Origin: Moniliella sp. 'wahieum'
Taxonomy: Eukaryota
DNA length: 64,000 bases
Direction of reading: 5' to 3'
Assembly: GCA_003971905.1 (NCBI GenBank)
Contig: RSEE01000015.1
Location: 434,001-498,000 of the forward strand
The translations under genes were made by a program, and so were the position numbers. Under the pieces are notes generated by a model. It saw only the letters and a list, made by a program, of their open reading frames with translations, made no database searches and was not told the origin of the DNA. Numbering within the stretch: position 1 is the stretch's first letter; each line of letters opens with the position of its first letter. Of this stretch, positions 1 to 64,000 are shown one piece after another.

Positions 1-25
1 TACTGACCTTGTTTTGCGCCTGCAG

Positions 26-329
26 TGCTCCCAAGAAGTCGGCGATCCTGGCTTCGGCCACCAAGAGCGCCAAGAAAAAGAAGTGGAGCAAGGGCAAGGT
101 GAAGGACAAGGCCCAGAACAATGTCGTGCTGGACAAGGCAACGTACGACCGCATCATCAAGGAGGTGCCAACCTTCAAGTTCATTTCGCAGTCGACGCTG
201 ATTGACCGGTTGAAGATCAATGGTTCCCTCGCCCGCCGTGCCATCAAGCACCTGGAGCAGGAGGGCCAGATCAAGCGTGTGGTTCACCATCACGCTCAGT
301 TGGTCTACACGCGCGCCACGTCGGACTAA
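26..329 (+). CDS. RPS25: 40S ribosomal protein S25 (last exon; first exon lies upstream of the window)
   Basis: KKKKWSKGKVKDKAQN...YDRIIKEVPTFKFISQSTLIDRLKINGSLARRAI...VYTRA is the eS25 family pattern. Preceded by branch site CTGAC (3-7) and acceptor CAG (23-25). Confidence 0.96.
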
Positions 330-826
330 GCGCCTTGCTGGGGCGACTGCACTTGCCGCACATTTGCGCTTTGTTTTCCTCCCCAAACGCATGCTGTCTT
401 ACCTGGCATCCAGCTTGTTACATTCGCTTGAGACTGGGGTGTATCGTAGTCTAGCTCCAGCCATTTTCTACTCGCCTATTTGCGTCGTGGTGTCGTTCGT
501 CAGAGCATAACGTGATGCGCGACCATCTATGTGTCCGTTGTCAGACTGATGGCGAGGCCGGGTACAGTTTGGCCACGGAGCCTGTTATATTCCCGAGTCT
601 TCTATACACATAAAATTTGCATTTGGGACGAAACTGGTGGCCAAGTCGCTATGAAGTTTGAAGGGCGGAGCAACTGTTGATACTTAGAATGCGATTGAGA
701 AGAGTGAGTGGACACCAGGTCCATATGATAAGAGGGGTATGCGAAGGCCTCTGCAGTTACCAGTTAGAGCCGCATGACGCATGAAGCATACAGCGGTTGC
801 AATGGCACGACCAAAGTGTGTACTCT

Positions 827-2165
827 TTAGTCATACTCTTCATCGTCTTCATTCGACCCGAATCACTGCGAGAGTTCTTCTGGCGCTCATATTCCTCCAC
901 GAAGGACGGGGCCAAGTCGCGTGCTCGTTGAAAGAGGTGGTCGACGGGCACGGGAGCATGAGGGTCGCCCCATGCCCCGGAAACACGCACGAGAGCAAAG
1001 GAGATGAAGAGTTCCTTCAACAAACTGAAGCTGAACTGATCCGTTTCCTTGGCCAACTGCCGAGCCACGGCCGAAATCGAATCATACTCCCCCCCGAGCA
1101 CAAGAGAATTGGCATACTTGTCTTGCAGCCAACGGAGGACGTAGGTGTAGCGCAACTCTTCATCTGGGAGGCCAAATTCGTACTTGGTGTCGAAACGCGA
1201 AGGGCGCGAGAGCAAAGCAGGATCCAACCGGGCTGGATGGTTGGTCGATGCAATAATTAGAAGGCCATGATTGGGGTGATTCCATCCAGCTCGTTAAGCA
1301 GGACCGAGAGACGGGTGTGTTTGACCAGCGAATCCAGGTCCTCCATCACCAACACGCAGGGGGCCACTTTGCGTGCTTGGGCAAAAATCTGCGGCAAGTC
1401 ACAAGAACTGTCCGCCCCCTTTACCACCAAAACCTGTTGCGTCCTTTTCAGGTTGCGAAGCACCGAGCGGATCGCAGTCGTCTTCCCGTTCCCGGAGGGC
1501 CGCAGAGAAGAAGACCGCGTCGCCAGGGTGCGTCAAGCGTCTTGTACATCTCTTCACTTTGGAAAAACGTCTGTGTGTCCGTTCGAGCCAAAGGCGCACA
1601 TTCCTTGAGCACCAAGGGATCCTGGGGCGAATGATGAAGTTTCTCATACATACTCCAGGATTTGCGCCACCTGCCGTTGTCAAACACCCACACAAGGGGC
1701 CGGGGCATTTCCGGGGGTTGGCGTCAAGCAATTGGAGCGGGACCGCACGTTGCCCGAATCGAGGTCGACGATGGCCTCCATGACGTAGCCATGAATCCCC
1801 AGTCTTGGATTACCAGCATAGTGAGTGGTACACGAGCAGCTTGGTCTCGGAAAAGGTAAAGCTAAGTGTACCCGTGCGGAAGGATCGAGCTGCGGAAGAG
1901 GTACACCTATCCGTCCTTTCTCATCTTCTTGTGTTTGCGCGAGGTTCCAGGCGTCACCATACGGAATGACCGCCCCTTCCGACTCCTTGACAAGTCCCGA
2001 AGACACAAGGAACGGCACCACACTATTGTCCAGCATGGTGACCACCTCGGCCCCAGGGTGGGCGGCTTGCACCTGACGAAACAGGCGGTAGTACATATCG
2101 TCGGTTTGGGCCTTGTTCAGGATGTCATCCATGGAGGCGAGGAGGTCGAACGAGGCCGGTTGCAT
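827..2165 (-). CDS. AAA+ ATPase, single-domain type, stitched across frameshifts
   Basis: RRGLLLCGPPG(N)GKTT Walker A, CVLVMEDLDSL Walker B, LLNELDG, STNHP, and LDPALLSRPSRFDTKYEF second region of homology. Acidic tail ending NEDDEEYD-TAA. No introns seen. Confidence 0.88.
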
Positions 2166-3338
2166 GGTCAAGGAGAGATGACACTACTGGGGGAGATATA
2201 GTAATGGCGAGGGGAGAGAGATAGGTGGGTTAGAGTATGAGGAAGAGGGAGGAAAAAAGTGGGTTATTTATCGTCATAGGCCGATGCGCCCGGTAACGAT
2301 CGGCAGCTGGATGAGAGATGAGCGCGACGAGCTTGATGCCCCGTGTCGGATGTAGGTGGCGTGGGCGAATGTATGCGTGACCCACACCACCACCACGCCT
2401 GCGAGTCATCCGAGTCAGGACAACCAACTCGCATCGCAGGATTATTGCGGTTGCCGTCGCTGCCGTCCATCACACCGTCTTTGCGAGTCATTCGAGCATC
2501 CGAGTCAGACACCAGCTCATTGCGGGATTATTTTGGTGCTGTCGCTGCCACTTCTATCACATGGCGCTTGGCTTCAACCAGCGTCCCTTGAACGTGGTGG
2601 GGGTCTACTTTCAGTGGGCGCTGAGCCTCAGCCATGTCGAATTGTGATTCATGCCATCCGCAGGGACCATCGCTTGGCTTTGTTATTACGTTAAACCAGG
2701 CCACCTTCTCACGCTCTTCCCACCCGCCCGAGGTGACCGGTCGGTCACCTGACCTCCCCAAAGAAGGGGCCATCAGGACGTGTACCTGTACTCAGTACTG
2801 ACTCAGTCCCAGAGACCCCCTGTTTCCATCGGGCGAGAAGGTAATTTACCTCCCCTCGATCGTTCAAGGCAGTACGCCCTGGCCACCTACCCAATTGGGG
2901 GCAAACCGAGGCAGTGGCCACGAGCCTGTCGGAATAGTGCGTTCCAAAGCATAATCGATCGTGGTCGAGATGTAAACCCGGCCTAGCCAACGGGCGCTCA
3001 GCGTCAACTTCGACCCAAGCCCATCTGCCCCGCACAAATGCTAGGTTCTCCGATGCGGATGCGCTGGACACGGAACCGGGGTTACCAAGTACGTCGTACG
3101 GGCGGGCCCGCAGGCAGGAGGTGCTTACCACCTTACCAGCGCCTAAGACATTAGGCCCTAGGCTCACTGCCATTGTTACGGTGCCCACTTACCGAGGCCA
3201 AGGACAGTACCAATCCCTTCCCCTAATGCATAGAAGGCCTAGGTGCCCGTACCACTCCAGTGCCGGCCTTCGGTCCAGGAGGCCCGACGGTCGCAGCGTC
3301 GGGAGGAAGGGGGTACCCGGGTACGGATGGTGAACCAG

Positions 3339-4290
3339 TCATCGCTTGAACGTTTGGCGCAACCGCGTCCACTCGTCTTGGGCTGCACGACGGAGCAGCG
3401 GAGCAACTTGGTCCAGTTCGCTTGCGGCCTTGGCGCCAAATTCTTTGCGGTCCAGGTACTCCGGTGCGACAGAGAGGTACGCTTGCCACTCGTCCACCCA
3501 CACTGTGGTTGCGTACCCGCGCAACCGAAAGTCCGTCACGATCATCTTGGTTACTTGGGGGGAATGTTGAGGGCCGCGGGGCCAGGAGGCAGGCCAAGAG
3601 GTAGCAGAAGGGGAGGCCGAGGGCAGCGAGAGGTAACGGGGAACCATTCCCCACAGGCCGCCGCATAGACAGGGCTGAAGAAGAAGAGCGCATGTTGGCG
3701 TTCGTGGGCCAAAACAGAGGCTTGGCCCTCGGTGGTGGACAGGGTACTGACCACATACGCAGGCGGATGCGCAGGGGCGTCGGCGCTACACCGATTGGGG
3801 TCTGAGGGGAGAGGAACCGCGGGCTGATCCCAGGAAGACACGCGCCCTGCCGGACCAACGCAGCCAGGAATGCGTTCTCCCAGTCGTTGCAGGCAGGTTG
3901 CCACCAGCTGTCGATTGTGGGCTCCAATTGCTCGGCAAGGGCAAGGGACGAGAGCCAGCCACGGACAGCGTCGAGGGGGAAGTTGAAGCCTTGGTAGTTG
4001 GCGCACAGCCGCGTGGCTGCAGCGAGGGGGACGTAGCGCTGCACCGAGGGTGCGCAGCGGTCGGATGTGGTGGCAATGGGCGGCGCAGGGAGCCTCGTAC
4101 CACGCCTCGATGCGCGCCAGCGCGGCGCTCTGGGCGGCGGCGGAGGCGAAGCGGCAGATGAGCAGCGGAGGCAGGTCGGGGTCGGGGAGGACGCTCCACG
4201 CGGCGGTGGCGGGTCGGCGGCGGCGGGAGGCGTGGTATGGGCGGGCGCCTTCTTGAGGCCGGGCTTGGGCCCGCGTGCTTTGCGGGGCAT
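3339..4290 (-). CDS. Uncharacterised protein with HExxH motif (putative zincin-like fold)
   Basis: Stitched frames read MPRKARGPK...YQGFNFP...VLAHERQHALFFFSPVY...LRGYATTVWVDEWQAYL...RQTFKR*. Confidence 0.55.
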
Positions 4291-4429
4291 CGGGCGCAGG
4301 GAGCGGCGGGTCGCTCGGCGTGGGTTCAGGGGTGCTGGTTTAACCCATCCTCCAATCGACACGGCCGCAAAATCAAAATGCGATGCAGGCGCAACCCGAA
4401 GAAAAAAACAGCGGGTGTGAACGTTTCAG

Positions 4430-4461
4430 ACGCGTCGGCGCGTCGCGGCGCCATCACGCGT
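4430..4461. promoter_or_regulatory. Paired MCB (MluI cell-cycle box) elements in a divergent promoter
   Basis: ACGCGT at 4430-4435 and 4456-4461, plus GCGCGT at 4438-4443, about 100 bp upstream of a DNA polymerase delta subunit gene. Confidence 0.6.
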
Positions 4462-4561
4462 CACGCATCGCAGCGTGGCATGCCCTCGACCATCGCTCGA
4501 TGGCGTCGCTTGCCGTGTTCGTGTCTGCGGGCCGCACTCGCCCGCTCCCTCCACCCCACCC

Positions 4562-5606
4562 ATGTGCACCACCGACGCTGTCATCAGCAGCTGGCTCCTG
4601 GACGATGCGCGGCCACTGACCGTGCGTCTGCTGAGCCGCATCGCCGACATCGACCTCCTCACCGCACGCGCCGCGCTCGCCGCCTTCTTCCAGGCGCACC
4701 AGCACGAGCTCCATGCCACCTACCTTCTCAAGGGCTTGCTCCGGCCCCCGCCCCACCCCACCCGCACCCCTCACTCCGCCTTCCAAACGGCCTCGCGACG
4801 ACGACACCGACCCAGCACAAGCACCGCCCTCTGACGCCATGGACCTCGACCCCCCCGCCCCTCGAGAGACGATGCTCCTGTGCTCGTCTCCGAGGCCAAA
4901 CGACAAGGTACGTGCACCGCACCCCGCAGCGGATCTGAGCTGACCCACTCCACTTTTCAGACGCTCAAAAGCGGTTCCTTCGCCTGACCACCAACGAACT
5001 TTACAGTCTCCATCCGGGCCCCCACGCTTCGGCTCAGGGGATAGCGCGCAGGTGATCCAAGCTGGCCAAGAGGGGTCGCAAGGCCAAGCGCTGGCCAATT
5101 GGGAAAACGCCGATCGTGGTGCTGCATGGGGCGTAATCACCAATCCCGAGATTACCGACCGCCTCTCTGCCAGCGAGAAGAAAAAGTGGATGCACAAGGC
5201 TGAACCCACACCTCCCACGAGCCATCCCCTGCACCCAAAACCTTCCAGCACATCTTCCGAGGCGGGGGGGACGCGGCTGTTCAGCCTGGAACGGGGGGGC
5301 GGGGGAAACGCAAGGTCATCCAACGTCGCAAGACCAAGAACGCAAAAGGGTACACAGTGGTACAGGATGTTGAGGTGTGGGAATCGTGCAGCGAACCCGA
5401 GGCGGAGATGAACCAAGGCCCAGGCCAAGGGAGACCTCAGCGCTCGCCCGGAGCGTACTTCGGCCGCGCCAGGTCCCTCGGATGGCTCCGCCGCGTCCAA
5501 GGTGCCGCCACCCAAACCTGCCCCCAAGCCTGCCGCCAAAAAGTACTCTGGCCCACCCAAAAAGGCGCAGCAGAGCCTATCCAGTTTCTTTGGCAAGAAG
5601 GCCTGA
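4562..5606 (+). CDS. POL32: DNA polymerase delta subunit 3 (Pol32/Cdc27/POLD3)
   Basis: N-terminus LTVRLLSR...LHATYLLKG resembles the Cdc27 winged-helix region. C-terminal PCNA-binding PIP box QQSLSSFFGKKA*. Intron 4908-4960 (GTACGT...CTGAC...CAG). Confidence 0.85.
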
Positions 5607-6117
5607 ACGGGTGGAGCGTGGCCAACTCTCCCGGATGCTATGTCCTGTTTTTTTCTTGAGTGATGTTCGTGCGGCGTTCGTCGGTACCCATCTATCTCAT
5701 GTCCATAGGTTCCCCTCTCACTTCGGATGGCGAACACGGAGCAGTCAGCATACTGTTGCCACGTCACCCACCGGTGCCTTGCCTGATTCGTAGATGTGAA
5801 AGCTAGACCCTAGAGTTGCCACGCGCAGGCCAGCAGGCCACGTGTACATTCCTGTCCCACTGCTTGCTCTGTCCTCTTCGCCACCACCTCTTCCCCCTTC
5901 CCCTTCTTCTCGCTCACCTCGTTACTTGATTACTACTCGCTGATCGTCTGTGGTTTAGAGACTAGGTGTCTCCAGGTCAGAGCCTTCACGCGTCGCTACA
6001 ATACCGAATAAACTTACTGGGAGTCATTCTCACCGAGCCAAGTCCCTAGAAAAAGATCTTCGTCTCCTTTACTAGTACTTGTTTCCCATGCACCCCATCC
6101 CTTTCCATCTCCCTCTA

Positions 6118-6825
6118 CTACTCCCCCTGCATGTTCGCACTCTTCATCGCACTTGACAGGATCCGGAGGGCAGGGGAGGATTGGAAATAGGAAAGTGTCC
6201 TAAGTAAATTGTACGCAACGTCCAGTCCGTTCGTCCAGGCCAGCGCGCTGAAGTTCTGAAGTGCGTTCGTAGAGGCGAATAGGCTAGTAGTCACTTCAAT
6301 ATCTCTATCTGGATCCACCGGCCCCACTGTACTTTTTTTGTAAGCAATGGCCGCGCAGCACGTCCTGCGTACATCCAAAACAGTTGCTTGGCCCACATGT
6401 GCATCCTAAGGGCGCCAGGCGCGGCAGTGAAGCCAGCGGAGGGGTGATGCCGTTTGGATCTGCGTTCTGCAATCTGAGATCTGCGATCTGACCAAAGAGC
6501 CGTATCTCTCTATCTGCCTATCAGGAACCATACGCACGGACAGATCCTGGATCGTATATCATGACGATCGATAGTTGTGGGTTGCGCCTCGCAGCTCCGA
6601 CCACAGTGCACAACCCCGCCCCGCACGGACAAGAGGCACGGGGGCAGTGTGCCAACCGCTCCCGCTCGCTCGCAGCAGTTCGCAGCACGCCGCAGTTTGG
6701 TGCAGGGTCCACGCGAGGGCTCCTCCACGCACTCTTCCCCCGCCGCCGCTCCTTCGTCGGATCCGTCGGACGGCCTGATTGTCGTTTTGGCCCGGAGCAG
6801 GAGGCGCTAAGCCACCTCCACCATG
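6118..6825 (-). CDS. Hypothetical spliced gene with Cys-rich N-terminal segment (boundaries uncertain)
   Basis: ORF fragments 6510-6728 and 6118-6396 separated by a GTGCGT...CAG intron-like stretch at about 6481-6537. Confidence 0.25.
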
Positions 6826-7065
6826 CGTGGTGCTGTCCAAGTCACAGCCATCGTCAGCGGCCAGGAACTAGTAACACCGATGACATGTGCACAACACGTG
6901 CCTGCCGTCTGTTTTGGATATGTAATGGCTGCGCTAGTAATATGCTAGTAGCGCTCGCACCTCCCTTCCATCTCAGATCTCACCCACTCTCCGCCCCATA
7001 AATAGTCCGTCAACCCAGAGACCCTCTCTTCTCCTGTCGCCACCCCGCCCTCCCAGTTGGCCTCC

Positions 7066-10000
7066 ATGGACACTGGCCTTCCCATCTCGCCTATCGAGGC
7101 GCGATGGCTCCTCCGCCCCTTCTCCCTCGCCTTCGCCACCCCGCTGGCGGGGCTTCCCCGGAACCAGTCCGATAGCCTTTTGCCGTGTCAGTGGGCTGGG
7201 ACCCAGCCGCGCCTGCGCACCAAGTGGCCTCGCTTCACGCCTCCTCGTCCCCCGTCTTGTCCCACGCAACCGAGCGCACGCTCCTCGCGTTTGTGTCCGC
7301 CGTGCTTCCCACATGCCTCGTTCTCCTCTACGTCCTCTGGTCCTTCCCCTGCATCCAGCACTGTGTCTTGCACTTGCCGGGAATTGCCTTTCTCCACCGC
7401 TCCATGCAACCGTTTGTGTCGCTTGAAGATATTCTCACTTCCCTCCAAGCCGAGCGCCGCACACAGGCCCGCACTGACACGAACGAGGACGGTAAGGACG
7501 TGGTAGGTTCCGACGCCAACGAAAATACACCCCTTCTTGCTACTACCCCGTCCGCCCCCGGCCCTCGCTGGCCCGCACCTAAGGTGACGCTTGGGCTCAG
7601 CATCGTTGGAGGGTGCATCTGGCCGTATTGGTGGCGCGTTTTTGCTATGCGATCGCCGGGTCCAGGGGGAAGCAAACAACGTGTCCTTCTGTGACGCACT
7701 CACTGTTCTCTCTCGATTCGGCCGGGTGGGTGTACATGGTAGTGCGTACACTGGGCTGGCCACAGCCTACCCCGCCGTACGACACGCTCACGATGCTCCT
7801 GGTCCTGCTTGCTGGATCGGTGGTGCGGTTGCACCTCCTCTGGGTTTCGTGGTACGATGGGTCAGGGTTGTATGATGGGGAATGGGGGACAGGAGGCTAC
7901 GCAACGGCCGCGACAGCCAGTGTCGTACTCTGTCTCTATGCCCTGTTTCTGGTCTTTTCGCTCCCGCTCGCTGTGCTCACACCGGACTTGCAAGCGGTGT
8001 TGGGATGCAGCAGCCCCGAGGTTGCCCTGACGGCGCCGGCCACCCGGCGAAAGACGCTTCGCAGATCACATCGCCCGAAGCGTTTTGTACCCTGTGGCAG
8101 TGGTGCACGTTCCGCTGGATCGACTCGCTTCTTCAGTCCTCCAAGAAGGGCAAGATTGCGGAGGAGGATGTGTGGCAGCTGGGGCGGACCTCAAGGCGCG
8201 CGTGTTGGATTGGCGGTGGAGCCAGCTGCAAGGCATGGGCTTGATCAAACGAATTTGGGTGATGAACTCACGCGATCTGCTGCTGGACTTCTTTTTGACG
8301 GTACGTTTGCCTTCCTTTCCTGCTCAGAGTATATAAAGGCACCACAGAGGAGAGAATGAGGGTTGGATGGGGACTGACACTCATCTGTATAGGTAGCGAG
8401 CACGGTCATTTCGTATTCCAAGCCCCTCGTTCTCAAGCGCGTCCTCGAAGGCATCGAGTCGGGCAAGCGCAACTCGGACACGGACCTGGGCGTACACGAG
8501 GTGTGGATGGCACTTGTCAAAGGTGGCTCCTACACCAGTCATGAGACGGCCTATGCGATTGCGCTGCTGGGCCTGGTCCTCATTGCATTTGGTTCCGAGG
8601 CGGATTTGCTCCACCTATATGCCGGTCGGCGCTGTGCGGTGCGCACGCGTGGCGAGCTAATCAGTGCCATCTTCGCCAAGGGCATGCGGTGCAAAGACAT
8701 TTCCGGTGCGGTGACGGAGGAAAAGAAGACTGCCTCCGCAGAGACGGGGGAGGCGTCCGACACAGACTCCACCAAAAAGGCCCTCTCGTCAGATGGCAAT
8801 GGTACGGGTGCAGAGGCAGATGCCAAGGCGGCGGACACCAAGGCATCAAAGGAGGAGGAGGAGCGGAAGAAAGCTGAGGCCACCCAGAATGGTCAAGGGG
8901 TCGGTCGAACGGTGAGCCTCATGTCGGTGGACGCGAACGCAATGGGGATGCTTATACCCATGCTCTGGAACCTGTACAAGGCCCCCCTCGATTTGCTCCT
9001 CTGTCTCGTCTTGCTGTACAGCCAACTGGGCTGGTCGGCCTTTGTAGGCTTTGCCGTGGTGCCCCTCGTACTTCCGATCCAATCGCTCGTGATGAGGGAA
9101 GCGCTCAAGCTGAACAAACGGATGAGCAACGTGCGTGACTCGCGCATGTCGGCCCTGTCCGAAATGATCAACAACTTGCGCTTGATCAAACTGATCAACT
9201 GGCAAGGCCGGTTTACGGAGCGAGTGACCAAGCTACGAAACCAGGAACTTCATTTGCTTTTGGTGCGCTTCCTCTTGGGTTCCGCCACAGCCCTTATCTG
9301 GGCCCTGGCCCTTCCACCATCTCGGTCGTTGGCTTTGCCTCCTACACACTCTTGTTCAAGCACACCCTCACCGTCCCCGTGGCCTTCACCGCGCTCCTGT
9401 ACCAGCAGATCGACAAACCGTTGGGCATGTTGCCCATGATGATCAACTTGTCGCTCAACACGTACGTTTCGGCTCAACGCATTCAACGCTTTCTCGATTA
9501 CCCCGAGGTACCTGAAGGCGTCACTACGCTTCACTGCCCGTCAGCTCAGCGTGTTGCCGTTGCGCGACAATGTCGTGGCATCAAACGCTACCTTTCGCTG
9601 GCACCAGATCCCATCCTTGGCAGATCCTGACACGCCAGACAAGTCGGCCAAGCCAGCGTCGCGCTTTGCTTCGGTCCGCAAGGCCGTTTCCAACGTTGTC
9701 GGCTTTGGGCGCAAGTCCCCTCCTACTCCCGAAACGGTCAGGTGCGATACGACGAGCGGGTCGGGCTCGGTCGCCAGCGCTTCAAGCTCTTCTTCTCCTT
9801 CTCCTCTTCTCCGTCCGCAGCTGGGCAATTTACCTTGCACAACATCACGCTTGCTGTCGATGAAGGCATGACCTTGGTGTGTGGTCCAACGGGCGCGGGC
9901 AAGAGCAGTTTGCTAGCCGGTCTGTTGGGGGAGATGGACGTAAGCTGGCACGTTGGTGTTGGACAAGCAGCCTGGCATGGTCGATCCGGCCACCGGTCTT

Positions 10001-12895
10001 CACGGTGGCATCTCCTTTGTGCGCAACAGCCGTGGCTGCAAAAAAAGCGTCCGGGACAATATTCTGTTCGGGCAAAAGATGGACATGGAACGGTACAAGG
10101 CCGTGTGTGGAGGCGTGTGCGCTCATGCCCGACATTGAACTGTTTGACGATGGAGACCTCCAAGAGATTGGCGAGGGTGGCATTTCCCTTTCGGGTGGAC
10201 AAAAGGCTCGGGTGGCTTTGGCACGCGCTGTCTACTCCAAAGCACGCACCGTCTTGCTGGACGATGTCTTGTCGGCGGTCGATACCCACACGGCCCAAAA
10301 GTTGGTGGACGAGTGCCTGACTGGCCCCTTGATGCAGGGACGCAGCATCTTGCTCGTCACCCACCATATTCCGCTTGTTTTGCCTCATGTTAAGCGGGTG
10401 ATCAAGTTGGAGCGCGGCACGGTGGTCGCCATGGGTGCTCCTGCCGACTTGGTTGCATCCGGTGCCATCGAATGTCCGCAAGCCTGAGCAGTAAGGGAAA
10501 GAGCAAGTCGCCCGAACCGTCGTCCATCGATCTTATCGACCGTGGAAGAGACGAAAGGAAAGGTAGATGTGGCGGTAGACAAGGGATCCTCTCTTCCCGC
10601 ATCGGGCAGCCAAAAGCCAGGCAAGATTGGCCCGTTGGATGGAAGCAAGGCGTCGCACAAGATTGTCGAGAAGGAGGAGGTGCGGGTGGGACGGGTAAAA
10701 TCTCATGTGTATAGCGTCTACTTACACGCACTGGCTGGTGGATGGTCGCTATGGTCATGCTGGCGTTGGTACTGAACAATGCGACCAGCTTGTTGTCCTC
10801 AGTGTGGCTATCTTACTGGGCGTCCGGGGCAGCGACTGCGGTCAGACATGCGGTCAGGCAACTGATGCCGTCGTTCCCTCACAACCTCGGGGATGGTGTA
10901 TCATTCGCGCTGGACTCCCTACCTCGTTAAGCTGTGTTGCGATTCCACCTTCACGTACGCGCCATGACATTCAGCGTGGCCGAGAAGTGGTGCTGGTTGC
11001 CCCGGCGAGAATGCACCGGGTCCCTACATGCTCATCTTTGCCTTGATTGAGTTTTCTTCCTGTATCTCGGCCCTGGTCAACATCCTGCTGTGCATTACCT
11101 CCCTCCGTGGGTCCCGAACGCTGTTTGCACGGATGCTGGATTCGGTCAGTCACTCCACAACCAGATGGCTGGACAAGACACCTTCCGGCCAGATCCTCAA
11201 CCGGTTCGGCAAGGACATTGAGTCGCTCGACTGGGGCGTTCTCCAAGGTGCCTCCACTGTCCTCATCCAACTCTTCTCCCTGTCACGGCCTTTATCACCT
11301 TGGCCTTCCTCGTACCGGCTTTTATGGTCCCAGCGCTGGGAGTCATGGCTGTACTACTCACGTGCGTACATCCTTTCCCTTCCTTCTCCCGTTCCTTTCC
11401 CCGTTGAACTAGGTTTCTCTCTCCTACCTTCCATGACCCCCCCCCCCGCCTCTCCTAGTTGACCTATACCCGAGACTCGATACTAACCCTCCGGCTCCGT
11501 TCTGTGTCTCCCATAATAGTGACCAAGGTGTACATTGTTTGTTCGCGCGACCTGCGCCGTCTCGAGTCGGTTCACCGTTCGCCCATCTTTAGTGGCTATT
11601 CCGAAGCGCTCAAGGGCATCACCACCATCCGTGCCTTTCGGCCGAGACGCGGTTGCTGCACGAAGTGTACCACAACGTCGACGCCTTTTCGTCGGCACAT
11701 TACTTTTGGTGGATGGCCAACCGGTGGCTGATGCTCCGCGTCGACTTGGTAGGAGGGTTGTGTGTGTTTGGAACGCAGCTCCTCGCTCTTTCCGGTACCA
11801 TGTCAGCCGGCTTGGCTGCGATTGCCATCACGCAAGCGGCCAACTTCACCTTATCATGCTACTGGCTTTCACGCGGCTGGGCCACCGTAGAACAGGAACT
11901 CACGTCCATCGAACGGGTGGTAGATTACTTGCCGCCCAAGTTACCGCAAGAACCTGCGCAGGTGATTGAAGGCCCCCTGCGCCTGCCGCTTGGCCCAGCC
12001 GCAGGCAACGATCAAGTTTGACAATGTGTGGTTGCGGTACGACAAGTCGTTTGATCCGGTTCTCAAGGGCGTCTCGTTTGAGGTTCGGCCGGGGGAGAAG
12101 GTGGGCATTGTAGGGCGCACAGGCAGTGGCAAGTCAACGCGCAAGCAGCTTGTTGCGCTTTGTCGATCCGGACGAGGGAAGCATCTCCATTGAAGGAATC
12201 GATATAAGATCGTTGGGCCTGCACGACCTTCGGTCGCGCATCTCGTTCATCCCTCAAGATCCCGTCTTGTTCCAAGGTACCGTCCGCGACAACCTCGATC
12301 CATTTGAAGAACATACCGATCTGGATTGTCGAACCGTCCTCGCCCAGGTCGGACTCGGTCGCAGCCCCAGTCGCAGCCCCCCACCACCAGGCCGGATCGC
12401 GTACCCCGAGCCGACCCGCCTCCCCGTCCGCTCCCCAAAACGCTCCGCACAATAAGGACCCCGACGAGACAGCACCCCACCTCACCCACAGGAACTCACC
12501 GAGCTCACTCTCGACTCGCCCGTGGCCGATTCGGGGGCAACCTATCGCATGGCCAACGACAGTTGCTCGCCATGGCACGTGCGCTGCTCTCACAACCACA
12601 TTGTGATTGCCGATGAGGCCACGGCGAGCGTCGACTTTACTTCGGACGTGCGATTCAGCAGGTGATCCGTGACCGGTTCCAGCACAACATTTTGCTCGTC
12701 ATTGCGCATCGGCTCACTACGATTGCCCAGTTCTCGCGCGTGCTCGTGCTGGATGCAGGGAAGGTGGTTGAATTTGATACGCCGCACGGTTGCTGGCTAA
12801 GAAGGATGGCTACTTTTATCGCATGGCCCAGCACTCGGGTGTGTTCGACACGTTTCCAGATGGCCGAGGCGAGTGCCAGTCAGAGCTCAGGTTGA
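7066..12895 (+). CDS. Full-length ABCC (MRP/Ybt1/Bpt1-like) ABC transporter
   Basis: TM segments; NBD1 [39 protein letters not shown]2 [14 protein letters not shown] and [19 protein letters not shown]2 [40 protein letters not shown]. Introns near 8301-8391 and 11362-11520. Confidence 0.93.
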
Positions 12896-13338
12896 GCGCC
12901 CCCGAGGATTCGGTGAAGCCGCTGACGGTTGAAGATCAGACCTAGGCTTGCTACATTGAGCAACAAACACCTCATTCTTGCACCTTTTTCCTCTTCCCTT
13001 TTCCTTTTTCCTTGCTTTTCTTTCCCCCTCTCCTCCTCCGATTCCCGTTCTGCTGAGCGTCGACGGTGTGTTTCGTCGGCGTTTGGATCTGCTTTCTATT
13101 ACTATAGTTGGTCAACAACGAAAGGGTAACAATTATGGTGCTGTGGCCCGCGGGATGTGAGAGATGGGAGATAGGAGATGGGAGATGGGATGGGTCCACC
13201 ATGTGGAGAGGCCGTGGTGCGAGTGCGAGCGGATCGGAAGCCCCGTTTCGCGTTCGGCGAGGTGTGTGACTGAGGCGTCTGAGCGGCGCTCTGGCAGGAT
13301 TGGCACAGTAGCAGTAAGGTTGCCACCCCAATTAAGCC
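12801..13338 (+). repeat. Copy A of a ~540 bp inverted duplication (ABC last codons plus downstream DNA)
   Basis: Aligns by eye to the reverse complement of 29186-29718, e.g. TATCGCATGGCCCAGCACTCGGG and GCGAGCGGATCGGAAGCCCCGTT are shared. Confidence 0.92.
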
Positions 13339-14001
13339 GAGCCGGACTGCCGCCTGATGCCCTCGCTCTCACAGACACATCTGGACCCTAGTTCGCCTCC
13401 CAGCAAGGCAGACTGTAGCCGAACCAGCCTTCCGCATGGGGCACTAGCCTAGTCACGCTGTAGCCGAGCAGGACTGCTCCTGGTGCCTCCCTCAGAGAGA
13501 GACCTGAGCTAAAGATATATATACTCGAGACTAGTCCCGCCCTCCGGGAAACCAATTGCGCCTCCGAGGGGCACAACGGTGGCATTACCGGTTACCTTCC
13601 AGCGGGGAACTTTGGGCGCTGGCTCTGTGCGGTTCGTCTCTCTCTTGTGCCCTGACCGGGACCCCCTGCTGGGGTCGCATCCGCATTGGCTTCTTGTGGG
13701 GGAGCACGGCGCGGCGTGCCTACTGCGGATTCGTGCTATCGGCTCCCGTGGGAAAGAGAGATGAATGATGAATGACATGTGTCGAAAACCACATGAACCA
13801 TGGCACTGACAGCCTGACGGTGGTAGCTCAGCGCACAGGGCGCGCTCCGGCAGGCCTCAGGATAGCCCCTGTGGGCATGTGCGTATGAGGCCAAAACGCC
13901 AACCCCACAACCACTGCACGCTTCTTACCCGCCGCCGCCTGCCTTCTGCTGCTGTGCCTCTCCCCCGCCGTCGCGCGCGTCTCACAGAAGATCACCCAAC
14001 A

Positions 14002-17000
14002 ATGACCTCCTTTGGTCCGCCTGTCCGCCCCATCCAGCGGCCTCGTCGCGCGCCGGCCCATCGGCTCCCGCGGTGCCACACTCGCACCTCGCCACCCGCG
14101 CCTCGCTTGGCCACGCCAAACCGCCGCCCGCCAAGAGTAGTGTGCCTCCCGCCCGGACTGCCAAGCACGCCCCCTCTTCGCCTCTGGCTGCCGCACGACG
14201 GACCAACACATCTTCAGCCACTTCTTCTTCTTCGGCCCTCCACTCCCCCGCACCCCCACCATCTCACTTGTCTGCCCAGCCCAGCCGTCCGTCCTCGGCC
14301 CTCAGCCGACTCGGGAGCAAGAGCAAGGACAACCTCACCTGCTCTCCCTCTGCCCCTTCCTCCACCTCCACCTCCACATCCAAGCCGGCTCATCCACTCA
14401 GCAAAACAGGGGTACCTGCCCCTCGTCCCACTCGCTCTGTCGCCTCCCACATCCCCGACCCTCTCCTCCCTTGCCCTTCGGCCAAGCTCCGCACAGGGAA
14501 GGCTTACCCGCTCCGCCTCCCATCCTCCCTCGTCCGACTCGGCCCCGTTGCACCATGCGTCGCGCCAGACCTGCGTTCCCGACATGCAGGAAGGAGACAC
14601 GAATAAGACACCGGAGGTGGAGAGCGACGTACCTGTTTCATCTCCTCGCCGTGGCCATGGAGAAACATGTACTGCACCACCGACCTCTCTAGCGTTGGAC
14701 GAGGTCGACGACGAGAAGGAGGCGGACCTCTCGCCGCTCGTCCGGGCTGAGGATGAACAAGATGCAGAGCTAGAGTTGGATCCTCGGAGGAGCACGAGAT
14801 TTATGATTATGCGCATGTGGGGGCGCGGGAGGCAGAGCGGGTAGATTCCGGTGCGGCCCTGGACAAGGTGACGGTCCAAGCAGCGCACCTGCCGAAGGAG
14901 AAGGAGCAAGAATTGGTGCCATTCCGAGCAATGGGGGAGCAAGTGGGTGCGTGCGTGCCAAGGAAGCGCATGCGACGGACCAACTTGCCCTCGTGCAACA
15001 CGGGCTCGACAAGGAAGAAGAGGACCATGCATCTCACCTCCTTTCGCTTCGGGCAGAGCACGAGGAAGCACTGAATGAACAACATGCACAGCGGCAGGTA
15101 CTCGCCTTTTCCCTGCCGGGCACACAAGCAAGCGAAGGGCATGCCCCCTTTCTCTCTCGGAGGATCTGGAACGAACGGGGGCATCTCTCCCCGAGGCTAG
15201 CCCGGCGCAAAAGGCCACCGTTTCGATGTTGGAGCAAGTGCAGGAAGAGAAAACGATACTGGTCCGAGAGGTGAACAAATTATCTGCTGAGCTGAAGGAT
15301 GCCCAACGTGCTCTGGCTGAATCGAACGAATTTCGGAAGCGTGCCCAAGAGCAACAGACGGCGCTGCAGGCGGTACAGGATCAGTTGGCCGCGGCGCTTG
15401 TGCGGGTCGAGGAGGGGGACATGTTGCGCTCGGACCTTGCCACGGCTCAGCGCAGCTGCAGCAAGCTCAGCAGGCCAACATGGTGGAGCGACAGCAGGCG
15501 GAGGAGGCGAACGAGGCACTCCTGGCGGTTCGAGCGGCCCTGGTGACCCATCAGGCCCGCCTGGCCCAGATGGAGGAACAAGTCAACGATATGGAGATGC
15601 AGAACGTGTCATTACGCAAGGTGGAGGTGTTGACAGCCGCACAGGGTGAGCTAGAATCGGCCAGGGCGGCATTGGCTACTGAACATGAAAACGTGCGGTT
15701 CAAAACAGCGGAAGACATTGCCCAACTCTCTGCCCGTCTGGAGGAGGTGGAAGCGGACCGGGCGTCGGTTAAGGTGGAATTGGAGGAGGCGCACACCACG
15801 CTCCGATTGGTAACGGATGAGCTTGCAGCTGAAAAGGAGGCTAGCAAGAAGCAGCACAGCGCACTACAAGAATGGTCAGGGAAGTACGATGAAGCGAAGG
15901 AGCAGATCGAGACGTATCGCCAACAAATGACCATGGCGCACGGGAAGATGGACGTTGCCCAGCGCGATCAGCTTTCCCAAGAAGAAGAATCGAGCAAACA
16001 GGGTCCGCGGCTTCGGAGACTGCTTGCAGGCCAGGCAGGATGCCCACCAGACTGGTTCGGTCACCAGAGGGAACGTCCCCAGCGGAGCAACATTAGAGAC
16101 GGAGGCAATGTACCAGGCTTCTCTTCAGCAGCTGCAGCAGAAACATGCAACACACCTTGCCTTGGTACAGGCTCAGCTAGCTCACGCAGAGGAAACGCGT
16201 GCAGAGCTCCAAACCGAACGAGATGCAGTGCAAACGGAGCTGGCAAATTTATCTGAGCAAATGGCACAGGCGCAGAGGAGCTCAAGCAAAAAGATGGACC
16301 TTGAACATGTGACAGTCCAATCGAAAGCGGCACAGGTGGCACTGTGTGAGATGGAAGAAGCGCTACGCCAAGCCAGGCCGTGGGGGAAGAGATGCACGCG
16401 GCGAGAGAAGGACAGCAGTGACGTTCTGCACCTTGCAAGCGGAGCACGAGCAGGTTCAGCACACGCTTATGCGGTGTGAGGAGGAACTGAGCAGGTGCAG
16501 GAAGACGTGTGCTGCTAGCCAAGGCGGCCGAAGAGGCTGCCTCGGTGCAGGAGCAACTCAAGGGTAAGCTGACTACTGCCGAGGAAAAGGAAGCTTGCAC
16601 CCATAAGGAACTGGTGCAGAGAAACGAAGACCTTATCGCTGCGCAGGAAGCGACAGCGCATGTACGGATGCAACTGAAAACGCACCAGATCCAGGCGCAC
16701 GACTTGGAGGAAGAAAACGCAAGATTGCGCACGTCCAAGGAAGGTGTGGAAACACAGCTGGCCTTGGCGCAACAGGCGGCAACCATGGCTGTGGCAGCCA
16801 GAGAAGCGGTGGAGAGCGACTTGGCAGCGGTGCGGCAAACCCTGGCAGAGGCAGAGGACGAGCGGCAGTTGCTCCGGTCGCAGTTGCAGCAGGCGAGGGA
16901 TGCTCAGGCTCGTGATCACACCAAGCTGGGCGAGCTGAAGACCCGAGTGGCGGAGCTAAGTACCGCCGAGGCGGAACGTGTTGATGTGCAGAACGAGCTT

Positions 17001-17790
17001 GCTGTGGCTGAGGCCGAACGCAGACGCTTGTCGCTCAGTTAACACAGATGCAACCGCGAGTGGACCAGGCCCAGGCTGATGTGAGCAAGCTGACTGATGA
17101 CGTTGCTCGCCTCAACATCAAGCTAGCAGAGACGACGAATAAGGTTACGAATGACAGGGATGACAAGGATCATGCGTACGTCCTCTCCTCCTCTTCTGTG
17201 ACTAGAACCTCTGACCCCACCAGGATAGCTCGTGTTGCCAGCACAGCAGGACGATGATGCTTCGCTCCTTCGCCACGTGCAAACCTCGTGCAGGAGTTAG
17301 AGATACTGCGATGTGCTTTGGCGCAGGAGATGGCCGATAAGGAAGCGCTGCAGGCGCGGGTGAACAAAGTCCTGCCTCTGCTGGAAGAGATGGCGGGGAC
17401 TGGGCAGCGGAGGCCATCCGGCTGAAGCAGGGGATTGAGCGGCTTGAGCAACAATATGCTGCGTTTACTGCACTATAGGCCTTGGTGCGCCCACGGCCGC
17501 GGATGCTCGGCCGAATCCCCACCCATTTTTTTCTGTCTCTGTGCGGTTTGGGTTCCAACAGCTGTTCTGTGCGTGAACGATGATATATGGCCATCAAGAG
17601 ACTCGTGGATGGAGAACCGGAGGAGGAAGAGGCACAAGGGCTGTCAGCCAGCACACACCTTGTCTCCATCTCACAGCCCCGTGTATCCGCACGCATGGAG
17701 CTGGGCTCAAGCCTGAGCTTCAAGTTGAAGCAACCCGTATCGAGGTCAGCATCTGCTTACCTAAGATGCCCAGACGTGGCCCATGCGTAG
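14002..17790 (+). CDS. Long coiled-coil protein with Ser/Pro-rich N-terminus (family not identified; ends approximate)
   Basis: Successive E/Q/A/L-rich heptad ORF fragments (15226-15546, 15480-16256, 15955-16479, 16509-17042, 17048 onward), all on the + strand. Confidence 0.7.
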
Positions 17791-17871
17791 CATCCCATCC
17801 ATCCTGTCGGCGAGTCTGCTGCTCCATTACCCCCTCCATCTCCACCATCTCCACCTCCACCTCCGACCGCC

Positions 17872-18471
17872 ATGTCCACACGCTGCGCCCCTACCTCGCA
17901 TGCGTGCGCTCCTCCCTCACAGCCGCCCTCACCTTGGAAAACTTTGCGTCGCAGACGGTGGAGCGGCATAATGCACCTGAGGTCGAGACCCAGCGCACGC
18001 CCGAGGTGCTTCTGCAGCCGCTCACGATTTGCCGAAACGAAAGTGAGCAAGTGCTGATTGAGCCTTCGATCAACTCGGTCCGGCTTAGCATCAAGATTAA
18101 ACAGGCGGACGATATCGAGCACATTCTCTGCTCCAAGTTCACCCGCTTCATGATGCAACGCGCAGAGAACTTTGTGGTGCTGCGGCGCAAACCAGTTCAA
18201 GGCTACGACATTTCGTTCCTCATCACCAACGTGCACACCGAGTCGATGCTCAAGCACAAACTTGTTGATTTTATCATCCAGTTCATGGAGGAGGTCGACA
18301 AGGAAATCTCAGAAATGAAACTGTCGCTCAACGCGCGCGCTCGCATTGTGGCCGAATCTTACCTGGCTCAAGTACGTTCCGACCTTTGTTCTTGTTCTCC
18401 TCGGTCGCTCCCTACTAACTGCCGGAATGGACATTTCTGCCATTTCTGCATTTTCCCAGTTTGCCTACTGA
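17872..18471 (+). CDS. ARPC4: Arp2/3 complex subunit 4 (p20-Arc)
   Basis: [31 protein letters not shown]...[14 protein letters not shown]...[21 protein letters not shown]. Intron 18372-18459 then FAY*. Confidence 0.96.
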
Positions 18472-18573
18472 GTTACCTGAAAAGCAAGCAAACAACCAAA
18501 CATACACGCACGCACGCACACACACGCAATGCCATATCGTTGAATTGGTACGTGGGATGTGGGGAGAGATAGG

Positions 18574-19946
18574 TCATGCTTGCTTGGCATGCTGCAGGCG
18601 CAGGGGCATTCCCTCGGCGTCCAACAACCCCGTCCGGCCATTATCCTGCACCGGCAAAGGCTTCTGCTGTGGTACCTGTTCCACCACCTGCGGCCCGGGG
18701 CCTACTTGGGTATGGATCAGCCGACTAACCGCGCCAACCGGTTGGACAGGGATGACCTGCGGGTTGAATCCCTTGGGCAAGCCAGCGGGCAGCGGTGTCT
18801 GCTCCTGTGGGCCGTGGAAGGAGGCACCAGCACCTTTACCAAGCAAGTTAAATGTGTCGTCGAACGTGGCCGAGGGGAAGTAGTGGCGGATAAGGGAGAG
18901 GACGAGTGCAGCATGTTCCTTTTCGTGGTAGAGCACCGCGTTGGGCCCCGCGTCGTAGGTGTATCCTGCCAGGCGCTTGCCGCCGTCCGCGAGCGAGGCG
19001 CGGTTCAGTTCCTCAATCAGCTGGATCACAGCACGGGAGGTATCGTTGAGGTAAAAGATGGGTGGCTGGGTGTCGAGGCAGCAGCATGAAAGTTATTCGA
19101 GTCAGTCATGGTGAGGGCGGCAAAGGCGTCAAAGTCCTTGGCTTGAATCGCGCTCGCATATCCTCCATCCGCTTGGGCACCACGTGCTCCACGCGCGCCT
19201 GAAGGAACGGGGAGGTAGCAACGGTGCGCTGCATGCCCGCGGTGGATGGAGTGCCCTTCTTAGCGTCGGACACGACACAGATCAATGCCTGCAACGAAGG
19301 CCAGTGAGCTTGCTCGGCCACACTGACCGCCAAACTGTCCTTGCCATCCTCTTCCTTGCCCATCTGCCACGCCACAAAGCCACCATAAGCGAGCGGCAAG
19401 CCGAACCACTGCCCTGCCGCGCGACACGCGTCAACTCCGACACGCTGTAGGCCTCCGTTAGGGAGAAGAGGGTGGCCAAGGCATAGGTCAACGCAGCAAA
19501 GCCCGAGGCGGACGAAGCCAGGCCGGCAGCGGTGGGAAGTTGTTTTCCGACACGACGTGCAAGCCCCATTCGGACAACTGTGCGGGCGCGGGGTAGATCA
19601 GTCAGTGGGTCATCGCGGTAGAAAGAGGGAACGGGGGAGGAAGGACGACGTACCTTGGGCAGGGACGGGTCCTTGTCTTCTAAGCTCTTGCGCATCCTGC
19701 GGATCTCAGCGATACACGTGTCTAGACGTCCGCCAGGTGGATCTTCTCCTCGGTTCCGTTCAGCCAGAGGCGGTCCTCTCCAGGCCACATCGGCTCGGGC
19801 GGACGTCTTGCTCTGGAGCTGGGCCTGGTCGAGAGTGACGCTGACGAGTCGTTGGTGGGAAGGATGAGGGCCGTGTTGCGCTTGCCCCAGTACTTGACCA
19901 CGGCAATGTTGACGGGAGCACTGACAGTGGCTTGGTAGATGACCAT
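18574..19946 (-). CDS. MVD1: Diphosphomevalonate decarboxylase
   Basis: APVNIAVVKYWGKR, PTAAGLASSASGFAAL, ARQGSGSACRSL, DSNNFHA and YTYDAGPNAV motifs. Intron 19578-19653. Confidence 0.96.
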
Positions 19947-20831
19947 GACAGCGGCTAGGTGGATGGATGGCGGTGGCGGAGGACACAACGTGGGAGGTTC
20001 GGGCCAGGCTTCAAGCTTCAAGGAGGATGGGATGGATGATGGGACGGCGAGAGGCAAGAAGGACGCAACAGCAGGCGTAGGGGCAGTGTGGAGCTGAGAC
20101 AGCGGTCGATCCTGGGCCGCGCGTGGCTTGAAATCATCTCGATCACCCAGTCTCAGCGCCAGGCACGACGGCCGCCGCGCTGTCGTGACGAGCGGTGCTG
20201 CTCAAGCAGGCGGATCCCGAAGGGGTCTTTTTTTACCAACTACCACACAGCCCTAAGGACCACGACATTGCGTCCAACCTGCGGTGGGGGCTTATTCGTG
20301 ATCGGCGTGCGATGCATCGTCAAGTGCGTGTGGTTGGTGTAACCACCAAAGTCTCGGAGATTGAAGAGAGCGAAGAGTACTTTCACTCGTGACCCTTGGG
20401 GTCCCATGTGGGTGCATGGGCGTATGGGCGTTGCCGCACTCGCAATTCGATTGCTTTCAGGGATACATTGGTGGAGAGGGTCAAAGCTCAAGAGGCGCGC
20501 TTTGCCGTTCCCGGGGGCAGTGGGATTGACCTTCCTTTCCCCCACTCAGACGAGGACATGCAGGAAAGATAACACAGGTACCACGGCCCTCCTTTTGGGG
20601 CGAGTACCGCCTCGAGCCGCTCAAGGTAGAGTACTGGATCAGCCGGCCTGACCAGTTGCACGGCGACCGGTTGCGGTACGTAATTCTTTCTCATCTATCT
20701 TGCTACTCTTCGTCTTGATAGCGTCGCCAAATGCCTGTCGTCGTGAAAGTCTGCACCATTTGGGGGGGGGTGGAAGGAGCGATACGAGTAGAAAGACTAG
20801 GAATACAATTGGTTCATAGGCCAAGACGCAG

Positions 20832-21494
20832 TTAGGACGCCATACCTTGGTCCGGGAGCCGCTCGACGGCATACCGATGTTTCTGGATATTGATCAGGGC
20901 ACACCCGGGATTTGGCGCAGGCGACGCCTCAATTCGCGGTCGCAGGTAGCAACGAGGTAGCATTTGTGGGTTTGTACGCGGTGGACAATGCAGTCGTCGG
21001 CATATGTGCCCTTGTGGGAGCAAGGCAACCGTTCAAACCGGGGGTCTCTGGCGACACGCAACGCCACACGGTACTTGGACCCCAACTTTTCCAGCTCGGC
21101 CAAGACGCAGTCGGTCACACAGGGGATGGCGGCCGCGTAGAGCGTGTCCATCAGACCCTGCACGACCTCGATTTTGTTCTGGAGTGAAAAGTTGATAAAG
21201 TTGGTATCGATGATGACTCGGTAAGGCGGGCCGAGCTGAGTGTTGGCCTGCAGGAACATCGAGGACGGCAGTTGGGTCACATGTTGGATCTTCTTGCCCT
21301 CGGGCGTGGTGGCGGCCTTCTTGCCCTCGCGCGCAATCCGGGCTTGGCTCGATTTGCTAGTGGGAGCGAACGAGAGGAGGCAGTCAGAACAAAGAACAAG
21401 CGCGATAGAAACAAGGGTACATACAGCCTGGGGTCGGTGGTGCTCAACAGGCGCTTGCGGTCGCAAACTTTTTCGTCTTCTTCGCTTTGCCCAT
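20832..21494 (-). CDS. FCF1: rRNA-processing PIN-domain nuclease Fcf1/Utp24
   Basis: [11 protein letters not shown]...[17 protein letters not shown]...[10 protein letters not shown]...[11 protein letters not shown]...[13 protein letters not shown]. Intron 21357-21424. Confidence 0.96.
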
Positions 21495-21967
21495 GATGGT
21501 GGGGAGAGGGGGGCGGGGGCGGCACCAGCGATTATCGATTAGGGCAGGGCGGCATCCAGCAAAAACAAAAAATGAAGAGCGGAAATACATTCCGCCGTTG
21601 CCCCCCACACTCCCACCGGTGGCCCTGGCTGCTCTCTCTTTCTCTTTCTCTCTCCCTTTCTTTCTCTCTCGCTCCATGGGAATGACCCTGAGTCCGGTCC
21701 GCCCGTGGGCACTGGACGCAGGCAGGACTGCGACCAAGTCTCATCCAACTGCGGGACTGCGGCAGCGCGCTGCAAGTACGGAACAGAAGGCGTCAGAAAA
21801 AAAGAGAATGTCGACGAGTTCAAAATAACCTGCAGTGGTTCTCAATCCAAACCAACCAACCCCGACATCCTTTGAGCGATCGTTCTGAGCCGAGGAGGAA
21901 CCAACATGAACATGATTCTGGCAGGACCCAGGATTCAGGATTCAGGCTCCGCCAACAGCAAAACGTA

Positions 21968-22039
21968 TGGACGAACAGGGAATTGAACCCCGGACCTCAT
22001 GCATGCTAAGCAAGCGCTCTACCCCTGAGCTATCCGCCC
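21968..22039 (-). tRNA. tRNA-Ala(AGC), intronless
   Basis: GGGCGGATAGCTCAGGGGTAGAGCGCTTGCTTAGCATGCATGAGGTCCGGGGTTCAATTCCCTGTTCGTCCA folds as a cloverleaf with the G3:U70 Ala identity pair, AGC anticodon and A discriminator. TTTT terminator follows. One U-U mismatch in the anticodon stem. Confidence 0.93.
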
Positions 22040-22719
22040 TGTCGTTGCTCCAACCTCAAATTAGCCTTTTAACCAGTAACCCCTCTCTAAAGGATAAACG
22101 ATGTGTCTCTCATCGCCATCTTGTTGCTTTCTTCTTTCTTGGCGGTGACGGGATGCTAGCGTGTCGGAACCAGCAACGAGAGAAGGCGGGCGGCAACCAA
22201 GGTTCCGCGTGACCCACATTGTACTGGTTGCCCTCTTTAGTGACGTGACGCTGGGGCGCGCCGTATACCTCCCACTCGCATCCACGTCAAGCGGTCCAGA
22301 ACCTTACAGTACCCACACCAGCACCTCTCCTCTACTACCCTATCGAGACACTCCCTCGATCTGCGTCCGGAGGGAAGGATGGGTGGGACCTCCGCACATC
22401 CGCACATCCATACATCCGTACAATCCGTAATACTTCAATCGTCACTCATCCAGGCCGTTCCATCTCGTTTCCTATAGTCCGTCCGTTTCATCGTTCATCG
22501 TTCATCGTTCATCATTAATCACTCATCTCCAAGCGCGAGAAACCAGTCTCCTCACCCAACAATCCAAGTCAACCTAGTCAAGCAACCACAACCACGTCGT
22601 TGGTAGAAGGGCAGCACTACCCCTGCGGCCTGAGGTCAGGCCTGGGCAGAAGTACCGCCTGCAACAACACAAGTCCCAAGTCGCAAGTCCCAAGTCACAT
22701 GTTACATGTCACTGAGGAG

Positions 22720-25700
22720 TTATTGGTCAACATGGTCAACATGGTCAACATGGCCGACACGAGGGGCGAGGGGGGACGACGAGTGGCGGCGGGGTATCGG
22801 CTCCTCCTCTACGCAGACCAAGCGGTCAGACGGGGTGACCTGACCGGCCCATTGAGCAGTCAAGGCCGCTGCCGCCTTGGCCGCCGCCGCCGTCGCTGCT
22901 GTCCGATCCACATGCACACGTTGCACACTTCCCCGGTCCAGTTCCGTCAGCGCGTCCGTCGGGGCATCCGTCGGGGCGTCGGTCGGGGCGTCGTCGGGGC
23001 TTGGGTCAAAGCAGGAGCGAGAGGAAGCGCAGCTTGGTAGGAGCCTCATGGAAGGCAGAACGGTCCGAGGCCGGCGCGGCCATTGCCGAAGCCCCCGATG
23101 CACCTGATCCACCCGACCTAGCGGGAGGCCCACGTTTACGCTGGGCCATCACCTTGGTCAATTCGTCGAGCATAACCTGCGGTTCGAGGGGGGCGGATCG
23201 TTGTGCGGGTCCCGAGTGAGCATGGTCATGTGCACGGTCCTTGGCGTCGGCGCGCGCACGTCGGAGCAAGATCCGTTCTTGTCGCGTCAGGGGGGGCAGG
23301 GCGGCCGATTCGTACACTTCTTCTTCCCCTGGTAGAGGCAGTGTTCTTCCTCCCCTAGCAGAGGCAGGAGTCGTCGTCCTTGTTCTCCTTGCCCATTTTG
23401 GGGTTCTCCATTTTGGTGGTATCCATATTGGGTTTCTCCATTTTGGTGGTGTCCATTTTGGATTTGTTCGGGATCAAGCGAGGTCGAACGTACCTCTGTC
23501 GCAGTGGGGGAAGGCGGACAGGGGACCGCGGGACGCTGCGCTCCAGCCGGATCAAGACCAAGATCGGTTTTGGGACGGTCAGCGGTTTCCCCTGCTCGCG
23601 CGGGGTGAGGGTGAGCCAAGGCGTGCATGCCGCTCTGCCATTCGGCCTGGAGTAAAGCCAAGTCTTGCTGAACGGAGCGGACTGGTCCTGGGCCGCTTCC
23701 AACATCGTCGGATCAGCCGGATCCGTACGATGAGGCGGCGCGCATGCAAGCCCGAGTCGAGGGGCAAGGAACAGTCCACGATTCGGCACAGTTGACCAAC
23801 TTGACCTGACGCTGCGTAGGCTGTGGAGCATCCTGTTGAGCCGAGCGGGCCAGGTGGGATCGAGCTCTGGCTCGAGTTCCGGCTCGAGGTCGGGTCGTGA
23901 AGCGAGCGTGGCGCGGTGGTCCACGACGGATCGGGCAGAAGCAGAAGCAGCAAAGCGGAAGACGAAGCAGAGAAGAGGAGAAAAGGGGTACGAGCTGTGG
24001 GGAGAGGGCGGTAGTGAACGCGTGATGGAGCGTGCGGAGGAGGACGTCCAGGCTTCATGGGCCTGGGCGACCGCTGCTCTACCTGGGCCCAAGTGCGGGG
24101 CGGGTGGGGGGTATCGAAGCGCAGTGCGAGCAAGCGAACGAGGCTACTGCGTCGGGACGAGTGCAGTGCCTGGTGGGCTGCGTGCAGTGCGACGAGCGAG
24201 AGAGGGTCAGGAGGCGGGGGGAACGTGTCGGGCGGAGCGCGGGCGAGGGAGGAGCGGCGAGCGCAGGGTAAGCGGGGGCCCGCTGCTGGGTTCTTTTGGA
24301 ACAGAGGAAGGTAATGTGGAAGAGAGGCTCATGGACGTGCTCGCAACGCTTTGCCGGCCCCAATGCACTTCCTCCGCCTCGTCCGTTTCGGATACTGAGG
24401 CAGAGGGCGAAGCAGATGCCGTCGACACAGCAGCAGCAGGAGCAGCAGCAGGAGCAGTAGCAGAAACAGAAGCAGAAGCAGCATAGAAGCAGACATAGTA
24501 CCGGAAGAAGAAGGAGAAGGGGAAATAGCGGAAGCGGAAGCGGAGCGGGAGCAAACGTCGGAGCCACCAGCGAGGTGGAGGCCGCGATGGGCATGTGGCA
24601 GGTCGGAAGAACGGGCCAGGGGGAACAAAGTGGGACCAGTAGGCGAGAGGAAGATTTACAGTAGGGAACTCCGTGGGAGGGGAGTGGACGTGCATGTGGG
24701 CCCGCTGGGAAGGGGAGGGGGACACAGCGTACCGAGGCAGACCTCCCAAGCTGACGCCACGAGCGTGCAATGGGGAGGGATCGACTTCGCCCTCGCCCTC
24801 GCCCTCGCTCGCACCTGCACCCTCGCTCAAGGGCAAGCGGGCCAGTGCATACTCCGAAGCGGACGAGCTGAGCCTGCCCTCCCTCGGGGCAGAAAGGGTG
24901 GACATACTGATCCGATTGCGGCGCGAGGCATGGGTAAGGGAGTGTGCGCGTGTCAGGCTCGTTGGTTCGTCCGAGCCGGGCGGGGCGGGACTCGGGTGGC
25001 AGTTCCACTGGCCACGTCGAACGAGGTTGAACTGAGGATGGGGACGTGCCAGGACTGAGGAGGGAGAGGCGCTTGTACCCTGTGCGCGGGGTGGAAGCAG
25101 TCGAGGAAAGCTTGAGGTTTTGGCTGGCCACGACACGCCCGATAAGCGTTTTAGGTTGCGGGCCGAGGCGCCGGGCGGGGGGCTGGCGACGCGAGACCGC
25201 GGGCGCATGGACCACACCGGAGCGCCAAGTGGATGGCAGTCGGGTGGGAGGAGGGGAAGCGACGTCGGACCGGGCCGCGGAATCCAGCTCGTCCGATCCT
25301 AGGAGGGGTAGGCACGCACGGGCGCATCCAGCGCATACATGTCCCGCAACAGGTCCCATTCCTCCAAATCGACCACATCGAGGTCCAGCAAGCCTTGCGT
25401 CAATGCGCGCGTGGCCAATTCCATTTGGCGCAGCTGGTCGAGCAAGGCCTTACGCAGAGGAAGTTGGCGCATGTCCCCGCGCGCATGCGCACGCACAGTC
25501 GTAGCCGCAGTCGCATCAAAGTTGGCCACCTCGATTCTGGAGATGGGCACCAACGGGGTGTGAGCTTGTATCCTCGGTGCAAGATCTCTGCCCTTGACCA
25601 GACGAAGCACCTGCCGCACCTCGACATCCCACTTGCGCATCGCTGCGAGAAGCGAGACGGTTTGGGTCCAACACTCGCTCGCCAGCGATTGCACTTGCTC

Positions 25701-26660
25701 TGCACCACACCCGGTACACTTCCTGGCCAAAAGCAGGGGTGTAGATATCAGTGTCCCACGTGGCGCCGAGGCGGACGCGGACGCGGAGGCAGCAGGCAAA
25801 GGGAAAAAGGTGGAGGCGAGGTGGAACTGAACCGAGCGCTCTTCTGCTCCGCGCCAGCCGCGATGCGGGCGCTGGGCACGGATGCGTAGGAGAGCAGACC
25901 AAGCCCGCACTGACCAGCACCATGCCCGCCATGCGCCACCAGGCCACCAGGACCAGGATGACGGCGGCCGCCGCGCGCCCACGGCCCTCGACTCGTCTGA
26001 CCTCGATCGCATCGTCGATGGAGGTGAGCAGGTGGCGAGTCTGGCCAGGCGGGGGCAAGACGTGGGTGCGGACGCCGAGGCGCTCTGTGCGTGGCGGCCC
26101 AGACGGGGTGGCGTGGAGGAGACGAGGGCGCAGGTGATGGGCCGGTGGTGGGCAGGGCGTGCTTGGACCAGTTGGGGTCGAGGGGGAGCCGAGGGGGGCG
26201 TCGTGCATCTTGGTACATGCCATGGCGAGTCGGGGTGAGGAGGCAGGAGGTGCAGATCAGGTACTTGAAGCGCTCGCCAAAGGAGGGGGGCAGGGGGGGG
26301 GTGGAACGGAGCCGGGGCCGGGGGCGACGATGGAAGCGGGGGCAGCGAGGCAGGGGGCGGCGAGCGGCGGGGGAGGGCGGAGGAGGCGGCGGGGAGGTCG
26401 GGGGGCGAGGGCGGGGTGCTGGCGGGGGCATGGGTATGGGGCGGGACGGGGGCGTGTGGGTGGGTGGGGCGCGGGCAGCTGCAGCTGCTGGAGCTCGTCG
26501 GCGAGCGTGAGCGGCGCTGGGAAGGAGGGGGAGGGGGAGGGGGAGGAGGAGACGGAGGTTGTTGGTGGTGTGTGGCGTGTGGTTGGGGGCGCGTTCAGCC
26601 AGGGGAGGGCTGGTGTGGTGAAGACGCAGGGTGTGATGCTCGGATGGGGACTGGCGCATG
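22720..26660 (-). CDS. Large low-complexity membrane protein, probably fungal vezatin-like (ends approximate)
   Basis: Chain of minus-strand ORF fragments. SFGERFKYLICTSCLL resembles the conserved N-terminal motif of fungal vezatin-like proteins as I recall it. It is followed by a hydrophobic segment (AAAVILVLVAWW), a helical region, and C-terminal YESAA...VMLDELTKVM. Confidence 0.5.
23391..23465. repeat. 15/30-bp tandem minisatellite inside coding sequence
   Basis: CCATTTTGG recurs every 15 bp (GGTTCTCCATTTTGGTGGTATCCATATTGGGTTTCTCCATTTTGGTGGTGTCCATTTTGG). Confidence 0.8.
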
Positions 26661-27037
26661 TGATGTGGCCTGTGATGTGCTCCTCCCTGGCGGCCGCGCG
26701 CGCATCATCACCCATCAGCCCATCATTCGCCCCACTGCGCCACCGGCGCCACGTGGCACATCCGCATTGCATGGCGCCTTGGTAGCTGCTTCTCTGTACG
26801 CTATCGGACTATGCCTCCATCCTCGCTCCTCCACACAGCGCATGCCCACATCTACTGCCAGAAAAAGAACAAAACGCAACAGGAAAGAAAGAAACAGAGC
26901 AAGAAAGCAGGAACGCAAGAAGCAAAACAGGGAAAAAAAAAACAAGAAAAAAAGATAGCCAGCAACCCACAACGAAGCCCCGTCCTCGATGCACCCGCCC
27001 TCTCGGCACCTAGCCCTCCTTTTGCCCACGACGGCCG

Positions 27038-28992
27038 TCAGCAGTGGGCCAGCTGGGCCTTGATGTCGGCCAGCTCCTGAGCGTGACCTCCTGCTGCTCG
27101 CGCACCCCCCCGTCGTCGTACAAGTTCGAGTTGGGGAAGTGGCGGATCAGTTCGGCAAAGGCGACGCGGGTGACCTTGTGTTCGCCCTCGCCTTCGACGA
27201 CCGGGTCGCGCGTCGCCGCCTCGCTCGACTGCAGCAGCGCCTCGCCCGTGGCGTACGTCAGTTCCTGGCCCTCCTCCCCCTGCAGGGAGCGCGCGGGCGG
27301 CCTGCGTGTCGTGTCCCCTCGTACAGCGCAATGATGGCCAGCGGCACGCAGTACACCACGCTCTGCACCACCTCGTTGATTTTGATGTAGGCCTTGCGCG
27401 CCAGAAGCGTTCGAACGGCGCGAGGAACAGTGCTTCGATCAGGTTGAACGGCGCGACATAGACAAACTCGTCGGGCGCACGCACCATGGCCACCACCTTT
27501 TGCGCAAAGTACGCACGCGCATAGTCCGCCGCCTGTTCCACCACCTCTTCGTACGCCGAGTTGAAAAACGCAACGAGAATGTTGGAGAGGATGAGACTGG
27601 TCATAAATGTCAGGCAGTAGTACAACACTCGGCCAAACGGATACCCAAACGCCTCTGCCACCAAGTCGTAGTCTGGGTCACCCAGGACGGACTGGGTCAA
27701 CGTTGGCCAGCTTGCCCAGCAGATCCGGTACTTGTTGTCCGTCTGCCATGTCCAACCCGTACAGTGCCTGGCCAAAGCCGACGGCGGTGATGACCAACAA
27801 GATAAAGAAGATGGCCGTCTGCTTGAGCATGGCAAAGATGATGACCTCGACAATACCGAAGAACTGCACATTGTCCGCCACGCGCAGCAGCTGGAACCAG
27901 ATCAGGGGCGCGAGGCATGCCAGGAACTGGAACGCGCGCAGCTGCCACGCCTCTTGCTTGTGCGAGCCGGGCGGGAAGGAAAAGCCGAGCACACGACAGG
28001 TAAAGGAGACGACAAAGAGCGAGTCGGTCAACAGGTCCACAATCACCCAAAAGTCCACACCTTGTCCAATCCGCCCAGTTTGAACCAGCGCGAAATATCT
28101 TCAAACAGGAATCCCAGCGCAAACACCCACAAGGACGCTTCCCAATATCAAACTCCTTGACCGCGCGCATCGAGAGGGTGTACAAATCAAAAACACCACC
28201 CACCGCGTGATGGAGATCCAGTAGAATACATGGGCGTGCCCAAGCGCTGCGGGTTAAAATGGCGCAACCAAAATTTGGCCAGGTCCCAACTGCCTGCATC
28301 CGACGGCAGGAACGCCTCCGTTTCATGGTAGGGCAAATCTTGGTTTCGCCATCGGGCGTGTACGTCTTGACCAAGTGGCCCGTCCAGAGTGCGCGCACGC
28401 ATCCCTGCACCGGGCGAGGCGAGGAAAAAAAGGCAGTTGCCATCCACACCAGCCTCGAGCGTCGATGCCGATCGGTAGGTTGGCCCCTCGCCATCCAGAC
28501 GCTGGTACTTGCGCGTCAAACTCAAGTGGGCAGCGTCGAGTTCCCACGGACTGTCCAGCTGGCCCATACGGCCCGCCGTCAGGGCGGCCTGACCACCACG
28601 ACGGTCTTTGAGTGCCAAGCGCCAGGCGAGCTCGCTGCGTGCGGTCAACCGACGCGCCAACACTTCCGCCACCAACGCACGTTGGGTCACCAACGGACTG
28701 CCGCCCAGCCGACGCGCCAAGTAGCGGTTGTCGCGACTGGCCTCAATCAGCGCAAACGGACCAGCTTGCGGCCAATCGCAGCGGCCTGGGCAAACGCACG
28801 CCCACCGCAGGCGTCACAATGCCGTCGCGGGAAGTGATGTTGTCGGGATTGATGGGGTCGGGGATCAGTTCGTTGATCAGCAGGCGGTAGCGGCCAATCA
28901 GCGCGCTGACCACCTCGGGGCTGGGCTGGGGCAGGTCGACGGACGCCAAGGCCGCGCTCGGCCGGGAGCAGCAGCGGCTCTTGGTCGGACAT
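27038..28992 (-). CDS. YVC1: Vacuolar TRP cation channel Yvc1/TRPY1 (3' end approximate)
   Basis: AFQFLACLAPLIWFQLL, GFGQALYGLD, ILSNILVAFFNSAYEEV and FAQKVVAMVRAPDEFVYVAPFNLIE are typical Yvc1 motifs. Confidence 0.9.
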
Positions 28993-29185
28993 GGGGGAAG
29001 GGGTGGTGGGCAGCAGCAGACGCCAAGCGCAGCCGGTGGGGGGTTGGGTGGTGTGTGGTGTACAATGGGCGTGCGTACTGCGTGCTACACGGCAGACACC
29101 GCACGGACCCGCACAGGCAGGGCTGTGTAGGGGCGTGCACACTGCCGCCGTGCCGGGCGTGTGCGCTGGCAGGCTGGCGACGCCA

Positions 29186-29718
29186 GGCTTATAATTGGGG
29201 TGGCAACCCTACTGTGCCAAGCCTGCCAGCGCCGCTCAGACGTCCCAGTCACACACACCTCTTGCCGAACGCGCAACGGGGCTTCCGATCCGCTCGCACG
29301 CGCACCACTGCGGTCCACATGGGTGGATCCTATCTCCCATCTCCTATCTCCCCATCTCTCACACCCCACGGGTCGGCGCCCCATTGCTGCCCTTTCGTTC
29401 TGGAATAATTATAGCAGAAAACAGATCCAACCGACGACGAAACAGATCGTCGGCCCTCAACAGAAACGGGAATTGGAGGAGGGGAAAGGGGAGAAAGGAA
29501 ACAGAAACAGGCTAACGGAAAAGGTGCAAAGCAAGGGGGTGGTTTTGTTGCTCAGGTAGCAAGCCTGGGCCTGATCGACCTGATCGTCGCCTGTCACCGG
29601 CGCCACCAAATCACTCGTCGCTCAGCCTGAGCTCTGCCTGGCACTCGCCTGTGCCATCTGGACCAACGTGTAGAACGTGCCCGAGTGCTGGGCCATGCGA
29701 TAGAAGTAGCCATTCTTC
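29186..29718 (-). repeat. Copy B of the inverted duplication; includes a fragment of the ABC transporter C-terminus
   Basis: Minus strand reads [31 protein letters not shown], versus [29 protein letters not shown] at the ABC gene end. Homology continues through the non-coding DNA. Confidence 0.92.
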
Positions 29719-29772
29719 CACGTCTTGGATAAGAAAGGAGGAGATGTGATGGTTGTGCTATAGATGAGCCCC

Positions 29773-31491
29773 TCAGACCTGCGAACTTTCCACTGCAGAT
29801 TTAGGTCCACGCGATAGAGCCGGCAGCTCCGGATGCAGAGCGCGACAGTCCGCATTCGAATGGCCTTTGAGTTTATGGAAAGTGCAGTATCCTGGACCGT
29901 TTTGACTTGCGGTGCGGCCACCACGCAACGTGTGGACTTGGCTGGTCGATCTGGCGTCGCAGGGAAGCTGCCAGTACGGTATTCTTGAGGTCAAGATCGA
30001 CAAGTATCCGCGCGCGTGTAGTGCCGCGGATGTGGGCCAAACCGGCGAGGCGGACCACGTCTTTTTTGCGGTGGCGCGCGGAGTAAGACAATCCAAGCAT
30101 GAGCTTCGAGGTCGATGCCTGCGTTTGCTCCCATGCCGACTACGCGGTCGATACGCGCGAAGAAGCGACCTGAGATTTCCCTGGCCTCAGGGCGCATCGC
30201 CTCTACCCGAGTGACAGCATCACGTTGAATGACAGGCGTGCTCGGACGGTACAGAGAGAGCATCTGGAGGTAGACGCCCGAAGTGCTGAGCGCTGCCATT
30301 TTCCACTGTTGCATTTGTAACATCATCGATCATCGCACTTGGCCAGGAGCACGTGCTCGAGTGCCTGATCGATGGTGGCTTCCGCGGCGTTGGCGGGACC
30401 CTTGATGACAATGTCGAGGAAACCATGTGCGGAAAGGATGCTGCGCAAGCTGAAATCCCACATCCATCCAGTCGGTCACCCCAGCTGAAAACTCGGGCAA
30501 ACTGCCGTCCTTGGCCAGAGTCTTGATCTCGCCGCTCGGTTCGAGCAGGTTGACCCCGGTTTTGGCAGCCGATGGAGGCATCAGGCAGTCGGTTTGCCGC
30601 AGGGGTATGGCAAAAGCCGAGTCGGCATTGTCATAGTTTGGCTGATCTCGCTCCCATTTTTTCAATTTCTTCGTCTCGAGCGTCTCGCTCCTTCCCTGTT
30701 TTCTTCCACTTCGCACCATGTCCTCTGTTCTTGCTTCTTCCCCACGAACGATTGCTACACCCCTTGGCCTAGTCCGATTCTGGTCTCCCTCGCCTTAGCC
30801 CCGACTGTGACAGACATGACCGGTGCGGGTCGGCACCGGCGTCGCGGGCAAAGCGAACGAGGGGCCCCGCATTGCCATGCGGGATTCACGGAACGAAACG
30901 GTTAACAGCGCCGGCACGTTGGGGATCTGCTGTAGGCGAGTGAATGTGAGCAAGTCGCGGATGTACTCGCGTGAGTGCAGGCGTGAGAAAGCTTGAGTGT
31001 GCCCCAGTCGGGGATGCGTGTCTACCAAGTGGAAGGCGTAGTGCCTCGAGGCCGGTATAGGTGATTGGGCGGGCGGCGGTAATCGGCTCGGGAGCAGTGG
31101 GGGAGGAGGGGGGAAGTGGTTGGCTCGGTGGCGGCGACGAGCGGCGCAGGCGGCTTTGCAGCGGCAGACCCGTTTGCCAGCTGACGAGTGGGAAGTGTCA
31201 GGGCGTCATCGTTGGTGGATCAGAGCTTGCAGAAACGGAGTGCCGCCATCGGCTGATAAGAGGTTTGGGGTGGCTTAGGCCGACACAGGCGAGGGTGGCA
31301 GCCTCGCTTCTGCACAGAGGACGTGGGCTCAAGCCTAACACAGGAGGAGATGGTTGTGCTGTTCCAGGAGAGGAGCCCGTCAGGGGGAGAACATAGGAGG
31401 GGAGAGTCGGAGAAGGCAGCATCCAAGGTGACCGGTGATGGGCCGGTGATGTGTGATCAGCTGCATGCGTGACGCGTGGTGGCGCTGACAT
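29773..31491 (-). mobile_element. Ty1/copia-type gag remnant (no pol, no own LTR recognised)
   Basis: DW..WDFSLRSILSAHGFLDIVIKG is a copia gag N-terminal pattern (about 30400-30473). Zinc knuckle CTFHKLKGHSNADC (C-x2-H-x4-H-x4-C) at 29845-29886. Confidence 0.75.
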
Positions 31492-31532
31492 GGGAGAGAA
31501 ATCGGCATAGGGGCAAATAATATAGCCAAGGG

Positions 31533-31885
31533 TGCTAGAGTGCGACTTGAGAGCACTCGCGATCCTATGGATCAGCTGCAAAGCAGCCTTCAGACAAGGC
31601 GTGAAGGCAAAGTGGTGAGCCACAAGTCTTCAAGCAACGTCTCATTGTGAGGAGCAACAGGTCAAGAAAGGAAGCAGAGGCGTACCTTCAGACAAGGCGT
31701 GAAGGCAAAGTGGTGAGCCACAAGTCTTCAAGCAACGTCTGAAGGGAAGGAGAAAGGAGAGAGAGAAGGGAGATGGAGCGAGCAGGGCGTGCGCGGCCTG
31801 CGAGCGGAACGCTTCCGCTCGGCTAGGCGAGCGTCACCGATCCATTGAGGGCCGTGCAGGAGAACCCTAGCAGTACCCTCTAACA
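31533..31885 (-). repeat. 3' LTR
   Basis: TGCTAGAG...CTCTAACA imperfect terminal inverted repeat. Contains an internal ~55 bp direct duplication (CCTTCAGACAAGGCGTGAAGGCAAAG...CAAGCAACGTCT). Confidence 0.93.
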
Positions 31886-31896
31886 GCCCCCCTCGG
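31886..31896 (-). other. Polypurine tract of the LTR element
   Basis: Minus strand CCGAGGGGGGC immediately precedes TGTTAGAG of the 3' LTR. Confidence 0.75.
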
Positions 31897-32090
31897 TGAG
31901 CTCGCCAGACCACAGGTGGTGGTGGTCCTCGGCCAAGGGCCAAGGCATGGATGAAAGAAGAAAGGATGTCTCCAACGCCTCTGGTCAAAAAGTGAAAGGA
32001 AAAACATAATTGGCAAGCGATGTTGCCAAGTCAAGGGAAGAGAACAGTATATTCAACGCATGGAGGTAAGGAGGAAGCGTAGAAAGTCAC

Positions 32091-32400
32091 AGAGGTCAAT
32101 TCAACTTGGAAGTATACAACATGTTCCAAGTCGAAACAGGATGTTCAACGTGAGGGAGCGTAAGAAATCATAGAGGTCGATTCAACTTGGAGGTAGAAAC
32201 AACATGTTCCAAGCCGAAAGAGGATGTTGAACGTGTGCAGGTAAGGAAGCTGTGAAAGTCATAGAGATCGATGCAACTTGGAGATATAGACAACATATGC
32301 CAAGTCGAACCGAAGCCAAAGTCGAACAGTAAAAACGTAGAGTTGGAGGTCGAGTAGAACCATAGAAGGCAATTCAACTTGAAAAGAAACCAACAAGTCA
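32091..32400. repeat. Degenerate ~80-90 bp tandem repeats with internal palindrome
   Basis: Units begin at about 32091, 32172 and 32263, each TTCAACTTGGA...CCAAGTCGAA or a close variant. Confidence 0.8.
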
Positions 32401-32438
32401 AATTTGGCACAGCCATGAAAAGGAGAAAAGGACCAAAT

Positions 32439-35400
32439 TCAGGACAGAAAAAGGATGACGACTGGTCCAACCGTCACGAGGACCAGCGTCAACGATGGTT
32501 CGAAAGTACCTTGTAGGTGATCAGTACACTTCGCAAGCAGCACCGCTGGCAAAGGAGCGACCAAAGTCTTCCGGGCCCGGGTCAGGGATGAAAGTGCAAC
32601 GGCTGCCCATGTAGCGTACACTAGAGACAGTGCCTCCCGTCTTGAGACAGCCAAAGAAACTCCCATTGGGCCAGAAAGGAAACCATAGCCGCCCATGCAG
32701 CCCACATAGTTAACAGCACCGCCAATCTTGGAACGGTCAAGGTACCCCGCGCCCGGGTCAGGTAGGAAACGGCCACAACCATTAGTGTAGCCTAAACCGT
32801 CAACAGCACCACTGCTCTTGAGACGGTCAAAGTACCCCCCGCCCGGGTCAGACAGGAAACGGCTACAACCATTAGCGTAACCTAAACCGTCAACCGCACC
32901 ACTGCTCTTGAGACGGTCAAAGTACCCCCCGCCCGGGTCAAGTAGGAAACTACCACATCGAGTAGTGTAACCGAAACTGTCAACAGCAGCACTTGTCTTG
33001 GGACGATCAAAGGACCCCCCGCCCAGGTCAGATAGGAAAGTGCCACCGCTGCCCGTGTAGCCCAAAACATAAACGGTGTCCCCCATCATGGATCGGTCAA
33101 AGTACCACTGGTCCGAGTCATGTAAGAACTGCCACAGCCGCCCGTGTAGCCCCAATCGTAAACGGTGCCTGTGGTCTTGGAACGATCAAATACCACCCGC
33201 CCGGGTCAGATAGGAAACCGTCAGAACCGCCCATCATGTTGGATGCAATGGAGAGCGAGACGTTAAAGCAGAGCACACAAGAGGGCCAACGAGTCCGCAC
33301 ATTACCTCCCTAGCTAACCAAGTAAGAAGGGCAGCTAGGGTGGCTTGCGTCGGTGGGCCCCGGCCTTGGGACCTCAGGTCAGTATCGATATTCTCTCCCG
33401 ACATGACAATGTGTGCCTGAGGATCGGTACCGTGCCCATACGCAATTTGGAACAGGCAGGCCTGCCAACACATGGTGAGTATCGCTGAAAAGGGTGGGTG
33501 GGAGGGAACAGTAAGGCAAGGTGGTCCGGGCGCGTAAATGCATGTGCGGAAGGACGGGGGCAGCCCCCCTTTTTCCCGCATCCCGTCGATGGCCGCAAGC
33601 TCTGACACAGCGGCAATCGCCTTCCCTGCGTATGGTGCTAGGCCGACCGTGCAAAGCTTGTCCGCAAGCTCGGCGACCGTTAATTCTCCATGTCCAGCCG
33701 CCAGGTCGACACCGCCACACGCCATCGGCCCCCCTTGATCGGACGCTCGGCCAATAGCAGCGCGCGACATCGGTCCCCCTTGGTCAGGCACCAGGCCGAC
33801 ACGTCCACGCCATCGGCCCCCCTTTGTCGGGCGCCTGGCCAATAGCACCACACGCTATCGGCCCCCCTTCGTCAGGCGCTTGGCCAATGGCACCACACGC
33901 GGTCGGCCCCCCTTTGTCGGGCGCTGGCCAATAGCACCACACGCTATCGGCCCCCCTTCGTCAGGCGCTTGGCCAATGGCACCACACGCGGTCGGCCCCC
34001 TTTGTCGGGCGCCTGGCCAATAGTGCCACACGCTATCGGCCCCCCTTGGTCGGGTGCCTGATGGACGTCAATGGGAACCGGGCCACCAAGCGCCTGGTCG
34101 GACGCCATGCCAACCACCGGCCCCCCTTTGTCAGACGCTAGGCCAACCACCGACCCCCCTTGATAGGGTGCCAAGCCACCACCGGCCCCCCTTTGTCAGA
34201 CGCTAGGCCAACCACCGGCCCCCCTTCATCGGGTACCGGGCCAGCCATCGTTTCCTCTTCATCGGGTGAAGAGGCACCAAGCGCCATCGGCCCCCCTTGG
34301 CCAGGCGCCTGGACTTTAACAGGTACCAGGCCACCGAGCGCCTGATCAGGTGCCATGCCATCCACCGTCCCCACTGTATCAGGCGCCAGGCCAGCCACCG
34401 GCCCCCTTGATCGGGTGCCAAGTCAGCCATTGTTTCCCCTTCATCGGGTGCAAAGGCACCGAGCGTAATCAGCCCCCCTTTACGAGGCGCCGGGACTGCA
34501 ACGGGTACCGGGCCACCAAGCGCCTGATCGGTTGTCTGATCCTGAGCCACGATAGCAACTGACATGGACCTGGGGGAATGCACCTCCCGTGACGCATAGT
34601 CACCACCCGCTGGGGGTAAGCCCGGGCCGACAGATGCCATCGCAGCCACAGGATCCGGCTTGGCGATAGCAGCTGGCGTGGACCTGGGGGAATGCACCTC
34701 CCGTGACACATAGTCACCACCCGCTGGGGGTAAGCCCGGGCCGACAGATGCCATCGCAGCCACAGGATCCAGCTTGGCGATAGCAGCTGGCGTGGACCTG
34801 GGGGAATGCACCTCCCGTGACACATAGTCACCACCCGCTGGGGGTAAGTCCGGGCCGACAGATGCCATTGCTGCAACAGGGTCATACCCAACAGCAGCTA
34901 ACTCAGCCCCGGACTTGGGACTAGCGGAATGCATCGTCAGTAAATCAGGACCAACGCGTGGCATCTTGCCCAGAGGCTCATGGGCGACAGCAACTGGCTC
35001 ACACGCGGGCGAAGCAAGGTGTTCCGCTGGCTCGCTGGCACCACGAGCCGGGAAAGGCTCGTCAACGAGTGGTGCTGCAACCAGAGGTTTACCCTCTCCA
35101 CCAGTGCAATCACGAGAGCAATCCACATCCTTGGGGCCAGACACGACCACACCTTGGGGCTCTCTGATACAGTCCGCTGGGTCGAGGAGCATGTCACGCA
35201 TGGCACGACGCTTCAGATCGACACGGTGTTTGGAAGCCTGATTGTCCTCGTACAGTTTCCAAGCATTACGCACTGCCTTGATATGGCGAAAGATTGCCTT
35301 CTGCAAGTCCTCAAAAGTGGAGAAGCGATGAGACTTGGTATAAAAGACGTAGGCAACATAGAAGTCGGTCGGTGTGAGCAAGAAGTTTTCGCCACCATGG

Positions 35401-35761
35401 CCCTTATTGTAGTCGGTAATGATATCAGCCACAATAGAGTCCTTGTCTGCCACTGCGAACCAGGGAGCGGGGAGGCGATGCCACTCATCGGCATACCCCA
35501 GTGGCGAATGGTAGGAATGACTTCCAGGATGAACTTGGCAGCGACGTCCTCGTCAACGTCCGAAAGAACGACGCTCAGTTGAGCCCAAGCATAAGTCGTG
35601 CCCTTGATGCGAAAAGCCGGCCACTTCGCTGTCGTGCCAGGGGCTATCTCGACTTGGGAGTTGGGGTCAAACTCGCCACGACGAACATACGCTTCCACAA
35701 TGTCGCGAGGCGAGGAAACCGGGTGCGCAGAATGCGCAGAGGCAGAAGATAAGGGCGACAT
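32439..35761 (-). CDS. Probable single repeat-rich ORF of the LTR element, broken by indels
   Basis: ATG lies inside the PBS (GGTT-ATG). ORF pieces 35213-35761, 34203-35453, 33234-33851 and 32439-33155, with smaller fragments between them, tile the interior on one strand. Confidence 0.6.
32570..33230. repeat. 90-bp (30-aa) tandem repeats, about 6-7 copies
   Basis: ACGGTCAAAGTACCCCCCGCCCGGGTCA-like unit at 32733, 32823, 32913, 33003 and 33093. Encodes FLSDPGGGYFDRLKSSGAVDGLGYANGCSR. Confidence 0.88.
33720..34500. repeat. 39-45 bp degenerate tandem repeats encoding (P/S)D(Q/K/E)GGP units
   Basis: Recurrent CGGCCCCCCTT cores throughout the interval. Confidence 0.8.
34548..34882. repeat. 114-bp (38-aa) tandem repeat, 3 near-identical copies
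   Basis: GGACCTGGGGGAATGCACCTCCCGTGAC at 34566, 34680 and 34794. Encodes PVAAMASVGP(D/G)LPPAGGDYVSREVHSPRS. Confidence 0.92.
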
Positions 35762-35765
35762 AACC
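35753..35765 (-). other. Copia-type primer binding site
   Basis: GGTTATGTCGCCC directly after the 5' LTR, resembling the GGTTATG(G/A)GCCC site of copia elements primed by a tRNA-iMet half molecule. Confidence 0.65.
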
Positions 35766-36114
35766 TGCTAGAGTGCGACTTGAGAGCACTCGCGATCCTA
35801 TGGATCAGCTGCAAAGCAGCCTTCAGACAAGGCGTGAAGGCAAAGTGGTGAGCCACAAGTCTTCAAGCACGTCTCATGTGAGGAGCAACAGGTCAAGAAA
35901 GGAAGCAGAGGCGTACCTTCAGACAAGGCGTGAAGGCAAGTGGTGAGCCACAAGTCTTCAAGCAACGTCTGAAGGGAAGGAGAAAGGAGAGAGAAAGGGA
36001 GATGGAGCGAGCAGGGCGTGCGCGGCCTGCGAGCGGAACGCTTCCGCTCGGCTAGGCGAGCGTCACCGATCCATTGAGGGCCGTGCAGGAGAACCCTAGC
36101 AGTACCCTCTAACA
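35766..36114 (-). repeat. 5' LTR
   Basis: Matches 31533-31885 except for about 4 single-base indels. Confidence 0.93.
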
Positions 36115-36503
36115 CATATGGATTGTTTGCGCTGACGTGCTGCTGCCATAATAGCTGCAGTATAACCAAAACCAGGGTCTCGCAGGGTGTGACGTCATTC
36201 CGCTCCCTCCATTATTCCGCCCGCGGGCCAACGCGGCGGCAAGATTGAAGGTTGGGCGTTGCCGGTTGAACATTGCAGAGCTGAAGCTTGGCTGCGGAAG
36301 AGACGCATCGGAATACGAAGGCGAGTGGCCACCGAAAGCGGTCTCTCGCATCGCCACCATCCCTCCGCCCTCCCATCCGGCGTCCTCCCCCCATCCTCTG
36401 CCCATCCCACCACCACCACCTCCTACACCTCCTACACCAACCCCCCACCCGCATTCCCGCATTCCCCCATCCCCCCGTCCCCACCCACCCTGCTCCAGCA
36501 GCC

Positions 36504-39500
36504 ATGAAGATCACACGCCACCCAAGCGTCTTGGCCTCCGGTGCGTGTGCCCCTGGCCCCTTTGTGCCCCCTACTCACCCTCTTTCTCCCTCGCAGTTGC
36601 CCCAGATTGCCGCGATTATTGAGCGTGTTCAGGCAGCCCCGGAGGAGGACCTTCCTGGCGTGTTGGACAGCGTCTACGACTGGCCCTGGCCCCGCGGCGA
36701 TGCTCACCACTGGACCCAGACGCTGAACCGCTTCGATGCCATCCTCGAGCACACCCTGACCCAATACGGTGTGCAGATTTGCAGTACCATCAGTTCACCC
36801 CGCCACACCAAGCGCCTTCTTGTTCCATACTCGTTTTAGCCGCCTTCTCCTAGAGAGCTGCACCAACCGTAAGATCTACAACTCGTATGAGGTACGTACC
36901 TTCTCTCTCGCCTCCCTCAAGCTTGCTTGCCCCGTCGGACGGTTCTAACCTCTCCTTCCCACTACAGCATCTCCGCAGCTTGCTCGTAACCGACGATTTA
37001 GATGTGCTTGAAGAAACGCTGCGGCTCCTTCAGCGCTTGGCCCAACAGCATGCTGCAAAAGGCGGTTCTCGTGCCCAGGAGCTGGTTGAGCAGGGTACTG
37101 TGCCTCAGCGCCTCCTCACCCTTGGTGCCACATGGGCTCCGATGGGATCGGGCTTAACTTTGGTCGACCTTGCTAGTGACAACTTTGAGCCTGGACCCGG
37201 CTTTGACACGGTCCGCTTGCCATCCAACGCCCCGCTCCGACAAGCTACCCGAGCCTCATGACAAGTCCCTCTCGCTCGGCCCACCGCCAATCTCCGGCGC
37301 ATCGGGCCCCAGCTACACCAAGTTCACAACAACTAGCGCCTACCATTGATCCCGATCTGTCATGTCCATCGACCTGGGTGAACCGGTTCGGGCTGCCTCT
37401 TCCTCTTCTCCTGCCCACCCACGCCCTCCTCGTCCAGCCCCAGCCATTCACACCACGTTTCCTTTGCACCCGGAACAGGGTCTGGGTCCAATGTGGGTCG
37501 ACACACGGCCCATCGGCGCCCCCCCCGGAGACGGCGTCGGTGATCGAGCTGCGCAACCTGGCGTCCCAGGGCAACCATTGATGGATGTTGTTACCGACGC
37601 GATTGAGACGTACAAGATTCCACCCGAATCCCAGTTTGAGCTGTTTCAACGGGTGCGCTCCGTTCTCGCGGGTTATGACCCTTCTGCCCGCAAGAAACTC
37701 ATGTCATGCCGCCTGTTAGCTTTGGCCGTGTATGGGCATGTGGTGTTGGAGGATACGGCTCTTAATGAGCTCTTTATGTTGGCCCCGGAGATTGCTCGCT
37801 TGATTGGTACCCTCGTGTCGCCTGAACACAAGATTGACCGAAACATTGTGTCGAGTGCGTTTTTATGCGCTGGAAGGATTGGCCAAGTTCCGTACCCGCT
37901 CCTCCGACGTCTTTACGTCCATTGGCGTGTCAGTCAATCATGGTGCACTCTTGCAGAATCTCCGCATGCTTACTAGCAGTATGGATGCCTGCCCTTCCTC
38001 CCACCCGACGCTACATTGCTTCCACCTCCGTATGCCTGGAGTGATCCGGGTACCTCTCTCGGCACCTACGCCGATTCCATCTTTGGCTTACTGGGGGCAA
38101 TCGTGAATGGCCGCAACGCAAGCCACATGACAATGATCGTCGCTGCCTCATGCCTCTCTTGGTCAAGATTGTCAACAATGTCGCTCGCGGGTCCACCTCG
38201 CCCAAAGATCGGTCGCTCGTGCTCTCGGCTTGATCGACAGTTTCATCATCTTCTCCACCTCACCGCCGGCTTTTACCCAATTCTGTGACGCGGGTGGGCC
38301 CGACGTGTACGTGGAACGCATCAAAGCAGAGGTGGAATACGACATTGCTCATCCTGAACCCGAGGGTGCTCGGCTGACGACCGTGCGGAGCGAGTGGGCC
38401 AAGCCGGCTGACAACTTGTACGGGTACCTGTCGCAACCGAGTGCAACCCTGCTGCGTAACATCCTCAAGTACATTGGCAGCATGATCACGTCGGCTGGAA
38501 CGGATCAGTTGCGCAACTTGATTGAAACGTCTCTGCCAGACTCTGTCATCCAAATCATGGCGCACCGCCTCATTTTTGGCCCACAAATCCTCGCTGTTGC
38601 GATCGGCGTGGTGGCCATTTAGTGCACAATGAGCCCACGAGTCTGGTGGTGGTGCAGGAGAAACGGATTCCCGAGATGCTTTTGACCTGATTACCGACGA
38701 CATTGAAGCCAATTTCGATTTGATCAGCACCCTTCCCAGCGTCTGTTCGGCCATGTGCCTCAACCCGGTTGGTTTGGACCTGTTTAACCGCTGCATGGTG
38801 GCGCGCAAGCTCATGCGTCTCCTTCTAGACCACCGGCACATTGAGGTGTTGGAGGACATGGACAATGCCATTTTGTTTGGCACTCGATCGATGAGCTTGT
38901 CCGTCACCAACCGTCGGCGCGGGGCGATGTTATCTCGGGCATCTTTACGGCTTTGAACGCGATCAACAACAATGCTAAGAGCATCGCTCGCCGTATGGAG
39001 CGGCATCCTTTGATGATGCCTGTCGCCAAGCAGGCCTTCCCGAGCCGCCAAGCAAATTTTTGATCTGGAGCAAGTCCCCAGACCGAGGCCACTAAAGTAG
39101 TCGCTCTCGCCCGCCCTTCTGTTACCTTGGCCGACCTGTTTGATGGAGAGGACGAGCGGCAAGGTAAGAAGGACGATGCCAATATTTACAACGGTGTTAT
39201 CGCGCAGATGGACGTCGCGTCCCGATTCATGGAAGGGTTCTTTACCACCGCTTCGCATTGTCATGCCTTCATCACCAAGGGCGGGTTGGTAGAGCTGCTG
39301 AAGTTCTACGATGCCACGGCACTGCCATACAACTTCCTCTCTTCCTTTCGCCGCAGACTCGCTTGCCAACCTGCTGGTGCTCATGACGGAGTCCAGAGCC
39401 ATTTCGGTCATTTACTCCTTCATGGATTCAATTTCCGAGTCCATGCAACAAACGAGTGCGTGTGGGACGACAAAGCCTGGGCGTCGAACGGACAGGAACT

Positions 39501-42500
39501 GCCCTTTTCGCCGCTCGACTTCTTCGCCCCCTCTGACGAAGCTACCTGGACAAAAACCAATGGTGTCTTCCGCAACTTGGTCTACCTCAATACCAAGCTC
39601 TTTGTTCTGGTGATGTATCAGCCGTTCAGCTACCATTCATATTCGCGTCCGCTTTCGGCCCTTTTCCCTGCCCTCAATACCAGCCGCGGCAAGGGCGAAG
39701 GGCCCTTCATGCGCAAGCTCGGCACGTTGCTGCGGCATTCACTCTGGATGAACATGTTGCTCAAAGCAGCTGTGCCCCCTCGGGAGGCGGGGGTGGAAGG
39801 CAACACGGCCACCGCAAGGTATCCGGCCCTGTGCAAGATATTGTGGATCATCTTCCTTCTAGTGGTCGTCCAAATGCGCCTTCGAGCTCATCCGCGGTGT
39901 TGGAAGCAGCAGAGCCGCCAGGCAGGCGGACAAGAGTTGCGAGGTGTCTGAGGCGGTCCGGCAGAACGTCAAGGTAGTGCGGTACACTATGTCGCATATG
40001 ACTCAACGCTCAAGGCCATGCATCGCGAGGTGGTCCGCCTCTGTCCAAGCCGGCTGACCCCACGACTCGCAAAAACGTTCACCACATTGGGGACCATTGC
40101 CGACACGATGTTCAAGCGCTCGAATCGCGCAAGAGCGGTAACTTGCCCAACGATATGGCCTACACCACTGTCGTGGTGGATTGGATCGACAACCTTCTTT
40201 ACGAGCGGAAGGGGTCGCGGGTTACCGTGAGCTGTTTGCTGCTGTACGAGTTCTTCCACCGGGCGGTGTTAGCGCATTGTTGAGCCAGTTCCATTTGATG
40301 CTGGCCCAGATGGACCAGATTTTGGACACTCAATCGGGGGAGACGACGGTGCCCGATAACGAGGATGTTGCCAGCAGCCTGAGCCAAGCGTGCGGCGGCT
40401 TGCATCTGCCTCCGGCTGATGCACAACCTGGTCACGTACCGCATCACGAACGACCTGGTCCAGCTCTCTGCTCTGAACCAGCAGTACCCTTCCTCCAACC
40501 AAGAGTGCGTGGTTGACATCATTCGCCTCCAGGTCATCATGGCGGTCCAGACCATCTGGCGTAAGAGTTGGTTGCCCACTTTGCCGCTCGTCATCATTCG
40601 CAGTTTGGTCAAGATCATCCTCGCTACTCTCAACAAGGATGATGCTAGCCCCGAGTCCGGCTCGGGCAGTGGGAACGGCAGTTCTCTACCTCTTCCCTTG
40701 CTCAACATGACCCTTCCGGGCATGAGCAACCCTCTGAGTCCACTCGCTCGGACGGCAGCACTACTCGCTCTTCGGGCACCTTCCCCCCTGTGCAGTCTAG
40801 CGGCGACGTAGTCCTGACCGACCTGGGCTTCACTTCCGGCTCCGTCCAGTCGGCGTTTGGAAGCGGAGAGGACTCGCGGGCGGGGCTACTGCGGCTGTTG
40901 AACCAACAAGCCGAATCCACTCCCACCCCCCTCCTGTCACGGCACCGACCCCGCTCTGGCCATCGACGGAGGCAGGATCGTCTTCAGAGCCTTCTCGTCT
41001 GCTCCGGAACGCTCGCAAGCTCCCCCTCCTCATCCCCTGTGGCAACCGGGATCGGAAGGCACGGTTTCTAAGCAAGTTCTTTCGGATGAACTGCGCTCGA
41101 TTCAAAAGGAGATTAGCTCTACCGTCGTCGCTCTTATTCTTGAACTTGCGAAACGCACGAACCTTTGGTGTTTGAGGCACGCGACGCTGTCCATCTCGTT
41201 TCCGACAAGCTCACCCCCATTCATCACGCAACGACTTCATTCGTTCGTCCCAAGCCGAGGTGGAGAGGTTGGATTGGAAGGAAAGACAAACGAGCGTGAT
41301 GCGTTGCTGGGCAAGATGCGGGTCTATCTTCACTTCTTGGCCATTGTGCACAACTCGGAGGGCCTGCGGCAGGTGATCGACATTGACACGGCCGTTACCA
41401 TCATCCAAACTTTGCAGCGGTTGGGTCAGGCTGGCAAGAAGTGGGTGAGCGAGTTCACTCCCCATCTTTTTGATCGCGAGCGAAATTTTTGGCTGGAGCG
41501 AGAAAATCGAGCCGACGCCTCCCTACCTCGAATCCGAGTGGCAAGCAGGCACCCCACCCCGTCTCGACCGCGGGTCGATCCAGACAATCGCCTAGGCCAA
41601 TTTGAGGACGTTTATCTTCAAATGGCCTTTGCCGTCTTACGGGAGGAAGTGCCTGACGCATGGAGCACGGAAACTCTTTTGGCCACGTACCGCCTTCTGG
41701 TCATCCTTACCCGGCGGCCCCTTCTAGCGGGCAAAGTGGGTCAAGGGGACGATGAGCTTGTCGTTCTTGTTCGGCCTTTCAAGAAGGGGTTCCCGAGTCG
41801 ATCGTGCCGCTCTGTCAGTCGTATTTGGTCACCATTTTACGGCATGTGATTGAGCAGCCTGAAGTGCTGCAACAGCTCATGTTCCAAATGCTGCGCTCGG
41901 CGGTCCACTCACGCGCAGCCAAGTTGTGATCCCCAACTTACTCGGTCAAGTGAGCTCGGCCGTGTGGCGGGACCCGAACACGTTCTTTGGTGTCGCCAAG
42001 AACCATCTTGAGCTCATCGATTTCAATCGCACCGGCACGCCCCCCGCGTTCGGCTGATTGATGATCGTGAGTCCGAGGACAAAAAGGAGGGAACCGAGTC
42101 GAACACTGATGGGCCTGCCGTGGCTCCTGCTCTGCCTCAAATTCCCGTAGGGGCAGCCGGGCCATCTGGAACGTCCCTTCCTACTGCGCCCAAACCACCC
42201 GTTTTCGACGTGCCCGAAACCAGTGGTGGTGGGGAGACGGAGAAGCTGATCCACAAGCTCCCTCAGACCACGGAGGTGTCGGATCATCTGATCCACTTCC
42301 TCATTTCGGAGCTCACCACGGGACCTTCCGTGTCATCATCTGTCGTGGCAAGCGAGACGGCCGAGCAAGAGACGAAGGAATCGGTTGAGGCGTCCTCGGG
42401 CGAATCCCAAACTGGGAAGGACAAGGCGAGTGTCCCGCCTCCCTCTGAGCCCGACGCTGGTGCAGCTGCTCCGTCGAGTGGTGATGGAGTCAATACGAAC

Positions 42501-45500
42501 CCCGTCTTGAAGCAACCCAAGCCTACCTCCGCAAAAGAGCAAAGCCAAGCGGACCAGTCGCTTTATTACAATGGCTTCATCCTCCAAATTTTAGCCGAGC
42601 TCTTGTCTTCGTACGACTGCTGCAAATTGAGTCTGATGAACTACACGCGCAAGCGCACCCAGCCTGCTGCCCCAGCTGCGCCTGCCACGCCCTCTACAAC
42701 CCCCGCTAAGCTTCGTGGGACCACTGTCTCGACTCTGTTCCATGAGCTCGTTGCGCTCGGAGCGTATAGCGACAAGGACTGGAGAAAGTGCAAGGCGCTT
42801 ACCAATTGGCTCATGTCGGTCGTTGTGGCTCTGACGTCGGATACGGCAAGCAACGTTTCGCTTCAAGATCTGAGTGCAGACGTCATTTCGGTGCGCAAGG
42901 CCGTCCTTGACGGTCTGAGCAAGAGCATTCGCGACGTGACAACTTCGACCGAGCACTGGCATCCAAGGGTGGCAAGATCCTGGTGCTGTCCGACCTGTGC
43001 TTCCGTTTGCTGACGGTCAAGCCCAACCAGAGCTCTTTACTGCGTCAAAATGAGGACCTAGCCTTCACATGGCCAAGTTGATGTTGGAGAAGAACTTTGT
43101 CCTTGTCTTGACTAATACCATCACCGACATCGATTTGTCCGTTTCGCCGGCCAAATCGATTCTGACCAGCGTTCTCAAGCCACTCGACTTTCTTACCAAG
43201 GTTGCCATCCGCATGGGCCGGGCAGAGAAGAAAGATTCGCGCGAAGATGTGCCGATCGAACTTTCTTCCGACGATGAAAGCACGTCCTCCTCGATGGAGG
43301 ACATGGAGCATGGCCGTGGCTCCCGTCGCGAGACACCCGATTTCTACCGCAATTCGTCGTTGGGCATCCACACTGGCGACCTCGAGTCGGGCAACTACGA
43401 TGACGATGTCGGCGATGGCGAGAGCGGCGAGGATGAAGAGGACATTGAGATGGAGGAGTATGATCATGACCACTCCAACAGCGATATGACGTATGTCTTG
43501 CCTCCTCTTTTTGCGCTTCGCACTGATGTTGCATTCATACTGACTTAACCCATCTGAACAGCTCTGAGTCGGATGACAGTGAGGATACCATTGACGATGA
43601 CGACATTGACCTGGAGGACATGTCTTCGGTGGATGACGATTCGTCTTCGGAAGACGAGGACGAGGACGACGACGACGATGATGACGATCATGATCACAGC
43701 GACATGCTTGAGGCCGAATGGACGGATGAGGTATGTCCCCTTTTTTCCAGCTTCCCCTCGCCTCTGCACTGTGAATACTGACGCCCAGAGTGCTTTCAGG
43801 ACAATGATAGCGATGGCGACTCGGACAATGGCGAACTGGATATTGTCCTAGAGCACGATGGAACGAGTGGCAGCGACCCTCTGGTTCCGACGCTCGAGAT
43901 TGACGAGGTGTGGGCGCCATCGGAACTTCGTTCTGTCTTTAGTGAAGGGGAAGACGGTATGGACGTGATCGATGAGGACGAGGGGTCCTCCAATGATGGG
44001 TACGATGCTGCCGGCCTTGGCGACCTCTCGCTCGAGGATGGCTACAACCCGTCATCGAACACACTGGATCTGTTTGGTGCCAATTGGGCGTGGGTCAATC
44101 ACTCGGACAGCCCGGCGCGTGGGAGACATGGAACCTGTGGGGTCACGAACCGGAAGGCTGGCGGTCTCGTCTTGTCACTGGGTCCGGGCGCCGGAACGGG
44201 ATAGACGAGGCGGCGTCGCACCCACTTTTGGTGGACCAGTCGGCCGTGCCCGACGGAAGTTCTGCCCTCTCCAACCGTCTCCCCGGTCGGCGGCGTCGTC
44301 TCCATGGCGGCCTGCACCATTCGGGCACGGACCTCAGCGCCTTGTCGTTCGATATGATGGGCAATAGGACCATGCATCTTCTAGAGACGATACTCGAACG
44401 TGCTCAGGGGTTGACGCGGAGCGACGACACGGCCCGTTCCCGCTCAGGTGTTGAGGAAACCAACGGCGCGTCCGGCCCCAATCGCGGTCGACCGAATGAA
44501 CCCGATGCGGACAAGGTTGCAGCTGCGGATCCAGTATCACTACTCCAAACCTTCAAGCCCATGAGCACGTCGAACCGTTGGTTACAAGATGCTTCTCTCG
44601 CCCATGCACGCTCTGTCAACAAGCTGGAGCACGCATCGTTTTTCCGACACGAGCTGCAAGCGGTTCTGCTTCCTGCCTACTGGGACTCTCAGAAGAAGCA
44701 GAAGGAAAAGGAGGCCGAACGAACTGCTCAGCTTCAGCGTAAGCTCCAAGAGGATGAAGAAGCGCATCGTCGGAAGCAGGAGGAGAGTGGAGATCATGAG
44801 CGCATCCAGGCACCAGAAGCAAACCAGCCGCCGGCGCAAGCCTCCGACACGGAAATGGCGGATCGCCCGCGCCCGCGCCCGCACCGGGCAAACTCACCCT
44901 TTTCGGATGGGGTACCCTCCGATCCTGAGGACCTAGCAGGCCGGAAATGCCGGTGAGGGCGATGAAGAGGAAGAGGAAGAGGGGGAGCGGCAAACGATCA
45001 CGATCGGTAGCCAGGTGGTGGATATTACGGGTACCGGAATGGATCCCGAATTCCTGCTGGCCCTCCCAGACGCTATGCGGGAGGAGATTGTGGAACAGCA
45101 CCTGCGCGAACGTCATGCTGAGACGATGAGTCGCGACCAAGGCGTGACGGCAATCGAGCCTGAGTTCCTCGCTGCCTTGCCACCCGAGATCCGTGTGGAG
45201 GTACTTCAGAGCGAGCTCATGGCAGCCGATCGTGCTCGCCGGCAGCAGCAACGCGAGCAAGAGGAGCAAGAGCGCCAAGCAGAGCAGAGTGCGGCCCATG
45301 AACCTCGGCCGACGACGGAGCGAGTGCTTCTCAGCCGGGTGTACCTGCCAACCTGGCCGTTCCCGCTGCCTCGACGACTCCAGCTGTCGCAGCCCCTGCA
45401 GCCGACAAGACTCCCGCCGGGACGCGATTCAACTACTAGACCGTGCTGGTGTCCTGACGCTGGTTCGGATCCTCTTCTTCCTGACCTGGATCCCGCGGCC

Positions 45501-46804
45501 TCAGGCCTCCATCGGGTTCTGGCTTCCGTTTCGGAGAACGCAAAGACTCGCACCGATGTGCTGCGTCTGCTGCTTACCATTTTGACCGAAGGGACCAGTA
45601 CACCCGCGGCAGTTGATCGGTCTTACGCTGCAATCAGCTGTCGCATCCACCAAGCACATGGGACGCCCAGCAAGGGTGCCAAGCGTGGGCCCGCTCTTTA
45701 CCAGTCGACGGGTTCCCCGATTAGCATCCAGGGAGAGAAGGCCCCGTTCCTCATGGCCCTGCGTTGCATTGCGGCAATCACTTATCTTGTCGACGTTAAC
45801 CCGGCCGTGAGCGAGTGGTTCCTCAAGGAGGAAGTCAGGTCGTCCAAAAAGGGCAAGGGCAAGGAGAAGGAGAAAGAAAAAGAGAAGGCGTCGGCAGAAC
45901 CTCCTGTTGGGCTTCTACTTGCTCTCCTTGACCAGCCTGTATTCGCGGAACACAACACGCTGCTTGACAGCCTGATCCACGCTTTGCACCTGATCACCAA
46001 GCCACTTGCCAAGCAAGCTGCTGCCACTCCCGCTGCAGAGCGTCCTTCCTCCCAGACGCTGCCGTCGCTTCAGCCAGCGCAAGTGGGCCGTCTGTACCCA
46101 CCGCGGGCCCCTCAGCTAGTCAGAATCCTTCAGCGCTGCCCGAACAGGGTGCCAGTGATGCCCCTGCCACCTCGGCTGCCGCTCTACCGGAAGGAGCTGC
46201 TGAGAGTGGGGCACCTGCTGCGGCTCCCCCACGGAAGGAGCTACTGGGGACGAAGGAGACGAAACCATGGCAACCGAGGCGCCCCCTGGGGTGGAAGGAG
46301 GGACGAGTGAGGGTCCTACAGCTTTGACCCCACATCCCGCCCGAGCGTCTGGCAGCGGTGGTGCGTCCACTCGCGACGCCTATCTCAGCTCGGGGTTTCC
46401 AGTCGACTCTGGCGGTGGCGTCGAATCTGGCGCATGTGGCCGGAGCACGGGAAGTGATTCGGGATGCGTTTGTGCGCTCGGCGACTGAAGCGTCCAAGAC
46501 TCTCATGTCGGATCTGGACGCGCTACTTGCAGTGTTGCCGCCCAAGCCGGTCGCGGTTGAACAAGATGCCGGCGAGACGCCGGCCACGGCACCGACGGGA
46601 CCCGCGCCGGCCTCTTTGCCAGGTTCGGTCTCTGCCGGAGGGCCTGAGGCGATGCAAGGCGTCGAAGCTGGCGACACCTCGCAAGATGGGCTAGACAACA
46701 AGTTGCAGTCGCCTGCGCTTGCTACGCTTGCTTCGCCAGCGAGTGCGCAGGCGGTGCTACTTGCGGTCTCTGCGGCGCTTGACTACCTGCTGACGGGCAA
46801 GTAA
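36504..46804 (+). CDS. TOM1: Tom1/HUWE1-family protein: N-terminal solenoid (DUF908, DUF913), acidic linker and UBM repeats, without HECT domain
   Basis: WPWPRGDAHHWTQTLNRFDAILE, CTNRKIYNSYEHL, VHNEPTSL, ETPDFYRNSSLG, VDITGTGMDPEFLLALPDAMREEIV, IEPEFLAALPPEIRVEVL, RDAIQLLDRAGVLTLVRILFF. Introns about 36541-36596, 36892-36967, 43491-43561 and 43732-43799. Ends LDYLLTGK-TAA. Confidence 0.9.
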
Positions 46805-47161
46805 CAGCGTGTGGGCTGCTTGCCAATCCTGTCCATTTCTTTTTTTTTCCCCTGTATGAATCCATCATGCCATGAGCTTGCGGAAGCTCCCCACCAAGTT
46901 CCTTAAGTTTACCAATAAGCGCATCAAACTTCCCTGCCAATCAATTGAATTTCGAGGCCCGTGGCTCTTGTGGCTTGTGACTTAGTGCCTAGACTTCGAA
47001 GAGACACAACTTGTTCGCCATATGCTATCTTGTTCTCCCATAGCCAACAAGCAGTGCAGTGCTTTCTAGCAGTTTTCCCCACAGAAGCCTCGCCGCTGTC
47101 CGAATTGGCCTGCTCTCCACCACCTCCCACCTCCCCCTCACTCCCTACCACCGCCCCGCTC

Positions 47162-47849
47162 ATGTCTGTGCGCGCCATCCTCACCGCCTATTATGTCCCC
47201 CACAGCTGCCCCCGCCCCTGGCAGTAGCTTCAAGGAATTGGCTCAGAATCTGGCCTCTGTCCTGTGCCTGATCCAACTGCCGTGGTGGGCTACAAGAAAA
47301 CCGTAGCTGTGGTTAACAAAGTTTTCGATACTGCCAACGCTCTGGTTGCCTTTCCTCCATCGGTTACCGACCCTGCCACTGGACTCATGTCCAGTGTCGC
47401 GCTCGTCGAAAAGGACATTCAGGCTACTGTCTACGTTTCCGTCCCGCTTCGACTGAGCCCTCGGCAGCCGACTTCGCACTCTTTCTTGTGCTTTATCCCA
47501 TTCTTGCCCCAGCCCCCGCCTCTATCCAGCACACTTTCCCTTCCACCGCCTGCTACCCGTCCCAGCCCCTATCCCCCAGCCCCCATCTTCTCCCTTTCGT
47601 CCCTTAGTCCAGGTAGCCGTGAACAAGACCGGAGCGTCCTTCCTGTCTTCAGCCGGATCTACGAAGGGCTCCCTACGATTCAGTATGCCGATCGAGCCAA
47701 AGAGGCCCGAGAAGGCCAAGGCCCATTATAAGCCAAGTGGCAGTGTCGAGCCGGCCTTTCCCCCTGCTGTTGTTGGGTCGGTCCCTGGGGATCGGATCTA
47801 CGTCGATGGGTGCAAGGGATTTGAACCCGAGGTCCAGCTTGAAGCTTAA
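47162..47849 (+). CDS. Small orphan protein, probably two exons
   Basis: ATG at 47162. Coding-like VGYKKTVAVVNKVFDTANALVAFPP...VALVEKDIQATV, then a pyrimidine-rich gap ending in CAG at about 47612, then AVNKTGASF...DRIYVDGCKGFEPEVQLEA*. Confidence 0.4.
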
Positions 47850-48174
47850 CCCCAAGAAAAATCTTTATGAGGCGGTTCAGCCTCACTACCCCATTACCCC
47901 ACTAGCTATACGAAGATCTGGGGTTGGAAAGGGGTAGGACCGGCGGATGAAAACGCAGCTACAGCCGAGCCAAGGTGCGCGTGCTCCAGAGCGGCAAGGG
48001 ACATGTCTGCCACACGACCACCCTAGCTATTGCGACTCTCTCGTACAGTCCTACCTAGGGATGAGCATGATCAACTGCGTGCTTTGCCCCTTGGGCAGCT
48101 TTCGTTCTTGTTACAATAGGTATGGTAGGCTAGCCAACGGCGCAGACTTCATCACATAATATCAACCCCCCCAA

Positions 48175-49205
48175 TCATTGCAAATCTGCCACGCAACAGG
48201 TCAGTCTCGCCGAACAATCAAGCAAAGAAGAGGGACTCACATTCTGCCCGAAGTCTCCTTGTGGGCTTGGAGGAGCCACTTGTCCGTATCCTCCTTGGAC
48301 GGTAGCTGTGGCGGCTGTAATTGCTCAGCTGGGATAGCAAACAAGTAATCGGCCACTTCAGCTTTGAACGTATTGGCCGCCTCTGCATCGTCCACCTCCA
48401 TGGGCTCATCTTGCTGTGTTTCATCCTTCTTCTTGTCCTTGCCCTTGCCCTTGCCCTTGCTCTTACTTTTGCTCTTATCCTTTTGTGACCGAGAAGGGGC
48501 AGAGGCGTCGGAGGGGACAACGTGAGCCTCGCGTCGAGGCATGGGGAAAGGGTCGGGGTGACCATTAGTATACCATCCTTCTACCTCCTCTGGGTCGTAC
48601 CCCAACTCGACGAGAACCAATCCGACGTGGGACTTCCAGTCGTCCTTTTCTTGTGCCTGTTCGTTGGCCAAGAGTAAGGGATCGCGATCGTCCTCCAACC
48701 CATAGTAGACCGGTGTTTGGTGGTAGTACTGACGGTAATGGGTATACTGCTTGTCTTGCCGTTCCTCTGCGGTTTCAGCCTGCTTGGCAAGCAGTTCTTT
48801 GACACCCGGCAGATCCTTAGCTCTGCCAAAATACTTGTACCCTCGGGTGCCTGGCACCTCTGACCCAGTATCGTCCGTGACGAACTGAGTCCGACTCCAC
48901 CGTGGTCCACCCAAACTGGTAATTTGTTGTTCCCACCGACCCTTTTCGCTCATGAGCTTGTTGATCTCGTCGTTCAAGTCGCGCACCTCAAAGTCGGTCA
49001 GACCAAAATCTTGAATCCGAGCCACCTTGCGACTAATCTCAGCTACCACTTGCCCACGCCACTTTTCGGCCGCCTTGATGTTCTTGACGCTGCTGGGCAT
49101 GCGTGGACGACGAACTTGCTTGCGGAGGTTGATGCCCATCTCGGCCGCTTGCGCCTCGCGAAAGCGATAGAGCATCGACTGTGCCTTCTCCTCATTGCGC
49201 GCCAT
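48175..49205 (-). CDS. ISY1: Pre-mRNA splicing factor Isy1 (NTC complex)
   Basis: MARNEEKAQSMLYRFREAQAAE...AEKWRGQV...VRDLNDEINKLMSEK...RGYKYFGRAKDLPGVKEL. Terminal intron 48186-48240 (GTGAGT...CTGAC...CAG). Confidence 0.96.
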
Positions 49206-49860
49206 GGTGGGTCGAACGTAGGAGGTGGATTGGGGGTGTTTATTGGGGTTGGGTGTTGGGCCGCGCGACGCGAAAACTAGTGGTGGTGGTGATGGTGGGG
49301 GTCGTGGTCTGGGAGCGGCCGGCCAAGTGATCGCAACCCACATTCAGACGTTCGCCCTTGAAGCTTGAAACCGTGTCCAGCCAGCTTAGGTAAGACGGCA
49401 CATTTCGATGCAGTCGCCTCTATTTATTTTCTGGTAACCCTTAGAATCCTACGCCTGCCTTGGAACGGGTGTCTACGGACATTCATTGCTTCCTGGCCAC
49501 TGCGCCCAGCAGCGAAAGCAACAAGGTGGATCATAGAATTGGATGGGAAGGGGGGGGGGGGGGGGAGATACGCCTCGTGGTATGCAACCCAGCCGCACAG
49601 GACCGTCGAAAGAAGAGCAAGAGAGAGACCACAAGCAAGGTGGAACCCCCTCGTTCTTCGCCCACGTCCGCCCAGGAAGACCAAAACCGAACAGCCCCAA
49701 AACAAAGAGGCAGGGGAAAATCAGAGGGAATGGGGAGAGGGGAGAGGTTTCAGTCTCTTAGGCCGGGCGGACAGGTAGGACGGACCCAAGCGGGGGGAAG
49801 CCGGGCGGCTCGGGCGTGCCCATTTGGGCGCGCCCTGGAGGAGCAGGACGCGCAAGCGAG

Positions 49861-51254
49861 TCAGTCGTCCGATCGTCCGTCATAAACTCCTCGTCTTCGT
49901 CCTCGTACATGGCCAAATCCTCAAACGCCACCTTGTACCGCAGCAGGCCACCAATGCCACCAAAGCCGCGGACGAATTGGTTGCCTTCGGTGGAACGGTC
50001 CGTGACAAACTCGAGGTTGGTACCAAAGTCTTTGTAGTGTTCGGCGAGCCATTCGAGCAACGGCATAGGTTCATCTACCTGCTCCAAGTCGGCGCCGGTG
50101 AGTGGGTCAATGAACCGCGACCGGTCCTTCTCTTGCTCCTTGTTGAGCATGAGCACGACCGTGTGGCCCTCGGAGTCTTTGAGTTCGTACCGCGTGATCT
50201 CCAAGTTTTCCCACACAATGAGCGTCTCGACTGCACCCAACTCGAGCGCCTTGAAAGTATCGTCGATTCCAAAGCAGTACTTGCCCGTCTCGAGGCTGAT
50301 CTCGTCAAAGTACTTTTGGATCAACTTTTTCTCCTGGACAAACTTGACGTTCTGCAGCGACTCGGACGCCTCCTCGATCGCCTGGTTGAACCCGTTCTCG
50401 CCTCCGTACGACACGTCGACGGTGCGGATGAGCTTGGCACTGAGACGGGGGTCGAAGAGATCAGACTGAGCAAGGACCGTCTTAAAGTCGGCCGAACCAG
50501 CCAAGACGAGACCAGCAACATTGCACTTATTGTCGGTGATAAAGTGTTGGGTGGCCAACTCGGCGACTTTGCGAACGTAGTTGTGCCGCGCCTCTTCACG
50601 CAGACGGGAGAAACGGACGGCGGACTGACCACCACGCCCGTGCTTCTTGGGCAAGTCGACAGAGAACTTGTGAAGAACGGTACGGGTGTTTCCAGACACC
50701 GTGCCATAGAGGGAACCGTTGCCGTCCATGATGATAAACCCAAACACAGCGTCCGACTCGAGCAGTTCCGACAGCGCTTCGGTGTGGAACTTGTTGTCGC
50801 AGAGATAGAGGGAAGTGTTGATGGGCTTGAAAGGCTCAAAGCTAAAGTTGACCTTCTTCTCCTTGCCTTCGTCGGTAAGAATCGTGCCACAGTAGACGAT
50901 GAGCCGTTGGGGGCACCTTGCTGTACAGCTTGAGACGCTGCTGGGTCGAGGTGATGGCACTGAGCACCGAGAGGCGGTTGACACGCGACTTGATGTTGGA
51001 CGCTGTGCCATACTCACCGGTGAGCATGTTGGTCGCCTGGCTGATCTGGGACTTGGGCGGGAGAATAAGACTGATCATAGAGGTACCGGCGCCACGAGCA
51101 TTGTCCAGGCTCTTGACCAGCTTCTTGATCTTCCAAATCTGAGGGACGAAGAGGGGTCAGCGAACGAGACGCAAGGCAGAGCGAGGGCAGCAAGGGGAGG
51201 GCATACCTGGATGTTGCTGTCAGCGTCCTGCCCGCTAGGGTTGGTGGTCGACAT
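49861..51254 (-). CDS. SUP45: Eukaryotic peptide chain release factor 1
   Basis: [23 protein letters not shown] and [11 protein letters not shown] motifs. Intron 51139-51206. The stop is inferred after one indel in the acidic tail. Confidence 0.97.
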
Positions 51255-51840
51255 GGTGGAAGACAGGCGGGGGAGAACCGGGTCGGGGTGGTGGTGGTGG
51301 TGGTGGTGGTGGCGAGACGAGCTAGCCACTAGGGCGCATGCCCCCACACCCCAGCACCAGCACCCAGCGCCCAGCGCCCAGCGGCCCCACCCACGCCAGC
51401 ATGCGAAGAACGGCGGGAGGCACGGCGCCAGTCTCTCGGTGTGGCTCCGCGCCCACGCGTGATGCAAAAAATTGCATTCCGCCCTTGTTCCGCTGCTTCG
51501 GACCCCCGGTCGTCCCATCCGTCAGTGGGCATGTGATGGCCGCATCACCTCGCCTGCCCTGCCGCGCTATGCCCGAGTATATACAGTTATCATCCCCTCG
51601 CCCCGCATCGACAGGCGCCCAGCCAGGCTCTCCACGCCTCGCTTATCATCTGTAGCTGTCGCCGCAGCACCGCAGAACCCTCCCCCTTCCCAGCGGCAGG
51701 TGGAAGAAGCAAGAGGGTCGCATCGCATTGGAGAGTCGCAAGGGGCGGGTCAAGTCGCGGGAGCACACGACTCCACACAATCCGGAGGACTGGGGCTGCA
51801 AAAGCAAGCAAGTGGTGGGGCACGAGGCTCAAGCGGAGCG

Positions 51841-53195
51841 TCAGTGCTTAGCCTTTGGGCCCCCACCCACACCGGATCCATCGCCAGCGCCTCCGATTCC
51901 TGCTGGGTCAAACAAAGCATCACGTCCACCTGCCCGTCCGGGTGCTTGGGGAGAAAGTACACCAGTCCCCGCACGGCGGGGAAGGTGGGCCGCCACACTA
52001 CCCTCGCAGGTCCTATCCCCAGTCCGTCCAAGCCCATCCGTAGCCCCCACACATCTGCCTTGGCCCAGGAGGAAACCATAATGTCTCCCCGCTGGGTATC
52101 GAGTGGGCCCAGGAGGTTCACCGTGTCCTTGTGAGCGGTACGGTGGATGAGCGTCGCCCAGCCGCGCGTCTGAGCGACGAGGGTGGGCTTGTCGGCCAAA
52201 CGCTGGCGCAGGTGCCAGGCCAGACGTCCCAAGGGAGCAGAGACAAGTTCGGCGGCTGGCAGAGCGTGGAGGGGGAGGTGCTCGAGCAAGCCCGGATACG
52301 ACGAAGCGACATGGAATGCGCTGCGCATGTCCACGGCGCGGGAAAGGAAGACGGGGAAGTACGCGAGGCCAAAGGAGCAGCTTGAAGACGAATGCGTGTC
52401 AACGCACCCCACACGGCTGCTGTCAGCACATCGTCAGTCGAAACCCACTGATTCTCCGCAAGGGCAAGGTGAGCTTCGCGTTTGATCCGGGCCAAATGGG
52501 GCGCAGAAAAACGAAACACGACCCAGCTCCGCTCCTCCTGGGGGCTCAGGCTCGGGCTCGGGCTTCTCCCCGCCCATATCGGCAGGAGACAAGGGGAAGT
52601 CCATCTCGGGTCCAGGACGCCAGGTGGACGGGAAAATAGGTACGACCTCCTCCCGTTTTTCCATCCCCACTGCCATTCTTCTGCGGTGAGGGGCGCGTTG
52701 CGACAGCACCGATCGAGCCAACGCAAGAGACTCGCCTGGCCCATAAGATCCGCAGTAGCATGGGAAGTGAGGGTGGTAAGGACCAGGGTATGGTCGAGGA
52801 TGGTGATCTGGGTCACCAGCGCATACTCCGGCGCGCCGGAAGGCAGGAACGTAGGATACGGACAAACCAAGTGCTCGGGGAGCGGGGTGAGACCCGAGCC
52901 GACCTGTTCCCCTCTCCGGTCCCGCAGAACCAACTGGATGCGCTGCTCGACTGGCTGGGCGTCATCCCACGACAAAAAGTAGGTTCCTGAGCGGGCGGAG
53001 GTGCCACCACGCACTTCAACTGCGCCTGTCGTCCAAGGCAAGAAATGAGCCAGGCGCACAAGCCCGGCGCGCACGATCTGCTCCACCTGGCCTGCCTCCA
53101 CGCCGGCCGGGGAAGGGAGTAGACCATGCCAGCTGGGTGTACAAGCGCAGCGAAGGCAGCTGCCCTTGGTAGTCCAGCTCCAATGACGACCTCAT
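51841..53195 (-). CDS. Trichothecene 3-O-acetyltransferase-like (Tri101/Ayt1, BAHD-type) acyltransferase
   Basis: N-terminus LDYQGQLPSLRLYTQL, catalytic HATAD (HxxxD), VSTDDVLTAAVW, IMVSSWAK, and RPTFPAVRGLVYFLPKHPDG...ALAMDPVW all parallel Tri101. Confidence 0.85.
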
Positions 53196-53972
53196 CTCTC
53201 GTCAGCTGACCTCCCGAGCCAGGTAGTGTTGACCCAACCCACAGCAAAAGACGGGTGAGATGGTAGAGACGGCCAAGATGGGACCCAGCGTTCAATTCAA
53301 GTGAGGGAGTTGCTGATCGATCATGATGTACGATGCATGATGTCTAATGCATGATACCTGCGCAACTGAATTTTCCCCACAGCAGCAAGCAACACCACAG
53401 CCGCCAAGCTTGTGGGTTCGCGCGCCGTGCGTCCCCCCCCATCGCCATCAACACGCTCGACACACGCATTAGGGGCGCTGACAGTAAGCAGCGCTAGTCC
53501 AGGCTTGGTCCCAACTTGCCTCCTCCAGTTCCCTCAAGCTACCCTTTCCCTGCGTCCTGCGTCCTGAGCCTCGGGTCTCACCAGTAGAGCCTCCATCCCC
53601 CTTTTCCCCGGCTCCTCTGAGATCTGACTAGTGAAGCTAGTAGTGACTACACACCGTACTACCTACAAATCCAGGCACCCGCAACCGAGAGCGACAGTCC
53701 AGCTAGTCCAGGTTCAAACGCAATTTTAGCTCGGCAAGAAACAAACCATCCTGCCCCGCCTTGGCCAGAGCGAGCTGGTTGGCCAATGCGGTGTTATCCA
53801 TCATCCAGGGTGCACAGGGGCGGAGGAAGCAGAGAGATCTACTGGAGCAACGGGGAAAGGGCAGGGTGGCTTGGGGACATTGCAAGTCGAAAGAAGAGAT
53901 AATCCAGAACGGTCCAGCACGCCGGATCGCATCACATCGCAGCACATCGCATCGCATCGATTCGATTGTGCC

Positions 53973-55970
53973 TTATTCGGCGCGGGGCAGGGTGAGCAAG
54001 ATGGCGTGCTGTCCTCCAGCCGAGGTAGCCAAGCTCACAGCCTGGCGTAGGGATTTGCTCGTGAGCAGTGTGGGCGTCTCGACCGTCTCCTCACCGCCTT
54101 GTCCGAGCTCCGAGTTCTGTCCCAACCCCCAGGTGTAAGCGTGGCCATCGCGAGAAACGGCGACCGAGTAGCGGGGGCCAGCGGAAACTTGGACAATGTG
54201 GCGATTGTCAGGGAAGGGAATATGAACGGGCTCGGTCAGGTACTCGTCCGGGGGAGGACCGCGTACCGGCGGCAAATCCTCCGCTGAGAGCACGCCTGCA
54301 AACGCGCCCTCGGTACCAATGTGAGCCTCTTTTTTGCTTTCATTTTGGCTTCGTAGGCCTTCAACTCTTCCTGCAACTGTACTTCGCGCTCGGCCGCCCA
54401 GGCCTCCCGTTCCTTGATCAGGGCAATTTTGGCAGGATGATCTTCGCCCAGGCCCAGCTCATTGCCGTCGCACCGTCCCGACCCCCACACCTGGCCATTG
54501 TCAAAGAGGAACAGGGTGAAGTGGGAGCCAGCGTCGATCTGAATCACTTTGGCGCCATTGTGCTTTTCAGGCAACAATGCCTCGACGAGCAAAGGCTCGA
54601 CGACTTGGTCCTCGGCCGTCTCCATGCCCAACTGACCAAACGTGTTGAGGCCCCAGGCATACACCTTGCCCGCTTCGTTGACCGCAAAGGAGTGATACGA
54701 TCCACACCCAATCGTAACAATCTTACGGAGCGCGAGCTTAGCTGGAAAAGGGCGTTGAGCTTGCGCCGCTCAATCACACGGCGACCCAACTGGGATTGTT
54801 GGCCGTTGCCCCAACTCCAAACTGTGCCCTGTTGAGAAAGAGCAAGCACGTGGTCCTCCCCGCACACCACAGCTGAAAACTTGATCTTCTCGAGACCGTG
54901 AAGCGGGCGAGGGGTGAACTGCAGCTTGGCTGCTGTCGGGGTCGGATCAAATCCAAGCAGGCCATCATTGCTCTGAAAAGAAGGAAACCCAAAAACAAAA
55001 AAATCAGGAAACAGTTAGTTAGTTCATTCCATCAGTAGCCCGCCAGCTCGACCCGGTGCTCCCGATAGCTACCACGTACCCGGAAAGACCCCAGACGCGC
55101 AACTCGCCAGCCTCATTCAGAGCGACGGAGCACGAGTTAGAAGCGGCGACACGAGTAGCACGGAACTTCTCCACCTTGCCCACCTTTCCGCCATCGGGAC
55201 CGTCGCCGCCAATCACGCCCTCGCCCGAAGGCGACATGGCCTCAACAGGGGTGGGCACAGTTTCGAATTCTTCCGAATCGCGCTCCGGATCGCGTGTGGT
55301 GCTACGGCCCAGCGCAGCATTGTCGTTAATCCCCCACGTCCATACCTGTCGTAACGCGTAAGTAGGAGAAACGAGTCAGTAAGTCAATTCAGAGCCTGAT
55401 CTGGAACCTGCTACGATTCGTCGATGAAAGATGGAAGGGTAGCACGTACCGTGCCATTTGAGTCGAGGGCGAGCGTGTGAAGACCGCCGGCAGCAACCTG
55501 TTCCAACCCATGCGGACCGAGCTTTCCTTCTGCCGTCTTCTCTTGAACCCACGCATGGACCCGCGGGCGCTGAATTTCATCCAGAGCATCGGTGCCCAGT
55601 CCGAGCTGGCCCATATCCCCGTTGCCCCAGATGAAGAGGGAACGGGTGGCTTGCGTGCCTTCGGCCGGCTTTGCCGCGTGCAGGTGGGTGGGGGCGGGAA
55701 AGGGGGAAGGAGCCGGGTTGGAAAATCCTGACTTGACCACGCGGGGTTTCTTGGTGGGCTGTGCTTGGGCTGGCGCGGGGCTGGACTCGCGCTTGGCTTG
55801 CTTGGCTGGTCAGCACCTTCGTCCGGGGTGGCCGAGCGTGGACGCTTGGCGCGCTTAGCCGTGCCATTGGTCTCGGTCGAAGCCGTTCCAGTGGGAGCAG
55901 CGGCGGTGGGTGCAGACGCCGCGTCTTTGGACGACGGCTTGGGGGCAGCACGGGCGCGTCTGGGTGCCAT
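53973..55970 (-). CDS. RCC1-family Ran guanine nucleotide exchange factor (Srm1/Pim1)
   Basis: Repeated blades WGNGDMGQLGLG, VAAGGLHTLAL, TWGINDNAALGR, WGNGQQSQLGRR, WGLNTFGQLG, TWGLGQNSELG and SAGGQH. Basic N-terminal tail. Two introns near 55345-55449 and 54975-55078. Confidence 0.92.
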
Positions 55971-58311
55971 GTTGAGAGGGGGAACGCGTAAGGTGCCTAG
56001 GTGGTGGTGGAAAGGCAGCGTCACGCCCGTAAGCCGAAGCAACACTTTTTGTTGGCCCAGAAATCGACGGCCGACGATGCTGAGGGCAGCTTGGGGGCAG
56101 TGTCAGGCAGCAACCCTAACGATTCCAGGCTGGCTTCCCCTGCTGCTCGTCTAAATCCTGGTTGTTTTTGCTTGGTTCAACGGGACAGCAGTAAACCCCG
56201 TCGGGGCCATCGCTAGCAGCGGTGCCGGGGACTGGCTGTGAACCTGTGGGGTGCCCCACCTCCAGGGGCAGGATCTATGGCGGTATACAAAAGAAGCAGC
56301 CGCTCTCTTTCTTCTTCTCCCGCAGACATCCTTCAAGCTTCGTCCTTCCCCGGGTGGGAGGTTAGCAGGTTGCAACATTGAGACCTACTGCTGCTTACCT
56401 CACCCCAGTGGATTATCGATTACTCTCTATGCGCCCAGCGGCACGTGGGGTGGAACAGCGGATGCAAGTTGTGGAGGCGCGTCGAGACGGGCGTAGGGCT
56501 CTGCGGCGAGACGTACACCACCACCAAGTACTGATGGACGTTGTTGAAGATGTTGAGGCAGGTTGCTGCGTCCCAGGGCAAATGCAGGTCCTGACTTCAC
56601 TCCTAGCAAAAAACCATTCGCCAACGGCTGCATCAGCCCTTTCCAGCTCGGGGCGAATGCCATGCGTGATTGAAGAGCAGTGTATCATTCGACGGTTCTG
56701 AAGACCTAGGTCCGGGTGAGGCGGCAGTAGGCACAGACGCATTTGTACTTGGATCGGTCGGCCCGAATTGAAGCCGCCTGCTCGTCTGCCCTGGACGAGC
56801 GGCTTGGGGCGCGATGGCAGCAGGTAGCGTTCTAACGTTCAAGCCATTCAACCTGGCACAGGGGACTACGGACTGCCACGGACGCAGCGAGTGGTAGATG
56901 GCCATGTGACGAAAAGGTTTAAGCAGAACAAGGTCCGGCGGTGTCCTCTCTTTGTGTGGCACGGTGTCGTCGGAGGGGACAGCGGTCTGAGTGAATGTGA
57001 AGTGGGATCGACTCCTCCGCGTCGACACATCCATGCGCCGGCGATGCACATCCCGAGCCACTTTCTGCTGCAAAAGATACCGTGGGTTTCAAAAGGGTCC
57101 ATAGTTGTGTGCCGGTCTCTGCGCTAATCGTATTCTGTGCCGCCCTCCTTTGACCCAAAGCGCTGCCGTCCCCTTTTTGGGACAGCACACACGTTCTACC
57201 TCACTAATTGAAGCGCAGCCTGCCTAAAAAATGACGACGCGCAGGTACTATGCCATCAAGAAGGTCACCGAGATGTTTGTTGGGGTACTGGAACAATCTT
57301 ACTGAAGTCTCACTTTTTGGATATCGTTCATCGTCCATCGAGTTCATCGCTCGCATGTCTACCGCGCTCATTAATCATTCGTATCCACTCGCGCTGAATC
57401 CTGTTTGGAAGCGAATGGTCGGAGACAGAGGGCCTGACCTGCTATCGAGTCCATTTTCCTCTCGAACGGGTTGGCGCGAAAAGGCAGCACACGCCAGATG
57501 AGCGAGTCTCTGATAGGCGCAGCGTTTCTTTATCGGCTGAGTCTCAGCCTTACGCTTAAGCTCGTCTGGAAATGACACGAGTACAGCAAAAGGGAGCTTG
57601 AGTTTTGGCAGCTGATGCGCTCATGCATCATGTGACACGGGTATCTGAGATCTGGGATCTGAGTATAGGCATACTGGTGACGGGATGGTGGGAAGGAGGT
57701 GGTGAGAGTGGGGCTGAAGCTACTAAGATGCCAGATTCATTCCAGATTCATATTCCTTCAACGACATTACTGAACTTGCTATCCCCTGCTACAGGCTTGG
57801 CTGGCGCGGCGCCGAACGGCGCCGAACTGCAGCCGCAGTGCTGCCCCTGCTGCCCCCGTGCGTCGACCGAGCTTCGGCACAAGGTCAGCGCCCGGGCATT
57901 TTGAAATCGCACTACTCGGGACAACGGCTGGCGCCGCAAGCGCGGAGACTGTCGCCGTGCGCAGAATATGAGACGCGGCGCGCTATCGGGCCAGTGGGAT
58001 CGGAATGCCCAACCACGCTGCTGGTGTGGAGCACCGCGCACTGCGCCAGTGTCTCCTCGCCCGTCTCTCAGATCTTACCCGGCGCCAGCCGACCCGAGTA
58101 CTGAGCATCTGAATCTGAGGCCCGAATCGTGACGCTTGAAGCTTGGAGCTTGAATCGTCGGCGCTGGGGGGTGGGAGTATGATTGGGGGTGTGAAGAGTG
58201 TATATATCCCCAGTCCGCTATTACGCGTCCAATCTCTCCCGTGCCAACCGCTGGCTACTATCACCCCCTCTCTCCTTCGCCAACCAACGTCTTCTTCTCC
58301 TTTCGGCGGCA

Positions 58312-59975
58312 ATGCGTGTTCGCTCTCAACTGCTCCACCTGCTCGTCGCCGCGCTTGCAACGGCCTCGGCGGCACTAGCCCTGCCCTCGCAGCAACTGCG
58401 TTGCAGGATCCGCCAACAGTGTCACACGACATCCACATTCCCTCTACTCCTTCCGCGGCCTCGCCCGCCTCAGCCGTCGCGACGGCTGACGTGATCATCT
58501 GGGTGCTGGCGTGTCCGGGATTGCAGCTGCGACGGAACTCATCAAGCACAACGTGACCGACATTCTCATCCTCGATGCGCGCCCCGAGGTGGGTGGGCGC
58601 GCGTACCGCGAATCGCTGACCGACCCAACGACCGGCCGCACGCTGTATATTGAAAAGGGCGGCAACTGGATCCAAGGTGTTGGACGAGAACAGATTGCGG
58701 CGCTGGCAGATAAGTGGGGCCTCAGACAGTGCAGCAAAATTATGGCAAGCGCGACTTTTTCGATGGCAAGTGGAGTGTCGATGAAGATGAAGCGGCACCA
58801 GGTCCACGGGGTCGGTGGTTGGAAGAAACCGACGAGGCATTGAGTTTTGCGCCTCAATTCGATGAGACGATGGCGCGGGTGCGCAAGTACGCCAAGCGCC
58901 GGATCAAATCGAGCCAGGTGGATATCTCCACCCGGGCCGGGTTTAGCATCAAGGACTGGCTCCCGCGTTCTCCGCTGGAAAAGGTATACGAGTGGTTCCA
59001 CACCGACTTTACCTATGCCCAGCCTCCCGAACTGTGCAGTCTGCACAACACCTTCTCCTTTTCCGAGGAGCCTGAGCACGACCGGCTTGTGGTCGATCAA
59101 CGTGGGTTCAAGTACATTTACGAGCAACTGCGCGAAGCGTTTGGCGTGGAGGAGCTTACCTCGGATCCGCGTCTTTGGCTCAACACCACCGTCAGCAACA
59201 TTGATTACTCGCGCGATTCGCCCCGCATTAGTACTAGCCAGGGCACGTTTGTGCTCGCAAGCATGTCATTGTCACGTTCAGCATTGGTGTCTTGCAAGAC
59301 AACATGGTGACTTGGACCCCGCGCTTGCCCAACTGGAAAAAGGAAGCGATCTATACATTTGGTATGGCGCTCTACCAAAAGATCTTCCTCCTTTCCCGCG
59401 CAAGTTTTGGCGTGACACCCAGTTCCAGTTGTATGCCGACCCCGAGGAGCGGGGGCGGTACCCGCTCTGGCAAAATCTCAACCACGAAGGATTCTTTGAC
59501 GGCCCATCAAGGCTGGGCGACGTTCGTGACCAATGTGGATGCCGAAGCTCGTCGGGTTGGCGCCATGCCGGATGCCGAGGTGAAGCAGGAAGTGATGATG
59601 AAGTTGCGGGAAATGTATGGGGACGATGTACCTGAACCGCTGGACATGGTCATTCCTCGCTGGGATCAGGACCCGCTCTTCCGTGGCTCTTACTCCAATT
59701 GGCCCTGGGTCAATTGGACCAACATCATTCCAACCTCCGTCAGCCCGTGGGGAACAATGCGATTTTCTTTACGGGTGAGGCCAACTCGGGGGCCATGTTC
59801 GGTACTACCAAGGAGCTTGGTCGGAAGGGAGACACACAGGCCGGGTGGTGAGTCGGTGCGTCAACACGGGCCGATGCCCCCGCAGTGTTGTGTACGAGCA
59901 CATTCACACTGTGAGCAGAAGCCCATCGTCAGCCGTTCGCTCATGGGCCTACAGATGGATCAGGATGATCTGTGA
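58312..59975 (+). CDS. Secreted FAD-dependent polyamine oxidase-like amine oxidase
   Basis: Signal-peptide-like MRVRSQLLHLLVAALATASAALA. Dinucleotide fold DVII(L)GAGVSGIAAA...DARPEVGGR, then IEKGGNWIQGV, VVDQRGFKYI, FSIGVLQ and IPRWDQDPLFRGSYSNWP. Confidence 0.88.
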
Positions 59976-60732
59976 TGCGCAAACCTGTTGTTACTGCCGC
60001 CTTCTTGATCTTCTCTTACTCTCTTTTCTCATTCTCATTCTCATGACGGCACCTCCCGTTCACGCACAGAGAGTAAGATGCCAATCACGCTCTCTGTCAT
60101 ATGCATAAACCCCCCTTCGGCCAGCATTGCGCTCGCATCCGTCCTCCCTGATGGGGAACCATGTACATACCATATCCCAATCTATTCAAGTTCACAATGT
60201 TTCTTTTTAGGCCTCAACTTCCTCAACTCCCTCTGGTTCCACCCCAAAACGATTACTGGCGGTGGCACACCCCCGATGAATTCTCGCAATTCGTAGCAGA
60301 TCCTTTCCAGGGAAGGACCCAAGATCAACAATTCGATACACATCCCAATTTATTCTCTGTGCACGTACGGAGGCGCTTTAGGTCGGGGGCCTCTTATCTT
60401 TTTGCTGACATCCCATCCTTTTGCATGACCAATGAAATCGCCACAAAATCGAAAAGAGTAGCGAGAGAATAGGGAAAGAATGCAGTGCAAGGGAAGAAGA
60501 ATGGTATGATAAGTGTTTAAAAAGGACAGACAATGAGGGAGTGGAAGATGTGCAAGAAGGGAAACGGAACAAAACAATGCCTTGTAGCATTTTCTTATAG
60601 AGTTCGGGGGGTTAAGGGAGGAAGAGACACGACAAAAATGAGAATGGAAAGGAGCAGGTGTGTAGACAACGCATTGATTGCACTGTGCGGGGAGGAAAGC
60701 CAGGAAAGGCCCAAAATGCCGAATAACTTAGA

Positions 60733-63700
60733 TCACAGCTGAGGCTTGAGCCTCCGCTGCGACGACGGTTGCGGTGGCAAGGAGGCGTACTGAGGGAAGG
60801 GGTGAGAGGGCATCCCCATTCCCACACCCATGCCCATGCCCATACCCATGCCCATTCCCATGCCCATACCCATCCCCATACCCATCTGCTGTTGAAGAAG
60901 GGCATGCTGGTACGCATGGTGCTGCTGCGCCTGGTGGTGCTGGAACTGCATCTGGGGAAAAGGAGCTAAGGGCAAAGATGGTCCCGGCATGCCCATGGCC
61001 ATTGGGCCCATCGGACTTGCCCACCCAAACTCTCGCATCGAGGACGAGGGCATCCCGCCAAACCCGCCCGGCGCAGAAACAAGGGACGTATGGCGAGTAC
61101 GTCGGGGCTGCTGGTCCTCCCTCTGGTGGAGGCGGACGAGGGGGTTTCCTCCTGGACCGAACGTGGAGCGACGTGGGCCAGGGCAACGTCCTGACGGAGA
61201 TCGATCAAAGGAGCGATGGGAAAGCTAGGAGACCGGTGTGGGAGCTGGGCACCCGGCGTGGTGCTGCCCCTGCGCGTACGGGGCGTGGGCGACTGGGCCC
61301 TGTGCGCACCCGAGGGAGACCGAAACGAAGCGGGAGAAACAAGAGCTGAGTCTGAAGGTGTGGCAGGCTGGGGCGGAGTGGTGGTGCTACCACTGGTGCC
61401 GGATCCCCTTCCCAACGCCGAACCTGGACGTGAACCAGGACCGGCGCCGGAGATCCGAGTGTCCGACGCAGACGAAGGGGCGGTACGACCTGTCCCAACT
61501 CGCGCATGGGATCCGGCAAACACCTGTGCGGGCGCGCGGGCCGAAGCGTGACCTGCGCCATAGGTGGGATCCAGAAGGGTATGGGAAGTTCGATTGCTCT
61601 TCCTCCGTTGACGACTCTGGCGAAGCAAGTTTTTGTGGGCTTCGTGCAACTGAGCCTGTCGAACTTCGGGGTCGGTTTGATGTGGGTGCCGGTGCTGGTG
61701 CGCGGGCCCACTGAAACGGAGGGGAGAAGGGTTACGTTGGTGTTGGTACCGATCTGGCAAAGTGGTATGCAGGGTATGATCCGTGGTGGAGGTGGACTGG
61801 ACGGGATCTTGCGTACCTGGTACAGGGGAGAAGGGGCGCCCATCGATTGCACTGCCAGACTGGGACGGGCGGGAAGTGTGGGACAGGTAGGGCTTAGGCT
61901 TGGGACTGGGCTTGGGTTGAGACCCAGTGGAAGCGCGAGCACGGTGAGGGCTAGGAGAAGTGCGGGCGGTAGAAACAGTGGATCCAGGTGCGGAAAAGGG
62001 GGCGAGACTCGTCTCACTACCTTTTCCCGTCCATAACGCCGACAAGGTCGTTCCTCGTCCGAGTCCGACTCGATGGGGCTTCGGGCACCGTACCAAATTC
62101 GGACATTACCTCGCTCCTGCGATGAGATAGGCGACCAGCAGGCCGGCCAGCCACCAAAGGGACCGAGGTAGAACGTGGGATGCACGACCGCATGGGGCTC
62201 ACATTGTCTTCCTCCCCGCTGGGGAATCGAGGGACAAAGGCGACGGTTTGCGCGGTGTAGCGGGGGCGGTCTGCTCGACAGACAACTTGGATGGGAAGAC
62301 AGTACCCATAGACACTGAGCTAGACACAAGCGAATGCGTCGACTGTCTCCGATTGGACATGGGCATGGGCGTGGACAGAGGCAGAGATGGAGTCACCGTC
62401 TTATCCCCATCGTCGTCGTCCTCGGGTGCAGCAAACCGGGGCAGCCATGGTGCTGAACGGCGTTTGGAGGCAGTCGAACCCATGGTGATCGTTGATGCGG
62501 TGGAACATCGTTTGTCCGAGGCAGAGAGCTCCAATGGAGCAAACACATCGGAATCGGGAGTAGCCACGCGCTCTGGTACCTCCGAAACAGGACCCACGAA
62601 GGCGAGGGACAAACGTTTTATCTTCTTTGGCGTTTGGGTGAAGCTGGTGGACAAAGCGGGCTGGCTAAGCCGACGCCGGCGGAAAGGCGATTCGGGGGCT
62701 GGAGAGGCTGATCGGGAGGGCGCAAGAGAAAGAGCCGACAAGGACGTTGACGGCCAGGCTGGTTTCGACTGGCGGACGAGGAATGGTCTCGGGTTCTGGG
62801 GTAGTGGGCGCAACCAGCGCTTGCATCCGGGGACTAAAAGAAAAGGATACTTTGCCTGGCCTTGCGTTCACCGAGCGGGTGATCAACTCCTGGCCGTCGG
62901 ATCCAACAACCCATTCGCAGCACCGGTCTTTAAACGATGGGCGGGCGACCCAGCGCGCCAAGCCATGCGATGGGTCAGGGACTGTGGTGGTAGGCAAGAC
63001 GACGGCTGGGGAAGCAAGTGCTTCCGCCTTGGCTCGCATGCCTGCCCGCCCAGCCAAACCGACAACTGCCGGGGGCAGCAGATCGCGACCATACCGGATC
63101 TGAAGTGGGGCGATTTCCTGAGCTTGGGGACGAGAGAAGGATGTCATGGTCGGATTCAAGAGACGAACGAGGATGGAAGACCGACCGAGCGCGGCACGGA
63201 GGTGCCGGGAAGCACCATGGGCACTTTCATGGACCTGAACGGCGCGCGATGGGTTCATACTCCGTGGGAACATCAGGTCGGTCACCAAACCGTTTGTAAC
63301 GAATTGGGTTGCGGTGAGCATAAGTGCTTGCATGTGAGCTCACGGATCCTGAATGAGCCACGATCGCGGCCATCACATGAGTCCCCAAGCTAGGTGGTGC
63401 TTCCGTCCCGGCCCGGGTCGTCAAGTTGGGCTCCTCCACTGCAGCGAGCGCCTCTTTGAGTGCAACGGCAATCCGAGGCTGGAGCTTGAGCAAGGTACAG
63501 TTGTACAGAGCCCTCTTGGCGCCTGAGTCGAGTACGGAGAGTACGTCGGGCGCGGCTTGTGGGGAAGTGGGAGGATATGGGACACTTGCTCTCCGTTCTT
63601 GGGTGGACGTAAGAGGGGATCGAACTCTTTTGAATACTGCTGCTGAAGCTAGGCCCGACGCGCGGGGACTCCTGATACCAGGAGAATTAGGTCGAGCGGG

Positions 63701-64000
63701 AAAGGTAATTGGGGAGAGTGGACGGGTAGTGAGGGACGAGCCTCTGTTCCCACCCGAAGCCGAGCGGGATGGAGCAGACGCTACCATGGATTGGTCCTGA
63801 GGAGTGGACAAGGATGGAGCAGCATCTTGATTGGTGAAGGGGAGTCGATCCGTAGCCACATCTTGGGCAATGCAATCGGGAGAGATCGACGCTGAGGCCA
63901 GCGCCGAGTCTTCCGAAGATGCAAGGCCATCCTTTTGAATCCGGGAGGACAAGAACGCAGCGAAAGAGCGGCGCGGGTTGGCTAGACCAGAGTCAGGCGT
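60733..64000 (-). CDS. Large Ser/Pro-rich hypothetical protein (5' end beyond window)
   Basis: Minus-strand ORF pieces 63227-63952, 62665-63333, 62199-62813, 60966-62096 and 60733-61053 tile the interval. Confidence 0.6.
60811..60885. repeat. Hexanucleotide microsatellite (ATGGGN)n encoding a Met-Gly run
   Basis: CCCATG/CCCATA/CCCATT units, reading MGMGMGMG on the minus strand. Confidence 0.85.

What the first reader, a model, noticed from the sequence alone, without database searches (positions are those of the whole stretch)
36504..48170. Giant Tom1/HUWE1 E3 gene ends cleanly just before its catalytic HECT module: candidate split ubiquitin ligase
Seen: about 10 kb of conserved Tom1 scaffold (DUF908, DUF913, UBM repeats and the RDAIQLLD region) stops at ...ASPASAQAVLL...LDYLLTGK-TAA (46804). 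A U-rich 3'UTR-like tract, an unrelated small ORF and ISY1 on the other strand follow. No HECT motifs (e.g. LDFDNKR, LP.SHTCFN) are visible in the remaining 17 kb. Known: Tom1/HUWE1 normally carries several hundred more residues here, including the HECT domain with the catalytic Cys. Inference: the scaffold looks maintained, so the HECT part may be a separate gene that reassembles in trans. Alternatively it could be joined at RNA level, since the stop overlaps a weak donor-like AA|GTAACA. I cannot tell whether this is lineage-wide or already reported.
Basis: partly seen in the sequence, partly recalled or inferred. Interest (0 to 1): 0.8.

Follow-up and report, generated by a model that had tools for sequence, protein, structure and literature searches.

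The report
Tom1 ubiquitin ligase split into two genes
This gene encodes only the giant scaffold part of the Tom1/HUWE1 ubiquitin ligase, because smut fungi, Malassezia and their relatives carry the catalytic part as a separate gene elsewhere in the genome.

Summary
A Tom1/HUWE1 orthologue (DUF908, DUF913, UBM) runs from ATG 36504 to TAA 46802-46804, and there is no HECT domain anywhere in the 64 kb.

The stop is real and ancient. Of the 120 best full-length relatives, 36 end within 5-58 residues of the same ...LRALDY motif, 28 of them at the same residue. All 21 that carry a name belong to Ustilaginomycotina, across three classes. All 84 others carry HECT.

The same lineage has a separate HECT gene of 540-774 aa, for example U. 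maydis UMAG_03442. Mapped onto solved yeast Tom1, the scaffold tail ends at residue 2761 and the HECT gene's homology starts at 2762. The HECT gene therefore also carries the last ~127 solenoid residues. The catalytic Cys is invariant in 40 of 40 sequences. The 17 named HECT halves form one clade with 100% support, which fits a single fission.

The window copy has about 16 in-place frameshifts. The essential eRF1 gene next to it has one too, so I read them as assembly indel errors rather than decay.

Four literature searches found no report of this split.

The parts
36504..46804 (+). Tom1-N: the scaffold (Head-Neck-Body solenoid) half of a two-gene Tom1/HUWE1 ligase, from ATG to TAA. About 2,900 codons on the best frameshift-aware path.
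   Evidence: tblastn of 35 Ustilaginomycotina scaffolds gave 486 HSPs. Tilletiaria P0041 residues 1-3365 map to 36504-46801.
36760..38103 (+). DUF908 region (ARM-like, Tom1 Head/Neck), spread over 4 ORFs in different frames
   Evidence: Pfam PF06012, E 3e-06 to 1.8e-15
36892..36967 (+). The one clearly canonical intron: 76 nt, GTACGT...CTACAG
   Evidence: A gap of 76 extra nt between consecutive orthologue residues was seen with 27 orthologues. The DP path also uses it.
38137..39948 (+). DUF913 region, spread over 4 ORFs
   Evidence: Pfam PF06025, E 4e-19 to 6e-06
45021..45215 (+). Two UBM ubiquitin-binding repeats
   Evidence: Pfam PF14377, E 7.6e-18, 2 stretches. Coordinates.
45415..45480 (+). 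Conserved RRDAIQLLDRAGVLTLVRILFF segment, read in a different frame from both flanks. It is bounded by indels near 45417 and 45478.
   Evidence: Three-frame translation; junctions with 21 orthologues
46727..46801 (+). Last 25 codons, LASPASAQAVLLAVSAALDYLLTGK. This is the conserved terminal helix that aligns with yeast Tom1 up to residue 2761.
46760..46780 (+). Local +1/-1 compensated shift. The window reads AVSAA where all 36 relatives read R(S/C)LRA. One extra G and one missing G would explain it.
   Evidence: Sequence compared with the C-termini. The indel reading is my inference.
46802..46804 (+). TAA stop at the lineage-wide end of Tom1-N
   Evidence: The protein ends at the same residue in P0001 and in 28 of 120 relatives and in 5 metagenome loci.
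46836..46848 (+). T-rich tract in the presumed 3' UTR
47228..47731 (+). 167-aa ORF with no detectable family. It may not be a gene.
   Evidence: Pfam found none even at E<=1. The Atlas gave no usable hit.
48240..49343 (-). ISY1 splicing factor gene, convergent neighbour
   Evidence: Pfam PF06246, E 3.7e-79

Best explanation
The window holds the N-terminal, non-catalytic half ('Tom1-N') of the Tom1/HUWE1 ubiquitin ligase of a fungus in the subphylum Ustilaginomycotina.

Shown here. In this subphylum one ancestral Tom1 gene is encoded as two genes:
- a scaffold gene of 2,800-3,800 aa that ends at ...LRALDYxxTG(R/K)-stop;
- an unlinked or only loosely linked gene of 540-774 aa. It has an unconserved leader of 40-200 aa, then the last ~127 residues of the solenoid, the first HECT helix and a complete HECT domain with the catalytic cysteine.

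The break maps between residues 2761 and 2762 of yeast Tom1, in a variable loop, with no overlap and no loss. Both halves are conserved across three classes. The HECT halves form a single clade, which fits one fission at the base of the subphylum.

Inferred. The two polypeptides reassemble non-covalently. The terminal ARM-like repeat carried by the HECT gene would stack on the highly conserved last helix of Tom1-N and contact the N-terminal Head domain, as in the solved single-chain structure. This would rebuild the closed ring with the HECT domain on its rim.

Also inferred. The roughly 16 frameshifts in the window copy are assembly indel errors, and the partner gene lies outside the 64 kb.
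For: 1. The stop is shared. P0001, the closest relative at 53% identity, ends ...LRALDYLLTGK like the window. Of the 120 best hits out of 404, 36 lack PF00632 and end 5-58 residues after the motif: 28 at 5, 1 at 6 and 7 at 32-58. All 21 named ones are Ustilaginomycotina. Eight genera were checked and fall in Ustilaginomycetes, Exobasidiomycetes and Malasseziomycetes. The other 84 all carry PF00632.

2. Independent DNA agrees. Five metagenome loci (three distinct sequences) hold Tom1-N as one open frame over all 6,057 nt available. It ends at the same codon, with no HECT in the 0.15-3.3 kb held downstream.

3. The partner gene exists. A profile of the last 517-545 aa of 5 unsplit Tom1 proteins found HECT-only proteins covering 96-100% of it in the same taxa. 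Examples are UMAG_03442, Testicularia, Violaceomyces, Sporisorium, Thecaphora, Meira, Exobasidium, Malassezia spp., Tilletia spp. and Ceraceosorus. Each has its own Met and leader.

4. The halves tile exactly. P0001 residues 865-969 match 9egk 2670-2761. UMAG_03442 residues 59-571 match 9egk 2762-3268.

5. Both halves are maintained. The catalytic HTCFN motif is invariant in 40 of 40 HECT halves. L-R-x-L-R-A of the terminal helix is invariant in 32 of 32 scaffolds. In the tree, the 17 named HECT halves form one clade with SH-aLRT 100 and ordinary branch lengths.

6. The genes are unlinked in most species. The two halves sit on contigs of different length in U. loliicola, Testicularia, Thecaphora, Ps. 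flocculosa and Tilletia. In Exobasidium they are 11 locus tags apart on one contig.

7. There is a structural rationale. In yeast Tom1p the Body solenoid runs to residue 2888. [quoted passage not shown]

8. The frameshifts look like assembly errors. The essential eRF1 gene has the same kind of break at a G5 run: ORF A residues 6-85 match human eRF1 13-92, and ORF B residues 54-401 match 89-436. MVD1 is also broken. The best path through Tom1-N needs no in-frame stop in 2,893 codons.
Against: - The partner gene was not seen for this organism. No genome is held, and it is not in the window.
- No physical or transcript evidence for assembly in trans was obtained.
- The window copy has about 1.6 frame breaks per kb, against 1 in the 1.3 kb of eRF1 and none in ISY1 or ARPC4. 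Its otherwise invariant RSLRA reads AVSAA. Decay of this particular copy is therefore not excluded.
- The path penalised stops more than pairs of frameshifts, so 'no stops' is partly built in.
- The hit lists were capped at 120, so a species with only one half, or with an unsplit gene, could have been missed.
- Moniliella-type early branches and Pucciniomycotina were not sampled properly. There is only one poor Phakopsora model, P0025, which spans the junction.
Confidence: 0.7

Rival explanations
1. The fission is real, but the halves no longer work together. Tom1-N would act as a non-catalytic ubiquitin-binding or adaptor scaffold, and the small HECT protein as a free-standing ligase.
For: The genes are unlinked in most species. 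The HECT half has acquired an unconserved leader of 40-200 aa. No binding evidence was obtained here.
Against: The HECT gene keeps about 127 residues of solenoid that have no obvious role without the ring. The last helix of Tom1-N is among the most conserved parts of its tail, invariant in 32 of 32. Both halves are retained in every species for which both lists gave a name. I count 12 such species.
Confidence: 0.15
2. The window's Tom1-N copy is a decaying pseudogene, and the many frameshifts are real.
For: There are 16 frameshift events on the best path, at least 10 of them supported by many orthologues. The invariant RSLRA is altered. Relatives' loci are single open frames over 6 kb.
Against: The essential eRF1 gene 3 kb away has the same kind of break at a homopolymer, and MVD1 is broken too. 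No stop is needed in the homologous frames. Identity to relatives is 40-56% in all frame segments.
Confidence: 0.1
3. The two halves are joined at RNA level, by cis-splicing to a distant exon or by trans-splicing from the GTAACA that overlaps the stop.
For: A donor-like AA|GTAACA overlaps the stop in the window.
Against: That context is not conserved. Three distinct relatives have CGA TAG GGG, AAG TAG TGT and AAA TAG AGT. The HECT halves start with Met and a leader that is absent from unsplit Tom1. The halves lie on different contigs in most species. The 28 gene models from several annotation pipelines stop at the same codon.
Confidence: 0.03
4. An assembly misjoin or truncation at about 46.8 kb cut off the HECT exons.
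For: The assembly is visibly error-prone for indels.
Against: The protein ends at exactly the residue where 28 relatives and 5 metagenome contigs end. Normal neighbouring genes follow.
Confidence: 0.01

Closest known systems
S. cerevisiae Tom1 (PDB 9egk, 9dns/9dnt, 9eld, 9mhp) and human HUWE1 (7jq9, 7mwd)
   Same: Same domain order (DUF908, DUF913, acidic region, UBM, C-terminal solenoid). The tail of the window's relative P0001 aligns to Tom1 2309-2761. The lineage's HECT gene aligns to 2762-3268 at E 3.5e-175.
   Different: Tom1 and HUWE1 are single chains. Here the chain stops at the equivalent of residue 2761, and the HECT module is a separate gene. No HECT is present in the window gene.
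Annotated Ustilaginomycotina pairs, e.g. Tilletiaria anomala KDN52289.1 (scaffold), U. maydis UMAG_03442 (HECT half), and Exobasidium rhododendri UZJ54305.1 with UZJ54316.1
   Same: Same C-terminal end of the scaffold. The window is 38-51% identical to Tilletiaria in the aligned blocks.
   Different: The window copy carries many frame breaks and reads AVSAA for RSLRA. The databases name these proteins 'DUF913-domain-containing', 'related to TOM1' or 'related to ubiquitin-protein ligase 1', and do not say they are halves of one enzyme.
Split HUWE1 of hot-spring red algae
   Same: A HUWE1/Tom1-type ligase encoded as a scaffold gene plus a catalytic gene.
   Different: According to that note, the break leaves only the N-terminal two thirds on the scaffold gene, and the two genes face each other as neighbours. 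Here the break is 127 residues before HECT and the genes are mostly unlinked.
Survey of fungal HECT ligases (Marin 2018, PMC5913265; passages read)
   Same: It counts one TOM1-type HECT gene in U. maydis, and states that 33 of 204 TOM1 sequences were 'potentially truncated' or had duplicated domains.
   Different: The passages I saw do not mention that Ustilaginomycotina TOM1 is split.

Membership tests
Tom1/HUWE1 subfamily of HECT E3 ligases | N-terminal ARM-like DUF908 and DUF913 domains | tested here: met
   PF06012 and PF06025 in 4 ORFs each
Tom1/HUWE1 subfamily of HECT E3 ligases | UBM (DUF4414) ubiquitin-binding repeats before the C-terminal solenoid | tested here: met
   PF14377, E 7.6e-18, 2 repeats
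Tom1/HUWE1 subfamily of HECT E3 ligases | UBA domain (present in most fungal and all listed Ustilaginomycete relatives) | tested here: inconclusive
   No Pfam UBA hit. There is only a weak UBA-like match at 40811-40900, E 0.18. The region is frameshifted.
Tom1/HUWE1 subfamily of HECT E3 ligases | C-terminal HECT domain with catalytic cysteine on the same polypeptide | tested here: not met
   No HECT in the gene or anywhere in the 64 kb. The gene product is therefore an orthologue of the Tom1 scaffold, not itself a HECT ligase.
Two-gene (split) Tom1 of Ustilaginomycotina, as defined in this report | Scaffold ends at ...LRALDYxxTG(R/K)-stop, equivalent to yeast Tom1 residue 2761 | tested here: met
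   The window ends ...ALDYLLTGK-TAA, as do 28 of 120 relatives.
Two-gene (split) Tom1 of Ustilaginomycotina, as defined in this report | A separate gene in the same genome with leader + last solenoid repeat + HECT | not testable with these tools
   No genome is held for the window. The gene was found in relatives only.
Two-gene (split) Tom1 of Ustilaginomycotina, as defined in this report | The two proteins form one complex | not tested
No experimental data were found.
Processed or decaying pseudogene | Frameshifts and nonsense codons specific to this gene | tested here: inconclusive
   16 frameshifts but no stop on the best path. The essential neighbours eRF1 and MVD1 are also broken.

The most novel reading that the evidence does not exclude
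Ustilaginomycotina run a giant HECT ligase as a two-subunit enzyme. The catalytic HECT module, carrying one solenoid repeat as a docking element, would be a separately expressed subunit that plugs into the Tom1 ring. Its supply or docking could then be regulated independently of the scaffold. A second, independent split of HUWE1 was noted by this scan in red algae. If that note holds, the solenoid-HECT region would be a natural seam of the HUWE1 architecture.
Probability: 0.5. Interest if true: 0.7.

Novelty: new variant of a known kind. Interest (0 to 1): 0.6.

Why it matters
- **Mechanism.** All solved HUWE1/Tom1 structures are single chains, and how the HECT domain is coupled to the substrate-binding ring is an open question. 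A split kept throughout a whole subphylum suggests the covalent link is dispensable and marks where the enzyme can be cut.
- **Tractable systems.** U. maydis and Malassezia can be manipulated genetically. They would allow tests of in-trans assembly, stoichiometry and regulation.
- **Phylogeny.** The fission is a rare genomic change shared by Ustilaginomycetes, Exobasidiomycetes and Malasseziomycetes, so it is a marker for the monophyly of the subphylum.
- **Annotation.** Records called 'DUF913-domain-containing protein' or 'related to ubiquitin-protein ligase 1' could be annotated as the two subunits of Tom1. Surveys that count HECT genes by domain will misdescribe TOM1 architecture in this lineage.

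Tried and rejected
- **Whole genome:** none is held for this window, so the partner could not be searched in the same organism.
- **Earlier notes on this genome:** none. Look-up by sequence: none.
- **Sequencing runs:** none was listed for 43000-49500, and no RNA holder was listed. Read laying was therefore never run.
There is no result either way.
- **First metagenome scan** with the window's last 158 aa: 596 pattern matches, none a relative. The second scan, with a degenerate DNA pattern, gave 5 true loci and 1 false one, L004.
- **'Fossil splice donor' idea.** I considered that R/K plus stop is read-through of an ancestral AG|GTAA donor, which would date the break to an intron. I dropped it because three distinct relatives use TAG with no GT at that place.
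- **First gene model** with stops forbidden and only GT/GC-AG introns allowed. It produced 17 'introns', most with non-canonical donors, and was rejected as a model once contiguous HSP junctions showed in-place frameshifts.
- **Counting stops inside raw HSPs**. This was uninformative because HSPs overshoot the frameshift points.
- **Small ORF 47228-47731:** no Pfam match even at E<=1 and no Atlas hit.
- **Literature.**
  - Searches found no report of a split Tom1/HUWE1.
  - Passages of the 2026 review PMC13196369 mention none.
  - Leonard & Richards 2012 on fungal gene fusions and fissions (cited in PMC6926304) is not held and might list this fission.
  - No paper's supplements were opened.

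Full report
**What is in the window**

The region is fungal: GC about 0.58, with neighbours ISY1, eRF1, an RCC1-like gene and ARPC4. Pfam on 65 plus-strand ORFs between 36.0 and 48.3 kb found DUF908 (36760-38103), DUF913 (38137-39948) and two UBM repeats (45021-45215). It found no HECT.

The Tilletiaria anomala orthologue (P0041, 3,365 aa) aligns from its residue 1 at the ATG at 36504 to its last residue at 46801. The reading frame ends ...LASPASAQAVLLAVSAALDYLLTGK followed by TAA at 46802-46804. A T-rich run follows at 46836-46848, then an ORF with no family match at 47228-47731, then ISY1 on the other strand.

No HECT domain exists anywhere in the 64 kb:
- HECT-bearing Tom1 fragments hit nothing beyond 46801.
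- Eight Ustilaginomycotina HECT proteins gave only noise at E<=10.
- Pfam found none in 110 downstream ORFs or 125 upstream ORFs.

**The stop is shared by a whole subphylum**

The closest database relative (P0001, 970 aa, 53% identical) ends with the same ...LRALDYLLTGK. I searched with P0001 for longer proteins. That gave 404 hits, of which the best 120 were listed.
- 36 of the 120 lack PF00632 and end 5-58 residues after the LRxLRALDY-type motif: 28 at exactly 5 residues like the window, 1 at 6, and 7 at 32-58. The named ones among those 7 are Exobasidium and Meira.
- All 21 of the 36 that carry a name are Ustilaginomycotina: Tilletiaria, Tilletia, Ustilago, Sporisorium, Pseudozyma, Kalmanozyma, Thecaphora, Testicularia, Violaceomyces, Malassezia, Microstroma, Exobasidium and Meira.
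- Eight genera checked in the taxonomy fall in three classes.
- The other 84 (Agaricomycotina, Tremellomycetes, Mucoromycota, Glomeromycota, chytrids) all carry PF00632. Where the motif was found, they continue at least 450 residues beyond it.

A degenerate DNA pattern for the terminal helix pulled 5 true loci (three distinct sequences) and 1 false locus from metagenome contigs. In each true locus Tom1-N is one open frame over all 6,057 nt held and ends at the same codon. No HECT follows in the 0.15-3.3 kb downstream.

**The missing part is a separate gene**

I built a profile from the last 517-545 residues of five unsplit Tom1 proteins, cut just after the DYMY motif (alignment A1), and searched it among proteins of 284-954 aa. 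Mixed with fragments from other fungi, it returned HECT-only proteins of 540-774 aa covering 96-100% of the profile at about 60% identity. They come from the same Ustilaginomycotina:
- U. maydis UMAG_03442 (571 aa)
- Testicularia, Violaceomyces, Sporisorium, Thecaphora, Moesziomyces, Kalmanozyma
- Meira, Exobasidium, Parajaminaea, Ceraceosorus
- several Malassezia and Tilletia species

In an alignment of scaffold ends, HECT-gene starts and unsplit proteins, the scaffolds stop where unsplit Tom1 reads ...LKTIDYMY. The HECT genes start with Met and 40-200 unconserved residues. They then pick up the (D/E)E..L..IYE.F.F..LW..LS......AQ(I/V)LLPLIES(M/L)MVV stretch that follows DYMY in unsplit proteins.

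Against solved full-length yeast Tom1:
- P0001 residues 865-969 align to 9egk 2670-2761.
- UMAG_03442 residues 59-571 align to 9egk 2762-3268.

The halves therefore tile the enzyme with the break at 2761|2762.

According to the Tom1p structure preprint (10.1101/2024.07.08.601072, passages):
- The Body solenoid runs to residue 2888.
- The HECT domain starts at 2889.
- The first HECT helix helps close the ring.
- The Head domain contacts the final ARM-like repeat.

The HECT gene therefore carries about 127 residues of solenoid.

**Both halves are maintained, and the fission happened once**
- In 40 HECT halves the catalytic A-H-T-C-F-N motif and most of the HECT core are invariant.
- In 32 scaffolds L-R-x-L-R-A of the terminal helix is invariant.
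- I built a maximum-likelihood tree of 17 named HECT halves and 20 C-termini of unsplit Tom1 (rows I chose for having names and being taxonomically spread out of the 160 available). It puts all 17 in one clade with SH-aLRT 100, sister to Agaricomycotina. Its internal order follows taxonomy and its branch lengths are ordinary.
- The two genes sit on contigs of different lengths in U. loliicola, Testicularia, Thecaphora, Ps. flocculosa and Tilletia. In Exobasidium rhododendri they are 11 locus tags apart on one 5.45-Mb contig.

**How it most likely works**

Shown:
- There are two genes.
- They complement each other exactly.
- Both are conserved.
- The catalytic residues are intact.

Inferred: the proteins reassemble non-covalently. 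The solenoid repeat on the HECT gene would stack on the conserved last helix of Tom1-N and bind the Head domain, rebuilding the closed ring seen in yeast Tom1 and human HUWE1.

I tried to test this by complex prediction with the Violaceomyces pair. No sequencing run was listed for the window.

**Quality of the window copy**

The window gene is not one open frame. Consecutive residues of many orthologues map to adjacent bases in different frames at about 36828, 37861, 38617, 38680, 38883, 41800, 42975, 43060, 45477 and 46333, mostly at short homopolymers. Only one gap looks like a canonical intron (36892-36967, GTACGT...CAG).

A frameshift-aware path needs 16 frameshifts, 9 intron-like skips (most with poor donors) and no in-frame stop over 2,893 codons. 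That scoring favoured frameshift pairs over stops, so the absence of stops is partly built in. The otherwise invariant RSLRA reads AVSAA, which a +1/-1 pair of G indels at 46760-46780 would explain.

The essential eRF1 gene 3 kb downstream has the same kind of break at a G5 run. Its two ORFs cover human eRF1 residues 13-92 and 89-436 with no intron-sized gap. MVD1 is also broken. In relatives the last 6 kb of Tom1-N is a single open frame.

I therefore read the breaks as assembly indel errors (about 0.85) rather than decay of this copy (about 0.1).

**Rivals**
- **Joining at RNA level is unlikely.** The donor-like GTAACA is not conserved: relatives have CGA TAG GGG, AAG TAG TGT and AAA TAG AGT. 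The HECT genes have their own start and leader.
- **A misjoin is excluded** by the shared end.
- **Independent function of the two halves** cannot be excluded without binding data.

**Novelty**

Marin 2018 (PMC5913265, passages) counts one TOM1-type HECT in U. maydis and mentions 'potentially truncated' TOM1 sequences, but no split. Four full-text searches and passages of a 2026 review of full-length HECT structures gave no report. Leonard & Richards 2012 was not available.

I rate this a new variant of a known kind, of moderate to high interest.

Noticed in passing
window 49761-51156 (-), break near 50905-50915: The essential eRF1 (Sup45) gene is split into two overlapping ORFs at a G5/C5 run, with no intron-sized gap. 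The ORFs match human eRF1 13-92 and 89-436. This points to homopolymer indel errors in the assembly.
   Followed up: yes
window 18577-20201 (-), 8393-11459 (+), 53976-55809 (-): The mevalonate-diphosphate decarboxylase, an ABC transporter and an RCC1-like gene are also spread over ORFs in different frames with consecutive Pfam profile positions. This is consistent with window-wide indel errors, though some of the breaks may be introns.
   Followed up: partly
window 46760-46780: Compensated +1/-1 shift. The window reads LLAVSAALDY where 36 of 36 relatives read LLR(S/C)LRALDY, and the shifted frame of the same bases encodes RSLR.
   Followed up: partly
window 47228-47731 (+): A 167-aa ORF between Tom1-N and ISY1 has no Pfam or Atlas match. 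It is proline-rich and of low complexity, and may not be a gene.
   Followed up: yes
proteins P0069 and P0203 (Exobasidium rhododendri): The two Tom1 halves lie 11 locus tags apart on the same 5.45-Mb contig, whereas in most other species they are on different contigs. This may be a remnant of the rearrangement that split the gene.
   Followed up: no
proteins P0281 and P0283: Records labelled as the fern Adiantum nelumboides fall in the same 90%-identity clusters as the Meira miltonrushii Tom1 scaffold and HECT half. Fungal (Exobasidiales) contamination of that fern assembly is the likely reason.
   Followed up: no
L003 8707-9396 (-) and 8953-9396 (+): A Pfam NAD-GH match lies antisense to an HSP70 gene. 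From memory, this is a known spurious family on the opposite strand of HSP70.
   Followed up: no
window 40811-40900 (+): Only a weak, degenerate UBA-like stretch (E 0.18) is found where relatives have a clear UBA domain. The region is frameshifted.
   Followed up: partly
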